A stretch of DNA of 56,395 bases from Bacteroidota bacterium (GTDB lineage Bacteria; Bacteroidota; Bacteroidia; UKL13-3), in the NCBI GenBank assembly GCA_027487625.1, contig JAIYDG010000641.1, positions 1-56,395 of the forward strand. Direction: 5' to 3'. Position 1 is the stretch's first letter; every line of letters begins with the position of its first letter. A program made the position numbers and the translations under genes. The notes beneath the pieces are model-generated. The model searched no databases. It worked only from the letters and a program-made list of their open reading frames with translations, and had not been told where the DNA came from. This document shows positions 1 to 56,395 of the stretch, piece by piece.

Positions 1-60
1 AAATTCAAGATTGAAGAAGATTCACGAGAATTTAATGTTTACTTAGAAATAGAATTATGA
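1..60 (+). CDS. 3' end of an upstream gene, probably a LytS-type sensor histidine kinase (partial)
   Basis: Frame 1 is open (KFKIEEDSREFNVYLEIEL*) and its stop overlaps the ATG of the LytTR regulator (ATGA). The product is inferred from the usual LytS/LytTR pairing. Confidence 0.55.
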   Translation, partial: KFKIEEDSREFNVYLEIEL

Positions 61-755
61 TAAAAGCCATAGCATTAGATGATGAGCCATTAGCCTTAGG
101 CATTATTGAAAAATTCTGCCAAAAACTGGATTATATTAAACTTGAAAAGGTTTTTACGAAACCTAATGAAGCCGAATTATACCTTGAAAAAAATCAGATT
201 GATTTAGTTTTTTTAGACATACAAATGCCATCAAAATCAGGCATTGAATTTTTTAAAATTATTCCAAGCACTTGTAAGGTTATTTTCACTACTGCATTTG
301 CAGATTATGCCGTAGAGGGCTTTAATTTAAATGCAGCTGATTATCTACTTAAGCCATTTAGTTTTGATAGATTTAAAACAGCAATTGATCGTGTAAAGGA
401 ATATTATGATTTATTAAAATCAGACCCCAATCATGAAGACAATTATTTAAATGTAAGAGCTGATTATAGTTTGCACAGAATTAAACTTAATGATATTTTA
501 TACTTTGAAGGATTTGATGATTATGTAAAAATCATAACGATTCATATGAAACCAATTGTTGCCAGATTAACAATGAAATCTCTTCAGGATAAACTACCAA
601 ACAACCAATTTGTAAGGGTTCATCGTTCCTATATTATTCCACTAAGCAAAATTGATCAGGTAAAGAATAAACTTATTCTAATAGGTGAAAAGGAAATTCC
701 GATTGGAGGTGCTTATGAAACTGATTTCACGAAATATTTTGAAAAGGAGAAATAG
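57..755 (+). CDS. LytTR-family two-component response regulator
   Basis: Receiver motifs ALDDEP, FLDIQMP, FTTAF, YLLKP; LytTR motif FVRVHRSYII. Confidence 0.95.
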   Translation: MIKAIALDDEPLALGIIEKFCQKLDYIKLEKVFTKPNEAELYLEKNQIDLVFLDIQMPSKSGIEFFKIIPSTCKVIFTTAFADYAVEGFNLNAADYLLKPFSFDRFKTAIDRVKEYYDLLKSDPNHEDNYLNVRADYSLHRIKLNDILYFEGFDDYVKIITIHMKPIVARLTMKSLQDKLPNNQFVRVHRSYIIPLSKIDQVKNKLILIGEKEIPIGGAYETDFTKYFEKEK

Positions 756-760
756 TATTT

Positions 761-1015
761 ATGATTATCCGCATGTTTACCACCAACAATTTTTTATAAA
801 TATGGAGAATGCATTTTCAAAAAGTAGTTTGGTTTGAAATTGCTGTTTTTTATGAATTTAAGACCCCGATAGGTGGTCTCATGTTTATAGAAAAATGCTT
901 GAAATGAATTCCCCAAACCTCTGGCAACGCGGACCTTTGGTCCGCGTTGCCAGAGGTTTGAGGATGCTCTTCTTTACTTATTATTTTCTATAATCATGTC
1001 ATCCCTTCAGGATTT
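761..1015. repeat. Dispersed ~260 bp REP/REPIN-like hairpin element, copy A
   Basis: Colinear similarity to 56127-56384. Contains GACCCCGATAGGTGGTCTCATGTTTATAG (862-890), a perfect 22-bp stem 914-935/939-960 with TTT loop, and an inverted unit CTATAATCATGTCATCCCTTCAGGATTT (988-1015). Confidence 0.8.
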
Positions 1016-1084
1016 TTAAGAATTTTAAGAAAAAACATGTTTCTAATTCTAATTCATGATTTAAACTTGATTTTGTCGAGCAAT

Positions 1085-1212
1085 CGGTTGGTAGCTAAAA
1101 GAAGTTGGCAATTTCGAAGCACTAAACTGTCTGCCACCATTGAACTTGATACGAAGCACAAAGCTTCATTTAACCACTTAACCGCCAATTTCTTGTAGGT
1201 GCTGTTACAGGC
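1085..1212 (-). other. attC-like recombination site (R'' and L boxes; the R' remainder lies at 4236-4243)
   Basis: R'' GCCTGTAAC lies 36 bp after the lmuB stop. The inner inverted repeat CTAAAAGAAGTTGGC (1095-1109) pairs with GCCAATTTCTTGTAG (1184-1198) at 13/15 positions. Confidence 0.8.
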
Positions 1213-1248
1213 TGGTGTTTCTTGTCTGCATTGGATAGTTTTAAAGTA

Positions 1249-2961
1249 TTATTCTTTAATTCTAAACAGCTTTTCATTTTGGGATAACTTAACTACAAAA
1301 TATTCTTCTTTGTTAATCTCTTCTGGTAGTTTGTCTTTGAGAATTGAAGCGACAAATTGAATATTATTTCTGTTAACGAAATCAGAAATTTTAACTAATT
1401 GTTTATCGTCCATTAACTCTTTTTTATCATTCAATAAGAAATGCAGACACGGAATGTTTTCATCGTCAGCAAATAAAGTGTAAGCCATATCAAAACAAGA
1501 TATTTCACCTTGTTTTTTGCCTGAACTCATGTTTGCATTGAATGAACTAAACTTATATAAGCGTTGTCCTTTTTTATTGGTAATAATGTCTGGTTTAATA
1601 GCATATTGCTCACCATACAGTTCACTTGAAATAGAAGCAAAATGTTTGTTGAATTTGTTTAACTGCGTTTTTACAACCTGTTCAAAACTATCACTGAAAA
1701 GCTCGTTGTCAATTTCACTTAGTTGTTTGTTGAATTCTTTTATGTTGGAATCAACTTCATTCAATTGTTGAATAATATTTTCAAACTCGCCTTTCTTTCT
1801 ATGCTTTTCGGTCAACTCCACAATTACTTTTTCAAGTTCTTCAAACGAATCACTTTTTGAAATTGCAGATGCTACTTTTTTTTCCTCCTCAAGTAGTCGC
1901 TTTAGAAAATTATTATTTTCTGCAAGAGATTTTTCAAGAGCGGGTAATTCTTTGGTGATATATTTTACCTTTTCCTCAATCATTGTGTTATGAAAAGACA
2001 CAAGATCCGAAAATGATTTTTGAATTGTCTTTACTTTGGTAGTTGCTTGTTCATAAATGATTTCCAATTGTCGCAAGTCAATATCTGACTTGCTAGATTT
2101 AAGTTCTGCTTCTGTTTCTTTTATCAGGTTTTTACGAATGTTAAGTTTTCCAATACTTGAACTTAATTTATTGACCTCATATTTTACTTGATTCAGTTTG
2201 TCTAAATCTTTCTCAAAGTTTTCATTTAAGTTGAAACTACTTTTCTTCTTGTTCAGTTCTTCAATATCATTGTTTATAAGAGACAAAGCTGTTTCGTAAG
2301 CCGTTTTTGTTTGATTCTTTTCAAGTCGATTCTTGTATGTATCTTCTTGTTTAAGTTTGATCAAAATTTCCTGCTTGCTATTTCCTTTTGTGAATTCACA
2401 CCCAAACAGAAAAAGATAAAGTGTTTCGTATTCTGCATCAGAAGTATATTTGTCAAGTGTCTTGAGGGTGTTGTTTATATTTTCGTCTTTATAACGGATG
2501 TTGTGGGAAATGATTTGTCGGAAGGAAGGTTTGTCTTCAAGATGGTCAGGGAATAGAGTTTTACCAAGCTCCATCTCAAAATTTTCTGCAAGTATCTGTT
2601 GGCTATTTATCCTTCTTATTCCTTCTTTTACAGATGATAAAAAATTTCTTTCTATAACAACTTCATTAGCTTCATGATTATCTAAATCAGATGTTAAAGT
2701 AAGAGTAATTAGAACTTTATTTTCAATTAGAAAATCTTTCACAAGTTTATACTCATCTCGTTTCGTTTCAGGGTCAACATATATGTTCTTTTTATCAGCC
2801 CCCAAACAAAAATCTACCAATTTCAGAACGGTAGTTTTACCAACGCTGTTACCTGTTATTTGATGTTCACTTTCGTCAACAATCAAGTTAAGCCCTTTGT
2901 GAAATTCAATTTCACGAATGACTTTAGCACCGCTTGTTATTGTTAATGATTTTATGAACAT
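1249..2961 (-). CDS. lmuB: Lamassu/ABC-3C ABC-type SMC-like ATPase (DUF2326 family, LmuB-like)
   Basis: Walker A GNSVGKTT, long central coiled coil, ABC signature NMSSGKKQG, Walker B-like FLLND; third gene of an overlapping three-gene unit. Confidence 0.85.
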   Translation of the reverse strand: MFIKSLTITSGAKVIREIEFHKGLNLIVDESEHQITGNSVGKTTVLKLVDFCLGADKKNIYVDPETKRDEYKLVKDFLIENKVLITLTLTSDLDNHEANEVVIERNFLSSVKEGIRRINSQQILAENFEMELGKTLFPDHLEDKPSFRQIISHNIRYKDENINNTLKTLDKYTSDAEYETLYLFLFGCEFTKGNSKQEILIKLKQEDTYKNRLEKNQTKTAYETALSLINNDIEELNKKKSSFNLNENFEKDLDKLNQVKYEVNKLSSSIGKLNIRKNLIKETEAELKSSKSDIDLRQLEIIYEQATTKVKTIQKSFSDLVSFHNTMIEEKVKYITKELPALEKSLAENNNFLKRLLEEEKKVASAISKSDSFEELEKVIVELTEKHRKKGEFENIIQQLNEVDSNIKEFNKQLSEIDNELFSDSFEQVVKTQLNKFNKHFASISSELYGEQYAIKPDIITNKKGQRLYKFSSFNANMSSGKKQGEISCFDMAYTLFADDENIPCLHFLLNDKKELMDDKQLVKISDFVNRNNIQFVASILKDKLPEEINKEEYFVVKLSQNEKLFRIKE

Positions 2962-3179
2962 AATTCTATTTCGCCTTTAGGATTAAGTTTTGCAACTTCC
3001 AATAAATATAACCAATCTAAACAAAGTATAAATACTGAAAATGACATCTGCTTTTTTGATTTTACTTCTTGATATAAGTCAAGCATTTTGTAACTCGTAT
3101 CTTTTTTCAAAGAGTCAATTACAAATGCACCGTTATAATAGATGCTGTTGTCAGGATGTATGTTATCAGGTAGTAGCAT
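2952..3179 (-). CDS. lmuC: ABC-three-component middle component (MC6-like, LmuC-like), 75 aa
   Basis: Likely start ATG 3179 (MLLPDNIHPDNSIYYNG...FILCLDWLYLL). It overlaps both neighbours, and its size and position match ABC-3C middle components. Confidence 0.8.
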   Translation of the reverse strand: MLLPDNIHPDNSIYYNGAFVIDSLKKDTSYKMLDLYQEVKSKKQMSFSVFILCLDWLYLLEVAKLNPKGEIELCS

Positions 3180-4134
3180 AATTGTAGCTGTCTGGGTTTT
3201 CAAAAATTTTGCACCTAATAAATGCATCTACCACAAGTATGTTAATGCAAAGTTCAAGTTCGTCAAATGGAATCGAAGTATAATTGGAACTATTCAAAAT
3301 CTTTTCTTCCACTTTAGAAATCACAGAAAAGAAAAGTTGGTCATCAGTCAAGTTACTTTTTTCTTTTGCATATTCCTGTCTAATGGTTGAGAGAACAGAA
3401 CTGCTTTTGTTGCTCCCTTGTGAATCAAATTCTGTGTAGATTTTATCGACCCTACCATAATGAACTGTATAATCATTAATGATTACTTTTGAAGCTTTCA
3501 AATTGTTGTGGGAAATTTTTCGGTCAATCTCAAAGCTACTGATTTCAGAAACTGACTCTGACTTGTCCCAATCTTCTTTGGCAAGAATATTTATTACAGC
3601 TGCTAAGTTGGATTCCAATTTCATTGGGTCAATTTCTGCCACCAATTCTTCTTTCACAAATTGGTATATCTGTTTTTGGTCATTTATATGCAGTCCTCTA
3701 ATTTTTGAAAGGATGGAGTTTTTATCGATTATGTCAGCAGAGGGAGTGAAACTAATTCCGTGAGGGTTTTTGAACGTGTCTTTTCTTAAGTCGTCAGCAT
3801 CTCTTGCAATGGAAACAAACTTAAATGTATATCCAACATATTTTTTGATTGAATCCTTGGAAAGAGAAGATTCGATTTTCTGTTTGCTCGAAGTAGATGA
3901 AACTTGAATAACAAACTTGTTTGGATGGTCAATTAGATCAATTGCCTCAACATTTTGTTGGTTATCATTTTCATTCGTAACTGTCCAGCCATAAACTTCA
4001 TTTAAGAAATATTGGTAGAAGTTTTCGGAGTGTCCATGAAAGTCCAATATGTTCAACCTTCCTCTGGAAATTATCCTAAGAGCAAGAAGGTTTAAGCGTT
4101 CTTCAATAACATTAAAATAATTTGCCCTATTCAT
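3166..4134 (-). CDS. lmuA: Lamassu effector (LmuA-like): SMEK-type nuclease-fold N-terminal domain plus ABC-3C C-terminal domain
   Basis: N-terminal HSENFY...LN...N.N...NVEAIDLID...FVIQVSS (PD-(D/E)xK-like, SMEK family); C-terminal ILVVDAFIRCKIFENP typical of ABC-3C CTDs. Confidence 0.8.
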   Translation of the reverse strand: MNRANYFNVIEERLNLLALRIISRGRLNILDFHGHSENFYQYFLNEVYGWTVTNENDNQQNVEAIDLIDHPNKFVIQVSSTSSKQKIESSLSKDSIKKYVGYTFKFVSIARDADDLRKDTFKNPHGISFTPSADIIDKNSILSKIRGLHINDQKQIYQFVKEELVAEIDPMKLESNLAAVINILAKEDWDKSESVSEISSFEIDRKISHNNLKASKVIINDYTVHYGRVDKIYTEFDSQGSNKSSSVLSTIRQEYAKEKSNLTDDQLFFSVISKVEEKILNSSNYTSIPFDELELCINILVVDAFIRCKIFENPDSYNYATT

Positions 4135-4144
4135 CTTCTGTCTG

Positions 4145-4152
4145 CAAACTTA
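4145..4152 (-). promoter_or_regulatory. Bacteroidota housekeeping -7 promoter box inside the cassette
   Basis: TAAGTTTG (TAnnTTTG consensus) on the minus strand, 10 nt upstream of the lmuA ATG. No clear -33 box. Confidence 0.6.
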
Positions 4153-4314
4153 ATCATTTTAAACGTGAATTTTATTTTCATAAAGTGTCAATATTCTAGT
4201 GGTTTATTTAGTGTTATCGTTGTTATCTTACGCTTGCCTGTAACATCCGCCCTTAAGTCGTTGAAGGTTCGTAAAACAAATTTTAAGTAAAGAAGCGGAT
4301 ATTCGTAATAGTAT

Positions 4315-5040
4315 TTAAAATATTTCACTTAAAATTCTGTTGGAATTTAATTCAGGAAACTGATGTAAATGAAACTGGTAATACCTGATTAGGGCATCCA
4401 ATACTAGTTTTCTTATATCCCTTGTGGTTTCTATTTCAAATAAATTACTCAGATTTGAACTCAGTATTTGTTTTAAAAATAAACTTTCTTGACGATTTAA
4501 AACCTCCGATGTAAACTCATTTGATTTCACAAAAATCCCTTCTTTTAAACTGAAAAATACTCTTTCATTGTCATGGAAGTTTTCAGGAAAAAAGCCCAAG
4601 TACTTAGATAAATGTGCCATAAAAAAACATGGAACATTTGCTAAACTTGTTTCTTGTAAATCTATAAATTGAATCGTATTAAATAAAAAATCAAATAGTT
4701 GTTTGTCGACCTGATTTTCTTCTCTTAAACACTTATTTAGCAATTCAGAAATAAACAATGCAATAGAAGATTTTAATAAATCATAATGTATTTGATATAA
4801 GGTTGGAGAACATTTGAGTTCTTTTATTCTTTGCAGATTTTTATTCTGTTGATGAAAAGTATCAAGCTCAAGTAAACTTAATACCTGCAATTGTGATGGT
4901 TTTATTGCACCCTTTTTACTTCTTACACCATTTACCATGTAAGATTGTAGACCATACAAATCTGTATAACATTTCAGAACAACAGAATTTTCTGAATATG
5001 GAATAGTAGAAATAACAATTGCACGAAGTTTCCCTAACAT
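4315..5040 (-). CDS. recO: DNA repair protein RecO
   Basis: N-terminal OB fold (AIVISTIPYSENSVVLKCYTDLYGLQSYMVNG), LSKYLGFFP, FSLKEGIF; 241 aa. Confidence 0.9.
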   Translation of the reverse strand: MLGKLRAIVISTIPYSENSVVLKCYTDLYGLQSYMVNGVRSKKGAIKPSQLQVLSLLELDTFHQQNKNLQRIKELKCSPTLYQIHYDLLKSSIALFISELLNKCLREENQVDKQLFDFLFNTIQFIDLQETSLANVPCFFMAHLSKYLGFFPENFHDNERVFFSLKEGIFVKSNEFTSEVLNRQESLFLKQILSSNLSNLFEIETTRDIRKLVLDALIRYYQFHLHQFPELNSNRILSEIF

Positions 5041-5043
5041 GAA

Positions 5044-5316
5044 CTATAAAGAATTGTGGGCCAGTAAGCCTTCCTTTGTAGCTAAATAAGAATATGCCTT
5101 CATGTTATCAGAATCATAGATAAAACTTCTTACATATTCCATTTTGGCTTCGTCCCAGCGCATGGCAACAATCATCTTTTTATGTATCAAAGTTTTTATA
5201 CCATCAGCTACTATTGGTGCAGGAAGATTTACTTCTTCCAAAATATTTTCAAAAGGCTCAACAAAATATACGCTGTTAAGTATATCTCTTTCTAAATCGC
5301 TTAGTTCGTATACCAT
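5044..5316 (-). CDS. Small hypothetical protein, possible winged helix (90 aa)
   Basis: Likely start ATG 5316, directly after the GT2 stop. The pattern LSDLERDIL...IKTLIHKKMIV...YLATKEG resembles a wHTH. Confidence 0.6.
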   Translation of the reverse strand: MVYELSDLERDILNSVYFVEPFENILEEVNLPAPIVADGIKTLIHKKMIVAMRWDEAKMEYVRSFIYDSDNMKAYSYLATKEGLLAHNSL

Positions 5317-5317
5317 A

Positions 5318-6454
5318 TTAAATGTGTTTTCTTCCCTTCCAATTATAACCCGCCAAATTGGCCCATATTCCAATAATTAGAACATAAAGAATATGAAAAG
5401 GTTCGGCTATCAATAAAAATAAAATTAAATAAGAACGTTTAAAAAAAAGCAGTACATCAAACAAAAATAAACCTTCAATTAAAGCTTTAATAGCAATTTG
5501 AATGAATGCCAACCAAAGGAAATTATCATAGAATATGCTCAGAATAAAATTCAATAAAATTGTTAAATTAAAGAAATAAGCAGCTGCTAAAATTGCTGTA
5601 ATAGATCTATTTTCATAATGCGTACTCTTTGAAACCCAACGTCGTCTTTGATTGGCCAATTGTTCAACCGACGAATTGGGTGAAGTGCTTACCAAGGCGC
5701 GTAAATCTTTTAAAAAAAATACTTCATTTGGATACATTTTAAATACTTTATGTAGCAAGTATTCATCATCCCCTGAAGCAATATGGTTATTGTCATCATA
5801 ACCTCCCATTTCAATAAAAACTTCTTTTTTAAAAGCCAGATTTGCTGCACTACACATATTGGGTTTCTTAAGTCTAATGGCTGCTCCGCCAATTCCAACC
5901 AATCCGCTAAACTCTAATGCTTGGATATGTTCAAAAGCACCATTTGAAGAAAATTCAACCGGAGCATAAATCATTTTACAATTGTGTTCAACAATAAATT
6001 CATTAAGTGCTTTTAACCAATCAGAATTTCGCCTACAATCTCCATCAGTTAAAACTATCCATTCGGTTTGAGCAGTATTCACACCAAATGTAATAACATC
6101 CTTTTTGTTATTAATTGCTGAAAAGGTGCTTAAATCAACCAGTTTCAAGGGGAAATTTTTATTATCCTGAATAAATTTCTCTGTAATCTCTCCAGTTTTG
6201 TCTGCTGAATGGTCGTTTAAAATAAGGATTTCGAATAAATCAAAAGGATAATTCAAACTTAAAAGACTATTCAAATTTTCAAGTATCAATTCCTCTTCAT
6301 TTCTTACAGGAATTAGAATAGTAAACTTTGTTTTGTTTTCATTTTTAAAAGGTTCTGTTCTTTGTTTTATTAAAATCCAACCAATCCAAAACATTAAAAT
6401 CAAGACAAAATAAAATGCCAAAAGCGAAAACGAAACTATATACCAAGTTATCAT
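5318..6454 (-). CDS. Membrane-bound glycosyltransferase family 2
   Basis: ILIPVRNEE, LNDHSAD, LTDGD (DxD), SGDDE, QRRRW motif; flanking TM helices. Confidence 0.92.
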   Translation of the reverse strand: MITWYIVSFSLLAFYFVLILMFWIGWILIKQRTEPFKNENKTKFTILIPVRNEEELILENLNSLLSLNYPFDLFEILILNDHSADKTGEITEKFIQDNKNFPLKLVDLSTFSAINNKKDVITFGVNTAQTEWIVLTDGDCRRNSDWLKALNEFIVEHNCKMIYAPVEFSSNGAFEHIQALEFSGLVGIGGAAIRLKKPNMCSAANLAFKKEVFIEMGGYDDNNHIASGDDEYLLHKVFKMYPNEVFFLKDLRALVSTSPNSSVEQLANQRRRWVSKSTHYENRSITAILAAAYFFNLTILLNFILSIFYDNFLWLAFIQIAIKALIEGLFLFDVLLFFKRSYLILFLLIAEPFHILYVLIIGIWANLAGYNWKGRKHI

Positions 6455-7398
6455 GTTTTTATTTTATAAATGATGAAGTAACCATATAAAGCCGGAATAA
6501 TCATATTAATAATCCAAAGTGTATAAGAGGCCAATAATATGCCAGGAATATTTGAGGAAAACATACCAATAAACCAAATTGCAGCAGAGCCACGTAATCC
6601 TAATTCAAGCAATAAAAAAGAAGGAACAAAAAAAAAAAAAAAAAAGGTAGAAATAATAGCAGAAAATGCATCAAAAGCTGAAATTTCAACCTGAAAGAAT
6701 TTTAGTAATAACCAGAATTGAACCAAATAAGTACAAAATCTAAATACTGATAAAATCAGAACATTCAGTAAAAGATCACTTTTTTTTTTTTTTTTAACAT
6801 TAATTGATTCTTCATACTTCTTTAAAAATTTGAACTTATTCAAAAGTGGACTTAAAAGTTGGAAATTAAAGAAGATAAAAACAGAAATTATAGCTGCAAA
6901 TAAGCTAAGAATTGCTGTTAAAGCAGGCATTTCAGACTTCGACAGAACCAATCTCCAATAAGCAAACAAACCAAAAACAATGGTAGTTAAAACCTGAGCT
7001 GTATAACCAATTACGGCCAATAAAGCCCCTTTTAATTTGGCCAATTTATTTAGGTTTAGCACTCTACCTGCAAAATCTCCAATTTGATTTGGGGTAATAA
7101 TACTTAAAGCGATACCTGATACAACAGCAGATGTCGACTCTTTAAATGTAAATTGCTCGTATGGCTTTAATAGAACCATCCACTTTTTCACTTCCAATGA
7201 AATATTTAAAAACATTAAAGAGAATGCTAAAAAAAAGAAGAATAATGATTTAGGTTGATATAGTGCCACAAAATCTAAATACCTTTCATTAATATTAAAT
7301 GTATTGGTTAATTTGTAGCCAATAAATACAAATGACCCAATTAGAAGTACTAGCTTCAAAAATTGCAGTAAGTATTTCATTTGGGAATTTGAGTTCAT
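6451..7398 (-). CDS. Lysylphosphatidylglycerol-synthase TM / flippase-like membrane protein
   Basis: Multi-TM protein with ITPNQIGDFAGR and ELGLRG motifs. Likely start ATG 7398, since the longer ORF overlaps ruvC. Confidence 0.8.
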   Translation of the reverse strand: MNSNSQMKYLLQFLKLVLLIGSFVFIGYKLTNTFNINERYLDFVALYQPKSLFFFFLAFSLMFLNISLEVKKWMVLLKPYEQFTFKESTSAVVSGIALSIITPNQIGDFAGRVLNLNKLAKLKGALLAVIGYTAQVLTTIVFGLFAYWRLVLSKSEMPALTAILSLFAAIISVFIFFNFQLLSPLLNKFKFLKKYEESINVKKKKKSDLLLNVLILSVFRFCTYLVQFWLLLKFFQVEISAFDAFSAIISTFFFFFFVPSFLLLELGLRGSAAIWFIGMFSSNIPGILLASYTLWIINMIIPALYGYFIIYKIKT

Positions 7399-7410
7399 TA
7401 ATAGATTAGC

Positions 7411-7418
7411 TAAGTTTG
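7411..7418 (+). promoter_or_regulatory. -7 promoter box for ruvC
   Basis: TAAGTTTG, 40 nt upstream of the ATG. Confidence 0.5.
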
Positions 7419-7458
7419 GCGGCAAAGAAACAAAGGCAAGCGACGATAAACAAATACA

Positions 7459-8046
7459 ATGATTGAAAAGAAGGAGAGAATTATTTTGGGTATCGACCCT
7501 GGAACTATTGTTATGGGTTACGGGATTATCATAACTAAGGGTAAACAAGCGGAATTACTGGGCATGGGCGTCCTTAAGCTAGATAAATACGCAGACTATG
7601 CACTAAAATTAAAAAAGATATTTGAACGCACTGTTGGACTAATAGATGAATTTCATCCTGATGAATTAGCGATTGAGGCACCGTTTTTTGGAAAAAATGT
7701 TCAATCGATGTTAAAATTAGGCCGAGCTCAGGGTGTAGCTATAGCCGCTGCCATGAGCAGAGAATTAAGTGTTAATGAGTATTCTCCTAAAAAAATCAAG
7801 CAATCTATAACTGGCAATGGTAATGCAAGTAAAGAACAGGTTGCAATCATGTTACAAAGAATTTTCAAATACGAAGAGAACCAAAGTTTTTTTGATGCAA
7901 CAGATGGTTTAGCTGCAGCATATTGCCACTTTATGCAAAACACACAAATTATTAAGGCAACACCAGTCAAAAAGAGCATAAAAAAAGCTTCCAGTTGGGA
8001 AGCTTTTGTCAATCAAAATCCTGATAAAGTAAAAAAGAAACCTTAA
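7459..8046 (+). CDS. ruvC: Holliday junction resolvase RuvC
   Basis: [40 protein letters not shown]. Confidence 0.97.
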
Positions 8047-8441
8047 GCATGAAACTGGCTTCTAATCTTATTTGCGATATCAGCCAAAGCTTCTTGGCTT
8101 AAATTTAATTTTTCATTAGAAAAATTCATTTCATTTATTGTAGAAAATGGAATTAAATGAATATGTGCATGAGGTACTTCTAAGCCAATAACAGAAACCC
8201 CAATTCTCTTATCGGGGAATGCTGATTTTAAACCATCTGCTACGATTTTCGAAAAAAGATGAAGTCCAACAAATTTCTCCACATCCAAGTCAAAAATATA
8301 ATCTACTTCAATCTTTGGAATAACCAAAGTATGTCCTATTGTAAGAGGTCTGATGTCTAAAAAAGCAAAATAATCTTCTGTTTCTGCGATTTTATGGCAA
8401 GGAATTTCACCACTTATTATTTTAGAAAAAATGCTGCTCAT
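8043..8441 (-). CDS. HIT family nucleotide hydrolase
   Basis: [26 protein letters not shown], histidine triad HAHIH. Confidence 0.95.
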
Positions 8442-8914
8442 TAAAGTGTAATTTCAAGAATTTCAAACTTTAATAAACCTGCTGGAACTTGAACCTCAAC
8501 TACATCTCCAATTTTTTTGCCCATAAGTCCAATTCCAATTGGAGATTTAAAAGAAATTTTACCCATTTTTAAATCAGCTTCCTTTTCGTTAACTAAGGTG
8601 TAAATCAATTCTTTTTTTGTTGTTTGATTTAATACTCTCACATTACTTAGCATCATTACTTTACTTGTATCAAGTTTTGATTCATCAATAATGCGAGACA
8701 TGGTAATCAAGTCGTTTAATACTGCAATTTTTGCTTCCAATAAACCTTGATCTTCTTTAGCAGCATGATATTCTGCATTTTCACTTAAATCGCCTTTATC
8801 TCTAGCATCAGCAATTTGCTTTGTAATGAATGGTCTTTGCACATACTTCATATCATGAAGTTCTTTGTTTAATTTCTCCAGACCCTCTTTTGTTACATAA
8901 TTAAATTCAGCCAT
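8441..8914 (-). CDS. greA: Transcription elongation factor GreA
   Basis: GDLSENAEYHAAKE, ISFKSPIG. Confidence 0.97.
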   Translation of the reverse strand: MAEFNYVTKEGLEKLNKELHDMKYVQRPFITKQIADARDKGDLSENAEYHAAKEDQGLLEAKIAVLNDLITMSRIIDESKLDTSKVMMLSNVRVLNQTTKKELIYTLVNEKEADLKMGKISFKSPIGIGLMGKKIGDVVEVQVPAGLLKFEILEITL

Positions 8915-8949
8915 AACTAAAAAATATTTCTATGTTGGTTATAAATAAC

Positions 8950-8986
8950 AAAAGAAACGTTCCGACAAGTCGGAACGTTTCTTTTT
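8950..8986. terminator. Bidirectional intrinsic terminator after the PorV-family gene
   Basis: AAAAGAAACGTTCCGAC-AA-GTCGGAACGTTTCTTTT perfect inverted repeat. Confidence 0.85.
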
Positions 8987-9013
8987 GGTTATACAATTAT
9001 AATAAAATTCGGA

Positions 9014-10126
9014 CTATTTTCCAGCAATATTCAAACGAATACCAACTGTATGCATACCATTAAAAATTCTGGTAGGAGCATATGAGTAATCCAATGCAAA
9101 TGCAGTTCCACCTTTAGTTACAGGAACCTGTAAAGTGCAACCTGCCCAAATTCCATAATCAGGGGCATAATTTGTAGGATTGTTCATATCGTTAGTAAAT
9201 GAATTACCATTTTGAACATTGTATGCAGCTCTTAACATGAACATTTCTTTGAAAGAATATTCAGCACCAAAGCCTAAAATATTCGATTGAAATGCATTGT
9301 ATTGGAAATTACCGCTAGCAGTTAATCTATGAAAATAAGTACTTTCATTTTGGTCTAAACGCATATCATATGATAAGCCAATATTAACCAAAGCAGGTAA
9401 GTTAAATTTATCAGCATCAAACAAAGCTCTTCTATCGGCACCAGTAGAAGTATTCATTGCACGGAATGATAAACCAGAACCAGAATAAGATAAATCGGGA
9501 CCGATATTTCTAGCAGAGATACCTAATCTAAAATCTTCTTTTTTAATCTTTTTCTTCTTAGCATTAAAAGAAGTTTGGTATTGTACACCAAAATCAAAAC
9601 CCACTCCAGAAGCTCTAACATCGGCAGTTCCTTCAGAAATAATTCTTAGTAACACACCACCAGTAATACTATTTGAAAATGTTTTTGAGTACGATGCATT
9701 TAAATTTACAACAGATGGTGTAAAAGAAGGTAATGTACCATCAGGATTGTCAAAAGTAGTGATAGGAACATCCCCAAAATTCCAAGAGGTAATGCCTAAA
9801 CCCAAAACACCACCAGCACCTTCTTCACCAAGAGATTGAGCTAATCCAAGATTACTGATATTAACTCCGGCACCAGCCAAGTAAGTCATTCTTGAAAAAG
9901 CAACTTCTGTACCTTTGGTATAAGCAAGACCACCAACGTTTAAGTAAAAAGATTCAACTCCTCTTACATTAGCTGTATTACTATTACCCAATCCGCTTGA
10001 GCGTGCAAATGGATTCACAACCAATTGTGTTGCACCAGCACCTCCGGCCCTATCAGGGTTTCCAGCAAAAGCTGAAATTCCAAATGATAGTAAACCTATT
10101 ATTCCTAAAGTAATTTTCTTATTCAT
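9014..10126 (-). CDS. PorV/PorQ-family outer-membrane beta-barrel (T9SS shuttle-like)
   Basis: Signal peptide, GAGATQLVVNPFARSSGLG, YLNVGGLA, alternating beta strands, C-terminal ALDYSY...HTVGIRL. Confidence 0.85.
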   Translation of the reverse strand: MNKKITLGIIGLLSFGISAFAGNPDRAGGAGATQLVVNPFARSSGLGNSNTANVRGVESFYLNVGGLAYTKGTEVAFSRMTYLAGAGVNISNLGLAQSLGEEGAGGVLGLGITSWNFGDVPITTFDNPDGTLPSFTPSVVNLNASYSKTFSNSITGGVLLRIISEGTADVRASGVGFDFGVQYQTSFNAKKKKIKKEDFRLGISARNIGPDLSYSGSGLSFRAMNTSTGADRRALFDADKFNLPALVNIGLSYDMRLDQNESTYFHRLTASGNFQYNAFQSNILGFGAEYSFKEMFMLRAAYNVQNGNSFTNDMNNPTNYAPDYGIWAGCTLQVPVTKGGTAFALDYSYAPTRIFNGMHTVGIRLNIAGK

Positions 10127-10154
10127 TTCAATTTCTTTTTAAGGTTAGATAATT

Positions 10155-10182
10155 CCCGTTTTGTTCTTTTGAACAAAACGGG
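10155..10182. other. Intergenic stem-loop without a U-tract (mRNA stabiliser or partial terminator)
   Basis: CCCGTTTTGTTC-TTTT-GAACAAAACGGG, a 12-bp perfect stem between the cargo gene and the PorV-family gene. Confidence 0.6.
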
Positions 10183-10193
10183 CTATTATATTT

Positions 10194-13100
10194 TTAGAAG
10201 GTATCGAAATCCACTTTACGCATGATACCAAACCATTTGATTACTCTTTCACCAATTCCATCAGCATAAACATGCATCAAATAAACACCACTTGAAATTG
10301 GAACATTAGCATCATTCTTCAAATCCCAATCAATGTATGTTCTTGAGTCATCATCTTTTCTAATTCTACGAACTAAGAAACCACCTTGAGTATAGATTGA
10401 AACAACACATTTTTTAGGAAGATTAGCCAATCTTACTCTAGTATCTAATTGGTTGTTTGGATCTTCGTAACCTGCATAAGCATAGTATGGATTAGGAGAG
10501 ATTGTTACTAAATCCAAAGCTGTTTTTCCAGCTTCAGCTGTTCCAACTGATGGAGCGATGTTTTCAGTAGAGAATCTGTACAATGGCAATCCATTATTCT
10601 CTAACACACTTGAAGTAGAAGTATAAGTAGCATAAGGACGTTTAACTCTTAATTTAATTGTAGTTGTATTAGGAATTAAACCATCTTTAATACTTAACAA
10701 TTTAGATTGAGGAGTTAAAATTGGAATTGTAACCCACATTGCTTGAGAGAAAATATAACGTTTGTTTAAAGAAGCACCAGTTCCAGCTTCAATTAAATTA
10801 AACAAACTATCATAACTTCTAGCTTCATCATAACGTGGACCACGGTAACGAACCGGAGTACTTGGAGAGGTTCTAAATCCTTTAGTTCCCATGATATATA
10901 TATGGTGTTTTCCACCCATTGTATATTCAAAACCACCTACATCATTTCTAATTAAGTTTCCTGTTGGATTCCAAATCATATCACTACCATTTTCACCAGG
11001 TAATGAAGAATCTTCAGCAAACATGATATTCAATCTTTCACCTGTTTCAACATTTACTGCATAACCAGGGAACCAACCTAAACCTGTTCCTGCAACTGGT
11101 TTGCCATCCTGATCAACCGATGAAGACTTACGACGATTCAATTTAATAGCACCACCAATTGTTGTAGTAGAATTTTCACCAGATTCTAAAACCACACAAC
11201 GAGTCCATTTAGTTTTATCACTGGTTAGTACCAAATCAACACCTTGCAAATCAGCTAACGAATTATCATCAGAAGCACCACCAATACCTAAACCTGTACC
11301 ATCAGAACCTACAGCCCAAGCCGGACCAAAAGAAGAACCTACAGGAGGTGTAGCAGTTGGATTAGCTAATGCTCTTGCAGCTAAAGCATATGGAGCCCAT
11401 GTACCACCAAGTATTTTACCATAAGCTTTTCTTGGATCTAAAGAACGTTTTGGACTTCCAACAGCAAAATCGTGCTCATAAAAATTCTCAAAATTAGGAG
11501 AACCAGCATTTCCAGAACGTATCCAGTTGAATGGAGCAAATGGAGCAACTTCATCAGGTACACCAGTTAACCAAGCATTATTGCTGTTTGCAAACGATAA
11601 AGAAGCTGAGATATAACCATTACTAATATCGGTTTCATCATCAGGATTTCCTGGAGCAACAGCTTGTTCAATTGTAACACTTAGACCCCATTTACTGAAC
11701 ATTTGTTCATTTGGCGAACCAATTGCTCTTTCTGCTAAAATTACTTCACCTGTAGTTAAGTTCTTTAATGTCCAGTATGTAGAGTCTTTGCTTAGAGATA
11801 CAGATTTGTCAGCGGCAAATGATGAATCAGCTAATTTCAATTCAAATTTTGCATTAGGGATATTAAAAGGATTAATAACTTTTACTAAAACAGGACCTAA
11901 AGCTTTTTTGTATTTAGGAACTTCAACATAGTAAGGAGCTACTAAAGCTTTTTGAATTGTTTCTTCTGTTAATTGAATTTCATGTCCAGCATTACCAATA
12001 CCTTCAACTTTTTCAATTTCAGGACCATCTCCATAGAAAGAATTTAGAATAGTACCTTGTCCATGAGGAGCTGCTTTATGAGGAACAGCCATGTATGTAT
12101 TATTACCGGCACCATCATAACGTTTACGTCCAGATAAATATTGAGTTTGTTCACTTGAGCAATTAGTTGCGCTTGAGTAAGCAACTAGGTAATAGTAGTA
12201 GTTCTGGAAATTAGCTAAAGTTTGATCAGAAGCTGTAGAGAATAAATCTTTAGTTACTTCAAAACTATGTTGAACACCTTTATCAGCTCCATTCACCATA
12301 ATCTTTTTAACATTACCTAAATCAGCATCGTTAACAATATTTACAATCAAATTTACTCCATCAACAACATCGCATTGAGCAACTAAACGAGCTTCATCAT
12401 TGTTGTAAATATCTCCTGGAGGTGAACTAGTTTTAGTTTGGAAGATTTGATATCCTTGGAACTTATAGATTGTTTTATTAGCACATAAACCTGAACTTGA
12501 ATCCAAATAAGACTCAGTTTTTTGGTAGTTAGTGATATTGATAATCAACTTACGGTCTAATTCAGTAATTTCTAAAGAAGGAATTGAAGGACCATCAATA
12601 AATTTGAAATTATTTTTATAAAGTACAAATGCTTTATCAGAAGCTTCTTTTAACAAGTTGAATGAACCAGTAGCACCACCAGTAGTAGCACGAGCCCAAA
12701 CTACAGCAATAGTTACTTCATTTTTTGCACCAGGTAACATACTAAATGAACCTGCAGTTTGCATGAAACGTCTGTCACCAGGTTGGTTACCCGCAATTCT
12801 TTCAGTCCATGATTCTCTGTTAGCTGGATCTGAATTACCAGGGAACATGAATGAAGCAGTATCACTACCTCCTCTACCATTTCCACCATAAGTAATATTC
12901 AAACCATCTTTCCAACGACCATTTAAATAGTTCCAATAATGTTCAGGACGAGAAGGATTTCCAGTAACTGAAAAGTCATTGTTATAGTAAACAAATTTTG
13001 TCAAACCAATTTCAGTTCCATCTGGACGTCTTGGACCTTCGAAAAAGTTTACACCCACACTTGGAGGATTTAAACCATATCCTAAGATACCTTCATCATT

Positions 13101-14063
13101 ATCGTCACCATTGTAACAAATACCTAAGTTTCTTTTTACATCACACTCTACATAGTCGTCAGAGTAGTTACCTAAATCGGCATCAACCCACTGACCAAAA
13201 ATACATGAGTCAATAGTTTCAGTTCCTCTGTTGAAAATAGTAGTTCTGTAAAAAGTCATGTTATTCACTTCATCATTAGTTGAATAACCAAAACATTGTG
13301 TATGTAATTCTAAGCCGATAGGTAAACCTTCAGTTTCAGAGTGAATATTACCTTTATCGTTGTAAATCATATACAACATCATATCAGGAATATTGTCTGA
13401 TTTATTAAAATCAAAAGAAGGATAATCACCAGCAACTGGATCATAAATATTATTTCCGTCAACATCGTAGAATGGAGCTAAAGTAGCTGCTTCACCAGTT
13501 TTTCCATTTCCAGGCCAGCCTGAAATAATAGAACTAGGAGTTGACCAGTTTTCAGGATTATTTCTGAACTCATCAATTTCCTGAAGAGTAATTTTCCAAA
13601 TCTCATCATAAGCCTTACAAGTTTCTTTTGTAACAGTTCCTCTTGCAGAACCATCAACCTGTAAAGGACCTGGATAGTAATCGTTACCACTTTGGCGATA
13701 AGTTTGAGCGGCAATTCTCAAGTTTCCTTGAGTAATACCACCAATCCACAATGCACCTGAGAACAATGAGTGTTTTGAAACTTGTCCCGGGTTAACTTTA
13801 GGAACTTCATATCTGGCATTACTTAAGTTCCACCACATATCACCACCATTAAGAATTGTGGTTCTAACATTGTTAACGTCCAGATCTTTTTGCTGAGTGG
13901 CAGCTTCGCAACCACCTGCTTTTTTAAGCAAATTAGCTTTTGAATTCTTTTTGCCTAAACCAATATTTTCCATTGCAAATCCAGAGCTGCTTATGGCTAT
14001 GAAAGCAAGGACACAAACTGATTTTGCGAAAAACTTTGTTGTTAATGTATTCATAATTGTCAT
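10194..14063 (-). CDS. Large secreted protein with T9SS C-terminal sorting domain, function unknown (1289 aa)
   Basis: Signal peptide; C-terminal ISPNPYY...SIYTQGG.LVR.I...WDLKNDANVPISSGVYLMHV; possible Ca-binding loop DVDGNNIYD. Confidence 0.85.
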   Translation of the reverse strand: MTIMNTLTTKFFAKSVCVLAFIAISSSGFAMENIGLGKKNSKANLLKKAGGCEAATQQKDLDVNNVRTTILNGGDMWWNLSNARYEVPKVNPGQVSKHSLFSGALWIGGITQGNLRIAAQTYRQSGNDYYPGPLQVDGSARGTVTKETCKAYDEIWKITLQEIDEFRNNPENWSTPSSIISGWPGNGKTGEAATLAPFYDVDGNNIYDPVAGDYPSFDFNKSDNIPDMMLYMIYNDKGNIHSETEGLPIGLELHTQCFGYSTNDEVNNMTFYRTTIFNRGTETIDSCIFGQWVDADLGNYSDDYVECDVKRNLGICYNGDDNDEGILGYGLNPPSVGVNFFEGPRRPDGTEIGLTKFVYYNNDFSVTGNPSRPEHYWNYLNGRWKDGLNITYGGNGRGGSDTASFMFPGNSDPANRESWTERIAGNQPGDRRFMQTAGSFSMLPGAKNEVTIAVVWARATTGGATGSFNLLKEASDKAFVLYKNNFKFIDGPSIPSLEITELDRKLIINITNYQKTESYLDSSSGLCANKTIYKFQGYQIFQTKTSSPPGDIYNNDEARLVAQCDVVDGVNLIVNIVNDADLGNVKKIMVNGADKGVQHSFEVTKDLFSTASDQTLANFQNYYYYLVAYSSATNCSSEQTQYLSGRKRYDGAGNNTYMAVPHKAAPHGQGTILNSFYGDGPEIEKVEGIGNAGHEIQLTEETIQKALVAPYYVEVPKYKKALGPVLVKVINPFNIPNAKFELKLADSSFAADKSVSLSKDSTYWTLKNLTTGEVILAERAIGSPNEQMFSKWGLSVTIEQAVAPGNPDDETDISNGYISASLSFANSNNAWLTGVPDEVAPFAPFNWIRSGNAGSPNFENFYEHDFAVGSPKRSLDPRKAYGKILGGTWAPYALAARALANPTATPPVGSSFGPAWAVGSDGTGLGIGGASDDNSLADLQGVDLVLTSDKTKWTRCVVLESGENSTTTIGGAIKLNRRKSSSVDQDGKPVAGTGLGWFPGYAVNVETGERLNIMFAEDSSLPGENGSDMIWNPTGNLIRNDVGGFEYTMGGKHHIYIMGTKGFRTSPSTPVRYRGPRYDEARSYDSLFNLIEAGTGASLNKRYIFSQAMWVTIPILTPQSKLLSIKDGLIPNTTTIKLRVKRPYATYTSTSSVLENNGLPLYRFSTENIAPSVGTAEAGKTALDLVTISPNPYYAYAGYEDPNNQLDTRVRLANLPKKCVVSIYTQGGFLVRRIRKDDDSRTYIDWDLKNDANVPISSGVYLMHVYADGIGERVIKWFGIMRKVDFDTF

Positions 14064-14075
14064 GATACTTATTAA

Positions 14076-17000
14076 TTAAAAATATAGGGCAAGACCTAAA
14101 CGAGTTAAACGCGGTAATCCAAAACGATCCGGATTTAACATCCTTGCATTATATAAGTCAACATAAGACTGCTGATCGGTTGCAGTTCTAATTTGTTCTT
14201 GAGCTTGAGGTGAAGCCAAAAATCCATCATTGTATGCGCTACCAGTATATCTGAACACTGAAGTTACGTTAGCACTGTTCAATAAATTTTGAATCCAGAT
14301 GAAAGCACGTAAGCGATATACAGTTGTTGAACCATCAACTTTCTTTTGTTTGAATTCGAAGTTTTTATCGATGTTAATATCAATATTATACTGAGCTGGT
14401 AAGTTAGCACCATTGATAGTTCCTTTGATTGGACTTCTTACAACAACACCTGATTGAACTCCATCCGGTGTAGGTAACATATTTTGAGTGTAAGGTCTTC
14501 CTGAGTAAGTTGTGAATACGAAGTTGATACCTGCATTTTCAAGAATCTTTTTACCATTAACTATTGGACCATTGTACTCTTTACCAGTTTTGTAATGGAA
14601 ATCAAAAGTCATTTTTAATGTATGACGTGTATCAAAATCCATTGGGTAAATAGTTCTTAAGGTTGGTAAACCTACTTGAATCAATGCATTACTTGAAGTA
14701 GCATTAGAACCTGTGCCATCTGCAAACTGAATTTGGTAGTTAGCACCTAATGAAATATTTCCTAATTCACGAATATTATACTCTAAACCAATTGATTTAA
14801 CTGTTGAGAAGTCTAAGTTACCAAAAGTTGTATAATCATTTGGCCAAGCTTGAACATAACGGAACAATTGAACCATGTTTCTATATTCACGGTAAGAGGC
14901 GATAATTCCTAAAGCTGCATCCTGACCAATTTGTTGACGGAAACCAATTTCGTAATCGGTAACTTGAGTCATTTTCAAATCAGGATTAGCAATTGCTCCA
15001 CCACTTAAACGATTTTGTAAGTAGTAGTAATCATCAATCTGTCCAACATTTGCCGAAGGTCTTTGAGTTAAGATATCATAAGTACCAAAGAACTGGCTTG
15101 TAGTTGAAATCGGGAATGAGAACCATACACGAGGTAATAATTTTACATCTGGAACATAATCTGTAAAAGATGCTAAAGTTGGTTTATTAGGATTTGATGG
15201 ATCGATTAATAAAGGAGTATTTCTAGCAGTTTTTGCATTTCTTCCAATTTGAGCAGGGTCTGAGATAGGATTTCCATTCTCATCATACCAATTGTTTCCT
15301 TTTCTAAAACCTGCAACTCTTAAATCACCACTTTGACCACCTTCACCAAATTTTTCATTGTTTACATAAATTGCATAATCGTCGCCAATAGTTGTAGGAA
15401 TAGCTGATTTTAAATTCTTAAATCTTGGATCTTCACTACCTTTAACTTCACCTACTGAATAAATTGGAGCCATGCTATATGGATCTTTTAATACAGGTTG
15501 GTTAGCATCAAAACGCTCCATTCTTAATCCAACACGAACAATTAAATCTTTGAATACAAATTTATCTTGAACCCATGCAGCTAAGTATGTTGGTTGATAA
15601 GCTGGTAATAATCTGCTGGTAGGATTGTTTAAGAAATCTTCAATAGATGGTTTCTTTCTAACTATTTTCCCTAAATGATCATAACCTGAATAACTTACGA
15701 TTGAATTACCATTGTTTAATAACTCATCAGCATTAAACATATCTAATGAATAAGTGCCAGGAGTATAAGAATTAACATCTAAGAAACTGTATTGGTTAAT
15801 AGGATTACCATTAGCATCTAATGCTCCTGATGCTATCAATTTGTTTCTTAAGTTTTTATCAAAATTAGTTTGGTCAGCATCAACAATTTTCCTATTGAAC
15901 CAAACTGTATCCTGGAATACACCATTTTGGTCAAACTTCATGGTAGGAATAGTATCTAAGCCTGTAAACTGACGATTTGCATATAAGCGCATCAATGACC
16001 ATAATCCATTTGTACCAAGACCATAAGATCTTCTGAATTGTTGCTCACCAGTGATACCTAATTGAATTTCGTGTTTTGCTTTAGGATTACTTTTTGGAGC
16101 AATTGTGAATTCACTCATGATATATACTGTAATAATTTCAGCTAAACTCTTGCTGTAACCATTACCATTTGTACCAACATTACCCCACATATTAGAATAA
16201 ATTCCGTTAGGATTATCTCCATTAATTAAACCACCAAATTGACGAACAGTTCCTAAGTTATTAATATTACCTGCACCTAAATAATCATATAGTGCTTGAG
16301 TATAATTTCCTCTTACTCTATTTATATCAGCTTGTTCAAAAGTGAATGAAGTATCAGTATTACCAACCTGTCTAACATAGTTGGTTAAATAAATGTATTT
16401 ACCATTATCCATTAAGAAACTATCTGCAGGCTGACCAAAATTCTTAACAACTCTAGAAAAAGTTGGAGCTTGGTAAGTAGTGAATTTTCCTAAGTAACCA
16501 TAATTAAAATAGTCTTTTTGGAATTCAGGATCCATTGATTCATTTTGAGCTCTCTCATAAGAAAGACGAACTGAATAAAATGCATTACTAATTCCACCAA
16601 CTTTTGCAGGGTCCTGTTTATCTTTTGATTTATCATCATTATCACTAGAAAAGCTTTGGGTGAACTGAAGATAAGTTCTGAATATATTAGACCTAGACAT
16701 TGAGTTATTCGCATTGTTCATTAAGGAATTAAAATGATTCCAGTTATTACCCTGTGCAAAATTTCCAAAATAACCCAAACGAAGATTGATGTTTTTAGTA
16801 GGCTGAAAATTGAAGTTACCATTGATATCAACTCTATAACTAGCAGCATTTTGTTTGAAACCAACTTTTTCTAAATCATTTGCTCTTAAGTATTCAGCAG
16901 CATTAAATAAAGTACCTGAAGCACTAGGAACTAATGGCGTTTTTTCCAACTGAGCCAATTTATCAGCTTTAACTTGGTATAAATCAACTGCTGGTAAAGA

Positions 17001-17873
17001 ACCATCTCTTGCATAGGTAAAAGCACCTGAAAGTAAGAATCCAACTAATACTCTTTCCTCATTACCTCTACCTTTATTAATAGTTTTAATCGGACCCGAA
17101 ATTAAAGCCTGAGTTTGATTAAAATGAGAGTTGTCTAAATAACCCGCGAAAGGTGAAGCTGTAATTACTTCTATACCTCTATTAAAGTATTTAGTAGGGG
17201 CTTTTGTTGTGATACTAATAGCACCACCCACAAAGTCACCATATTGAGCAGGAGTACCACCGGTAATTACTTGAATTTGGTCGATTGCATTTTGAGGAAT
17301 ATTTCCGGCACCCGCATTTACACGAACACCATCAATATAATAAGCAGTACCTTCAGCACGTGCACCACGAATATTCGGAGTACCACCACCTCTTGATTCA
17401 ACACCCATAACGGTATTGGCAATACTATTCACGTTTCTCACAGGTGAGGCCATGATTTCTTTGGCAGTTAATTTACCACCTTTAACACCACCACGGTCAA
17501 CAAGATCTTTCTTTTGCTTAATTACAACTTCGATCAGTTCATTACCACCGCCACTCATTGAAAAATCTACGAATTTATCTTCCTCAGCAGCAATATAAAT
17601 ACCTTCGATTTTGGTATTGGGATAACCAATAAAAGTTGCAAATAAATCGTACTCTCCTGGTTGTAGAGCCTTAATAATAAAAGCGCCATCATCATCAGAG
17701 AGTGCAGTAGCCTTTGCTACACCATTGAGCTTCAACGTAATACTTACGTAATCAAGTGGTTTTTTGGTCTTGCCATCGATAACTTTTCCCCTTAAGGTTC
17801 CCAGTCCAGATTGGGCAAAAACACCCAAATGGAGGAAGAAGGCAAAAATAAGAAGTGAGTATATTTTCTTCAT
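14076..17873 (-). CDS. TonB-dependent receptor-like barrel with N-terminal carboxypeptidase-regulatory-like domain (1265 aa)
   Basis: GTLRGKVIDGKTKKPLDYVSI, plug NIRGAR...YYIDGV...IQVITGGTPAQYGD...GGAISITTK, NPDLK, C-terminal PRLTRLGLALYF. Confidence 0.9.
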   Translation of the reverse strand: MKKIYSLLIFAFFLHLGVFAQSGLGTLRGKVIDGKTKKPLDYVSITLKLNGVAKATALSDDDGAFIIKALQPGEYDLFATFIGYPNTKIEGIYIAAEEDKFVDFSMSGGGNELIEVVIKQKKDLVDRGGVKGGKLTAKEIMASPVRNVNSIANTVMGVESRGGGTPNIRGARAEGTAYYIDGVRVNAGAGNIPQNAIDQIQVITGGTPAQYGDFVGGAISITTKAPTKYFNRGIEVITASPFAGYLDNSHFNQTQALISGPIKTINKGRGNEERVLVGFLLSGAFTYARDGSLPAVDLYQVKADKLAQLEKTPLVPSASGTLFNAAEYLRANDLEKVGFKQNAASYRVDINGNFNFQPTKNINLRLGYFGNFAQGNNWNHFNSLMNNANNSMSRSNIFRTYLQFTQSFSSDNDDKSKDKQDPAKVGGISNAFYSVRLSYERAQNESMDPEFQKDYFNYGYLGKFTTYQAPTFSRVVKNFGQPADSFLMDNGKYIYLTNYVRQVGNTDTSFTFEQADINRVRGNYTQALYDYLGAGNINNLGTVRQFGGLINGDNPNGIYSNMWGNVGTNGNGYSKSLAEIITVYIMSEFTIAPKSNPKAKHEIQLGITGEQQFRRSYGLGTNGLWSLMRLYANRQFTGLDTIPTMKFDQNGVFQDTVWFNRKIVDADQTNFDKNLRNKLIASGALDANGNPINQYSFLDVNSYTPGTYSLDMFNADELLNNGNSIVSYSGYDHLGKIVRKKPSIEDFLNNPTSRLLPAYQPTYLAAWVQDKFVFKDLIVRVGLRMERFDANQPVLKDPYSMAPIYSVGEVKGSEDPRFKNLKSAIPTTIGDDYAIYVNNEKFGEGGQSGDLRVAGFRKGNNWYDENGNPISDPAQIGRNAKTARNTPLLIDPSNPNKPTLASFTDYVPDVKLLPRVWFSFPISTTSQFFGTYDILTQRPSANVGQIDDYYYLQNRLSGGAIANPDLKMTQVTDYEIGFRQQIGQDAALGIIASYREYRNMVQLFRYVQAWPNDYTTFGNLDFSTVKSIGLEYNIRELGNISLGANYQIQFADGTGSNATSSNALIQVGLPTLRTIYPMDFDTRHTLKMTFDFHYKTGKEYNGPIVNGKKILENAGINFVFTTYSGRPYTQNMLPTPDGVQSGVVVRSPIKGTINGANLPAQYNIDINIDKNFEFKQKKVDGSTTVYRLRAFIWIQNLLNSANVTSVFRYTGSAYNDGFLASPQAQEQIRTATDQQSYVDLYNARMLNPDRFGLPRLTRLGLALYF

Positions 17874-17978
17874 TTACTTAGGATTTACAATTTCAAAACA
17901 AATTTTAAGAGCGGTAAAATAAATCAGTTAAAAGCAATTTAACAACTTTAAGGTAACAGTAATCAACAAACCTAAAAA

Positions 17979-18962
17979 TTATTGTCCATGAATATCAAGT
18001 AGTTTCAATAATAAAACTGTTGAAATTTTCTTGTAACTCTCTACTGTCCAGCCCCCAATATGCGGAGACAAGGAAACTTTTGAAGAATTAGAAAGAAATT
18101 CAAAATCTTTTTCCTGAGCTGCATTAAATGTGTCAAATTTTTCATTTTCGAGCACATCCAAAGCACATTTCCAAACAATCCCGGTTTTTATTGCTTGAAT
18201 AAGTTCAGTTGTATTGACAATTTTTCCTCGACTAAGGTTCAAGAAAAAGATTGGTTTTTTTTTTTTTTTTTTAAATTGCAAATTTACCATTCCTTTAGTT
18301 TCTGATGTTAAAGGAATATGCAAACTTAAAATATCTGCATTTTCGAAAATCTCATTCATTGAAGCTTCAAAAATTTGCTCATTAGAAAAACCATTCAGGT
18401 ATTTATCATAAGCTAAAACTTTCACCCCAAATGCTACCAATCTTTTTGCTACGGCTTTACCGGTATTTCCGTAACCTATAATTGCAGCAGTTTTACCAGC
18501 AAGTTCAACTCCCCTATTTTCTTCTCTTAACCAAATTTTATTTCTAACTTCAGTTTGAGCTTGGTATAAGTTGTTTAATCCTCCTAGTAACATTGCCAAA
18601 GTGTGGTCGCCAACAGCATCAGAATTTGCTTCACCTGCATTGATACAAAGAATACCCAATTTTTGAGCTTCTTCTTCATCAATATTATCTAAACCTGCAC
18701 CCGCTCTTGCAATTATTTGCAGGTTTTGAGCCGACTGAAGCATTTCCTTATCTACCATTGTTTTGGTTCTGATAACCAAAATTTCAAAACCTTCTTTTAG
18801 CTTTTCAATGATTTGATTTCTACTTGATTCAGGAATATAAAGAACACTAAAACCTTTCTCGGTCAGACCATCGATTAATACCGGATGTACATCATCAACA
18901 ATTAAAACTTTCGGCAATTTGATTGTCTTATTAAAGTCAGATTTCAGTTCATTAGTAACCAT
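17979..18962 (-). CDS. D-isomer-specific 2-hydroxyacid dehydrogenase (phosphoglycerate dehydrogenase-like)
   Basis: RAGAGLDNID, IIGYGNTG, SLHIPLT, NLSRG, LDVLENE, SPHIGG. Confidence 0.92.
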   Translation of the reverse strand: MVTNELKSDFNKTIKLPKVLIVDDVHPVLIDGLTEKGFSVLYIPESSRNQIIEKLKEGFEILVIRTKTMVDKEMLQSAQNLQIIARAGAGLDNIDEEEAQKLGILCINAGEANSDAVGDHTLAMLLGGLNNLYQAQTEVRNKIWLREENRGVELAGKTAAIIGYGNTGKAVAKRLVAFGVKVLAYDKYLNGFSNEQIFEASMNEIFENADILSLHIPLTSETKGMVNLQFKKKKKKPIFFLNLSRGKIVNTTELIQAIKTGIVWKCALDVLENEKFDTFNAAQEKDFEFLSNSSKVSLSPHIGGWTVESYKKISTVLLLKLLDIHGQ

Positions 18963-18985
18963 TAATCAAAAAAGGGTTGCATGCA

Positions 18986-20347
18986 TTAATAAATGTCGTA
19001 CAAAAGATGGCCCATGCTAAAATAAATAGCAATGCCCAATAAATCATTGGTAGTTGTAATAAAAGGTCCAGTTGCAATTGCCGGATCAATCTTTAATTTA
19101 TTCAACAAAAGCGGCACAAAAGTCCCAAAAAGAGAAGCAAAAATTATTACAGTTATTAATGCTATTGAAACCGTAAATGCCAAATCAGTTGAATTATTAA
19201 AAACTAAATTATATGCTAAAATTAATATTGAACAAATTAAACCATTGATTAAAGCTACTCTTGATTCCTTTAAAATTTTTGGTACGATATTTTTTGTTCC
19301 CAATGTATCGTTTGCCAAACCTTGAACCACAATAGCCGAAGATTGTACACCGGCATTCCCGCCCATAGCAGCAATTAAGGGCATAAAAAAGGCCATTTCA
19401 GGGTGAATTCTAATTTGGTCTTCGTATAATTCAATAAATCTCGAACTGGCAATTCCACCTAATAATCCAATAATTAACCATGGCAAACGAGCTCTGGCCA
19501 AAATCCAAACCTTATCTGTTGCGTCAACATCTTCTGTAATACCCGACATTAACTGGTAATTCTCATCAGCTTCTTCCTGCATTACATCAACCACGTCATC
19601 AACTGTAATTCTACCAACTAATCTTCCTAATGGGTCTACAACTGGAACAACTACTAAATCATATTTTCTTGTAAGATTTGAAATTTCTTCAATAGAACAA
19701 GATGTAGGAACTGATATTACTTCTTTATTATAAACATCAGATAATAAAGAATTTGGACTAGCTAAAATTAGGTTTTTTAAAGTAATTAATCCCACTAATC
19801 TTTCAAATTCATCGGTAATATAAACTACGTAAATAGTATCAACATTTTCTGCTTGTGCTCTAATCTCTTCTATACAAGCAGCAACTGTTGAAGTAATTTT
19901 AGACTTTACCAATTCTACAGCCATCAAACTACCTGCAGTATATTCCTTATAACTTAAAAGTGATAAAAGCTGACTCGCGTATTCAATATCCGTTAATTTA
20001 TTAATAACCTCATCTTTCCTTTCTTCTGGAAGTTGGCCTAATACATAAACAGCATCATCTGAATCCATCTTTTCAATGAATTCATTTGCAATATCAAACG
20101 GTGAAAACGATTCAAAAAACGATTCTCGGTTAGGTTCTTCAATTTCAACCAAAACTTTAACCAATTTTTCTTTTTCAACAAGCGTTAAAATTAATCGAGA
20201 TTCTTCTAAAGTTAAGCCATTAACCACCTCTGCAATATCTTGTGCATACATTGATTCAAGAAGTACACTAATTTCTATATTAGTTCCCTCCTGAATCCAC
20301 TTTTTTATTTGTTTGATTAAGTTTTTGTCTACTTGTCTTTTTTCCAT
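18986..20347 (-). CDS. mgtE: Magnesium transporter MgtE
   Basis: TAGSLM, CBS pair, GRITVDD, RLPWL, MGGNAGVQS, DPAIATGPFITTTND. Confidence 0.97.
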   Translation of the reverse strand: MEKRQVDKNLIKQIKKWIQEGTNIEISVLLESMYAQDIAEVVNGLTLEESRLILTLVEKEKLVKVLVEIEEPNRESFFESFSPFDIANEFIEKMDSDDAVYVLGQLPEERKDEVINKLTDIEYASQLLSLLSYKEYTAGSLMAVELVKSKITSTVAACIEEIRAQAENVDTIYVVYITDEFERLVGLITLKNLILASPNSLLSDVYNKEVISVPTSCSIEEISNLTRKYDLVVVPVVDPLGRLVGRITVDDVVDVMQEEADENYQLMSGITEDVDATDKVWILARARLPWLIIGLLGGIASSRFIELYEDQIRIHPEMAFFMPLIAAMGGNAGVQSSAIVVQGLANDTLGTKNIVPKILKESRVALINGLICSILILAYNLVFNNSTDLAFTVSIALITVIIFASLFGTFVPLLLNKLKIDPAIATGPFITTTNDLLGIAIYFSMGHLLYDIY

Positions 20348-21123
20348 TGTCCCTTTTCTTGAACCAAATTTGTTAAATCAACAAAATCTTGTAATGATAG
20401 TTCCTCGGCTCTTTTTCCTGCAAATAAACCCAATTGTTCATCATTTATACCAAAGCTTGAAATAGCATTTCGTAATTTTTTTCTTCTTTGATTGAAAGCT
20501 GTTTTAACAACTGTTTTTAATAATGATTGATTACAATTAGGAAGTTCCGATTTACGGATCATTCTAATTACACCAGATTTTACTTTTGGTGGAGGAGTAA
20601 ATACATCTTCATGAACGGTAAAAAGGTAATCAACCTGATAATAAGCCTGGGTTATAACCGAAATAATTCCATATTCTTTTCCACCAGGCTTTGCACTTAA
20701 ACGCTCTGCAACTTCCTTTTGGAACATTCCCACTAACATTGGAATTAATTCTTTGTTATCGAGCACCTTAAAAACAATCTGAGATGAAATATTATAAGGA
20801 AAGTTCCCGATTACAATTAATTCCGATTGAAAAAATTCTCTAAAATCTAAATCCAAAAAGCTCTTTTCCAACAAACGATTTTCTAACTTCGGATAGTTTT
20901 TTTGGAGGTATAGAATAGATTCGTGGTCTATTTCAGCGGCCCAAATCTTCCTTTCAGAGGCATTTAACAAATAATTGGTAAGCACCCCCATGCCAGGCCC
21001 AACTTCTAAAACATCCTCAACCTTTGAATGACTTAATAAGCCATCAACAATATTAAAGGCAATATTTTTATCATTTAAAAAGTGCTGACCTAAATTTTTC
21101 TTTGCTTTTACCAATTCCGACAT
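20329..21123 (-). CDS. rsmA: 16S rRNA adenine dimethyltransferase RsmA/KsgA
   Basis: Start ATG 21123; KKNLGQHFL, LEVGPGMG, GNFPYNISS, FTPPPKVKS. Confidence 0.97.
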   Translation of the reverse strand: MSELVKAKKNLGQHFLNDKNIAFNIVDGLLSHSKVEDVLEVGPGMGVLTNYLLNASERKIWAAEIDHESILYLQKNYPKLENRLLEKSFLDLDFREFFQSELIVIGNFPYNISSQIVFKVLDNKELIPMLVGMFQKEVAERLSAKPGGKEYGIISVITQAYYQVDYLFTVHEDVFTPPPKVKSGVIRMIRKSELPNCNQSLLKTVVKTAFNQRRKKLRNAISSFGINDEQLGLFAGKRAEELSLQDFVDLTNLVQEKGQWKKDK

Positions 21124-21278
21124 GTTACAAAGAGAAGGATTTTGAAGCAGTAATTTAATAACAACCAAAATTTTTATTCTGCCATTCCTAAAAAATAAAA
21201 AATGAAGATAATACTGTAAATAAATATTCAAGAAGTCTGATTTTATTTCATTTTATTTGATGAATCAATCGAAAAAAT

Positions 21279-21557
21279 ATGAAAACATTACAAAAGTTTA
21301 TCCTTGTTTTTGCTCTGATTTTATTCAGTGGCATCATGAACTTAAATGCACAAACAGTTTATGTAACTGAAAAAGGCAAAAAGTACCATGCAAAAAATTG
21401 TGACCTGGTAAAAACAGGTAAAAAAGGAATGGAATTGGCTGCTGCAAAAAAAGCAGGATTTGGTCCTTGTGGACATTGTAAAGTTGAAGCAACTGAAGAA
21501 AAAAAGGCAGAAGCTAAAACTGAAAAGCCAGCAAAAGCTAAACCTAAAAAGAAGTAA
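21279..21557 (+). CDS. Small exported protein with a putative metal-binding H/C motif and Lys-rich tail
   Basis: Signal peptide ending LNA-Q; VYVTEKGKKYHxxxC...CGHC; followed by a terminator. Confidence 0.7.
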   Translation: MKTLQKFILVFALILFSGIMNLNAQTVYVTEKGKKYHAKNCDLVKTGKKGMELAAAKKAGFGPCGHCKVEATEEKKAEAKTEKPAKAKPKKK

Positions 21558-21570
21558 TTCAAAAACTTAG

Positions 21571-21606
21571 AAAAAAAATGGACTAAAATTTTAGTCCATT
21601 TTTTTT
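21571..21606 (+). terminator. Intrinsic terminator
   Basis: Perfect palindrome A8TGGACTAAAA/TTTTAGTCCAT8. Confidence 0.75.
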
Positions 21607-21676
21607 GCCCTTTTCTCAAATTAATATTAATTGATTAGGGCTGATAAAAGCCTATTTTTGCAAAAATTGTTCAATT

Positions 21677-23116
21677 ATGGAATTCAAAATATCAAAATCA
21701 AGTTCGGCTCAAGTAAGCAGTATAAATTTAATTAATGAAAAATCGGATTTAACTCTATTTGGATTAAATAAGGAAGAGATTACCTATTTGAAAAAAAGAT
21801 TAGGAAAGAAAGAATACTTTACTCATTTAAACAGACTTAGCAAATCAGATTTTTTTCAATTTGAAGAAGGACTTAAAGATTCTGGAAATCCAGCATTTTA
21901 TGAAACTTTGAGAGGAATTGGTAACAAAATCACTGGTATTCTCAATACCAACAAATATGAAAAAATTCAAATTGTAGGATTTGATAAAAGCTCAGCATTG
22001 GCTTTAGCTGAAGGAATTGCCTTATCGAATTATCAATTCTTAAAATATAAAACAGGTGAAAAGGAAGCTAATTCATTGAAAGAAATTAGTATTCTAAACA
22101 AAGAAATTAAAGAATCTGAACTAGAAGAATTGAATGCTGTTTGTGAAGCAGTTTTTTTAGCCCGAGATTTAGTTAATGAACCACAATCGTATTTAGATGC
22201 TCCAAAACTGGCATCTGAAATTAGAAAAATGGGAAAAAATGCCGGTTTCAAAGTTGAGGTTTTAAACAAATCACAAATTGAAGCACTAAAAATGGGTGGC
22301 TTATTAGCTGTAAATATGGGAAGTCAAATTCCACCAACATTTTCTATCATGGAATACAAACCAGCTAAGGCCAGAAATAAAAAACCTGTTGTTTTAGTTG
22401 GTAAAGGTGTTGTTTATGATACTGGAGGATTGAGCCTAAAACCTACTCCAAATAGCATGGATACAATGAAATGTGATATGGCTGGCGCAGCAGCAGTTTC
22501 ATGTGCAATGTATGCAATAGCAAAAGCAGAGTTAAATGTTCATGTAATTGCTTTGGTTCCAGCAACAGATAACCGTCCAGGAGAAAATGCTTATACACCT
22601 GGTGATGTCATAAAAATGTATGATGGGCAGACAGTTGAAGTTTTAAATACAGATGCCGAAGGAAGAATGATTTTGGGAGATGCTTTGGCTTATGCTAAAA
22701 AATACAAACCAGAATTGGTTATGGATTTTGCAACATTAACTGGTGCAGCAGCAGCAGCAATTGGGTCATACGGAATTGTATGCATGGGAACTGCATCAGA
22801 AGAAACCAAAGCAAAACTAAAAACTGCAGGTAACAATGTTCACGAAAGATTGGTTGAGTTTCCTTTTTGGGATGATTATGCCAAACTTATTAAAAGTGAT
22901 ATTGCTGACATGAAAAATATTGGTGGACCTGTTGGAGGAGCAATCACAGCAGGTAAATTTCTTGAAAAATTCACTGATTACCCTTGGATGCACTTTGATA
23001 TCGCAGGTCCTGCATTTTTAGGTTCTAACGATAGTTACAGAGGGAAAAACGGAACTGGCGTTGGAGTTAGACTAATTTTCGATTTTATTAAAAACTATCA
23101 AGCCGAAAATAAATAA
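21677..23116 (+). CDS. pepA: Leucyl aminopeptidase (M17)
   Basis: GKGVVYDTGG, MKCDMAG, NTDAEGR, ATLTGA, HFDIAG; promoter box TATTTTTG at 21653-21660. Confidence 0.95.
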   Translation: MEFKISKSSSAQVSSINLINEKSDLTLFGLNKEEITYLKKRLGKKEYFTHLNRLSKSDFFQFEEGLKDSGNPAFYETLRGIGNKITGILNTNKYEKIQIVGFDKSSALALAEGIALSNYQFLKYKTGEKEANSLKEISILNKEIKESELEELNAVCEAVFLARDLVNEPQSYLDAPKLASEIRKMGKNAGFKVEVLNKSQIEALKMGGLLAVNMGSQIPPTFSIMEYKPAKARNKKPVVLVGKGVVYDTGGLSLKPTPNSMDTMKCDMAGAAAVSCAMYAIAKAELNVHVIALVPATDNRPGENAYTPGDVIKMYDGQTVEVLNTDAEGRMILGDALAYAKKYKPELVMDFATLTGAAAAAIGSYGIVCMGTASEETKAKLKTAGNNVHERLVEFPFWDDYAKLIKSDIADMKNIGGPVGGAITAGKFLEKFTDYPWMHFDIAGPAFLGSNDSYRGKNGTGVGVRLIFDFIKNYQAENK

Positions 23117-23117
23117 G

Positions 23118-24185
23118 ATGAGCAAATTACCTATCGTAGGAATTAGTATTGGCGACATAAATAGTGTAGCTGTTGAAGTTGTAATTAAGTCTTTGGTTGA
23201 TCATAGACTAAATGAATACTGCATACCTGTTGTTTATGGTTCATCAAAAGTGATTAGTTTCTGGAGAAAAAACTTAAACCTACCTGATTTTCAATTAAAT
23301 ATTGTTAAATCTATAGACCAGATAAATGCCCGAAAGAGCAATATTATCAACGTATGGGAAGAAGATGTAGAAATTAAACCGGGAGAAGCAACAGAATTAG
23401 CAGGAAAATATGCATTTAAGGCATTAGAAGCAGCCACTAATGATATTGTTGAAGGGAAAATTCATGCTTTGGTTACTGCACCTTTAAACAAAAATACAGT
23501 TAACACTGCTGAATTAAGATTTACAGGACATACAGAATACCTTGCAGAAAGAGCCGGAGCTGAAAGTTTAATGATTTTAGCGAGTCAGGATATTAGAGTT
23601 GCTTTAGTTACTGGGCATATTCCAATAGGTGAAATCGCACAAAAACTAAATAAAGAACTGATTATTAGCAAAATAAAATTATTTCACAATAGTTTAAAAA
23701 ATGATTTTGGTATAAATAGTCCTAGAATTGCTGTGTTAGGCTTAAATCCTCATGCTGGTGATAATGGCTTACTAGGTAAGGAGGAGTTAGAAATTATTAT
23801 TCCTGCAGTGGAACAATCACAAAAAGAAATAAACGGAATCGTTTTTGGTCCTTATCCGGCTGATGGTTTTTTTGGTTCAGGTCAGTATAACAAATTTGAT
23901 GGAGTTCTGGCAATGTACCACGATCAGGGCTTAATTCCTTTTAAATCAATGGCATTTATGGATGGAGTAAATATTACAACAGGATTACCTTTTGTTAGAA
24001 CCTCTCCGGACCATGGAACCGCATATTCGATTGCTGGAAAAAATATTGCTAATGAAGAATCTTTCAGAAATGCATTGTATGCTGCATTAGATATTTTAGG
24101 AAAAAGAAATTTTTCTAAAGAAATAAATTCAAATCCACTTCCATTGACACCAATGAAAAGGGAAAGATTTAGAATTGACTTTTAA
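23118..24185 (+). CDS. pdxA: 4-hydroxythreonine-4-phosphate dehydrogenase PdxA
   Basis: VTAPLNK, GHTEYL, LNPHAGD, AMYHDQG, RTSPDHGTA. Confidence 0.96.
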   Translation: MSKLPIVGISIGDINSVAVEVVIKSLVDHRLNEYCIPVVYGSSKVISFWRKNLNLPDFQLNIVKSIDQINARKSNIINVWEEDVEIKPGEATELAGKYAFKALEAATNDIVEGKIHALVTAPLNKNTVNTAELRFTGHTEYLAERAGAESLMILASQDIRVALVTGHIPIGEIAQKLNKELIISKIKLFHNSLKNDFGINSPRIAVLGLNPHAGDNGLLGKEELEIIIPAVEQSQKEINGIVFGPYPADGFFGSGQYNKFDGVLAMYHDQGLIPFKSMAFMDGVNITTGLPFVRTSPDHGTAYSIAGKNIANEESFRNALYAALDILGKRNFSKEINSNPLPLTPMKRERFRIDF

Positions 24186-24321
24186 TCTGTCTAAAAAAAC
24201 AGAAGAAAAGGTAAAAAAAGTGGGAAAATTGCCCAAAAAAACATCTTAGTGACTGAAAATCAGAATAAAACAAAAAAAACTAAATTTTTAGTACAAAGTC
24301 GTATTTTTGTCGGCTCGAAAA

Positions 24322-24846
24322 ATGGGATTGAAGACTAATACATATTTAATTGAATTCAATAAGTTACAACATGGCTTAAATGAATATGAATTTGGTATAA
24401 ATGATGAATTTTTATCGGATTTTGAATTTTCACCAATTAAATCTGGAGATGTAAAAGCAGAAGTAGCAATTACAAAATCAGAAAATGTATTAGAATTTGA
24501 AGTTCATTTAGAAGGAAGTGTTCTGGTTCCATGCGATACATGTTTAACAGAAATTAATTTACCGGTAGATGAGTATTTTGATTTTCTGATAAAAATGAGT
24601 GAAGAAAATAATTTCGATGATCCTGAAATTATTTATTTAAATCGTAATGAAATCAGCTATGATTTGAAGCAATTTCTATATGAAAGCGTATTATTGTCGC
24701 TTCCAAATGTTAAAAATTGCGATGGATTTGAAGAACCGAAACCATGTGATCAAACCGTTCTGAACAGAATTCAGAGCCAAGTAGATGATAATGAGGAAGA
24801 TTCTGATGATCCAAGATGGGAAAAATTAAAAGATATATTAAAATAA
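24322..24846 (+). CDS. yceD: DUF177/YceD family protein
   Basis: CDTC, C-terminal DPRWEKLK, directly upstream of rpmF. Start moved to ATG 24322 because the TTG at 24307 is part of the TATTTTTG promoter box (24302-24309). Confidence 0.88.
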   Translation: MGLKTNTYLIEFNKLQHGLNEYEFGINDEFLSDFEFSPIKSGDVKAEVAITKSENVLEFEVHLEGSVLVPCDTCLTEINLPVDEYFDFLIKMSEENNFDDPEIIYLNRNEISYDLKQFLYESVLLSLPNVKNCDGFEEPKPCDQTVLNRIQSQVDDNEEDSDDPRWEKLKDILK

Positions 24847-24869
24847 CTAATAAATAGGAGAAATATAAA

Positions 24870-25055
24870 ATGCCACATCCAAAACGAAAAATCTCGAACT
24901 CACGTCGCGACAAACGCAGAACACATTACAAAGGAGCTGCTCCTACATTAACCACAGACGTAACATCTGGTGAAATACATTTACGTCACCGTGTTACAGC
25001 AAACGGTTACTATAAAGGAAAGCTTGCATTTCCTGAAATGAATAAAGATATTTAA
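24870..25055 (+). CDS. rpmF: 50S ribosomal protein L32 (cysteine-free form)
   Basis: MPHPKRKISNSRRDKRRTH...HLRHRV...GYYKG. Confidence 0.97.
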   Translation: MPHPKRKISNSRRDKRRTHYKGAAPTLTTDVTSGEIHLRHRVTANGYYKGKLAFPEMNKDI

Positions 25056-25083
25056 TCATTCTCCACCTTCAACCCTGAGGTAA

Positions 25084-26040
25084 ATGAAGATTGGTTTTGA
25101 TGTCATGGGAGGCGATTTCGCCCCCAAGGAAGCGATTGCGGGAGCAATTCTTGCCCACAAAGAATTGGGAGATTCTGTAAAAATTGTTTTAATAGGTGAT
25201 GAAGAACAAATTCAACATCATTTAGAAAATGAAGGAGTAAATCCGGAAATATTTGAAGTTGTTCATACAACTGAGGTTATTGGAATGGGTGAACATCCTA
25301 CAAAAGCAATCTCACAAAAAAAGAACTCAAGTATTGCTGTCGGATTTGGACTTCTAGCTTCTAAAAAACTTGATGCATTTGTAAGTGCAGGAAACACAGG
25401 AGCTATGTTAGTAGGTTCAATGTTTTCTGTTAAACCTATTGAAGGTGTAATACGTCCAAGTATCACAGCTACAGTTCCTAAACTAAATGGTAAATTTGGT
25501 TTAATTTTAGATGTTGGTGCAAATGCAGATTGCAAACCCGATGTATTGTTTCAATTTGGTATTCTTGGTTCATTAATGATGAAGCATGTTTACGGAATTG
25601 ATGACCCTAAAGTTGGCTTATTAAGTATCGGTGAAGAAAAAGAAAAAGGAAACTTAATAACCACTGCAGCTCATCATATGATGGAAGACACCACTGCATT
25701 CCACTTTATTGGTAATGTAGAAGGCAGAGACTTTTTAAATGACAAAGCTGACGTTATTGTATGTGAAGGATTTACTGGAAATGTGGTCCTTAAAGCTTTT
25801 GAATCAATGTTTTATGTATTGAAGAAAAGAGGCATACAAGACGAATTCATTGAGAGATTCAATTATGAAAATTATGGAGGAACACCTATTTTAGGAGTAA
25901 ATGCCCCTGTAATTATCGGACATGGAATTTCGAATGCAAAAGCTTTTAAAAATATGATTTTTACAGCTAAGAATGTTGTTGATTCAGACTTAGTTAATAT
26001 AATTAGAACTTCATTAAAAGATGTAGTTCTACCTATCTAA
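25084..26040 (+). CDS. plsX: Phosphate acyltransferase PlsX
   Basis: [34 protein letters not shown]. Confidence 0.97.
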
Positions 26041-26042
26041 AA

Positions 26043-27041
26043 ATGAATAAAATTACAGCCGCAATTACCGCAGTTAATGGATACGTTCCACCAACAGTAT
26101 TAAGTAATAAAGATTTAGAGAAACTGGTAGATACCAACGATGAGTGGATTATGACCAGAACCGGTATCAAAGAGAGAAGAATCTTAAATGAACCGGGATT
26201 AGCTACATCTGATATGGCTGTAGAAGCGGTAAATGGATTATTGAAGAAACGAGGAATTGGAGCAGAAGAAATTGACTTAATTATTTTTGCTACAGTTACA
26301 AGTGATATGATTTTCCCTTCAGCTGCTTGTATTTTAGCTGATAAAATTGGAGCAAAAAATGCTTTTGGTTATGACCTAGCAGCTGCTTGCTCCGGTTTCT
26401 TATTTTCTATTGAAACAGCCTCAAACTTTATTTGTGCTGGTAAGTATAAAAAAGTATTGGTAGTTGGTGGCGATAAAATGTCGTCAATTATTGATTATAC
26501 TGATAGAAATACTTGTATCATTTTTGGAGATGGATGTGGTGCGGTTTTATTAGAGCCTAATTATGAAGGATTAGGGGTTATTGATTCTGTTTTGAAAATT
26601 GATGGAAGTGGAAGACATTTTTTACATCAAAAAGCAGGCGGTTCACTAAAACCACCAAGCCACGAAACTATTGATGCCAAAGAACATTTTGTTTATCAAG
26701 ATGGTAAAACAGTATTCAAATTTGCTGTAACAGGAATGGCCGATGTATCGGCACAAATCATGGAAAGAAATAATCTTAGTTCTGAAGATATTGCCTGGTT
26801 AGTGCCACATCAAGCAAATTTGCGTATCATTGATGCAACAGCAGAAAGAATGGGGTTGGGTAAAGAAAAAGTGATGATTAATATCGATCATTTTGGAAAT
26901 ACTACAAACGGCACATTACCATTGTGTTTATGGGAATGGGAAAATAAATTAAAAAAAGGCGATAATTTAGTTTTGGCAGCCTTTGGGGGGGGATTTACTT
27001 GGGGAGCGATTTATTTAAAATGGGCTTATGATGGAATATAA
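26043..27041 (+). CDS. fabH: Beta-ketoacyl-ACP synthase III
   Basis: [26 protein letters not shown]. Confidence 0.97.
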
Positions 27042-27112
27042 TTGCTAAAAATTAACCAAAAGCAATTTCATTTCATTTTTTTTATATTTTTGACTTTCTT
27101 AATCATTCATTT

Positions 27113-27604
27113 ATGGAATTAAAAGAAATCAAGGAACTGATAAGATTAGTTTCTGATGCAGGAGTATCTGAGGTTGAGGTTGAACGTGGAGATTTTAAAA
27201 TTTCCATCAAGAAAACTGACGACAAAGTAACTTATGTTCAAAGTGCACCAGCTATTGCACATCCAATTTATCATGAAGCACCAAGAACTGCTCCGGCAGC
27301 ATCTGATATGCACATGGAAAGAATGGAAGCTCCAGCTGCAAAAGCTGATAGCATCAGCGGAAATTATATCACAATAAAATCTCCGATGATTGGTACATAT
27401 TACAAATCTCCATCACCTGATAAACCACAGTTTATTCAAATTGGTGATGAAATTAAACCAGGTCAAGTTTTATGTATCGTTGAGGCAATGAAACTTTTTA
27501 ACGAAATCGAATCTGAAATCTCAGGTAGAATTGTTAAAATTTTAGTTGAAAATGCTTCACCGGTTGAATACGATCAACCACTATTCTTAGTTGAGCCTAT
27601 TTAG
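27113..27604 (+). CDS. accB: Acetyl-CoA carboxylase biotin carboxyl carrier protein
   Basis: IKSPMIGT, EAMKL biotinylation motif. Confidence 0.98.
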   Translation: MELKEIKELIRLVSDAGVSEVEVERGDFKISIKKTDDKVTYVQSAPAIAHPIYHEAPRTAPAASDMHMERMEAPAAKADSISGNYITIKSPMIGTYYKSPSPDKPQFIQIGDEIKPGQVLCIVEAMKLFNEIESEISGRIVKILVENASPVEYDQPLFLVEPI

Positions 27605-27653
27605 TTCATTAAGTTGAGCAATAAGGTTTTACAGATAGATAAACAAAAACAAC

Positions 27654-29000
27654 ATGTTTAAAAAAATACTGATTGCTAATCGTGGTGAGATAGCTTTACG
27701 TGTAATACGTACAGCCAGAGAAATGGGAATTAAAACCGTTGCTGTATACTCAACCGCAGATAGAGATAGCCTTCATGTAAGATTTGCTGATGAAGCGGTT
27801 TGCATAGGACCTCCTCCTTCGCCTCAATCTTATTTGAATATGGCCAATATTATTGCAGCTGCAGAAATTACAAATGCTGATGCAATTCATCCGGGTTATG
27901 GATTTCTTTCTGAAAATGCTAAGTTTTCTCAAATATGCCGTGACCATGGTATTAAGTTTATTGGCGCTTCACCAGAGATGATTAACTCTATGGGTGATAA
28001 AGCCAGTGCTAAAGATACCATGAAAAAAGCCGGTGTGCCAGTAATTCCTGGTTCTGAAGGCTTATTATCAAGCGCGGAAGAAGGTATTGAATTAGCAAAA
28101 CAAATTGGCTACCCTGTAATTATCAAAGCAACTGCCGGTGGCGGTGGTCGTGGTATGAGAATTATATGGAAAGACGAGGAATTCGAAAAAAATTGGGATA
28201 GCGCAAAACAAGAAGCTGCTGCTGCTTTTGGAAACGATGGTATCTACATGGAAAAATATGTGGAAGAACCTCGCCATATTGAAATCCAATTAGCTGGTGA
28301 CCAATATGGAAAAGTTTGTCATTTAAGTGAAAGAGATTGTTCAATTCAACGCAGACATCAAAAGCTGGTTGAAGAAAGTCCTTCTCCTTTTATTACAGAT
28401 GAACTTCGTGAAAAAATGGGTGCTGCTGCCATTGCCGGTGCTTCTGCCATTGGATATGAAGGTTTAGGTACTATCGAATTTTTGGTAGATAAGCACAGAA
28501 ACTTCTACTTCATGGAAATGAATACTCGTATTCAGGTTGAACACCCGGTTACAGAAGAAGTTATAAATTTTGACCTTGTTAAAGAACAAATTTTAATAGC
28601 TGCAGGCGTTCCTATTAGTGGAAGAAATTACTATCCAACTCGTCATGCAATTGAAGTGAGAATCAATGCTGAAGATCCTTATAATAATTTCAGACCTACT
28701 CCTGGTAAAATTGAGTACTTACACAAACCAGGCGGACATGGAGTTAGGGTTGATACACATATTTATGCCGGATATACTATTCCGTCAAATTATGATTCAA
28801 TGATTGCTAAAATGATTGTTACGGCTCAAACCAGAGAAGAAGCAATTATTAAAATGGAAAGAGCTTTAGGTGAGTTCATCATCGAAGGTCCAGGATTGAA
28901 AACAACAATTCCTCTTCAAATAAAACTGATGCAAAATGAAGACTTTAAAAAAGGAAACTTCACTACTGCATTTATGAATACATTTGATATCAACAAATAA
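27654..29000 (+). CDS. accC: Acetyl-CoA carboxylase biotin carboxylase
   Basis: [34 protein letters not shown]. Confidence 0.98.
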
Positions 29001-29002
29001 TT

Positions 29003-29042
29003 AAAAAAGGGCTGATTCGTAAAGAATTGGCCCTTTTCTTTT
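29003..29042 (+). terminator. Intrinsic terminator after accC
   Basis: AAAAGGGCTGATTC-GTAAA-GAATTGGCCCTTTT. Confidence 0.75.
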
Positions 29043-29045
29043 AGT

Positions 29046-29300
29046 ATGGAACTTTTACCTCTATTGTTTTTACATCCACCGGTTACAGGTTATTATGCTA
29101 GTTCGAAAGGTTATTCATTTTGGACCTGGTTTTTTATTGGTTTATTCCTTCCAATCATTGCTAATATCATTCTTTACTTTTTAAAAGATAAACCTGTTGA
29201 ATTAGGTGAAATCATTTTACATGAGCATGAAGACAATGTTTTATTTAGTAAAGATGGATTTTCAACTAACCAAAAAATTGATGGACATCGCATTCATTAA
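29046..29300 (+). CDS. Small hypothetical membrane protein
   Basis: GYYASSKGYSFWTWFFIGLFLP TM-hairpin pattern. Confidence 0.6.
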   Translation: MELLPLLFLHPPVTGYYASSKGYSFWTWFFIGLFLPIIANIILYFLKDKPVELGEIILHEHEDNVLFSKDGFSTNQKIDGHRIH

Positions 29301-29346
29301 TAAATGAAAAACGTCAAGTTTTGGCTTTTGCTTTTTTGTAATCAGC

Positions 29347-30735
29347 TTAATTCTGAACTGAGAATTTCTTATAAAAAACTTTTTTATCAGAAAAGACTGC
29401 AAGTACATAGTTACCGTTTGCTAAACCTGACACATCTACCTTAGGTTCCCTTTCAGGTTTATCTCTTTTATAAACAATATTTCCAACTGAATTTATTAGC
29501 ATAAAACTGTCAATTTCAACCGGTGTTTTTATTTGCAAATAATGAATTGCAGGGTTTGGGAAAATTCTAATACTAGGACTTTCAACAAGTTCATCATAAC
29601 CGTTTAACAAAGGAGGATAAAGGAAATTAAATGCCGCTGGAAATTCTCTCTTCCAAAACCACTCACTATGCGCACCATCTGCTTTTACGGTCAAAAATCT
29701 TGAACTTGAATCCAATCCTTTAGCGATTAACAAAGAATCCATTCGTTTCATATCCGGAACCATGTTTTTACTTTCGGTAGCTCCTGATACATTATAAACT
29801 TTAAGTCCTTTATTGAGTTGGGAGTTTTTAACAAAAGTGAATAGTGAATCACTAAACCAAAATGCGGGTGAAAAAATACCTAGTTTGCTATACACGTTTG
29901 GATATTTAGCCACAGTATACATCGAAATTACTGCACCCATTGAACTTCCCGCTATACCTGTATATACAAACTCTGGTTTAGTTCTGTAAGCAGAATCAAT
30001 AAATGGTTTTAGAGTTAAAGTAATAAAATCTGCATACTCCTCTCCTTCTCCCCCACCATACTGTGCATTTTTATAGGGTGAATATTCATCAATCCGAGTT
30101 GAACCACCATTATCTATAGCAACAACAATTGCAGTTGATTGACCTAATTTTTCACGATTGCTTAAAGCTTCATCAACTCCCCATTCTCCAGCAAAAGCAG
30201 TTAGATTATCAAAAATATTCTGTCCATCATGCATATATAAAACAGGATAGGTTTTTGAAGTAGTTTGATAATCTTCAGGAAGGTAAATCCAAATTTTTCT
30301 TTTGCGATTTAACTGAGGCATGTAAAAAGTATCTGATAATATTCTTACATTTTTATTTGCAGTTGATGAAGGACCACCACCTTGTTTTAAATCTTCCCAA
30401 CCGGCAATATCACAGTTTAAAACGCCATTAGATGAATAAGTAAAATTTCGATTAGGAATATAAGCGCCACTTGCAGAGCCTTCAACTGTTTGCCATGAAC
30501 CTCTAGTAAACTTAAACTGCGCTGAACCACTTGCAGCAGGAATGGTAATTTGTCGAACTCCGGCTATTTCTTTTAAAATGAAAGCTGAATCATTCGCTTT
30601 CCAGTTATTAAAAGTACCAGCAGCAAATATTGTTGAACCAACAGGTGTATTACTCGGCAATGAATTTACTTTTATAGTAAATTGTGCTTTCAAACAAAAC
30701 GGAAACAGAAAAGTGATTAGAAGAAATTTTCTCAT
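29347..30735 (-). CDS. T9SS-secreted alpha/beta hydrolase (esterase) with N-terminal CBM-like domain
   Basis: Start ATG 30735; AGTFNNW...QFKFTRGSW (CBM20/48-like), YPVLYMHDGQN, nucleophile GSSMG, HSEWFW, CTD IFPNPA...GNYVL. Confidence 0.88.
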   Translation of the reverse strand: MRKFLLITFLFPFCLKAQFTIKVNSLPSNTPVGSTIFAAGTFNNWKANDSAFILKEIAGVRQITIPAASGSAQFKFTRGSWQTVEGSASGAYIPNRNFTYSSNGVLNCDIAGWEDLKQGGGPSSTANKNVRILSDTFYMPQLNRKRKIWIYLPEDYQTTSKTYPVLYMHDGQNIFDNLTAFAGEWGVDEALSNREKLGQSTAIVVAIDNGGSTRIDEYSPYKNAQYGGGEGEEYADFITLTLKPFIDSAYRTKPEFVYTGIAGSSMGAVISMYTVAKYPNVYSKLGIFSPAFWFSDSLFTFVKNSQLNKGLKVYNVSGATESKNMVPDMKRMDSLLIAKGLDSSSRFLTVKADGAHSEWFWKREFPAAFNFLYPPLLNGYDELVESPSIRIFPNPAIHYLQIKTPVEIDSFMLINSVGNIVYKRDKPEREPKVDVSGLANGNYVLAVFSDKKVFYKKFSVQN

Positions 30736-30770
30736 AAGCAAAACTAATTGATACTTGATACATTTGTACA

Positions 30771-31310
30771 ATGTTTACTAAAACGATAATTTTTCTTACA
30801 ATATTGTTAATGCCTTTGGTTCAAATCGAATTAAAAAATAATAAAGGAGAAAAAACTAGGATTAAAAACTTCGAAAACTATGAAGCAACAGTTTTATGGT
30901 TTATATCACCTGAATGTCCTTTATGCCAGAATTATACGCTAACAATTAAAAAATTTCAAGAGAAGTACAAATCCAAAATTAGGTTTATAGGCATAGTGAG
31001 TGGGAAAGATTTTACAGTTGATGATATTGAAAAGTTCAAAAGAGAATATCAAATTAAAATTGAAGTATTATATGATGAAGAAAAGAAATTAGTGAAACAT
31101 TTAGGAGCAAGTATTACACCAGAAGTTTTTGTTTATGACAAAACAAGTAAATTAGTTTACAGTGGCAGAATTGACAATTGGGCATATGCACCTGGCAAAA
31201 CACGAACTGTCATCACAAAACAGGAACTTGCAGATGTACTTCAAAAATTAAATGAAGGAAAAATTGTACCATTTCATAAAACCCAAGCAGTAGGATGTTT
31301 TATAGAGTAA
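30771..31310 (+). CDS. Exported redoxin (AhpC/TSA, thioredoxin fold)
   Basis: ECPLC, GASITPEVFV, YSGRIDN, AVGCFI. Confidence 0.88.
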   Translation: MFTKTIIFLTILLMPLVQIELKNNKGEKTRIKNFENYEATVLWFISPECPLCQNYTLTIKKFQEKYKSKIRFIGIVSGKDFTVDDIEKFKREYQIKIEVLYDEEKKLVKHLGASITPEVFVYDKTSKLVYSGRIDNWAYAPGKTRTVITKQELADVLQKLNEGKIVPFHKTQAVGCFIE

Positions 31311-32638
31311 TACTAATTTATATAGTTTTCATAGGTCTATTTTCTTGCTCTGAAAGCAAAAAAGAAAACCCTGATTTTGCAGCAGACATAGCTCCAATTA
31401 TTAGAAAAAATTGCAGTAAATGTCATGTTGATGGAGGCGCTGGCCCCTTTAATCTAGTAAATTATGAAGATGTAGCAAGCAAAGGAAAACTAATAACTTA
31501 TGTAACTGAAAATAAAATTATGCCACCATGGCCGGCAGATCCGGAGTATACTCATTTTGCTGGTGAAACTGTATTGAGTTATGAAGAAATTAATCTTATA
31601 AAAAAATGGGTTGAACAAGGCGCTATTCCAGGAGATACAGCAAACCTTGAAACTTATAAAAAACCAGAAAATAAAGTAGATTTAGGAAAAGCTGGAATGA
31701 CAGTATTTCTTGCTAAACCCTTTTTAATTCCCGGAGACAATTCCGATAGGTTTTATGTAGTAAAATTCCCTATAGAATTACCCTATGATACCTTTATCAG
31801 AGCTGTTGAATTTGTGCCTCATAAAAAGAAACTTGTTCATCATATGAATGCTCATTTGATAAATTATGAGGATGGAAAAAAGTCGAATCTACATAAAGGT
31901 CCTTATTGGATTAATCAAGATCAAAGTGAAAGTGTGAGGATTCATAAAGACTTAGATTTATTAAATGATGATGGCAGTTATCCTGAAATGACACCTTCAG
32001 TAAGTAATTATTTACCCGGTTCACAATTTAGTTTTTACCCACATGGCATAGGTGGATTTAGAATAAAGAAAAAATCAGCTTTGTATTTAAATGATATTCA
32101 CTTTGGACCATCTGCCAAAGAAGAATTAGACTCATCTTATTTTAAACTGTATTTTGGAAAAGGTCCAGCGGAAAGACCTGTTTCAGAATTTCAGATTGGA
32201 ACTTTGGGATTAAGTCCTGTTGTACCTGAATTAATTATACCTGCTAATGAAAAGAAAACTTTTTATATTCAATTTACTGTACCTCAAGATATTTCATTAT
32301 TGAGCATTGTTCCACATATGCATTTAATTGGCAAGAAGTTTCTAGCTTATGCAATCAAACCAAGTGGAGATACAATAAGGTTAATTAGGATTAACAATTG
32401 GGATTTTAGGTGGCAGTATTTTTATCAACCTAAAAAAATGCTATTTGTACCTAGAGGTAGCGTGATTTATGTAGTAGGAGATTATGACAATACTTCAGAA
32501 AATCCAAATAATCCATTTGATCCTCCAAGAGAAATATCAGAGAAAAATGGAAGTATGAAAACTACTGATGAAATGTTTCAGTTAATTTTAACCTATGTAC
32601 CTTACCAAAAAGGAGATGAAGAAAAGAGTTTAGAATAA
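31295..32638 (+). CDS. Lipoprotein: c-type heme domain fused to copper type II (PHM/DBH-like) monooxygenase domains
   Basis: Lipobox LFSC, CSKCH, MPPW, VHH, DIH, PHMH, WDFRWQYFY, YDNT..NP.NP, TTDEM. Confidence 0.8.
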   Translation: MFYRVILIYIVFIGLFSCSESKKENPDFAADIAPIIRKNCSKCHVDGGAGPFNLVNYEDVASKGKLITYVTENKIMPPWPADPEYTHFAGETVLSYEEINLIKKWVEQGAIPGDTANLETYKKPENKVDLGKAGMTVFLAKPFLIPGDNSDRFYVVKFPIELPYDTFIRAVEFVPHKKKLVHHMNAHLINYEDGKKSNLHKGPYWINQDQSESVRIHKDLDLLNDDGSYPEMTPSVSNYLPGSQFSFYPHGIGGFRIKKKSALYLNDIHFGPSAKEELDSSYFKLYFGKGPAERPVSEFQIGTLGLSPVVPELIIPANEKKTFYIQFTVPQDISLLSIVPHMHLIGKKFLAYAIKPSGDTIRLIRINNWDFRWQYFYQPKKMLFVPRGSVIYVVGDYDNTSENPNNPFDPPREISEKNGSMKTTDEMFQLILTYVPYQKGDEEKSLE

Positions 32639-32670
32639 AAAAAAGCTGCAATTGAGTTTGCAGCTTTTTT
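32637..32670. terminator. Bidirectional terminator
   Basis: A8GCTGCAA-TTGAGT-TTGCAGCT6 between convergent genes. Confidence 0.8.
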
Positions 32671-32689
32671 CTAAAAGTTGTGAAAATGA

Positions 32690-33109
32690 TTAGCAATATT
32701 CATCGAAGGCAGCTTGTAAATGATCAGAAATCATTTGAGCACTGCGTCCTTCAATCATGTGTCTTTCAACAAAATGAACCAATTCTCCATCTTTAAACAA
32801 AGCAATAGAAGGAGAAGAAGGAGGATAAGGAAGTGTAAATTCACGAGCTTTTGCAACAGCATCAACTTCTTGACCAGCAAAAACAGTTAACAACTCAGTA
32901 GGTTTTTTATCAGATTTACCAACTGCATCTATAACACCTGGGCGACAAGTACCAGCAGCACAGCCACAAACCGAATTAAAAACCAATAATTGAGTACCAG
33001 TCTTTTTACCTAAAGCCTCTTCTACTTGAGAAGCGTTTAACAATGATGTGAAGCCAACATTTTCTAATTGTTGTTTCATCGGAGTAACTAACATTTCAGG
33101 ATATGCCAT
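32690..33109 (-). CDS. BrxA/BrxB family bacilliredoxin
   Basis: Start ATG 33109; NSVCGCAAG.CRPG, TVFAGQ, PPSSPSIALFKDG, RHMIEG. Confidence 0.93.
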   Translation of the reverse strand: MAYPEMLVTPMKQQLENVGFTSLLNASQVEEALGKKTGTQLLVFNSVCGCAAGTCRPGVIDAVGKSDKKPTELLTVFAGQEVDAVAKAREFTLPYPPSSPSIALFKDGELVHFVERHMIEGRSAQMISDHLQAAFDEYC

Positions 33110-33307
33110 AATTGAAATTATTATATTATTAAAAATTGTGAATACAAAGAATGAAAAACTAGATGAACTCTTCAAGCATCAGGCCAAAAAAATTTGTCTG
33201 AAACAATGGCAGTCTTAAAATTTTACAAACTACTAATAAAAATACTTAAGTTTATTTTTATAATCAGACCAATACACCTAATTTTGCTACAATTTAATAA
33301 AATAAAC

Positions 33308-34621
33308 ATGTCAGAAGCAAAAACACAACTGCCTTACAAAGTAAAGGACATTACACTATCGGAATGGGGTCGTAAAGAACTTCGTTTAGCCGAAGCAGAA
33401 ATGCCGGGTTTAATGGCTATTCGTAAAGAATATGGACCTGCTCAACCACTTAAAGGTGCGCGTATTGCAGGTTGTCTTCATATGACAATTCAAACTGGTG
33501 TTTTAATTGAAACTTTGAAACATTTAGGTGCTGAAGTAACTTGGAGTTCATGTAATATTTTTTCTACCCAAGATCACGCTGCTGCTGCAATAGCTGCTGC
33601 AGGAATCCCTGTTTACGCATGGAAAGGTCAAAATGAAGAAGAATTTGATTGGTGTATCGAACAAACTTTATTTGCATTTGAAGGTGGCAAACCTTTGAAT
33701 ATGATTTTAGATGATGGTGGTGATTTAACAAACATGGTTTTAGACCGTTACCCTGAATTAGTTGGTGAAATCAAAGGATTATCAGAAGAAACAACTACAG
33801 GTGTTCACCGTTTATATGAGCGCATGAAAAAAGGTACTTTACCTCTTCCTGCTATCAACGTAAATGATTCAGTTACTAAATCAAAATTTGATAATAAATA
33901 TGGTTGTAAAGAATCTTTAGTTGATGCAATTCGTCGTGCTACAGATATTATGATGGCAGGTAAAGTTGCTGTTGTTGCTGGTTACGGTGATGTGGGCAAA
34001 GGTTCTGCTGAATCATTACGTGGTGCTGGTGCTCGTGTATTGGTTACAGAAATCGATCCAATTTGTGCATTACAAGCTGCAATGGATGGTTTTGAAGTAG
34101 TTACTATGGAAGATGCTTGTTCAAGAGCAAACATCTTTGTTACAGCAACAGGAAACGTGAAAATTATCACTGACCGTCATTTCAAAGCTATGCGCGATAA
34201 ATCTATCGTTTGTAATATTGGTCACTTCGATAACGAAATTGATATGGCTTGGATGAACAATACTTATGGTTCTACTAAATTCACAGTAAAACCTCAAGTT
34301 GATGTTTACAATGTTGATGGTAACGAAATCATTATTTTAGCTGAAGGTCGTTTAGTAAACTTAGGTTGTGCTATGGGTCACCCAAGTTTTGTAATGAGTA
34401 ATTCATTCTCAAACCAAACTTTGGCTCAAATTGAATTATGGACAAACACTTCTGCTTATGAAAATAAAGTATATGTATTGCCTAAACATTTAGATGAAAA
34501 AGTAGCTGCTTTACATTTAGAGCATATTGGCGCAAAATTGACTATTTTGGATACTGAGCAAGCTGATTATATCGGAGTTAAAGCTCAAGGTCCTTTCAAA
34601 TCTGATATGTACCGTTACTAG
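33308..34621 (+). CDS. ahcY: Adenosylhomocysteinase
   Basis: Start ATG 33308, with promoter box TAATTTTG at 33279-33286; [36 protein letters not shown]. Confidence 0.98.
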
Positions 34622-34645
34622 TACTTGACGATTTCTTAATAATTT

Positions 34646-34676
34646 AAAGCCGACTTGTTAATTCAAGTCGGCTTTT
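34646..34676 (+). terminator. Intrinsic terminator after ahcY
   Basis: AAAGCCGACTTG-TTAATT-CAAGTCGGCTTTT. Confidence 0.8.
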
Positions 34677-34689
34677 CTATTTTTATAAA

Positions 34690-35322
34690 ATGAAAAAATC
34701 AATCTTTCTAGGTTTAGGTATAGCAAGTTCATTAATTTTCTCATCGTGCTGCGATGAAAGAACACTTTATTGCAGTCCTGGTGATGAAGTAATAAAAAGT
34801 AGCTTACCTTATGTTGCTGGTCAAACATTAATATATCAATCAGAAACTGGTAAAAAGATTTATGTTGAATTGAATTCAAAAGCTGGGAGCAAAGGTTATT
34901 CCTACGAAACATCATGTAAAATCATGAAAAATGATAATGATGCTTGTGAACCCTCAGTATCTATTGCAGGAAAAGTAATTGATAGTTCTAATGTTTTTAA
35001 TGTTTACAATAGGAATTTTTTCGCATCACTAACCAAACGTCAATATGCAGAAGATAAGGAATTCTTTGCATTTTCTGCATTTGGAAATTCAGCTTCTATT
35101 TATTTCACTGATAATCTAAGTGAAAATAAAACTGTAGGAATTGATCCAAAGTTTTTTGTAATAGAATCTGATTTTAAAACCCCATATAAACAATATAGCC
35201 AAGTGATTACTTACTCAATAGAAGAATTAAAAAATAAAGAGAAAAGTGTATTTGATACCAATGGCAAGTTGATTGCTTTTATCTCACCAAACGATGCGGA
35301 ATGGTTTTATTTGGTTGAATAA
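34690..35322 (+). CDS. Hypothetical lipoprotein
   Basis: MKK-hydrophobic-FSSC lipobox; 210 aa, no family recognised. Confidence 0.7.
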   Translation: MKKSIFLGLGIASSLIFSSCCDERTLYCSPGDEVIKSSLPYVAGQTLIYQSETGKKIYVELNSKAGSKGYSYETSCKIMKNDNDACEPSVSIAGKVIDSSNVFNVYNRNFFASLTKRQYAEDKEFFAFSAFGNSASIYFTDNLSENKTVGIDPKFFVIESDFKTPYKQYSQVITYSIEELKNKEKSVFDTNGKLIAFISPNDAEWFYLVE

Positions 35323-35343
35323 TCCTGATATTAAACTATCATT

Positions 35344-35394
35344 TAAAAACAAAAAAGGGAATTGATTTGGAGTCAATTCCCTTTTTTGTTTTTA
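35344..35394. terminator. Bidirectional terminator
   Basis: TAAAAACAAAAAAGGGAATTGA...TCAATTCCCTTTTTTGTTTTTA. Confidence 0.8.
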
Positions 35395-35534
35395 TAAACT
35401 TGTTAGGGTTTGGTAAAAACCAATTACTTAATGAAAGATTCTTCTAGCAATAACTTTTTAATCCTTGTATTTAAATTATTAAAACACGGTCTAGTTGTTT
35501 GATAATATGTCCTGATTAAGATTTTTAGCAGGCC

Positions 35535-38123
35535 TTAATTATCAAAAGGTTTTTCCTGTTCTGAACTAACAAATAAATGATTGTTGTATAAAACATAACC
35601 CAATCTTTCTCTTAAATCATCTGGATTAAAAGGTTTGAAGATATAATCATTCATACCAACTTCATACACTTTTTGGCGGAATTGCATTTCATTTTCGGCC
35701 GTTATGGCAATAATTGGAATACGACGTTTTCTTTCATCGGAAAGTTTACGAATTAATCTGGTAGCTTCAATTCCATCCATTTCTGGCATATGAATATCCA
35801 TTAAAACAGCATCAAATGTCTCTGAACTTACTTTTGCATAAGCCTCTTTGCCATTCATTACCACATCTGTAACTACACCCCATTTGTGTAAAAACTGACG
35901 AATAACAAGTATATTCATCATATTATCTTCTGCAATCAGAATGCGTTTTCCTTTGATAGAGTTTTCAAATGAAGCCGTTCTTGAACTCTTTCCAATTGCA
36001 GCATTCCTGCTTACTTCAAAATTAATCGAGAAATAAAAAGTTGATCCAACACCTGGTTCAGAACTTAATTGAAGTTTGCTATTTAAATTTTCAAGAATTC
36101 TCTTACATATAGATAAACCCAAACCTGAACCACCAAATTTTCTTGTAATAGTTCCATCAGCTTGAGTAAATGATTCGAAAATCTGCGTTTGTTTCTGAGA
36201 TGAAATACCAATTCCAGTGTCACTCACTTTTACATGAATCAAAGCATGATTAACTGTGCTTAATTGCATGCTTAAATCAACTTTCACATAACCCTTTTCA
36301 GTAAATTTAAGCGCATTACTAACTAGGTTAATTAAAAGCTGATTAATTCTTAATGGGTCACCTTTTAAAACTGCAGGAATTTTTTCATCATAATTCACTA
36401 ATAATTCTACACCTTTTTCAGCAGCTTTTATAGAGAACAAATCACGAATATCTAGAACAATATTTTTCAGGTTAAATTCAATATTCTCAAATTGCATTTT
36501 ACCCGCTTCCATTTTGCTGAAATCAAGTATATTATTTACAAGAGAAAGTAAGTTATCAGATGAAATTTTTAAGATATTGAGATTTTCTATCTGGTCTTGA
36601 TTTGGGAAATTCTGGTTTAAAAGATTAGTAGCACCAATAATTGCATTTAATGGCGTTCTAATCTCATGTGAGATAGTAGAAATAAATTGGGATTTAACTT
36701 TTGCAGCTTCTTCAGCAGCTTCTTTTGCTTGAAGAATTTCAATATTTTTAACCTGAAGAATTTTATTCTGTATTTCAATCTTTTTTTGCTTCTGATTTAA
36801 TTGGGTGTTATTCTTTTTAACTTTCACAACATAAAACCACATCAAAATCATTAAAGCAGAAAATAAGGCTAAAACAAACCAAATAAAAATACGTCTAACT
36901 CTCGTTCTTTCTGTTTGAATCAAAACTTCAGATTCATCTTTTTCTTGCTTTAAGGTTATGTATTCATCTTTGAGCTTATCAATACTATTAGGACCATTTA
37001 TACGGTACAAAGTATCCTTCAATGAATTATTTAGTTTTTCATATTTAAGAGCTAAAGCAAAATCTTTATTTGCAGCATAAACATCAGCTAAACCAATGTA
37101 GGATTCTTGTAAAAATGAAAGATATGAACCTCTTTTTGCCAAAAATTCTCCTTTTTTATAATAGAATTCTGCTGAATCATATGATTTCATACCATAAAAG
37201 CAAAATCCTAAGTTATTGTATGAATTTGATAAATCATCCAAACTTTCACTATTTTTCTTTATTTCGGTCGCCTTTCTTAAGAAATCCAATGCCCTTTTAT
37301 AATCTTTTAATAAGGTATAAATTACACCTAAATTATTATATGATAATCCAAGATTTTCTATAGAATTCGATTTCTTATCATACTCATAAACTTCAAGAAA
37401 ATATGGTAAAGCCTTAGAAACTTTTCCTGTTTCCTGGTAAAGAATTGCTAAATTATTAATTGCATTAATTCTTGCATCTTCATTAGTGGTAGCGATTTTA
37501 GCTGCCAAATCTAATGACTTATTAAAATAAACTTCTGCTAAATAAAACCGTTTTTGTTCTTTATAAATTAAACCGATATTGTTGTAACAGTCAGCTATAC
37601 CATCTAAATCGTTTAGTTTATCAAAGATAAAAAGTGCACTAAAATAGCTTTTTATCGCTTCATTGAATCTACCTTGACGTTCTTGTGCAATACCCAATAA
37701 AACATAAGAACGAGCTAACTCTTGCTCTCTGTTATATTTTATTAATATAGGAATGTTTTCTTCAAGTTCTTTTGTTGTTATATAATAATCTTGACTCTCG
37801 AAAACTATAAAAACTTTTGCAATTTTAGCTCTGGCTTTAAATTCTTCATTATTATGCTTTTCAGCTAAATCTAAAGTTTGTTGAATAAAGTCAGCTGAAT
37901 TTGGCAATCCTTTAGCAGCATGATGCCAAGAAAGCAAAACCATACCTTCAAGTCGTTGTTCTTCTGTTTCAGCATTTTTAATAGTAAGCTGTAAACTATC
38001 TATATTAAGTTCTGATGCATTTATGTTTGAAATAAAAATCAAAACAAAAACACAGCAAAGCATACAAAACCTTAAGAATTGATTTGCAATAGGTACTTTT
38101 GTATAAATAATTACTTTTTTCAC
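35535..38123 (-). CDS. Hybrid sensor histidine kinase/response regulator with periplasmic TPR repeats
   Basis: TPRs (YNNIG, YNNLG), TM helix, SHEIRTPLN, NLVSNALKFT, DTGIG, GSGLGL, receiver MDIHMPEMDG. The start may be ATG 38063. Confidence 0.93.
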   Translation of the reverse strand: MKKVIIYTKVPIANQFLRFCMLCCVFVLIFISNINASELNIDSLQLTIKNAETEEQRLEGMVLLSWHHAAKGLPNSADFIQQTLDLAEKHNNEEFKARAKIAKVFIVFESQDYYITTKELEENIPILIKYNREQELARSYVLLGIAQERQGRFNEAIKSYFSALFIFDKLNDLDGIADCYNNIGLIYKEQKRFYLAEVYFNKSLDLAAKIATTNEDARINAINNLAILYQETGKVSKALPYFLEVYEYDKKSNSIENLGLSYNNLGVIYTLLKDYKRALDFLRKATEIKKNSESLDDLSNSYNNLGFCFYGMKSYDSAEFYYKKGEFLAKRGSYLSFLQESYIGLADVYAANKDFALALKYEKLNNSLKDTLYRINGPNSIDKLKDEYITLKQEKDESEVLIQTERTRVRRIFIWFVLALFSALMILMWFYVVKVKKNNTQLNQKQKKIEIQNKILQVKNIEILQAKEAAEEAAKVKSQFISTISHEIRTPLNAIIGATNLLNQNFPNQDQIENLNILKISSDNLLSLVNNILDFSKMEAGKMQFENIEFNLKNIVLDIRDLFSIKAAEKGVELLVNYDEKIPAVLKGDPLRINQLLINLVSNALKFTEKGYVKVDLSMQLSTVNHALIHVKVSDTGIGISSQKQTQIFESFTQADGTITRKFGGSGLGLSICKRILENLNSKLQLSSEPGVGSTFYFSINFEVSRNAAIGKSSRTASFENSIKGKRILIAEDNMMNILVIRQFLHKWGVVTDVVMNGKEAYAKVSSETFDAVLMDIHMPEMDGIEATRLIRKLSDERKRRIPIIAITAENEMQFRQKVYEVGMNDYIFKPFNPDDLRERLGYVLYNNHLFVSSEQEKPFDN

Positions 38124-38132
38124 TTTTAAAGA

Positions 38133-38849
38133 ATGGCGAATTTAAGCGTAAACATAAACAAAATTGCACTTATCAGAAACTCAAGAGGAGGAAATAATCC
38201 TGATATTATTCGAGCGGCAGTTTTAATTCAACAATCAGGGGCAGATGGAATTACTGTTCACCCTCGTCCTGATGAAAGACATATTCGTTATAATGACATT
38301 CCAAAACTAATGGAAATAACTCATAATGAATTAAATATAGAAGGAAACCCTAAGGAGGATAAGTTTATTAAAATGGTACTTGAAAACAAACCAGCACAAG
38401 TAACTTTGGTACCCGACAACAATGACCAATTAACGAGTGACCATGGTTGGGACACAATAAAAAATAAAGATTTCTTAAAAGAGATGTCCGAATTATTTAC
38501 AAATCATGGAATTCGGTGTTCAATTTTTGTTGATCCTGATTTAAAAATGATAGAAGGAGCTAAAGAATGTGATGCGCATAGAATTGAACTTTATACTGAA
38601 TCATATGCTCAACATTATTCAACAAATAAAGAGTCGGCAATTGCACCATATGTGCTTGCTGCTAATTTAGCAAAAGAGCTAGGATTAGGTATCAATGCGG
38701 GTCATGATTTGAACTTGGAAAATCTTGCCTATTTCAAAAAATGTATTCCATTTTTAGATGAAGTTTCTATAGGTCATGCATTGGTTTGTGATGCATTATA
38801 TTTGGGACTTGAAAACACTGTTTCGATGTATAAAAGAGCATTAAAATAA
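38133..38849 (+). CDS. pdxJ: Pyridoxine 5'-phosphate synthase PdxJ
   Basis: LSVNINKIA, GITVHPRPDERHI, NAGHDL, EVSIGHAL. Confidence 0.97.
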   Translation: MANLSVNINKIALIRNSRGGNNPDIIRAAVLIQQSGADGITVHPRPDERHIRYNDIPKLMEITHNELNIEGNPKEDKFIKMVLENKPAQVTLVPDNNDQLTSDHGWDTIKNKDFLKEMSELFTNHGIRCSIFVDPDLKMIEGAKECDAHRIELYTESYAQHYSTNKESAIAPYVLAANLAKELGLGINAGHDLNLENLAYFKKCIPFLDEVSIGHALVCDALYLGLENTVSMYKRALK

Positions 38850-38853
38850 TAAC

Positions 38854-39588
38854 ATGAAAACTAAACTAATTTTACTTTTATTGATTATTTCAGTAATCAA
38901 TTTAAATCAAACAAAAGCACAAAATACTATGGTTCCTCACATTCAATTAAAAGGTGAATCAAACATCAAAATTCTTCCTGATTTAGGCATCTTTTATATT
39001 CAAATTAGTGCTACTGCAAAAACTGAAACTGAATGTAATGAACGTTTAAATAAATTGAATGATGAACTCATGAAAAGGCTGAAAACAGAAGGATTTACAG
39101 CCGAGCAAATTAAACTTACCAATTATTCTATCTCTGCTGAATGGGATTATAGCGATGGTAAAAGCAAAAAAACTGGCTACAAATCTTATCAAGATTTTAG
39201 AATAGAATTTAAATTGGATAAAAAGCGAATACTTTCTGTCTACAATAAACTTAGTGAAAATAAAAGTGAAAATGTGAGCATTAATTTTGGAACAGATTGT
39301 TCAGATGAATTAAAGAAAAAGACTAAAAATAATTTGATAGTTTTAGCTATTAAAGATGCAACACAGAAAGCGCAATTGATAGCAGAAACTACAGGCAACA
39401 AATTAGGTAACATGGAATTTATCAGGTATGGAATTGTATCAAATGAACAAAACTATCCTATGCATATGGAGAGCAAAGTTGCATTTGCACCTATGGTCGA
39501 TTCAAATGAAGAAAGAGCGGAAAATTTCTCTATTAATGAAATTGAATTTACAGAAGAAATTGAGATGTCGTTTATGATAGTTAAATAA
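38854..39588 (+). CDS. SIMPL (DUF541) domain periplasmic protein
   Basis: Signal peptide, IQLKGES.IKILPD, LAIKDATQKAQLIA. Confidence 0.85.
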   Translation: MKTKLILLLLIISVINLNQTKAQNTMVPHIQLKGESNIKILPDLGIFYIQISATAKTETECNERLNKLNDELMKRLKTEGFTAEQIKLTNYSISAEWDYSDGKSKKTGYKSYQDFRIEFKLDKKRILSVYNKLSENKSENVSINFGTDCSDELKKKTKNNLIVLAIKDATQKAQLIAETTGNKLGNMEFIRYGIVSNEQNYPMHMESKVAFAPMVDSNEERAENFSINEIEFTEEIEMSFMIVK

Positions 39589-39615
39589 CATTACTTTCAA
39601 TTTTCAACCAAGTTA

Positions 39616-39670
39616 ATTAACAAAAAGAAAGCCGGTGAATCAAAGATTCACCGGCTTTCTTTTTGTTAAT
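39616..39670. terminator. Bidirectional terminator (26-bp perfect inverted repeat)
   Basis: ATTAACAAAAAGAAAGCCGGTGAATC-AAA-GATTCACCGGCTTTCTTTTTGTTAAT between convergent genes. Confidence 0.85.
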
Positions 39671-39679
39671 AGTATTCAA

Positions 39680-40942
39680 TTATCTAATGATGGTCTCTTC
39701 TCTATCAGGACCCACTGATATTACATTCACAGGAACTTCTATTTGTGATTGAACATAATCCATATAGTTTCTAAATGTTTCAGGTAATTCATTATAAGTT
39801 TTGATTTTACTTAAATCACCTGTCCATCCAGGAAAACTTCTGTATAATGGTTCCAATTTAACATCCTGCATGCTGTATGGAAGTTCAGAAGTTTCAGCTC
39901 CTTCAATCTTATATCTATCACAAACCAAAACCTCTTCAAAGCCGCTCAATACATCACTTTTTGTACAAATTAAATCTGTAACCCCATTTAACATGATAGC
40001 ATATTTTAATGTAGGTAAATCCAACCAACCAGTTCTTCTCGGCCTACCAGTAGTTGCGCCAAATTCATGACCTAATTTACGTAACATTTCACCTGTTTCA
40101 TTTTCCTGTTCAGTAGGAAATGGTCCGTTTCCAACACGTGTACAATAAGCTTTGAAAATTCCGTAAACCTTTTGAATGTGTTGAGGTGAAATTCCTAATC
40201 CACTGCAAGCACCACCTGTAATTGTATTTGAAGAAGTAACAAAAGGATAAGAACCAAAATCAATATCAAGTAAAGTACCTTGAGCACCCTCAGCTAAAAT
40301 CTTTTTACCACTTTTAATTAAATCGTTTACAAAATACTCACTGTTTATGATTTTGAATTGTTTAAGAAATTCAACTGCTTCAAAAAAAGCAGGTTCATGA
40401 TCAGCAAGGTTGTATTCGAAATTTAGTGAGTTCAGTAACTCACAATGAATATTTGTTGCATTACGATATTTTGTAGCAAAACCATCTGTTAATATATCGC
40501 CAACTCTTAAACCACTTCTTCCAATTTTATCTTGATAAGTTGGAGAGATTCCTCTTAATGTAGAACCAACTTTATGTTCACCTTTTTTAGCTTCAGAAGC
40601 AGCATCAACCAAACGGTGAGTTGGAAGAATTAAATGTGCTTTTTGACTAATATAAAGGCTCTTTTTAATATCTACTCCAGTAGCTGAAGCCTTTTCAATT
40701 TCTTTCTTAAGTTGAACCGGATCAATAACAACACCATTACCAATAATATTGGTACAATGTTCATGAAAGATTCCTGAAGGAATTGTATTTAGAACATATT
40801 TATTGCCACCAAATTCAAGTGAATGTCCAGCATTTGGACCACCCTGAAAACGCGCTACTACGTCGTATTGTGGGGTTAATACATCAACAATTTTTCCTTT
40901 TCCTTCATCTCCCCATTGAAGGCCCAATACTACATCTACCAT
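39680..40942 (-). CDS. purA: Adenylosuccinate synthetase
   Basis: QWGDEGKGK, GGPNAGH, EGAQG, GATTGRPRR. Confidence 0.98.
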   Translation of the reverse strand: MVDVVLGLQWGDEGKGKIVDVLTPQYDVVARFQGGPNAGHSLEFGGNKYVLNTIPSGIFHEHCTNIIGNGVVIDPVQLKKEIEKASATGVDIKKSLYISQKAHLILPTHRLVDAASEAKKGEHKVGSTLRGISPTYQDKIGRSGLRVGDILTDGFATKYRNATNIHCELLNSLNFEYNLADHEPAFFEAVEFLKQFKIINSEYFVNDLIKSGKKILAEGAQGTLLDIDFGSYPFVTSSNTITGGACSGLGISPQHIQKVYGIFKAYCTRVGNGPFPTEQENETGEMLRKLGHEFGATTGRPRRTGWLDLPTLKYAIMLNGVTDLICTKSDVLSGFEEVLVCDRYKIEGAETSELPYSMQDVKLEPLYRSFPGWTGDLSKIKTYNELPETFRNYMDYVQSQIEVPVNVISVGPDREETIIR

Positions 40943-40951
40943 ATAAAAATT

Positions 40952-41449
40952 CTAATCTTGTTTAACTATTTTTTTGCAACTCAAACAATGTTGATTTGCA
41001 TCTACTTCAGGCTGTCCGAATAAATACAAAGAATGATTGGTAATTTTAAACTTCATGAGTTCACCCATAGTTGTTTTTATTTGTTGAATTCTAGGGTCAC
41101 AAAACTCAAGAACCTCATTACAAACATTACAAATCATATGGTCGTGTTGTCTAAATCCATAAGCTCTTTCATACCTCGAAATATTCCTTCCGAATTGGTG
41201 TTTAATTACCAAGCCACAATCAAGTAATAAATCTAAAGTATTGTATACAGTTGCTCTGCTCACACGATAGTTTCTATCTTTCATGTGTTCGAAAAGCGTT
41301 TCAACATCAAAATGTTCTTTATTCGAATATATTTCATCAAGAATTGCAAAACGTTCAGGTGTTTTTCTTTGTTGATGAAATTCTAAATATTCAATAAACT
41401 TTTGACGAACCTCTTCCTTAATTGGGTCGCTTACAGCATTATTCTCCAT
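40952..41449 (-). CDS. fur: Fur family transcriptional regulator
   Basis: RKTPERFAIL, VSRATVYNTL, HDHMICxxC; conserved position upstream of purA. Confidence 0.85.
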   Translation of the reverse strand: MENNAVSDPIKEEVRQKFIEYLEFHQQRKTPERFAILDEIYSNKEHFDVETLFEHMKDRNYRVSRATVYNTLDLLLDCGLVIKHQFGRNISRYERAYGFRQHDHMICNVCNEVLEFCDPRIQQIKTTMGELMKFKITNHSLYLFGQPEVDANQHCLSCKKIVKQD

Positions 41450-41624
41450 TTATTCACTAAGTGTGCGAAGATAAAGGAAGATAAAAGAATGAAAAAGGAA
41501 AAATCAAATTTGGGGAAAACCAATTAAACATTACTGAATAACAGCAATTTAAGTAGATTTAAAACACAAAATCATTCACAATTGAAAGAATTGACCTCTA
41601 ACAAAGTATCGAATATTTGTCGGA

Positions 41625-43841
41625 TTAATTTAAATCTACTCTACTAACACTAATTAATGGACTAGCATCCTTAATTGCATTCATTATATTTTCTAATTGC
41701 TGAGTATCATGAACTTCTAAAAACACTGAACCTTCAAAAGTTCCTTCATTAGAACTTATAGCAATAGACCTCATATTTACTTTTAATTGTTTTGAAATAA
41801 TATCTGTAATGATACTAACAATTCCCACACTATCTATACCTGAAACTTTTATAGAAGTTAAAAATGCTTTACCTTGATTTAGGCCTTCTTGTGCCCATTT
41901 CGCACGAATAATTCTGTAACCATAATTACTCATCAGACTTACGGCATTAGAGCAATTTGTTCTGTGAATTTTAACCCCCTCGCCTACTGTAATAAAACCA
42001 AAAATTTCATCTCCAGGAATAGGATGACAACATTTAGAAAATGTGTATTCCATATCTGCTTCGTTATCTCCTAAAATAATAGCATCGGTAGCCACATTTT
42101 GTGTTGGAGTTTTTGGCTTGGTTGAAACTTGAATTTCTTGAGCAGGTTTATTTCTTTCTGCTTGTAAGATGGCAGAAATATCAAGTTTGGTTCTATCAAT
42201 TTTCTCTGTTGCAATTAAATAATACAACTCCGAAACTGATTTCAACTTTAGGTTTTTACATAAATCTGATAATGCCTCTGAGGTAAATGGAACATGGGAA
42301 TTTTTGAATTTTCTTTCCAGAATTTCTTTTCCCATTGAGGAGGCTTTTAATCTTATTTGTTTAAAATAATCGCGGATTTTTGCTTTTCCCTTAGCAGTTA
42401 TAACAAAGTTTAACCATTCCTCACTTGGTTTTTGTTTGGCACTGGTTAAAATTTCAACCTGATCGCCATTACTTAATTTATGATTGATTGGAACCAGTTT
42501 ATTATTAAGTTTTGCTCCAATACATTTAACACCAAGGTCGGAATGAATATCAAAAGCAAAATCTAAAATTGAAGAACCGGCAGGTAATTTTCTTAAATCG
42601 CCTTTTGGAGTAAAAACAAAAATTTCATCAGAATATAGAGCAAGTTTGAAATCATCTAAAAACTCAAGCGCATTTGAATCAGGATTTTCCAAAATTTCTC
42701 TAACTCTTGAAAGCCAACTTTCAAGACCATTGTCAGCATTTTGGTTTGAATCCTTGTACTTCCAGTGTGCAGCAAAACCTTTTTCCGCAATTTCATCCAT
42801 CCTTTTGCTTCTTACCTGCACTTCAACCCATCTTCCTTTTGGACCCATTACAGTTGTATGCAAACTTTCATATCCATTTGCTTTTGGAGTACTTACCCAA
42901 TCCCGCAATCTGTCTGGATTTGGCGTATAGTGGTCGGTAACCATTGAATATACTCGCCAGCAATCACTTTTTTCATTTTCATATTCTGTATCTACAATAA
43001 TTCGAATAGCAAATAAATCATATACCTCCTCGAAAGGTATATTTTGCTTTTTCATTTTATTTAAAATAGAATGAATACTTTTAGGACGACCTTTAACCTC
43101 ATAAACCAAACCAGCTTGATTAAGGTCTTCAACTATTGGTTCAATAAAGGTTTTGATGTATTTATTTCTTTGAACCTTTGTTTCATTTAATTTGTTCTTT
43201 ACATATATATAATTGTCAGCCTCTAAGTATTTGGTAGAAAGGTCTTCTAATTCCGTTTTTATTGCATATAAACCTAATCTATGAGCTAAAGGGGCATATA
43301 CATAAGCAGTTTCAGAGGCAATTTTAAGCTGAGATTTAGAACTCATACTATCAAGAGTTCTCATATTATGTAACCTGTCAGCAAGTTTTATTAGAATCAC
43401 TCTTACATCATCTCCAAGAGTAAGAAGCATTTTTTTGAAATTCTCGGCTTGTATACTTCTATCAGGTTGATCAAAAACACCTGAAATTTTAGTCAGGCCA
43501 TCAATGATTCTCATTACCTTTTCACCAAACTTTAACTTAATAAGGTCTAAAGTAATTTCGGTATCTTCAACGGTATCATGTAAAAGGGCACTAACTACAG
43601 AAGTTACACCTAAACCAATTTCTTCAGCACAAATTTGAGCTACAGCAAGAGGATGAAGAATATAAGGTTCACCGCTTTTCCTCCTCATATTTTTATGAGC
43701 TTCTAAAGATAAATTAAAAGCTTCCCTGATAATTTTCCGGTCGGCAGCATTTAAACTTCTCTTTATGCTTCTAAGTAAAGTTCTGTATTGTTTTACAATC
43801 AGCTGATTTTCTTTTTCTAATGACTCTTGCTGCAATTCCAT
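41625..43841 (-). CDS. relA: Bifunctional (p)ppGpp synthetase/hydrolase (RelA/SpoT)
   Basis: RKSGEPYILHP, LLHDTVED (intact HD), KLADRLHNMRT, NGYESLHTT, TGS and ACT domains. Confidence 0.93.
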   Translation of the reverse strand: MELQQESLEKENQLIVKQYRTLLRSIKRSLNAADRKIIREAFNLSLEAHKNMRRKSGEPYILHPLAVAQICAEEIGLGVTSVVSALLHDTVEDTEITLDLIKLKFGEKVMRIIDGLTKISGVFDQPDRSIQAENFKKMLLTLGDDVRVILIKLADRLHNMRTLDSMSSKSQLKIASETAYVYAPLAHRLGLYAIKTELEDLSTKYLEADNYIYVKNKLNETKVQRNKYIKTFIEPIVEDLNQAGLVYEVKGRPKSIHSILNKMKKQNIPFEEVYDLFAIRIIVDTEYENEKSDCWRVYSMVTDHYTPNPDRLRDWVSTPKANGYESLHTTVMGPKGRWVEVQVRSKRMDEIAEKGFAAHWKYKDSNQNADNGLESWLSRVREILENPDSNALEFLDDFKLALYSDEIFVFTPKGDLRKLPAGSSILDFAFDIHSDLGVKCIGAKLNNKLVPINHKLSNGDQVEILTSAKQKPSEEWLNFVITAKGKAKIRDYFKQIRLKASSMGKEILERKFKNSHVPFTSEALSDLCKNLKLKSVSELYYLIATEKIDRTKLDISAILQAERNKPAQEIQVSTKPKTPTQNVATDAIILGDNEADMEYTFSKCCHPIPGDEIFGFITVGEGVKIHRTNCSNAVSLMSNYGYRIIRAKWAQEGLNQGKAFLTSIKVSGIDSVGIVSIITDIISKQLKVNMRSIAISSNEGTFEGSVFLEVHDTQQLENIMNAIKDASPLISVSRVDLN

Positions 43842-43977
43842 TCGGTAATCCTATTCTTTTGCTGTGAAACTAAACAAAAAGTTTTAGAAATGAAGAAAAA
43901 TTAGCTTTGAAATTTCTAATAAAATAAGGGCTTGAGCAATAAATTACTAAAAAATACTTGATGAAAATGAATAAGTC

Positions 43978-44008
43978 TTTGGAAATCTTAATTAGAATTA
44001 TACATTTG
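43978..44008 (+). promoter_or_regulatory. Canonical Bacteroidota -33/-7 promoter for tRNA-Leu/tig
   Basis: TTTG (43978-43981), 19-nt spacer, TACATTTG (44001-44008). Confidence 0.75.
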
Positions 44009-44053
44009 CAGTCCTTTAATTTTGAAGGAAAAATACTGTTCTTAATTAACTAT

Positions 44054-44135
44054 GCGGATGTGGCGTAATTGGTAGCCGTGCCAGACTTAGGATCTGGTGC
44101 CGAAAGGCGTGGGGGTTCGAGTCCCTCCATCCGCA
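44054..44135 (+). tRNA. tRNA-Leu (anticodon TAG)
   Basis: Acceptor stem GCGGATG/CATCCGC, anticodon arm CCAGA-CTTAGGA-TCTGG, long variable arm GCCGAAAGGC, T-loop GTTCGAGTC; CCA not encoded. Confidence 0.97.
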
Positions 44136-44150
44136 CGATTTTCAATCAAC

Positions 44151-45533
44151 ATGAACGTTACATTTGATAAAAAAGATGAGCTAAATGCTAGCATTTCAGT
44201 TTCCATCGAACCAAACGATTTCACAGCATCTTACGAAAAAAAGCTTAAGGATTATGGCAAAAAGGCCAATATTCCTGGTTTTCGCGCAGGACAAGCACCC
44301 AAAGGAGTAATCGAAAAAATGGTAGGGCAAAGCATTTTACTTGAAGAAGTAAATGGTTTAGCTAGTAAAGGTCTATTCGATTATATCGAAGAAAACAAAT
44401 TACATGTATTAGGTCAACCAGTAATGTCGGAAGACACTAAAATTGATGAATTAAGCAAAACTGCTTCTTATACATTTTCATTTGATATCGGTTTGGCTCC
44501 TGAATTTGAATTGAATATTTCATCAGCTGATTCATACCCTTTTTATACAGTTAATGTAACTGAAGAAATGGTTAATGACGAATTAAATCGTTTACGTAAA
44601 CAAATGGGTGTTTTAACCGATGTAGAAGAAGTTGGTGAAAATGACATGATTTATGCTCAGTTAAATGAACTATTAGATTCTGGTGAAGTTTTAGAGGGTG
44701 GTGTAAATGCTCCTTCTGTTCCTTTAGCAATTAATACCATTAAAGACGAGGCTTTAAATGCTCAAATTCGTGGATTGAGAAAAGGTGAAACTGTAAAAGT
44801 TAATATCTTTACATTATTCAACCATGATGAAATGGAAATGAGTCATGCCTTAGGAGTTCAAAAACAAGGTGTGCCTGATTTAGGAAAAGAATTCAATCTA
44901 ACTTTAAATGAAATCAAAAGAACAACAGAATCAGAAATGAATCAGGAATTCTTTGATAAAATTTATGGTAAAGATCAAATAACTACTGAAGAAGAACTTA
45001 GAACTAAACTAAGTGCTGAAATCAAAGGATATTTCGACCAACAAGCCAATCATTTATTAGAGCACGAATTATTTGATAGTTTAGTAGCTAAACACAATAT
45101 TAGTTTACCTGATGCAACTTTAAAACGTTGGTTATTAGATAGACATGCTGATAAATTCAATGCAGATAATATTGAAGAAGGTTACATTCCTGAAGCAAAT
45201 TATTTGAGAAATCATTTATTGGAAGAAAAAATTCTTGTAAGCAATGATTTAAAAATAGACGAAGAAGAAATTCGTAATGCAGCTAAAGCTTATACCATGC
45301 AAATGTTTGGTGGTTATAATATGGGTAACTTAAGTGATGATATTTTAAATAGCATCATTGAACCTCAAATGCAAAAAGAAGAATTTAGAAGCAGAATGAT
45401 TAATGTAGCAGCAAGAAATAAAGTAAATGATTACTTGTTGAATACAATTACAAAAGATATCAAAGAAGTTAGTGTTGAGGAGTTCAATGCAATTATTGCA
45501 GAACACAACGGTAAACACCACCACAATCACTAA
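44151..45533 (+). CDS. tig: Trigger factor
   Basis: Start ATG 44151 after the tRNA; IPGFRAGQAP ribosome-binding motif; upstream of clpP. Confidence 0.95.
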   Translation: MNVTFDKKDELNASISVSIEPNDFTASYEKKLKDYGKKANIPGFRAGQAPKGVIEKMVGQSILLEEVNGLASKGLFDYIEENKLHVLGQPVMSEDTKIDELSKTASYTFSFDIGLAPEFELNISSADSYPFYTVNVTEEMVNDELNRLRKQMGVLTDVEEVGENDMIYAQLNELLDSGEVLEGGVNAPSVPLAINTIKDEALNAQIRGLRKGETVKVNIFTLFNHDEMEMSHALGVQKQGVPDLGKEFNLTLNEIKRTTESEMNQEFFDKIYGKDQITTEEELRTKLSAEIKGYFDQQANHLLEHELFDSLVAKHNISLPDATLKRWLLDRHADKFNADNIEEGYIPEANYLRNHLLEEKILVSNDLKIDEEEIRNAAKAYTMQMFGGYNMGNLSDDILNSIIEPQMQKEEFRSRMINVAARNKVNDYLLNTITKDIKEVSVEEFNAIIAEHNGKHHHNH

Positions 45534-45548
45534 GATAATTTTATAAGT

Positions 45549-45585
45549 AAAAGGCCCTGAATTGGAAAGTTCAGGGCCTTTTTTT
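45549..45585 (+). terminator. Intrinsic terminator after tig
   Basis: AAAAGGCCCTGAA-TTGGAAAG-TTCAGGGCCT7. Confidence 0.85.
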
Positions 45586-45816
45586 ATTCTTTATTTATGG
45601 TTTGAATAAATCTACATTACTAAGAGTATTCCAAATTGAAGTTGGAACTTTTTAAAGCAGCAATAGACAAAAGGAATTGACATTTTAACTAGTGAAGCTT
45701 ACTTAATTAAGAGAAACTGAATTTAGGTCAAAATTTCAAAGGTATTTTACTATAAAAAAAGTTAATTCATATTTAAAGTTAAAACAATAGAAAAAAAATT
45801 GGGTTACAAAATATCA

Positions 45817-45854
45817 GGCATTTTGTCAGCACACAAATTTGGCACGGCTATTGA
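45817..45854 (+). promoter_or_regulatory. Putative sigma-54-type (-24/-12) promoter with upstream GGCA-N3-TGTCA motif, for clpP
   Basis: TGGCACG-GCTA-TTGA at 45840-45854 versus the consensus TGGCACG-N4-TTGC; GGCATTTTGTCA at 45817-45828. Confidence 0.6.
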
Positions 45855-45919
45855 AAAATAAATGGAAGTTCGAGGAATTTTAAAAACCTCTTCTATATTT
45901 GACCAAAGGAAAAACGATT

Positions 45920-46606
45920 ATGAATATTGGAAAAGAATTCCGCAATTACGCGGTAAAACACAAAGGCTTTAGCAGCCTTAAAGTAGATGCTTATATAGAA
46001 AGCTCTATGGAAAATATGACCAGAACTGTAATTGAAGAACGCCCGATGAACTTTAGAGAAATCGACGTATTTTCAAGGTTAATGGCCGACAGAATTATAT
46101 TCATGGGAATGCCTATTGATGATTATGTTGCAAATATTATTCAAGCACAATTGTTATTCTTAGACTCAATGGATGCAAGAAGAGATATTCAAATGTATAT
46201 CAATAGTCCGGGTGGTTCTGTATATGCAGGATTAGGCATCTACGACACTATGCAATGGGTTAATCCAAGCGTAGCAACTATTTGTACAGGTTTAGCAGCA
46301 TCTATGGCAGCAGTATTGTTGTGTGCTGGTGAAAAAGGAAAACGTTCAGCTTTACCTCATGCAAGAGTTATGATTCACCAACCATTAGGTGGAGCTCAAG
46401 GACAGGCATCTGATATTGAAATCACAGCACGTGAAATCCAAAAATTAAAGAAAGAATTGTATGATATTATTTCAAGCCATAGTGGTCAACCATTTGATAA
46501 AGTACAAGCAGATTCTGACAGAGATTACTGGATGATAGCAGCGGAAGCAAAAGAATATGGAATGATTGATGATGTTTTACTAAAGCATAAGCCTGAAGTA
46601 AAATAA
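45920..46606 (+). CDS. clpP: ATP-dependent Clp protease proteolytic subunit
   Basis: Start ATG 45920; DVFSRL, YINSPGG, GLAASM, MIHQP. Confidence 0.98.
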
Positions 46607-46686
46607 GCTTAAATATTTAAAATCACACCGTGTGTATAATATTAGCATCAACTTAAAGGTATAAAAAGCAATTCATCACATAAAAT

Positions 46687-46730
46687 AAGGCAGAAAACCG
46701 AGGTAAAATTCAGTTTTCTGCTTTTTTTTT
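46687..46730 (+). terminator. Intrinsic terminator after clpP
   Basis: GCAGAAAAC...GTTTTCTGC followed by T9. Confidence 0.7.
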
Positions 46731-47019
46731 GATAGCATAAAATTAACAATTGCGACATTTAAAAGCCTTTTAATAAGCTGAAAACCTACTAATTATAAGA
46801 AATTCTTCAAACGTATAATAAAGAGTACAATTCACACATATCAACAATGAATTGTTAGTATTACAAAAAATCTATATGAAAGGCTGAAATTTTGCCACAG
46901 AATGTAAATATCAATGATTAAAGGTTTAAAGGGCATTTAATTTGAGCAATGCCAAAATATTGCTATCTAATTGTAATAGAGCTTCAAATAACTTCGCAAG
47001 TGAACCTTTAATTAAGATT

Positions 47020-47502
47020 ATGGATAGAAATTTTTACAACATCACCAAAATTTGCCTTGCACTATTTATACTAATGGGCAATTCATGTAAAAAGTCGCTT
47101 GATGACACATCTTCTAACACAAGCCAAACTAAGTGTATCCCCAATAATCTGCCCGATCAATTCAAAGCAGTTTTTGTTTCAGAACAAATTCCAAATCAAG
47201 TTGAGCCTTCACCTATTGCAATTTTCCAGTTTTCACAAGGAATGAAAACATATTCAAATACGAATTGCAAAAATCTTCCAAATACTTGCTCAACAAGTTT
47301 AAAAATTCAAAACATCAGTGGAAGAAGAATGAAAATTGCCTATACAATTGAATATTTACAAGGAAATAACTTCTGGACATCGGATGGTTATGCTGATATT
47401 TTAAAAGACAGTAGTTTTAATACCGGCATTGTTTCTACTAATTGCGGCTGGATAACTACAGATGGATTAAAAGTAATTAAAAAGAGTGCAATTTTTGAAT
47501 AA
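47020..47502 (+). CDS. Hypothetical lipoprotein between clpP and clpX
   Basis: Start ATG 47020; lipobox-like GNSC-KK; no family recognised. Confidence 0.7.
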   Translation: MDRNFYNITKICLALFILMGNSCKKSLDDTSSNTSQTKCIPNNLPDQFKAVFVSEQIPNQVEPSPIAIFQFSQGMKTYSNTNCKNLPNTCSTSLKIQNISGRRMKIAYTIEYLQGNNFWTSDGYADILKDSSFNTGIVSTNCGWITTDGLKVIKKSAIFE

Positions 47503-47550
47503 ATTCTAGCCATTTAAAAGCCAAAAAATGATTGTATCTTCGCAGTCTAT

Positions 47551-48795
47551 ATGGCGAAAAAGAAAGAAGATAACTGTTCATTTTGTGGCAGACCAAGAAC
47601 TGAAGTTGAATACCTTATTGCAGGTTTAGATGCACTAATCTGCGAAAATTGTATTTCTCAAGCTCATAAAATAATTAACGAAGACCAGGAAAGTTTCTCA
47701 AAAAATGACAGTAAAAAGTCAAGTGGATTTAATCTACTTAAACCTACTGAAATAAAGGCCCACCTCGATCAATATGTTATTGGTCAGGATGAAGCTAAAA
47801 AAGTGCTTTGTGTTGCTGTTTACAACCACTTCAAAAGAATAAATGCGAAAAACAAAAGCAATGAAGTTGAAATTGAAAAATCAAATATTCTTTTAGTTGG
47901 AGAAACCGGAACCGGAAAAACATTATTGGCAAAAACATTAGCAAGAATTTTAGACGTTCCATTTTGTATAGCAGATGCAACTGTTTTAACAGAAGCCGGA
48001 TATGTTGGTGAAGATGTTGAAACAGTTCTTACTCGTCTACTGCAAGCTGCCAACTATGATTTGGAATCTGCTGAAAGAGGCATAATTTATATTGATGAAA
48101 TTGATAAAATTTCGAGGAAAAGTGATAATCCAAGCATCACCAGAGATGTTAGTGGAGAAGGCGTTCAACAGGCATTATTAAAAATTCTTGAAGGAACAGT
48201 TGCCAATGTACCTCCTCAAGGTGGAAGAAAACATCCTGAACAAAAAATGATTCAGGTGAATACACAAAACATTCTTTTCATATGTGGTGGAGCTTTTGAT
48301 GGTATTGATAAAATGATTGCCCGTAGATTACAAACTCAGGCAATTGGTTTTAAAGCCAATGAAATTGAAGAGTTAAAAGAAGGCAATAATATATTGGAAT
48401 ATGTATCACAAGCTGATATCAGAACCTTTGGATTAATCCCTGAGATTATTGGACGTTTGCCTGTATTGTGCCATTTAAATCCTCTAGATAAAGCAGCTTT
48501 AAAAAGCATTTTGCATGAACCTAAAAATGCACTTATCAAACAATATCAATACCTATTTGCACTTGAAGGAATTGAATTGGAAATTAAAGATGAAGTAATT
48601 GATGTAATAGTAGATACTGCTTTCGACTTAAAGTTAGGTGCTAGAGGTCTTAGAAGCATCTGTGAAGCATTAATGATGGATTATATGTATGATGCTCCGG
48701 AAAGAAAATCTGGTGATAACATACTTATAATAGATGCCAAAGGAGCAGAAGAAAAAATGAAAGTAATTCGATTTAAAAATCATACTGCAGCTTAA
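47551..48795 (+). CDS. clpX: ATP-dependent Clp protease ATP-binding subunit ClpX
   Basis: CSFC...CENC zinc finger, [16 protein letters not shown] loop, GARGLR. Confidence 0.98.
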
Positions 48796-48796
48796 T

Positions 48797-48831
48797 AAAA
48801 AATCCTACTCCTTAAAAGTAGGATTTTTTTT
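48797..48831. terminator. Bidirectional terminator
   Basis: A6TCCTACT-CCTTAAA-AGTAGGAT8 between convergent genes. Confidence 0.8.
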
Positions 48832-49879
48832 ATTGGTGATTTTCACGAATTGCATTTGAATGTTTGAGCAAATGCATAAACGAAGCTCTTAATAATTCAC
48901 CCATGTTTTTAGCTTTTGGAAAACGCTGACTACTGTAATAAACAGATAGCTCCTGCTTTAATCTATCTACATGATCTTTGGGAGCTAATTCCTCCTTACA
49001 CATCGCATCCAATAAGCGAACCAATGGCCATTTTGCTGCTTTCATTCTACTTACCATCATTGCCCTTTCTTCTCTTTGATATTGCTTCATCGACTCCACT
49101 GAAATATGCTTCATTCCCAATTCTACATAAGGAAGATTCTGTTTGTAAAACTGTGGCAAATAAACATTCTTTTTACCTTCATAACATTGTTGATCGAAGT
49201 CGATAGCCCTTATTCTGTAATGCACTTCTTCAAAATCTGGAGTAAGTTGAATTACAAAATTACTTGAATGCATATCACCTAATAATTTAATAAAACATCG
49301 TTCATTAAATTTCACAAATTCTTTGGCCAAACGTATCGGATTAAAATCGGGATGATCAACATATAATTTCAGAAAAACATCACCTGGAACACCTGCAATA
49401 TGTTCTTCAATCAAAGTATCACGGTATACTAAATATGATATACGATTTGGAGATAAAAGATGCTCAAGTTCAAGTCCATAAATCCTAGATGCATCTGCCT
49501 TCTTCACATAAAAATAATCAAAATTGTCATTCATTTTATTAACAACTCTAATTCTAAAAGGAGAAGTATTTCCGTATAAACAATTATCTATTCTTTCTAC
49601 AAAAAGGTGATCCATTACTTCCATATCACCACCAGCTTTCATTAATGAATATATCTGTAGTAAATTCCTTTGTATTTCATTAAAAATATCAGGCTTGTAA
49701 ATGCAGGTTTCCCAAAAAGTATCCTTACCTTTTTTATCATAAAGGGTAATTGTTACATCAAAATCCAATAAATCTTTATATTGAAGTTTGATCTTACTTT
49801 CTCTATGATGATGGCGTAAATACTTTCTTAAATGTTCGCCAACTGGCACAGGGATTTTCTTTTTTGAGATTTCAGGCAT
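48830..49879 (-). CDS. Hypothetical protein with PI3K/HipA-like kinase motifs
   Basis: Start ATG 49879; FYVKK, LIEEHI, LLGDMHSSNF, AIDFD. Confidence 0.65.
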   Translation of the reverse strand: MPEISKKKIPVPVGEHLRKYLRHHHRESKIKLQYKDLLDFDVTITLYDKKGKDTFWETCIYKPDIFNEIQRNLLQIYSLMKAGGDMEVMDHLFVERIDNCLYGNTSPFRIRVVNKMNDNFDYFYVKKADASRIYGLELEHLLSPNRISYLVYRDTLIEEHIAGVPGDVFLKLYVDHPDFNPIRLAKEFVKFNERCFIKLLGDMHSSNFVIQLTPDFEEVHYRIRAIDFDQQCYEGKKNVYLPQFYKQNLPYVELGMKHISVESMKQYQREERAMMVSRMKAAKWPLVRLLDAMCKEELAPKDHVDRLKQELSVYYSSQRFPKAKNMGELLRASFMHLLKHSNAIRENHQ

Positions 49880-50011
49880 GCTGCAAATTAGGAATAAAGT
49901 CATTAAAAAAGTCTGACTAAAAATTTAAACAAATGAAATATTCATACCTAAAATAATGTAAGCTAATCCAAAATTTAGGAACATAAAAAATAAAAACATA
50001 TTTTGGCATGA

Positions 50012-51415
50012 ATGAAAAAAGAATTAAATAACCCTAAAGTAATTCGTGCCTGGACTATGTATGACTGGGCTAATTCGGTTTTTTCACTGACCATTGCTAC
50101 AGCTATATTCCCGCCTTTTTATGAAAGCGTTAGTAAAGCAGCATCAATTGCCCAAGGAAATTCAGTAAATGCACCTTATTATTTAGATATATTAGGTTAT
50201 AAAATTGTTAATACTGCATTGTATTCATATGCATTATCACTTGGGTTTCTTTTAGTGGCTTTTAGTTCTCCAATTCTTTCTGGAATTGCAGATGCAAGAA
50301 AAAACAAAAAATTCTTCATGCAATTATTCTGTTACCTAGGAAGTTTAAGCTGCATTCTTATGTATTTTATGTCGCCTGAAACAGTTTACATAGGAATTCT
50401 ACTCTTTGTTTTAAGTCTATTTGGTTTTGGAGGAAGTTTAGTTTTTTATAATGCATTTCTGCCAGAAATTGCAACTGAAGATAAATATGACGAAGTGAGT
50501 GCAAAAGGATTTTCAATGGGATACATTGGTTCAGTAATCCTATTGGTAATAAACCTTCTTGTTATTTTAAAACACGATTTATTCTTCCCTTATCATACAA
50601 AAGCATATGAACTAAATGCAGCAGGTATGAATATGACGGAAGCTATTCAAACTGCAAAATCATATTACGAAGTATTAGCAATCAAACTTAGTTTTGTTAT
50701 GGTTGGTTTATGGTGGGCAGGATTTGCTCAAATTACCTTTAGAAATTTAAAAGAAGACAAATCGAACGTACTTAATATCGAAGGAAATATTTTCCATAAA
50801 GGTTTTACTGAAATCAAAAAGGTTTATAAAGAAATCATGTTACCTCATAATAATCGAATGAGAAATTATTTATTGGGCTATTTGTTTTCGAGCATGGGCG
50901 TTCAAACTGTTATGTATGTAGCTAGTTTATTTGGTTCACAAGAACTAAAAATGGAAACATCTGAATTAATTCTAACCATATTAATCATTCAAATTATTGC
51001 GATTGGCGGAGCATATATGTTCTCAAAAATTTCAGGCTTAATTGGAAATATCTATACTATACTCATCATGCTTGTTATCTGGATTGGAATTACTGTTGCG
51101 GCTTACATGGTTAGTTCATCTGAACAATTTTATGCATTAGCAGTGGTTGTGGGAATAGTAATGGGAGGCATTCAAAGCATGTTTAGGTCGACATTTGCCA
51201 AACTAATACCAGAAGAAAGTAATGAAACAGCATCATATTTTAGTTTTTTTGATGTGAGTGAAAAAATCGCAATCGTGCTTGGGACATTGGTTTACGGCAT
51301 TTTAATAGACATAACCGGGAATATGCGAACATCGGTATTAGCATTGATGCTGTTTTTTTTAGTAGGTTTGTTTTTCATTTCAAGAATAAAAAACTTCAAA
51401 GGACAAACCATTTAA
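50012..51415 (+). CDS. MFS transporter (UMF1/ATG22-like)
   Basis: AWTMYDWANS, PILSGIAD, FYNAFLPEIA, SAKGFSMGYIG; about 12 TM helices. Confidence 0.92.
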   Translation: MKKELNNPKVIRAWTMYDWANSVFSLTIATAIFPPFYESVSKAASIAQGNSVNAPYYLDILGYKIVNTALYSYALSLGFLLVAFSSPILSGIADARKNKKFFMQLFCYLGSLSCILMYFMSPETVYIGILLFVLSLFGFGGSLVFYNAFLPEIATEDKYDEVSAKGFSMGYIGSVILLVINLLVILKHDLFFPYHTKAYELNAAGMNMTEAIQTAKSYYEVLAIKLSFVMVGLWWAGFAQITFRNLKEDKSNVLNIEGNIFHKGFTEIKKVYKEIMLPHNNRMRNYLLGYLFSSMGVQTVMYVASLFGSQELKMETSELILTILIIQIIAIGGAYMFSKISGLIGNIYTILIMLVIWIGITVAAYMVSSSEQFYALAVVVGIVMGGIQSMFRSTFAKLIPEESNETASYFSFFDVSEKIAIVLGTLVYGILIDITGNMRTSVLALMLFFLVGLFFISRIKNFKGQTI

Positions 51416-51416
51416 A

Positions 51417-52148
51417 ATGGCAGCAATAAAGGTTGAGATTTTAATTCCATGTTTTATAGATCAGTTTAAACCAGAAACAGGTTTAAATATGGTAAAGGTT
51501 TTAGAAAAAGCCGGATGTATGGTACATTATAATCCGGAGCAAACTTGTTGTGGCTTGCCTGCTTTTAATGCTGGATATTGGGAAGATTCAAGACAAGTTG
51601 CAGAAAAGTTTTTGAATGAAATTTCAACTGATAAAAACTTAGTTTGTGGCGCTGGTGCTTGCACTGCCATGATAAGAAACTCATACGACCTGTTATTCCA
51701 AAACTCGAGCTACCACAATAAATACAGACAATTACAAAAGAAATCGTTTGAACTAAGTGAGTTTTTAGTAGATGTTTTAAAAGTCGAAAATCTGGGTTCA
51801 AAATTTGAAGGTAAAGTTGCTTTTTTTGATTCATGTCAAGCATCTGAACATTGCAAAATTAAAACGCAGCCACGTTTATTATTACAACAAGTTGAAGGAA
51901 TAGAACTTGTTGAGTTGCCAAAACAAGGATTGTGTTGTGGGTTTGGTGGAACATTTTCAGTGAATTCTGAAGCCTTATCAGTATCAATGGCTAAAGAAGT
52001 GATTGATCAAGTAATTGAAAGTGGTGCAAAATATTTAATCTCTACTGATTATTCTTGTTTGATTCAGATAGATAGTGTTTTAAAGAAACAAGGTAATACC
52101 CAAATAGAGGTATTACATATTGCAGATATTCTTGCTTCAGGAATTTAA
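51417..52148 (+). CDS. CCG-domain Fe-S protein (LutA/LldE/YkgE family)
   Basis: IPCFIDQF, QTCCGLP, DSC, CCGFGGTFS. Confidence 0.88.
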   Translation: MAAIKVEILIPCFIDQFKPETGLNMVKVLEKAGCMVHYNPEQTCCGLPAFNAGYWEDSRQVAEKFLNEISTDKNLVCGAGACTAMIRNSYDLLFQNSSYHNKYRQLQKKSFELSEFLVDVLKVENLGSKFEGKVAFFDSCQASEHCKIKTQPRLLLQQVEGIELVELPKQGLCCGFGGTFSVNSEALSVSMAKEVIDQVIESGAKYLISTDYSCLIQIDSVLKKQGNTQIEVLHIADILASGI

Positions 52149-52163
52149 TTAATCAAAAAAAAT

Positions 52164-53066
52164 ATGGTACTAGTTGTTTTAGCTCTGATTGTTTTCGGAG
52201 TTTCGTTTGCGTTGGCTAAAAATATCCAAACTGCAAAAATCGCGCCTTTACTTAGAGGCTTATCGCTGGTACTTGCTTTAGTGGGCATATCTACCGCATG
52301 TTTTAAGCAAATTGACGCAGGTCATGTTGGCGTAAAAAGCTTGTTTGGAAACATTGAAGATGATGTTCTTCAAAGCGGATTACATTTTGTAAATCCTTTA
52401 AAAGAAGTAAAAGAAATTGATACCAAAACTCAAAACTATACCATGAGTGGTGTTCATGATGAAGGAGAAAAAGAAGGTGATGATGCCATTCGGGTTTTAA
52501 CGGCTGATGGATTGGAAGTAACAATTGACTTAACTGTTTTATACAATGTAAAAGCCGACAAAGCTCCCTTTTTACTAAGAGAAGTTGGAATAGATTATAG
52601 AGATAAAATTGTTAGGCCAATAACTCGCACTAAGATTAGAGACAATGCAGTTTATTATGATGCAGTTGCCTTGTATTCATCAAAAAGAGATGAGTTCCAA
52701 AACAGAATTTTCAAAACTATTGAAGTTGATTTTAACAAAAGAGGTTTAGAACTAGAGCAATTATTGGTTAGAAATATCACATTACCACAATCGGTAAAAG
52801 GTAGTATTGAAGAAAAAATTAGAGCTGAACAAGATGCTCAGAAAATGCAGTTTGTTTTACAAAAAGAAAGACAAGAAGCAGATAGAAAAAGAGTGGAAGC
52901 TCAAGGTATTGCCGATTATCAAAAGATTATCAGTAGTGGTTTAGGAGATAAACAATTGCAATACGAAAGCATCAAAGCTAATTTAGAACTAGCAAAATCA
53001 CCGAATACAAAAGTAATCATCATGGGAGGAAAAGGCGGTTCTCCTTTTATTATTGATACAAAATAA
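52164..53066 (+). CDS. SPFH/prohibitin (band 7) family membrane protein
   Basis: IDAGHVGV, GLHFVNP, LTADGL.VTID, IEEKIRAEQ, EAQGIA. Confidence 0.93.
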   Translation: MVLVVLALIVFGVSFALAKNIQTAKIAPLLRGLSLVLALVGISTACFKQIDAGHVGVKSLFGNIEDDVLQSGLHFVNPLKEVKEIDTKTQNYTMSGVHDEGEKEGDDAIRVLTADGLEVTIDLTVLYNVKADKAPFLLREVGIDYRDKIVRPITRTKIRDNAVYYDAVALYSSKRDEFQNRIFKTIEVDFNKRGLELEQLLVRNITLPQSVKGSIEEKIRAEQDAQKMQFVLQKERQEADRKRVEAQGIADYQKIISSGLGDKQLQYESIKANLELAKSPNTKVIIMGGKGGSPFIIDTK

Positions 53067-53075
53067 TTTCTTGAA

Positions 53076-54134
53076 ATGGATTTGATTTACAAGCACGAAG
53101 ATTTATTTGCTTTCACAAAAACCGTTTTTACAAAAAGCGGTATGAACGAAAGCGATGCAGCCCTTTCTGCAAAGGTTTTATTGGAGGCTGATTTAAGAGG
53201 TATAGATTCGCATGGCGTTGCTCGATTAAGCGGTTATATCAGACTTAAAGATGCAAATAGAGCCAACATGAATGCAAACTGGAAAGTAATTCATGAGACC
53301 CCATCAACAGCCACTATAGATGCAGATGGAGGCTTGGGTTTAGTTGTTGCTAACAAAGCTATGGAGATTGCTATAAAAAAAGCCAAAGCTGTTGGAACAG
53401 GATGGGTTGCAATTCAAAATTCAAATCACTTTGGCATCGCAGCAGCACATGCAATGATGGCTTTAGAACATGACATGATTGGCTTTGCCATGACGAATGC
53501 GAGTCCATTGGTTGCACCCACGCATTCTAAAGAAAGAATGTTGGGGACCAATCCAATTTGTGCCTGCTTCCCAACCGCAAATGAGTTACCATTTGTATTA
53601 GATATGGCAACGAGTGCTGCAGCTAATGGCAAATTAGAAATCGCACAAAGAAAAGGAAAAGACTTACCTAATGATTGGGTACAAACCAAAGATGGATTAC
53701 CAAGTAATGATGCACATGAATTAAAAAATGGAGGCTCTTTACTTCCATTAGGCGGACATAAAGGTTATGGATTGGCGGCAATGGTTGATATCATGAGTGC
53801 AGTACTTTCAGGAGCAAATTATGGACCATGGGTACCTCCATTTGTTGCATTTTTAAATCCGCTTGAAAACTTACCTGGCAATGGAATTGGGCATTTTGTT
53901 GGAGCTATGAGAATTGATGCATTTAGACCAGCAAATGAATTCAAAACTCATATGGACAATTGGATAAAACGATTCAAAGAATCAATTCCTATTGATGCAA
54001 ATCAACCCGTTTTGATACCTGGTGAAATTGAATACAAGACCAAAAAAGATAGATTGCTTTCTGGAATTCCTTTGAATGAAAATGTGGTGAAGGATTTGGA
54101 AGCATTGGCGAATTCACTTTCGATAACGTTTTAA
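53076..54134 (+). CDS. Ldh_2 family (type 2 malate/L-lactate dehydrogenase) oxidoreductase
   Basis: ADLRGIDSHG, NSNHFG, GTNPI, LDMATS, GHKGYGL. Confidence 0.93.
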   Translation: MDLIYKHEDLFAFTKTVFTKSGMNESDAALSAKVLLEADLRGIDSHGVARLSGYIRLKDANRANMNANWKVIHETPSTATIDADGGLGLVVANKAMEIAIKKAKAVGTGWVAIQNSNHFGIAAAHAMMALEHDMIGFAMTNASPLVAPTHSKERMLGTNPICACFPTANELPFVLDMATSAAANGKLEIAQRKGKDLPNDWVQTKDGLPSNDAHELKNGGSLLPLGGHKGYGLAAMVDIMSAVLSGANYGPWVPPFVAFLNPLENLPGNGIGHFVGAMRIDAFRPANEFKTHMDNWIKRFKESIPIDANQPVLIPGEIEYKTKKDRLLSGIPLNENVVKDLEALANSLSITF

Positions 54135-54278
54135 TGTAGATTCTATTGGGAGTAGATATAGAGTAAATTGATGTAGCAATTAGATAGGAATAACTAATTT
54201 TTATTGATGATCCAACATTTAAAGTATTACAAAATATCTTCTAGATAATGTTGATTTAGACCTCATTTATTAAAAAAA

Positions 54279-54931
54279 TTGAAAAAAATTGTATTTATAA
54301 TACTGTTAGGTTTATGGGGATGTAATATAAATAACCCTTTAGATGAATTGCAAGAGAATGTAGTCTTTTCAAATGAAAGTAATTGTTATTTAAACCTTGA
54401 CTCACTTGGTTCTATGGATAACTATATACTATTTTATCGAGCTGCGAAAAGGAATGGACTTAAAACAATTAAACCTTACATAAAAACAGTTCATGGAAAA
54501 CGCATAAGCCTTAGAGAACTAAGACCTAAAACCGGAAGAGGTTATTTTTTTGATGGAAGGTCGCGGTTTATAATGAACTAGATTTCTATTGTTATTGGAG
54601 TACTGGAAAATCAAATAATTTCATTGACAAAATTTCAATAAGTAAGAAGTTTAATTCTAAAGAAGACTTAATGAATGAAATTATAAAATTCTACACTGAA
54701 AATTCTTCACTAAAAATGGCAAATGAACCTGATAAATCTGAACTAGAAATTTACATTACACCAAATGATGACGAATTATCAAAATGCAAAGATTTAATTG
54801 AATTATCAGCTATTGCATATCAAAGATTTCTAAAAACTACAAAAAAAAATGGAATTCCTTTTTCTGTTGTATTAAGTCCAAAAATTGACAATAATAGAAT
54901 GAAAAGAATAATCGAAAAAGAAAACAAATGA
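54279..54931 (+). pseudogene. Hypothetical lipoprotein gene split by a single frameshift (or sequencing error)
   Basis: ORF 54279-54581 has lipobox LWGC. The frame of ORF 54671-54931 is open back to 54554 and overlaps it, so one added base near 54555-54560 would fuse them into about 217 aa. Confidence 0.65.
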
Positions 54932-55364
54932 TTCTCATTTTTACAATTTTTAATGAACCAATTTCAATTTAAAAATCATTATTATTGACGATTTTAGAAA
55001 AGGTATTTAAATTAGTTATAAAATTAAAAATCCTTTTTATCCAGTATCTATTCATTTGCAAGCCGCAACAAATTCAATTCTATATAAAAACGAATCTCAA
55101 GCCCTTTTTAAAGAAATCACTTCAACAATACCATTGTAAATAAACAAATATTCAGGAATGGTTGCTACTTGCATTTGATACCACTTTAAATCGAAATGTT
55201 TATGCCATTTAATATTCACCATGACGAATCGCGTTGTTAAAGGATGAGGGCGGTGTGCTTATTTTATAACAATTTAATATTATCTTAAAGGCAATTAAAT
55301 GATTTGAAGAAGGTTCTTGTCCATAAAGAAGCTTTTGTTATTTTTGGTAAATACCTCCACCCTT

Positions 55365-56078
55365 ATGAATAATTTTTCAAGGCTTTTTTGTTTGATGTCA
55401 GCGCTTTGGTGTTTAACAGCATGCACCGTTAGTAACAATTTATATATCGCCAATCCAAACCCAATGGGTAAAGGAAACAACATGGCCTATATTGGTGTTG
55501 GCACAGGTGTACAGTTAAAAATAGATTCAGTAAACAAGGATAATGGTAATATCAATTTCTCAAATAAAATAGCAACTGCACCTATTCTGGCAATTGGAGG
55601 TCAATTTGGAATTTCAAAGAAAACAGACATTCGCTTGGCTGTTCATTTTCCTAAAATAATCGGAGGTTTTGGTATCCGTGCAGGTTTACAACATAGTTTT
55701 TGGGAATCAAATTCCAAAATAAATATTGCTTTAGGAGTTGATTTAGGCGGTGTATTTTCCAGAGATTCAATAAAAATTTTAGGTTCAAAAACATCAGTAA
55801 ACAAAGAAACCAATGGGGCTTTAAACGCTGATTTCTTTATCCCATTTTCTGTAAAATTGAATACAAACACATCATTGATTATAACACCTAGATATAGTTT
55901 TAACACTTTTTATATCCGCAGGAACCAATTATACAATGAGGCTAACAATTTTAACTTATCCTATCCAGCTTTATCACTAGGGATTAAAAGTAAGAAAATG
56001 TATTTTGAAATTACCACGATTTCGTACGATAATAAGTTATATCCCCATTTTGGATTTGCTCGATTATTAGATTTTTGA
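55365..56078 (+). CDS. Hypothetical lipoprotein / small outer-membrane beta-barrel
   Basis: Likely start ATG 55365; lipobox LTAC; alternating beta strands and C-terminal Phe. Confidence 0.7.
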   Translation: MNNFSRLFCLMSALWCLTACTVSNNLYIANPNPMGKGNNMAYIGVGTGVQLKIDSVNKDNGNINFSNKIATAPILAIGGQFGISKKTDIRLAVHFPKIIGGFGIRAGLQHSFWESNSKINIALGVDLGGVFSRDSIKILGSKTSVNKETNGALNADFFIPFSVKLNTNTSLIITPRYSFNTFYIRRNQLYNEANNFNLSYPALSLGIKSKKMYFEITTISYDNKLYPHFGFARLLDF

Positions 56079-56126
56079 GGTCGTTTTTCAAAAATAAATC
56101 GCATTCTAAATCATTAAAACAAATGG

Positions 56127-56384
56127 ACGATTATCCACATGTATACCAGAAGAATTTTTAATAAATACAGCATCTGTATTGAGAATTATTTTCAAAAACT
56201 TTTTGAAATTAAATTGCTCTATTCAATGAAATTAATGACCCCGAAGGCGGTCAAATGTTTATAGAAAAATGCCGTAAACCAAATTCCCCCAAACGGACGC
56301 GAACCTTTGGTTCGCGTCCGTTTGGGGGTGAGGGCAATTCATTCATTTTTGTTTACTACTATAATGTCATCCCTATGGGATTTT
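56127..56384. repeat. Dispersed ~260 bp REP/REPIN-like hairpin element, copy B
   Basis: Colinear with 761-1015. Contains GACCCCGAAGGCGGTCAAATGTTTATAG (56237-56264), a perfect 20-bp stem 56286-56305/56309-56328 with TTT loop, and an inverted unit ...ATAATGTCATCCCTATGGGATTTT (ending 56384). Confidence 0.8.
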
Positions 56385-56395
56385 AGGAAATTTCG

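Follow-up and report, generated by a model that had tools for sequence, protein, structure and literature searches.

The closest published system to the locus described here is most likely rAID-1, and the platform discussed below has most likely been described already under that name. rAID-1 (recombinase-associated acquired interbacterial defence) clusters are found in Bacteroidales (Ross et al. 2019, bioRxiv 10.1101/471110). Each has at its 5' end a gene for an XerD-family tyrosine recombinase, followed by co-oriented genes of low GC content, and a motif directly follows the recombinase stop codon on its 3' side. Repetitive intergenic sequences separate the genes, and the authors call them reminiscent of integrons. 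The criterion used was an XerD-like recombinase with 44% or more identity to BF9343_RS08045, and the cargo consists of orphan immunity genes, which are short and directed against T6SS toxins (bioRxiv 10.1101/471110). A 2025 preprint still terms rAID biogenesis an open question.

Several other systems move genes in comparable units. Integron integrases act on attG sites, 5'-GWT-3' sequences cut between G and W, and this route was demonstrated for IntI1, IntI2 and IntI3 in E. coli (bioRxiv 10.1101/2022.09.11.507474). Defence systems travel as integron cassettes, and in the Treponema-type integron the recombinase gene points towards the cassettes. Xer-like recombinases move gene modules without a dedicated IntI. 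In these Xer-dependent modules (pdif modules, IMEXs), double-stranded dif-like sites of about 28 bp are located on both sides of the module.

We analyzed a stretch of 56,395 nucleotides, here called the window, from a Bacteroidota bacterium (GCA_027487625.1). Our analysis indicates that 1085-4243 is probably one cassette of a Bacteroidota platform that works like an integron, solitary and inserted by exchange at a G|AT site in a MITE. The features are compiled in Table 1.

Table 1. Features of the cassette and its surroundings, in window coordinates.
Feature	Position	Strand	Basis or remark
Response regulator with LytTR domain, left chromosomal flank	57..755	+	Pfam Response_reg 7.6e-19, LytTR 5.3e-18
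Direct repeat, left copy, 11 bp (AATAGTATTTA)	751..761	.	flanks MITE; same 11-mer at 4307-4317
MITE-like dispersed repeat (~390 bp), left part	762..1084	.	ends where cassette interrupts
Crossover base	1085	-	last cassette base, G on cassette strand; target gives same base at 4244; 9 unbroken MITE copies aligned
Unpaired spacer, 5 nt, between L' arm and crossover G	1086..1090	-	alignment A1 columns 132-136 (CAACC / AAAAC / AAACC) conserved, unpaired in consensus structure
L' arm, 3' arm of long stem	1091..1112	-	pairs with 1181-1202
Central part, analogous to variable terminal structure	1113..1180	-	alignments of 26 and 23 copies; sequence nonetheless well conserved
L'' arm, 5' arm of long stem	1181..1202	-	one invariant A.C mismatch; second, C.C, in most copies
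R'' box (GCCTGTAAC on cassette strand)	1204..1212	-	invariant TAAC and cassette-specific 5-mer; reverse complement of cassette's first bases 4244-4236
ABC/SMC-like ATPase, ABC-3C system, 570 aa	1249..2961	-	Pfam DUF2326 6.8e-21; PADLOC PDC-M68B 8.7e-40, LmuB 3.6e-16
ABC-3C middle component MC6, 91-aa ORF	2952..3227	-	Pfam MC6 2.5e-27, residues 19-90
Effector-type component, 322 aa	3166..4134	-	Pfam SMEK_N 8e-38, CTD10 1.1e-36
Cassette leader, 109 nt	4135..4243	-	first 8 bases 4243-4236 (TTACAGGC) are cassette half of R' box, pair with 1204-1212
MITE, right part and its terminal inverted repeat	4244..4306	.	joined to 762-1084 equivalent in 9 own-genome copies and G002
Direct repeat, right copy, 11 bp	4307..4317	.	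flanks MITE
recO, right chromosomal flank	4315..5040	-	Pfam RecO_N 1.6e-14, RecO_C 1.6e-16

The insert is exactly 3159 bp and has no target duplication. Nine MITE copies in the same genome span both breakpoints unbroken (nine spanning matches among 51 BLAST rows) and read ..GAGCAATCATC.. at the joint. The window reads GAGCAAT[C]GGTTGG ... CCTGTAA[C]ATCCGC at the same joint. One C is common to both ends (G on the cassette strand), and the insert coordinates can be given as 1085-4243 or 1086-4244. On the minus strand, the block ends at 1085 with ...ACCAACCG, and ATTGCTC follows. The target joint is ..GATG|ATTG.., a G|AT site with exchange after the G. In an alignment of 23 elements, the column of 1085 holds the conserved G of ..C-G|TTA. 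A preliminary description of this DNA, made from the sequence alone, had placed the breakpoints at 1084/1085 and 4243/4244, and the nine operon-free MITE copies bear this out to within one base.

The same description had the cassette inserted between recO and a LytTR gene. The position is right, but sequence comparison indicates that the host site is a MITE that had earlier landed between the two genes, not bare intergenic DNA. The LytTR regulator gene is 95% identical in three related genomes (G004, G006 and G008). It abuts recO there, and both MITE and cassette are absent. A single short LytTR/recO spacer is found in the relatives where the window has the 11-bp repeats, which are probably the target duplication of the MITE and not of the cassette. 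Many MITE copies are present in G000, G002, G004, G006 and G008, and the left part of the MITE contains a G+C-rich hairpin at about 910-964 (a self-complementary match). Neither a circular form nor the exact 1084>4244 joint at LytTR/recO was seen in a search of contigs; the restored joints that these contigs gave are other MITE copies.

The 3' end of the cassette (1085-1212) is one copy of a conserved imperfect palindrome of about 125 nt. On the plus strand, the 9-mers GCCTGTAAC at 4236-4244 and GTTACAGGC at 1204-1212 are reverse complements at all nine positions. At random, a 9-mer of this window meets its reverse complement within 200 nt on either side of a point 3 kb off in 102 of 20000 trials. 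The TAAC columns of the R'' box are invariant or nearly so (alignment A1). The integron box consensus is RYYYAAC/GTTRRRY, and box positions past TAAC/GTTA do not fit it. The conserved spacer lies opposite a single A (1203), forming an asymmetric 1x5 internal loop. The long stem is also predicted independently by RNAalifold, and it includes as a real but shorter part the inner repeat (1095-1109 with 1184-1198) that had been noticed before. Compensatory changes are found in 12 of its 19 pairs, and none of 500 shuffles reached the observed values. Slid controls gave 4-5 pairs, compared with 14 for the whole structure. The two short helices inside the central part have weak support.

An attC-like hairpin had been predicted on joining the cassette ends. 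The site does belong to a covarying structured family; its energy alone is unremarkable. The rejoined site folds at -19.3 (top strand) and -21.7 kcal/mol (bottom strand), against -14.0 ± 3.1 for 200 shuffles, which is within about 2 sd. It is covariation, rather than folding energy, that supports the structure of the element.

The element is 80-95% identical across 97 of the 119 genomes of the family, in 17 of 17 genera, and a sample of 401 genomes from the whole phylum has it in 61. It is always located directly after the last stop codon, in sense orientation. The sequence is conserved far beyond usual attC sites, so the site may also have another role, such as that of an RNA. There are 20 nhmmer matches in this genome, only one of them on the window's contig (C207).

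Analysis of arrays revealed the logic of cassettes. In 21 of 25 adjacent pairs, the variable box that follows one element is reverse-complementary to the box that precedes its neighbor, with a match defined as at least four consecutive positions past GTTA; the other four pairs failed. Unrelated control pairs, taken from different loci, matched in 195 of 2308 cases. The window cassette's own ends match over 9 nt. Such complementarity between neighbors is the signature of integron cassettes, with the crossover at G|TT. Two natural insertions, in the window and on contig C268, place it within 1 nt. These results uphold the cassette reading of the preliminary description, by tying cassette starts to the cassettes' own 3' elements. 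The sequence features it listed are all present in the window, and the related sites that it expected beside other genes do flank many of them. The cargo of other cassettes includes a GmrSD_N and HEPN pair, a type I restriction-modification system with SLFN, SIR2, AAA_15 with HNH, and HEPN-MNT. Among 23 ORFs of seven platform and array loci, a Pfam scan gave no match for eight; the matches are mostly of anti-phage, restriction-modification and toxin-antitoxin types.

The arrays are linked to a recombinase gene. Co-oriented arrays are located downstream of a tyrosine recombinase in all 10 hand-picked loci. When loci were picked only by recombinase similarity and had about 1 kb or more downstream, 10 of 12 contained one or more co-oriented elements. 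The distance from the recombinase stop to the G|TTA at which the first cassette begins is 89-106 bp in 11 of 18 loci. In front of this attI-like junction are ..TATAAAC.. and an inverted repeat specific to the lineage. The window's own genome contains such a recombinase gene on contig C691, with the first cassette 105 bp after the stop, and no tyrosine-recombinase match is found on C207. Among the recombinase relatives with 48-57% identity are records under the names Paludibacter and Prolixibacteraceae, and element and recombinase also occur in named Flavobacteriales, Cytophagales and Sphingobacteriales records.

A trans-acting IntI-like recombinase had been proposed as the enzyme. A candidate with an attI-like site does exist on C691, but it does not qualify as a canonical IntI. 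None of the six TIGR02249 matches in this genome is over the curated cut-off for canonical IntI, and the C691 recombinase scores 222 bits against a cut-off of 265 bits. It aligns end to end with archaeal XerA (5hxy). With VchIntIA (2a3v), it aligns in two pieces that skip residues 176-241. As judged from these alignments, the array-linked recombinase is without the IntI-specific insertion; the element acts like an integron cassette, and a defining integron feature fails. Adjacency to the arrays is what points to a role of this recombinase in cassette movement.

Compared to sedentary chromosomal integrons with their species-specific attC repeats, the platform shares a palindrome made up of R''/R' boxes (..AAC / GTT..) plus L''/L' arms, the G|TT crossover, co-oriented arrays and an attI-like site adjoining the recombinase gene. 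As in the Treponema type, transcription of the recombinase gene runs towards the cassettes. Unlike in classical integrons, the attI-like site is downstream of the recombinase gene, not upstream, and the recombinase lacks the insertion that defines integron integrases. The R/L stem loop here is 1x5, and this loop and the conserved A.C and C.C mismatches may or may not correspond to the unpaired spacer and extrahelical bases of attC sites. The site hardly varies across the phylum; attC sites, by contrast, usually keep only their structure. Pdif modules and IMEXs differ in that here each cassette has one covarying palindrome of about 125 nt, the halves of which are split by exchange. Like single attC sites lacking an integrase (SALINs) and attG insertions, our cassette is solitary with one site, no recombinase is nearby, and G|AT is used twice in one genome. 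Unlike in the attG work cited above, the tyrosine recombinase would be another one, and natural events are reconstructed by comparison.

The gene order of rAID-1 clusters is that of the platform loci found here, and loci L050-L059, L065, L072 and L073 have at least two co-oriented downstream genes with repetitive intergenic motifs. The cargo in the window differs from that of rAID-1, being a three-gene anti-phage operon in a solitary cassette. The cassette boundaries, hairpin, crossover and off-platform insertion given here do not figure in the part of the rAID-1 description on which we draw. Whereas rAID-1 is described for Bacteroidales, the element and recombinase studied here also occur in the Flavobacteriales, Cytophagales and Sphingobacteriales records named above. 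The exact cassette boundaries, the off-platform G|AT insertions and the multi-gene anti-phage cargo are probably new.

The cargo is similar to ABC-3C and Lamassu systems in combining an ABC/SMC-like ATPase, a small MC6 protein and an effector with a CTD10 C-terminal domain. It had been described as a Lamassu operon. It is a Lamassu relative with an LmuB-like ATPase, but it is not a classical Lamassu. The best PADLOC model for the ATPase is the candidate system PDC-M68B, with LmuB weaker, and the N-terminal domain of the effector is SMEK_N. The only PADLOC match of the effector is Aga_REase-PNTD1-PNTD2 (9.4e-22, residues 1-165), and LmuA-type models gave none at E<=0.01. The best name is ABC-3C / PDC-M68. 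Because the MC6 ORF overlaps the upstream gene, its true start is probably later than the ORF start. In the leader, TAAGTTTG at about 4146-4153 fits by eye what we take to be the Bacteroidota -7 promoter motif. We infer that the operon defends against phage.

The second off-platform insertion is a 4.68-kb cassette (C268:20676-25352). It splits a HEPN gene at ..TTAG|ATGG.., again a G|AT site, and has the same end structure as the window cassette. The HEPN gene is intact in G004 and G008. The window cassette was also found at 97.7% identity in a groundwater run of another study, without the window flanks; this contig of 3090 nt stops 2 nt past the 4243/4244 boundary. In a microbial-mat run, a 98.7% identical operon departs from the window at 1257 and 4145, and the cassette ends are missing. 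A 72% identical operon in G042 has no clear cassette ends.

The proposed mechanism takes in the exact boundaries, the covarying site and the box complementarity that we observed, and also the way in which arrays are linked to a recombinase gene and its attI-like site. In the circular form of the cassette, the first bases TTACAGGC would join the terminal G and pair with the R'' box, completing a hairpin with a 9-bp R stem, the 1x5 loop and an L stem of about 20 bp with conserved mismatches. An Xer/IntI-like tyrosine recombinase would normally swap cassettes at an attI-like site that lies about 100 bp past the end of its own gene. The recombinase encoded in trans on C691 would have carried out an exchange between the folded site and a secondary G|AT site within the MITE. 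It is the presumed catalyst, and the substrate would be folded single-stranded DNA. Exchange at the G of ..CCG|TTA.. would make no duplication and leave a solitary cassette far from the recombinase gene.

Other explanations account for parts of these data. The block could be an ordinary integron cassette, with a canonical IntI unassembled in the draft or active in an earlier host. The site is built like that of integrons and has its crossover at G|TT, the assembly is in 732 contigs, and one match in a related genome (G045:C58, 307 bits) is over the TIGR02249 cut-off. However, such an IntI is found in one of the 119 family genomes, whereas the element is found in 97, and the G045 contig (L044, 3.7 kb) has no element match by nhmmer. 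Arrays with context begin beside the Xer-like recombinase and attI-like site, and we consider a canonical IntI improbable. It is very unlikely that the element serves chiefly as an RNA or a terminator, borne by accessory operons at their 3' end, and that the block came otherwise (for example, by homologous recombination between MITEs, or as a larger island later trimmed). Such a role would fit the position just after the last stop codon on the sense strand, the unusual conservation and the occurrence of the operon elsewhere without cassette ends. The insert limits, however, are the last conserved base of the element and its partner box, the box complementarity of neighboring cassettes has no RNA explanation, and the C268 insertion shares the end structure. 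Rfam gave no match in 1085-1225 at E<=1, and four weak matches elsewhere.

IS200/IS605 elements make no target duplication and have a subterminal hairpin. Both are seen here, and the block sits inside a MITE, as might be expected of a non-autonomous transposon moved in trans by an IS200/IS605-type single-strand transposase or that of the MITE itself. But the block has a single hairpin at one end only and is without terminal inverted repeats, and the MITE ends are 320 and 60 bp off. Nine MITE copies are cargo-free, and the co-oriented element arrays adjoin a tyrosine recombinase. We regard transposition of this kind as highly improbable. An assembly artefact, with a contig of this metagenome bin (732 contigs) being chimeric, seems the most remote of these explanations. 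Element and MITE are both repeats that break assemblies, but the breakpoints agree base for base with the MITE consensus. Run X1, which may be the sample of origin, has independent Logan contigs that cross 1084/1085 (record 2, 1015-1167) and 4243/4244 (record 8, 2898-5600) with no differences.

Insertion of a cassette from an integron-like platform remains our preferred reading. A broader proposal, for which we see the case as evenly balanced, is that Bacteroidota have a phylum-wide counterpart of the integron. It would pair an Xer-like recombinase without the IntI domain with a nearly invariant folded site of about 125 nt, stockpiling cassettes as small as single genes of 0.7 kb and as large as multi-gene defence systems of 7 kb. 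Off-platform, this enzyme would also scatter cassettes into G|AT sites of chromosomes and plasmids. rAID-1 of gut Bacteroidales would be one branch, and the two insertions here would be the first mapped products and would place the crossover at the G of CCG|TTA. The window locus shows how Bacteroidota can exchange whole defence systems.

The cassette interrupts a dispersed repeat. Positions 757-1084 of the window belong to a repeat with many copies in the host genome, G000, and in four congeners (G002, G004, G006 and G008). The empty site was rebuilt by joining 740-1084 to 4244-4330 and searched against G000, which gave 51 match rows. Nine copies, on contigs C466, C4, C81, C284, C455, C191, C122, C599 and C50, cross the join without a break. 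In the alignment these copies read ..GAGCAATCATC.., and the window instead reads GAGCAAT[C]GGTTGG...CCTGTAA[C]ATCCGC. The comparison thus places the insert at 1085-4243, give or take one shared base, which bears out the exact block proposed in the preliminary description. The target is not duplicated around the insert, and the insert itself lacks inverted termini. Its G+C content is 32.0%; the window has 32.7% and the genome 34.7%.

The interrupted repeat is MITE-like, with terminal inverted repeats and a direct repeat around it (table). The stem sequence of its central G+C-rich hairpin differs among copies, with pairing kept. A further copy of this repeat is located at 56129-56393 of the window. 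In G004, G006 and G008, whose flanks are 95% identical, the stop codons of the LytTR regulator and recO are only a few bases apart, and both the cassette and the MITE are missing. The MITE is therefore an insertion too. Because it holds the cassette, two nested events are indicated, the MITE earlier and the cassette later. The preliminary description correctly placed the cassette between recO and the LytTR gene, but the direct target was a MITE already inserted there. Joints such as 949>4281 and 1015>4273 were rejected as the empty site, since they derive from other MITE copies. The exact 1084>4244 joint was not found in the run contigs examined, which covered 4 of the 21 listed runs. No RNA data set is among the runs listed.

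Coordinates of the main features (window positions unless a contig is named)
Feature	Position	Strand	Evidence or remark
MITE-like repeat, ~390 bp	762-1084 + 4244-4306		terminal inverted repeats ~19 bp
11-bp direct repeat around MITE	751-761 and 4307-4317		
SMEK_N + CTD10 protein	3166-4134	-	Pfam
ABC-3C middle component MC6	2952-3227	-	Pfam
ABC/SMC-like ATPase (DUF2326)	1249-2961	-	Pfam; PADLOC PDC-M68B 8.7e-40, LmuB 3.6e-16
Solitary cassette, 4.68 kb	G000:C268:20676-25352 (L027 4247-8923)		end structure as in window cassette
Platform recombinase gene, 365 aa	C691:855-1952		attI-like junction 105 bp after stop (L021, 855-2060)

The 3' end of the cassette is an attC-like element that belongs to a large family. 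Positions 1085-1225 have an 87% copy on contig C245 and weaker copies elsewhere in G000. When the whole cassette was searched against the 119 genomes of the host's taxonomic family, the matches were almost confined to its last ~125 nt, at 80-95% identity. Other copies of the site, anticipated in the preliminary description, proved numerous: the element is present in 97 of the 119 genomes and in all 17 genera, and the complete genome G128 has 21 matches, with several same-strand clusters. Across 23 aligned copies, the 5' edge is marked by an invariant TAAC and the 3' edge by ..C-G-TTA, with a conserved core between them; the boxes outside these edges are variable.

A 19-pair stem was predicted for the element with RNAalifold. 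The inner inverted repeat noticed earlier sits within this longer stem, 1091-1112/1181-1202. Compensatory changes are found in 12 of the 19 pairs, with pairing in 96% of cells. Not one of 500 shuffles attained any of the five measures, and slid controls had 4-5 covarying pairs compared to 14 for the whole structure. The stem has one invariant A.C mismatch; the spacers between the stem and the R boxes differ in length, 1 nt and 5 nt. An Rfam scan of 600-4500 at E<=1 found nothing in 1085-1225; its four matches elsewhere in that stretch are weak, to eukaryotic miRNA/snoRNA and ctRNA models. The folding energy of the rejoined site, ~2 sd from shuffles, was rejected as sole support because it is weak. 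Unrelated cassettes have short stretches in common outside the R boxes, such as a GACAGA-rich run before R'' and a ..TAAA..GACGACA.. run ~15-30 nt past R'. These runs are not complementary to each other.

The boxes reveal how cassette starts and elements are related. Diverged copies of the element, found with an nhmmer profile built on the alignment A1 of its copies, stand in co-oriented arrays. For each adjacent pair, the box after element i was compared with the reverse complement of the box before element i+1, with the duplicate loci L034, L035 and L042 excluded. At least 4 consecutive variable positions beyond GTTA match in 21 of 25 pairs, and at least 5 in 20 of 25. By the at-least-4 criterion, 195 of 2308 control pairs across different loci match (8.4%). 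Two of the four failing pairs are on C245, where weaker in-between elements were unscored; one is in L058, where the first element is a low-scoring match, and one in L073. The rate of 21/25 compared to 8.4% indicates that the first bases of each cassette complement the box ahead of its own 3' element. In the window cassette this complementarity extends over 9 nt, as stated in the preliminary description: GCCTGTAAC on the plus strand at 4236-4244 has its reverse complement, GTTACAGGC, at 1204-1212. In random trials on the window, a 9-mer met its own reverse complement within +-200 nt, 3 kb off, in 102 of 20000 cases, so this pairing by itself is suggestive rather than decisive. Complementarity between start and own site, the hallmark of integron cassettes, should arise only when the ends join in a circle and pair. 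A cassette on G047:C17 with the window's R' box, GTTACAGGCAA, at its start was considered and found to be unrelated.

Arrays of the element are associated with a tyrosine recombinase gene. Sub-threshold matches to the integron integrase model TIGR02249 are found in 72 of the 119 family genomes, and many of these genes share contig and strand with elements. In ten of ten loci chosen for recombinase-element co-occurrence, the array is downstream and co-oriented. We also assembled an element-blind set of 19 loci from named genome records, found solely by the protein encoded on C691, the candidate platform recombinase of G000. The set includes Sphingobacteriales, Moheibacter, Flavobacterium, Crocinitomicaceae, Prolixibacteraceae, Cecembia, Tangfeifania and others. 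Among the 12 loci with ~1 kb or more after the gene, 10 have one or more elements, in every case on the strand of the recombinase gene; nhmmer found none after the gene in L074 and L075. The first cassette start was located by the reverse complement of the box of the first element. In 11 of 18 loci it is 89-106 bp past the recombinase stop, and in five more it has another position. It is preceded by a conserved ..TATAAAC.. together with an inverted repeat that is specific to the lineage. C691 measures just 2765 bp, in keeping with an assembly broken by array repeats. Elsewhere in G000, C245:8258-18128 (L028) holds an array of at least five co-oriented elements. Its cassettes include a SIR2_2 protein with an unknown protein, and an AAA_15 ATPase with an HNH nuclease (Septu-like); no recombinase is seen up to the contig end.

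The preliminary description proposed an IntI-like recombinase acting in trans. A candidate is encoded on C691, but it scores 222 bits on TIGR02249, below the cut-off of 265; its scores on other models are 208 (XerA/integron), 185 (XerD) and 180 (XerC). With archaeal XerA (5hxy) it can be aligned from one end to the other. Its alignment with VchIntIA (2a3v) is in two pieces and leaves out IntI residues 176-241, where the integron-specific insertion is located. The catalytic residues are visible in the alignment. Judged by its sequence, the array-linked enzyme is not an IntI. According to a published classification, the insertion is essential to integron function, yet is not conserved across the whole ‘integron-like’ subgroup. 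Our analysis suggests that cassette recombination at hairpin sites does not need the IntI-specific domain. Relatives of the C691 protein are named ‘XerD’, ‘site-specific integrase’ or ‘tyrosine recombinase/integron integrase’ in their sources, and the protein atlas yielded nothing beyond generic ‘integrase family, Bacteroidota’ clusters. E<=1e-20 was obtained for 7986 of 8000 recombinase candidates scored. The only match above the integron integrase cut-off in the family, G045:C58:1439-2200 (L044, 307 bits), covers model positions 1-254 and is truncated at the contig end; its 3.7-kb contig contains no element of the attC-like family. On a contig of a MAG labelled as a cyanobacterium (Vulcanococcus; L060, CALRIT020000001.1) there is a recombinase with 97% identity to the C691 protein, probably through a binning error and not transfer.

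A second solitary cassette is located on contig C268 of G000 (table). It interrupts, at codon 6, the HEPN (NTase_sub_bind) gene of a HEPN-MNT pair beside xerD. The insertion site is ..TTAG|ATGG.., and in G004 and G008 the uninterrupted gene reads ..ATTAG|(A/G)TGGGA... Pfam gave no match to the ORFs of this cassette (523, 761 and 143 aa). A recombinase fragment beside the element was rejected as the platform enzyme; it is XerD. Both natural insertions are therefore at G|AT, with the G common to both sides and no duplication. In E. coli, integron integrases use attG sites of the form 5'-GWT-3', cut between G and W (10.1101/2022.09.11.507474). The G|AT insertions agree with these sites, and with the notion of ‘SALIN’, single attC sites, described there.

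The window cassette carries three minus-strand ORFs, from 4134 to 1249 (table). They were described before as a Lamassu operon. The kinship stands, but no LmuA model of PADLOC matched the effector, and the operon is of the ABC-3C type, akin to Lamassu without being a classical Lamassu. A 72%-identical operon in G042 was rejected as the same cassette, as it is without clear cassette ends.

The element and the recombinase are spread across the phylum. In an even sample of 401 genomes, the element was found in 61 genomes and 37 of 180 genera (E<=1e-6), and the recombinase in 40 genomes (E<=1e-70). Both are present in 16 genomes, and among the listed matches they are within 20 kb on one strand in 6 of these; kin are not independent, hence no statistical claim is attached to the co-occurrence. 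On a 66-kb Chryseobacterium plasmid, NZ_CP041688.1, elements stand behind single genes at L087 2140-2281 and L088 6951-7086. The genes ahead of them are TauE/SafE and SRPBCC, and other genes of the plasmid encode a group II intron reverse transcriptase as well as IS110 and other transposases. Run contigs from other studies carry the cassette without the flanks of the window. A groundwater contig of 3090 nt spans 1157-4244 at 97.7% identity and ends 2 nt beyond the boundary. In a microbial-mat contig (run X11), the operon is 98.7% identical and diverges at 1257 and 4145, which indicates that the mat copy is without the cassette ends. Either a cassette-free form of the operon exists or the ends differ there, and this may bear on the birth of cassettes. 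The G000 assembly measures 6.1 Mb in 732 contigs, compared to 2.0-4.5 Mb for congeners; despite an estimated contamination of 1.2%, two or more strains or organisms may be mixed in it.

The textbook vehicle for single-gene trade among bacteria is the integron. Integrons are considered rare in Bacteroidota; for Bacteroidetes, IntegronFinder 2.0 reports one complete integron (Salinibacter) and otherwise In0 elements alone. Among published systems, the nearest to the recombinase-array platform is rAID-1, whose genes encode orphan immunity proteins (10.1101/471110). The rAID clusters of gut Bacteroidales had been noted as integron-like, and in 2025 the same group still treated the way in which rAID clusters arise as open and under active study. 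Judging by the published description, the platform probably equals or extends rAID-1. In Treponema integrons, recombinase and cassettes are co-directional too, as in the platform loci. Neither this site family nor insertion outside the platform in Bacteroidota is described in the text passages that literature searches on integrons, attC, Xer and related topics brought up; part of the site may already appear in Fig. S4 and Tables S6-S7 of the rAID-1 paper (10.1101/471110).

Our analysis establishes a unit with exact ends, a covarying 3' palindrome, complementarity between start and site, a fixed array junction after the recombinase and two G|AT insertions. In the mechanism we propose, the cassette would leave as a circle, and one strand of the site would fold so that the R and L stems imitate a core site. 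Strand exchange at the G would be the work of an Xer-like enzyme, and insertion into secondary sites an off-target, attG-like reaction. The operon would be transcribed from its own leader and may protect against phage. In substance the earlier reading stands, and four points are revised: the target (a MITE), the enzyme (not an IntI), the platform (probably rAID-1 or an extension of it) and the cargo (ABC-3C).

The locus and its relatives supply anatomy that had been missing: a cassette unit, a covarying folded site, an attI-like entry and the crossover base. The two natural events show that cassettes move off the platform. These findings are relevant to work on integrons, Bacteroidales rAID systems and the mobility of defence systems. 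They indicate that whole multi-gene systems, predicted to be anti-phage, have moved as cassettes, across orders and on plasmids.

Follow-up and report, generated by a model that had tools for sequence, protein, structure and literature searches.

A conserved operon for a TonB-dependent transporter, a large secreted protein and a PorV-like barrel, a candidate SusD-less uptake complex of freshwater Bacteroidota

The stretch of Bacteroidota DNA analyzed here (the window, 56,395 nucleotides) carries three co-directional genes on its minus strand, as do all features described below. An ORF check of the window placed them at 17873..14076, 14063..10194 and 10126..9014 (genes 1, 2 and 3, with products of 1265, 1289 and 370 aa), separated by spacers of 12 bp (gene 1/gene 2) and 67 bp (gene 2/gene 3), exactly the arrangement described in a first-pass annotation of the same DNA. 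The strong terminator that it had placed after the trio is equally clear: the intrinsic terminator at the end of the operon (8950..8985) consists of a 16-bp stem with 6 G-C pairs, a 4-nt loop and a T-rich tail, starts 29 nt past the last stop codon, and as RNA folds at -24.9 kcal/mol (z -6.1; 0/200 shuffles equally stable). Another stem-loop, with a 12-bp stem and no U run after it, lies between genes 2 and 3 (10155..10182; -18.8 kcal/mol, z -6.3, 0/200 shuffles equally stable); a hairpin of -15 kcal/mol or lower occurs in this spacer in 18 of 28 relatives, its sequence differing each time. The 105-bp spacer upstream of gene 1 (17874..17978) is, from a reading of the sequence, the likely promoter region, and one RNA-library contig from a close relative extends into it as far as 17922. 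Scanning for sigma-70-type promoters, which is uninformative for this phylum, returned 24 sites, fewer than the shuffle mean of 39.4. RNA-library contigs that are 95-99% alike span the gene 1/gene 2 junction in two of four runs, with the proviso that DNA may contaminate RNA libraries; the contigs of these four runs, which were chosen via the trio, leave 4000-8668 uncovered and cannot rank genes or show transcript level. Because of the short gaps, the single strong terminator and the RNA contigs that bridge the junction, the three genes are most likely one operon for an outer-membrane complex.

The operon lies among housekeeping genes. Flanking genes include greA, HIT, a 2-hydroxyacid dehydrogenase, mgtE and an rsmA-type gene, and the dehydrogenase gene stands upstream of the trio even in other classes. 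As had been noticed from the letters alone, no SusD, glycoside hydrolase or regulator is found among the 24 neighboring proteins (Pfam, E<=1e-5); a SusD-family Pfam match is also lacking in the three operon proteins, and Pfam identified no inner-membrane transporter or enzyme gene accompanying the trio among those 24 neighbors. This housekeeping, syntenic setting is unlike that of typical substrate-induced polysaccharide loci and counts against reading the trio as an uptake system. Codon usage was compared with that of the str/S10 ribosomal operon as CAI reference and ranked among 2715 ORFs of at least 200 aa. Gene 2 has a CAI of 0.801 (99.3rd percentile), gene 1 of 0.761 (96.3rd) and gene 3 of 0.746 (94.0th), beside 0.799 (99.2nd) for ahcY and 0.57-0.75 for the remaining genes of the window, which bears out an initial impression that the codons of the trio resemble those of ahcY and not those of its neighbors. 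Codon bias of this strength predicts high expression.

Gene 1 encodes a TonB-dependent transporter with a signal peptide, a CarboxypepD_reg domain (47 bits, above the Pfam cut-off), a plug (residues 135-217, 17223..17471; PF07715, 42.9 bits, cut-off 23.9) with motifs that aligned orthologues share, and a long, divergent region that probably forms the barrel. The motif LIEVVI (residues 113-118, 17520..17537), which follows the N-terminal domain and precedes the plug, is one that we take to be TonB-box-like by its likeness to the SusC-type consensus; its hydrophobic E-V-V-[IV] pattern and its position are retained in 16 aligned orthologues, and plug and motif together would imply energized transport. 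The protein itself has no match to a barrel model in Pfam; an orthologue from another class (L105) matches PF00593 at 3.2e-19, and the family profile matches solved TonB-dependent receptors in their plugs and initial strands (1.5e-17 for 5fr8, 1.7e-16 for Cir) as well as a barrel segment of PhuR (3.2e-7). Unlike SusC and RagA, the gene 1 protein has no match to the SusC/RagA model TIGR04056 in NCBIfam at E<=0.1, and its relatives, whose matches are confined to model positions 2-207, score only 52-84 bits (cut-off 368). The "very large insertions" first reported in the barrel hold up in part, at the level of an alignment, in which the protein is 110-290 aa longer than orthologues of other classes, the extra sequence falling at ~400-550, 650-750 and 800-900.

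The gene 2 product is secreted and belongs to a large family that carries no annotation. It has no match in Pfam or NCBIfam at E<=0.1 and none in a PDB sequence search, and its structure models are without known catalytic folds, in line with an early remark that no catalytic domain could be recognized. Among 8000 candidates scored, 1004 proved to be relatives, and the family comprises 7298 clusters (50% identity) at E<=1e-3. A search of the ESM Atlas with the whole protein returned unnamed clusters of its own kind and a lead (0.92) to a Fidelibacterota cluster that bears Por_Secre_tail; a query with just the central part yielded nothing usable there.

Structure prediction divides the body of this protein into three parts. 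Residues ~60-490 (12594..13886) form, in an AF2 model (pLDDT 87.8, pTM 0.75), a galactose-mutarotase-like supersandwich with Asp-rich insertions, with 9ju0 (Z 18.1, rmsd 3.2, 247 aligned) and 1lf6 (Z 17.9) found by VIA-align; a 54-row alignment had served as input to the first gene 2 structure model. Mean identity is 0.765 in the supersandwich, as against 0.618 for the whole protein. The same fold makes up the sugar-facing N-domains of GH15, GH65, GH94 and GH116 enzymes. The fold alone is no proof of sugar binding, a point that counts against the uptake reading. A beta-sandwich (Ig-like) domain follows at residues ~496-660 (12084..12578), as judged by eye from the strand pattern in the model, and then a beta-rich central region (residues ~661-1175, 10539..12083; AF2 model pLDDT 88.0, pTM 0.84), in which the motifs WFPGYA.N.ETGERLN and GGKH are invariant. 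Three chains at Z>=8 came out of a structure search with this model, all of them aligning to the C-terminal domain instead, which leaves the central region itself without a match. Its best rows, of FlgK/FlgL type at Z 6.6-6.8, and the low-probability Foldseek rows are too weak to count; we claim no new fold, fold comparison having been barely tested for such a part. About 500 residues of gene 2 thus lack a structural match, and this counts against the explanation that we consider best.

At its C-terminus, the gene 2 protein ends in a T9SS-type domain (residues ~1176-1275, 10239..10538), assigned by structure comparison (model residues 527-632 align to T9SS CTDs and show their beta-sandwich fold at the very C-terminus). 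It is closest to PorZ (5m11, Z 10.6, 92 aligned, 27% identity; Foldseek E 8.6e-7) and PorU (6za2, Z 9.2, 24% identity), and further from the CTDs of ordinary cargo (mirolase Z 7.7, NucA 7.1, RemA 6.5). The protein does not match Por_Secre_tail (PF18962/TIGR04183) at E<=0.1, nor does it match the PorZ model NF052228; the CTDs of its relatives match the C-terminus of the PorZ model at 1e-6 to 1e-9, at positions ~646-757 only and with 25-36 bits (cut-off 260). A CTD profile run against PDB sequences retrieved only PorZ, at E 0.28, too weak to count. The label "type-A cargo" that the protein had been given therefore stands as regards the T9SS CTD fold but needs a qualifier, because its own CTD misses Por_Secre_tail and is nearest to the retained domains of PorZ and PorU. 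Beyond the CTD lies a 14-residue tail, KWFGIMRKVDFDTF (10197..10238), defined by family conservation. What had been noted as an unusual extension of this one CTD is a conserved one across the family: the pattern ~KWFG[IV]MRPxD[FL]D[TS]F is present in all but ~6 of 46 sampled members, and in a 28-row alignment (A5) the tail reads KWFGIMRPADFDTF.

Such a domain raises the question of whether the gene 2 protein is simply ordinary type IX cargo, an adhesin or an unrecognized enzyme, with a barrel that only shuttles it and a transporter that is merely co-transcribed. Two relatives (L098 and L105) do pass Por_Secre_tail (26.1 and 25.1 bits; cut-off 23); the acidic and His residues that are invariant in the central region might make up an active site; and some gene 2 paralogues (L102, L113 and L059) stand alone, with neither a transporter nor a barrel beside them, L113 bearing a canonical tail. 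Against this, neither model has a known catalytic-domain fold, and conservation is higher in the CTD (mean identity 0.698) and tail (0.796) than in the protein body, which one would not expect of a signal removed by cleavage. Further, the trio holds together as a unit. Among 76 related loci, the transporter gene is present in 57 of the 58 that extend far enough upstream, the barrel gene in 61 of 61 that extend far enough downstream, and all three genes in 51 of 51 that do so on both sides; among regions taken from other genomes, 5 of 6 from the same class and 11 of 12 from other classes of the phylum keep the trio. Gene order and a transporter/partner gene spacing of 11-35 bp are fixed in 49 loci, and the three proteins are near-equally conserved (mean identity 0.619, 0.618 and 0.595 for genes 1 to 3). 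With the trio thus conserved across classes, we regard ordinary cargo as decidedly unlikely.

On the strength of these sequence comparisons, the trio is ancient and widespread. It is single-copy in the same-class genomes examined, and no gene 2 relative turned up in those sampled families to which the bulk of the class belongs (0/87, 0/28 and 0/12 genomes). A search among the relatives for a cultured, named carrier yielded only names that are labels of uncultured MAGs; this, together with the absence from the main sampled families, may explain why the trio has not been encountered in a model organism. No description of it was found in the literature searched (main texts), and it is apparently unstudied.

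Gene 3 encodes an outer-membrane barrel of the PorV/PorQ family (NF033709, 124.4 bits, cut-off 90) that falls below the specific cut-offs for both PorV (NF033710, 59.5 bits versus 250) and PorQ (NF033711, 62.2 versus 220). Its only match in a PDB sequence search is PorV (6h3i, 8e-6), and in a tree that includes canonical PorV it belongs to its own orthologous clade, apart from PorV and PorQ, with 99% SH-aLRT. Two other kinds of barrel were considered as comparisons. The arrangement of a barrel, an extracellular protein and a larger barrel is like that of BamG-BamH, described as a 14-stranded FadL-like barrel that binds an extracellular protein via its loops, against a larger barrel (PMC12578637). 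BamH, however, is a lipoprotein and BamA no TonB-dependent transporter, and kinship of gene 3 with BamG was dropped for want of an NCBIfam BamG match and with PorV as sole PDB match. Type B CTD proteins are accompanied by PorP/SprF-like barrels that are cargo-specific and encoded beside the cargo (PMC9143113, PMC10202324). Gene 3 differs from these in being PorV_fam, with no match to TIGR03519, and the CTD type also differs.

The genome has a type IX system of its own elsewhere, with SprA, PorV, PorU, PorQ and PorZ all present, and SprA was likewise detected in 28 of 28 genomes bearing the gene 2 family. The canonical PorV (477 bits, cut-off 250) adjoins PorU on contig C568, PorQ (321 bits) is on contig C77, PorZ (596.7 bits) is on another contig, and there is also a "PorV2". 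Gene 3 is accordingly not the only porV of the genome, one of the points on which the first interpretation depended. The complete translocon also bears on the direction in which the TonB-type barrel works. Myxococcus Oar is reportedly needed for secretion of the protease PopC, and a CarboxypepD_reg domain, plug and long barrel without SusD resemble Oar-type receptors; the lack of import-related genes nearby would likewise suit a barrel that works outwards, exporting or inserting the gene 2 protein or some other substrate. With a T9SS-type CTD of its own, a dedicated barrel and a complete translocon in the genome, however, the gene 2 protein would not need a second export route, and we consider this highly improbable.

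The relationship between genes 2 and 3 was addressed by complex prediction, in which the barrel was paired with the C-terminal 130 residues of the gene 2 protein. An interface is predicted, with an ipSAE of 0.85 (runs 0.86, 0.85, 0.85; best control 0.00), at least 91% of contacts shared between runs and a partner pLDDT of at least 76, although the score may reflect memory of, or likeness to, known structures, because PorV-CTD complexes have been solved (8gl6, 8glk). For scale, 116 of 157 solved complexes attain the ipSAE mark, as do 2 of 215 mismatched pairs. Tail residues K1276-D1285 lie within the predicted barrel interface. As modeled, the gene 3 barrel probably holds the gene 2 protein on the cell surface.

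Retention of this kind has precedents in Porphyromonas gingivalis, where the secreted protein of the PorZ-PorQ and PorU-PorV pairs keeps its CTD and stays on a PorV-family barrel (PMC10202324). The trio is like these pairs in its CTD, which is structurally nearest to theirs, in a barrel of the same NCBIfam family and in the predicted docking. It is unlike them in that gene 3 forms a separate clade while the canonical four are also in the genome, and in that a TonB-dependent transporter gene is always attached. The body of the gene 2 protein, a supersandwich, is unrelated to the bodies of PorZ, which has a propeller architecture, and PorU; and the PorZ chain ends ~4 residues past the aligned CTD (in one alignment), where gene 2 continues with its 14-residue tail. 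If the likenesses are given most weight, the trio could be a T9SS-linked device for surface assembly or glycan handling, in effect a third pair of the PorZ-PorQ type. It would bind polysaccharide or LPS on the cell's own surface, and its TonB-type barrel would be a structural partner that imports no nutrient. PorZ is described as the supplier of anionic LPS to PorU (PMC10202324), and besides the PorZ-like CTD and the PorQ/PorV-family barrel, such a role would fit the housekeeping synteny, which suggests steady use, the codon bias, which predicts high expression, and the lack of catabolic genes nearby. It fits less well with a genome that already has canonical PorZ, PorQ, PorU and PorV, and with a plug and TonB-box-like motif that imply energized transport. 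Moreover, SprA is present in 20 of 20 checked same-class genomes that do not have the gene 2 family, and the trio is therefore not a general T9SS component. We judge a surface device of this kind to be rather unlikely.

Bacteroidota feed by TonB-dependent transporters that have surface partners, and to our knowledge the partners known so far (SusD, RagB, SGBPs) are all lipoproteins. The susD gene directly follows susC, and gene 2, directly after the transporter gene, has the same position. By this analogy, and from gene order, tight spacing and equal conservation, the secreted gene 2 protein may be the lid or partner of the transporter. The explanation that we consider best, and to which we give roughly even chances, is a SusD-less uptake complex with a surface partner that reaches its place by type IX secretion and is kept there by a dedicated barrel. 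The gene 2 protein would be exported by Sec and then cross the outer membrane via the type IX system with its CTD kept; the CTD would dock permanently on the private gene 3 barrel, as PorZ does on PorQ; and the protein would thereby sit on the surface, beside or over the transporter. There it would capture a ligand (in all likelihood a glycan) that is then imported with energy from TonB, and so do what SusD or a surface glycan-binding protein does, yet with no lipid anchor. Type IX export, CTD retention, transporter contact, the nature of the ligand and inward transport are our inferences. The first-pass annotation had reached a similar interpretation, which gains from the conservation of the trio, the separate PorV and the predicted CTD-barrel interface and has to be amended in its type-A label.

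The transporter-lid concept is established in Bacteroidota for SusC/SusD (RagA/RagB; PMC12016534). The trio follows it in having a CarboxypepD_reg-bearing transporter gene and then, directly, the gene for a large surface partner, and departs from it in the absence of a SusD-family protein, enzymes or a regulator at the locus and in a partner that is no lipoprotein, bears a T9SS tail and comes with a barrel of its own. A SusD-less outer-membrane cluster for nutrient use, also from an environmental member of the phylum, is the "atypical PUL" chu_1276-chu_1280 of Cytophaga hutchinsonii (PMC12016534). We rejected it as a published description of the trio; compared by description, it is a different system, with CBM-like partners of ~375 aa and, in the portion of that article drawn on here, no 1300-aa CTD protein or PorV-like barrel described (PMC12016534).

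If the partner is indeed delivered by the T9SS and held by a barrel, two systems that have been studied separately would be linked, a large set of PorV-like paralogues of unassigned role would gain a function, and a protein family of thousands of unannotated sequence clusters would be explained. Because it is single-copy in the same-class genomes examined, has a codon bias predicting high expression and keeps a fixed housekeeping neighborhood in freshwater Bacteroidia, the trio is likely to make up a major part of the outer membrane in abundant lake bacteria. A broader reading, which we advance tentatively as possible rather than probable, is that the trio represents an ancestral, SusD-independent way to lid TonB-dependent transporters in the Bacteroidota lineage and its relatives, in which a T9SS-exported protein would be locked via its retained CTD and tail on a private PorV-like barrel; many copies would be found outside Bacteroidia, and some Bacteroidia orders would keep one deeply conserved copy, with high predicted expression, that takes up a core nutrient. 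On this view, type IX secretion would build uptake machines besides secreting proteins. Two genomes outside Bacteroidia encode 13 PorV-family barrels each, and most barrels sampled adjoin a gene with such a CTD.

Three tandem ORFs of the minus strand encode a TonB-dependent transporter (gene 1; 17873..14076, 1265 aa), a secreted partner (gene 2; 14063..10194, 1289 aa), and a PorV/PorQ-family barrel (gene 3; 10126..9014, 370 aa), with gaps of 12 bp between genes 1 and 2 and 67 bp between genes 2 and 3. A terminator hairpin (8985..8950, minus strand; 16-bp stem, T-rich tail, folding energy -24.9 kcal/mol, z -6.1) follows 29 nt past the gene 3 stop, so that gene order, gaps, and closing terminator agree with the first-pass annotation. 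That annotation had also reported no SusD, glycoside hydrolase, or regulator, and domains of these kinds were absent from all 24 neighbouring proteins scanned. Housekeeping genes flank the trio: upstream lie mgtE and genes for a 2-hydroxyacid dehydrogenase and an rRNA dimethylase, and downstream greA and a HIT gene. Elsewhere in the window, a 474-aa esterase (29347-30771, minus strand) is an ordinary type IX secretion system (T9SS) cargo, with a canonical Por_Secre_tail in contrast to the atypical C-terminal domain (CTD) of gene 2. At 1249-4134 (minus strand), a 570-aa DUF2326 protein adjoins a 322-aa protein with SMEK_N and CTD10; because Pfam describes CTD10 as the C-terminal domain of ABC-three-component systems, the two look like a small defence-type pair.

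The trio is conserved as a unit. Its conservation was counted in 76 related loci of species-representative genomes. At least 3.9 kb of upstream sequence is available in 58 of these, and 57 encode the transporter; all 61 with at least 1.25 kb downstream encode the barrel, and all 51 with room on both sides the complete trio. The single locus lacking the transporter, L059, has three unrelated ORFs upstream. Where ORF triplets are clean, in 49 loci, the gaps measure 11-35 bp and 20-85 bp. When 401 genomes of the phylum were surveyed with a profile, 207 proved to carry the gene 2 family (E<=1e-10). Full-length matches are confined to certain families of Bacteroidia (8/8, 3/3, 1/1, 1/1, 1/1, and 2/21 genomes), with none in the largest families sampled (0/87, 0/28, and 0/12). 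Of 18 regions fetched, those from Bacteroidia have the trio in the same order in 5 of 6 cases and those from other classes in 11 of 12. The two regions without it have a gene 2 paralogue standing alone, which in L102 contains a Big_9 insert and in L113 a canonical Por_Secre_tail. In other classes the transporter (974-1153 aa) and the partner (1047-1268 aa) are shorter, and a 2-hydroxyacid/phosphoglycerate dehydrogenase gene lies upstream of the trio even in two of the other-class regions. Extra gene 2 copies follow the barrel gene in two regions, one in L098 (11417-15397) and two in L110 (12663-18966). Directly downstream of the trio, three other-class regions encode GWxTD-domain proteins (TIGR04514/PF20094; L109 1797-4590, L110 11265-12629, L111 11717-13252), for which a full-text literature search with "GWxTD" found no paper; two others encode 722-730-aa proteins combining multihaem cytochrome c motifs and TPR repeats (L105 12163-14331, L107 11468-13660).

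Gene 1 contains Pfam CarboxypepD_reg (residues 26-118) and Plug (135-217) domains, with no Pfam match to the barrel model; PF00593 is matched at 3.2e-19 in an other-class orthologue. Among solved TonB-dependent receptors, a family profile built from 28 orthologues finds the plug and first strands of 5fr8 (1.5e-17) and of the colicin I receptor (1.7e-16), and a segment of the PhuR barrel. A LIEVVI-type motif, located after the N-terminal domain and ahead of the plug, is conserved in the alignment, at the position equivalent to that of the TonB box in SusC-like proteins. By the NCBIfam model, gene 1 is not a member of SusC/RagA. A transporter working outward, of the Oar type, seems to us very improbable. 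The very large barrel insertions proposed for gene 1 gain indirect support from the alignment, in which it exceeds its other-class orthologues by 110-290 residues; the extra sequence falls around residues 400-550, 650-750, and 800-900.

Gene 2 has no match in Pfam, NCBIfam, or PDB sequences. Scoring of 8000 candidates gave 1004 relatives, all annotated as "hypothetical" or "T9SS type A sorting domain-containing", and the family comprises 7298 clusters at 50% identity (E<=1e-3), 2534 of them at <=1e-30. Two confident AlphaFold models, both from a 54-row alignment, cover residues 60-1200 (pLDDT 87.8, pTM 0.75) and 650-1289 (pLDDT 88.0, pTM 0.84). Of the modelled residues, the first ~430 form a galactose-mutarotase-like supersandwich, the fold of the N-domains of dextran dextrinase, glucoamylase, GH94 phosphorylases, and GH116. 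Its structural matches include dextran dextrinase (9ju0; Z 18.1, rmsd 3.2, 247 aligned) and glucoamylase (1lf6; Z 17.9), and Foldseek agrees weakly (E 1.7e-5, TM 0.16/0.23). The supersandwich is the best conserved part of the protein (mean identity 0.765 vs 0.618 overall) and carries invariant Asp-rich motifs within residues 292-325. It is followed by a beta-sandwich, a ~500-residue beta-rich region, and a C-terminal beta-sandwich. Neither an (alpha/alpha)6 nor any other catalytic domain follows it in the models, and the first reading had likewise noted no recognisable catalytic domain. The ~500-residue region, about residues 661-1175, contains invariant motifs and has no structural match at Z>=8, in a search that by the tool's own warning barely tested it.

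The CTD of gene 2 most closely resembles those of PorZ (5m11; Z 10.6, 92 aligned, 27% identity) and PorU (6za2; Z 9.2, 24%), and ordinary cargo CTDs rank lower (mirolase 7.7, NucA 7.1, RemA 6.5). Foldseek also retrieves PorZ, at 8.6e-7, and in the PorZ model the last 100 positions are matched by the CTDs of gene 2 relatives at 1e-6 to 1e-9. Two relatives also pass the Por_Secre_tail cut-off, and the CTD in the window does not. That gene 2 is ordinary cargo with the barrel as its shuttle is a rather improbable account in our view. The unusual, extended CTD noted from the sequence was confirmed: a 14-residue tail past the domain is kept family-wide, and mean identity in the tail (0.796) and CTD (0.698) is above that of the body of the protein.

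Gene 3 scores 124 bits on the PorV/PorQ family model, above its cut-off of 90, and falls below the equivalog cut-offs for PorV (59.5/250) and PorQ (62.2/220); its sole PDB sequence match is Flavobacterium johnsoniae PorV (8e-6). The genome encodes five members of this family: PorV, PorQ (321 bits), "PorV2", one without a name, and gene 3. A canonical PorV (477 bits) does adjoin PorU (1302 bits) elsewhere in the genome, which also encodes canonical PorZ (596.7 bits) and SprA. In a midpoint-rooted maximum-likelihood tree of 51 barrels, built by a quick search and with SH-aLRT support values, PorV (99) and PorQ (99) join each other (99), and trio barrels from Bacteroidia (12 rows, 100) and other classes (9 rows) form a single separate clade (99); gene 3 is thus a dedicated, anciently distinct paralogue. 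PorV2 (contig C275:12610-13677; NCBIfam "putative type IX sorting system protein PorV2", 430 bits, cut-off 325) stands apart from both groups and was found in two of three other Bacteroidia genomes checked. Together with a 1278-aa ORF of partial PorU similarity on contig C496 (78 and 73 bits), it may form a second sorting pair. The fifth barrel (C349:34104-35105; 169 bits, no equivalog), downstream of a 2062-aa ORF, clusters with barrels of two other-class genomes (L122 and L138; 98% SH-aLRT) and is another conserved, unnamed paralogue. PorV-family barrels number 3-4 per genome in Bacteroidia and 13 in each of two other-class genomes examined, where 11 of 15 fetched barrels that are neither PorV nor PorQ directly follow a gene whose end resembles the gene 2 CTD.

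Docking of the gene 3 barrel (residues 21-370) with a fragment comprising the final 130 residues of gene 2 (28-row alignment each) gave ipSAE values of 0.86, 0.85, and 0.85 (median 0.85) vs 0.00 for the best of three controls, supporting a predicted interface between the two. Runs shared at least 91% of contacts, with partner pLDDT of at least 76. Of 157 solved complexes 116 reach the mark applied, as do 2 of 215 mismatched pairs; because PorV-CTD complexes have already been solved, the score measures likeness to those rather than proving binding. The predicted interface involves a PNPYY segment, the sandwich edge strands, tail residues K1276-D1285, and an invariant N-terminal segment of the barrel (residues 24-37). 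We consider it quite probable that the gene 2 CTD docks on the gene 3 barrel.

Type IX secretion is reviewed in PMC10202324. SprA was present in 28 of 28 genomes with the gene 2 family, chosen for carrying it, and in 20 of 20 Bacteroidia genomes without it, so the trio needs or always accompanies the T9SS and is not a general part of it. The reading we favour, at about an even chance, is a TonB-dependent uptake complex. Gene 2 would be a surface partner exported by the T9SS, would retain its PorZ-like CTD and tail, and would be held by the private gene 3 barrel, filling the role that SusD or SGBP lipoproteins have elsewhere. The housekeeping, single-copy setting, with neither enzymes nor a regulator, counts against uptake; a role in surface-glycan or T9SS-linked assembly is in our judgement unlikely. 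Full-text literature searches found no description of the trio. The FadL-like barrel BamG of the Bacteroidota BAM complex holds a surface lipoprotein (PMC12578637), a useful structural analogy. The Cytophaga hutchinsonii CHU_1279 cluster, described in PMC12016534, also lacks SusD but is a different system.

Codon use points to high expression, as had been suggested from a resemblance to ahcY. With the str/S10 operon, located through EF-G, as reference, the codon adaptation index (CAI) is 0.801 for gene 2 (99.3rd percentile of 2715 ORFs), compared with 0.799 for ahcY, and 0.761 (96.3rd) and 0.746 (94.0th) for genes 1 and 3. The low end of the genome-wide distribution is drawn out (5th percentile 0.41, median 0.65); in an assembly of 732 contigs some may be foreign, or the ORF count may include spurious ones, which affects percentiles only slightly. 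Fifteen metatranscriptome runs from lakes or freshwater contain 5-15% of the sampled words. RNA-library contigs 95-99% alike, from four runs, cover parts of all three genes, and two (13954-14587 and 14029-14276) bridge the gene 1/gene 2 junction; these indicate presence only, and DNA can occur in RNA libraries. The spacer between genes 2 and 3 contains a stem-loop (10155-10182, minus strand; 12-bp stem, -18.8 kcal/mol, z -6.3) that is not followed by a U run. Hairpins of -15 kcal/mol or lower occur in this spacer in 18 of 28 relatives (among L010-L085), with a different sequence each time, so structure is kept and sequence is not. The stem-loop may be an attenuator or mRNA-stability element that sets the ratio of partner to barrel.
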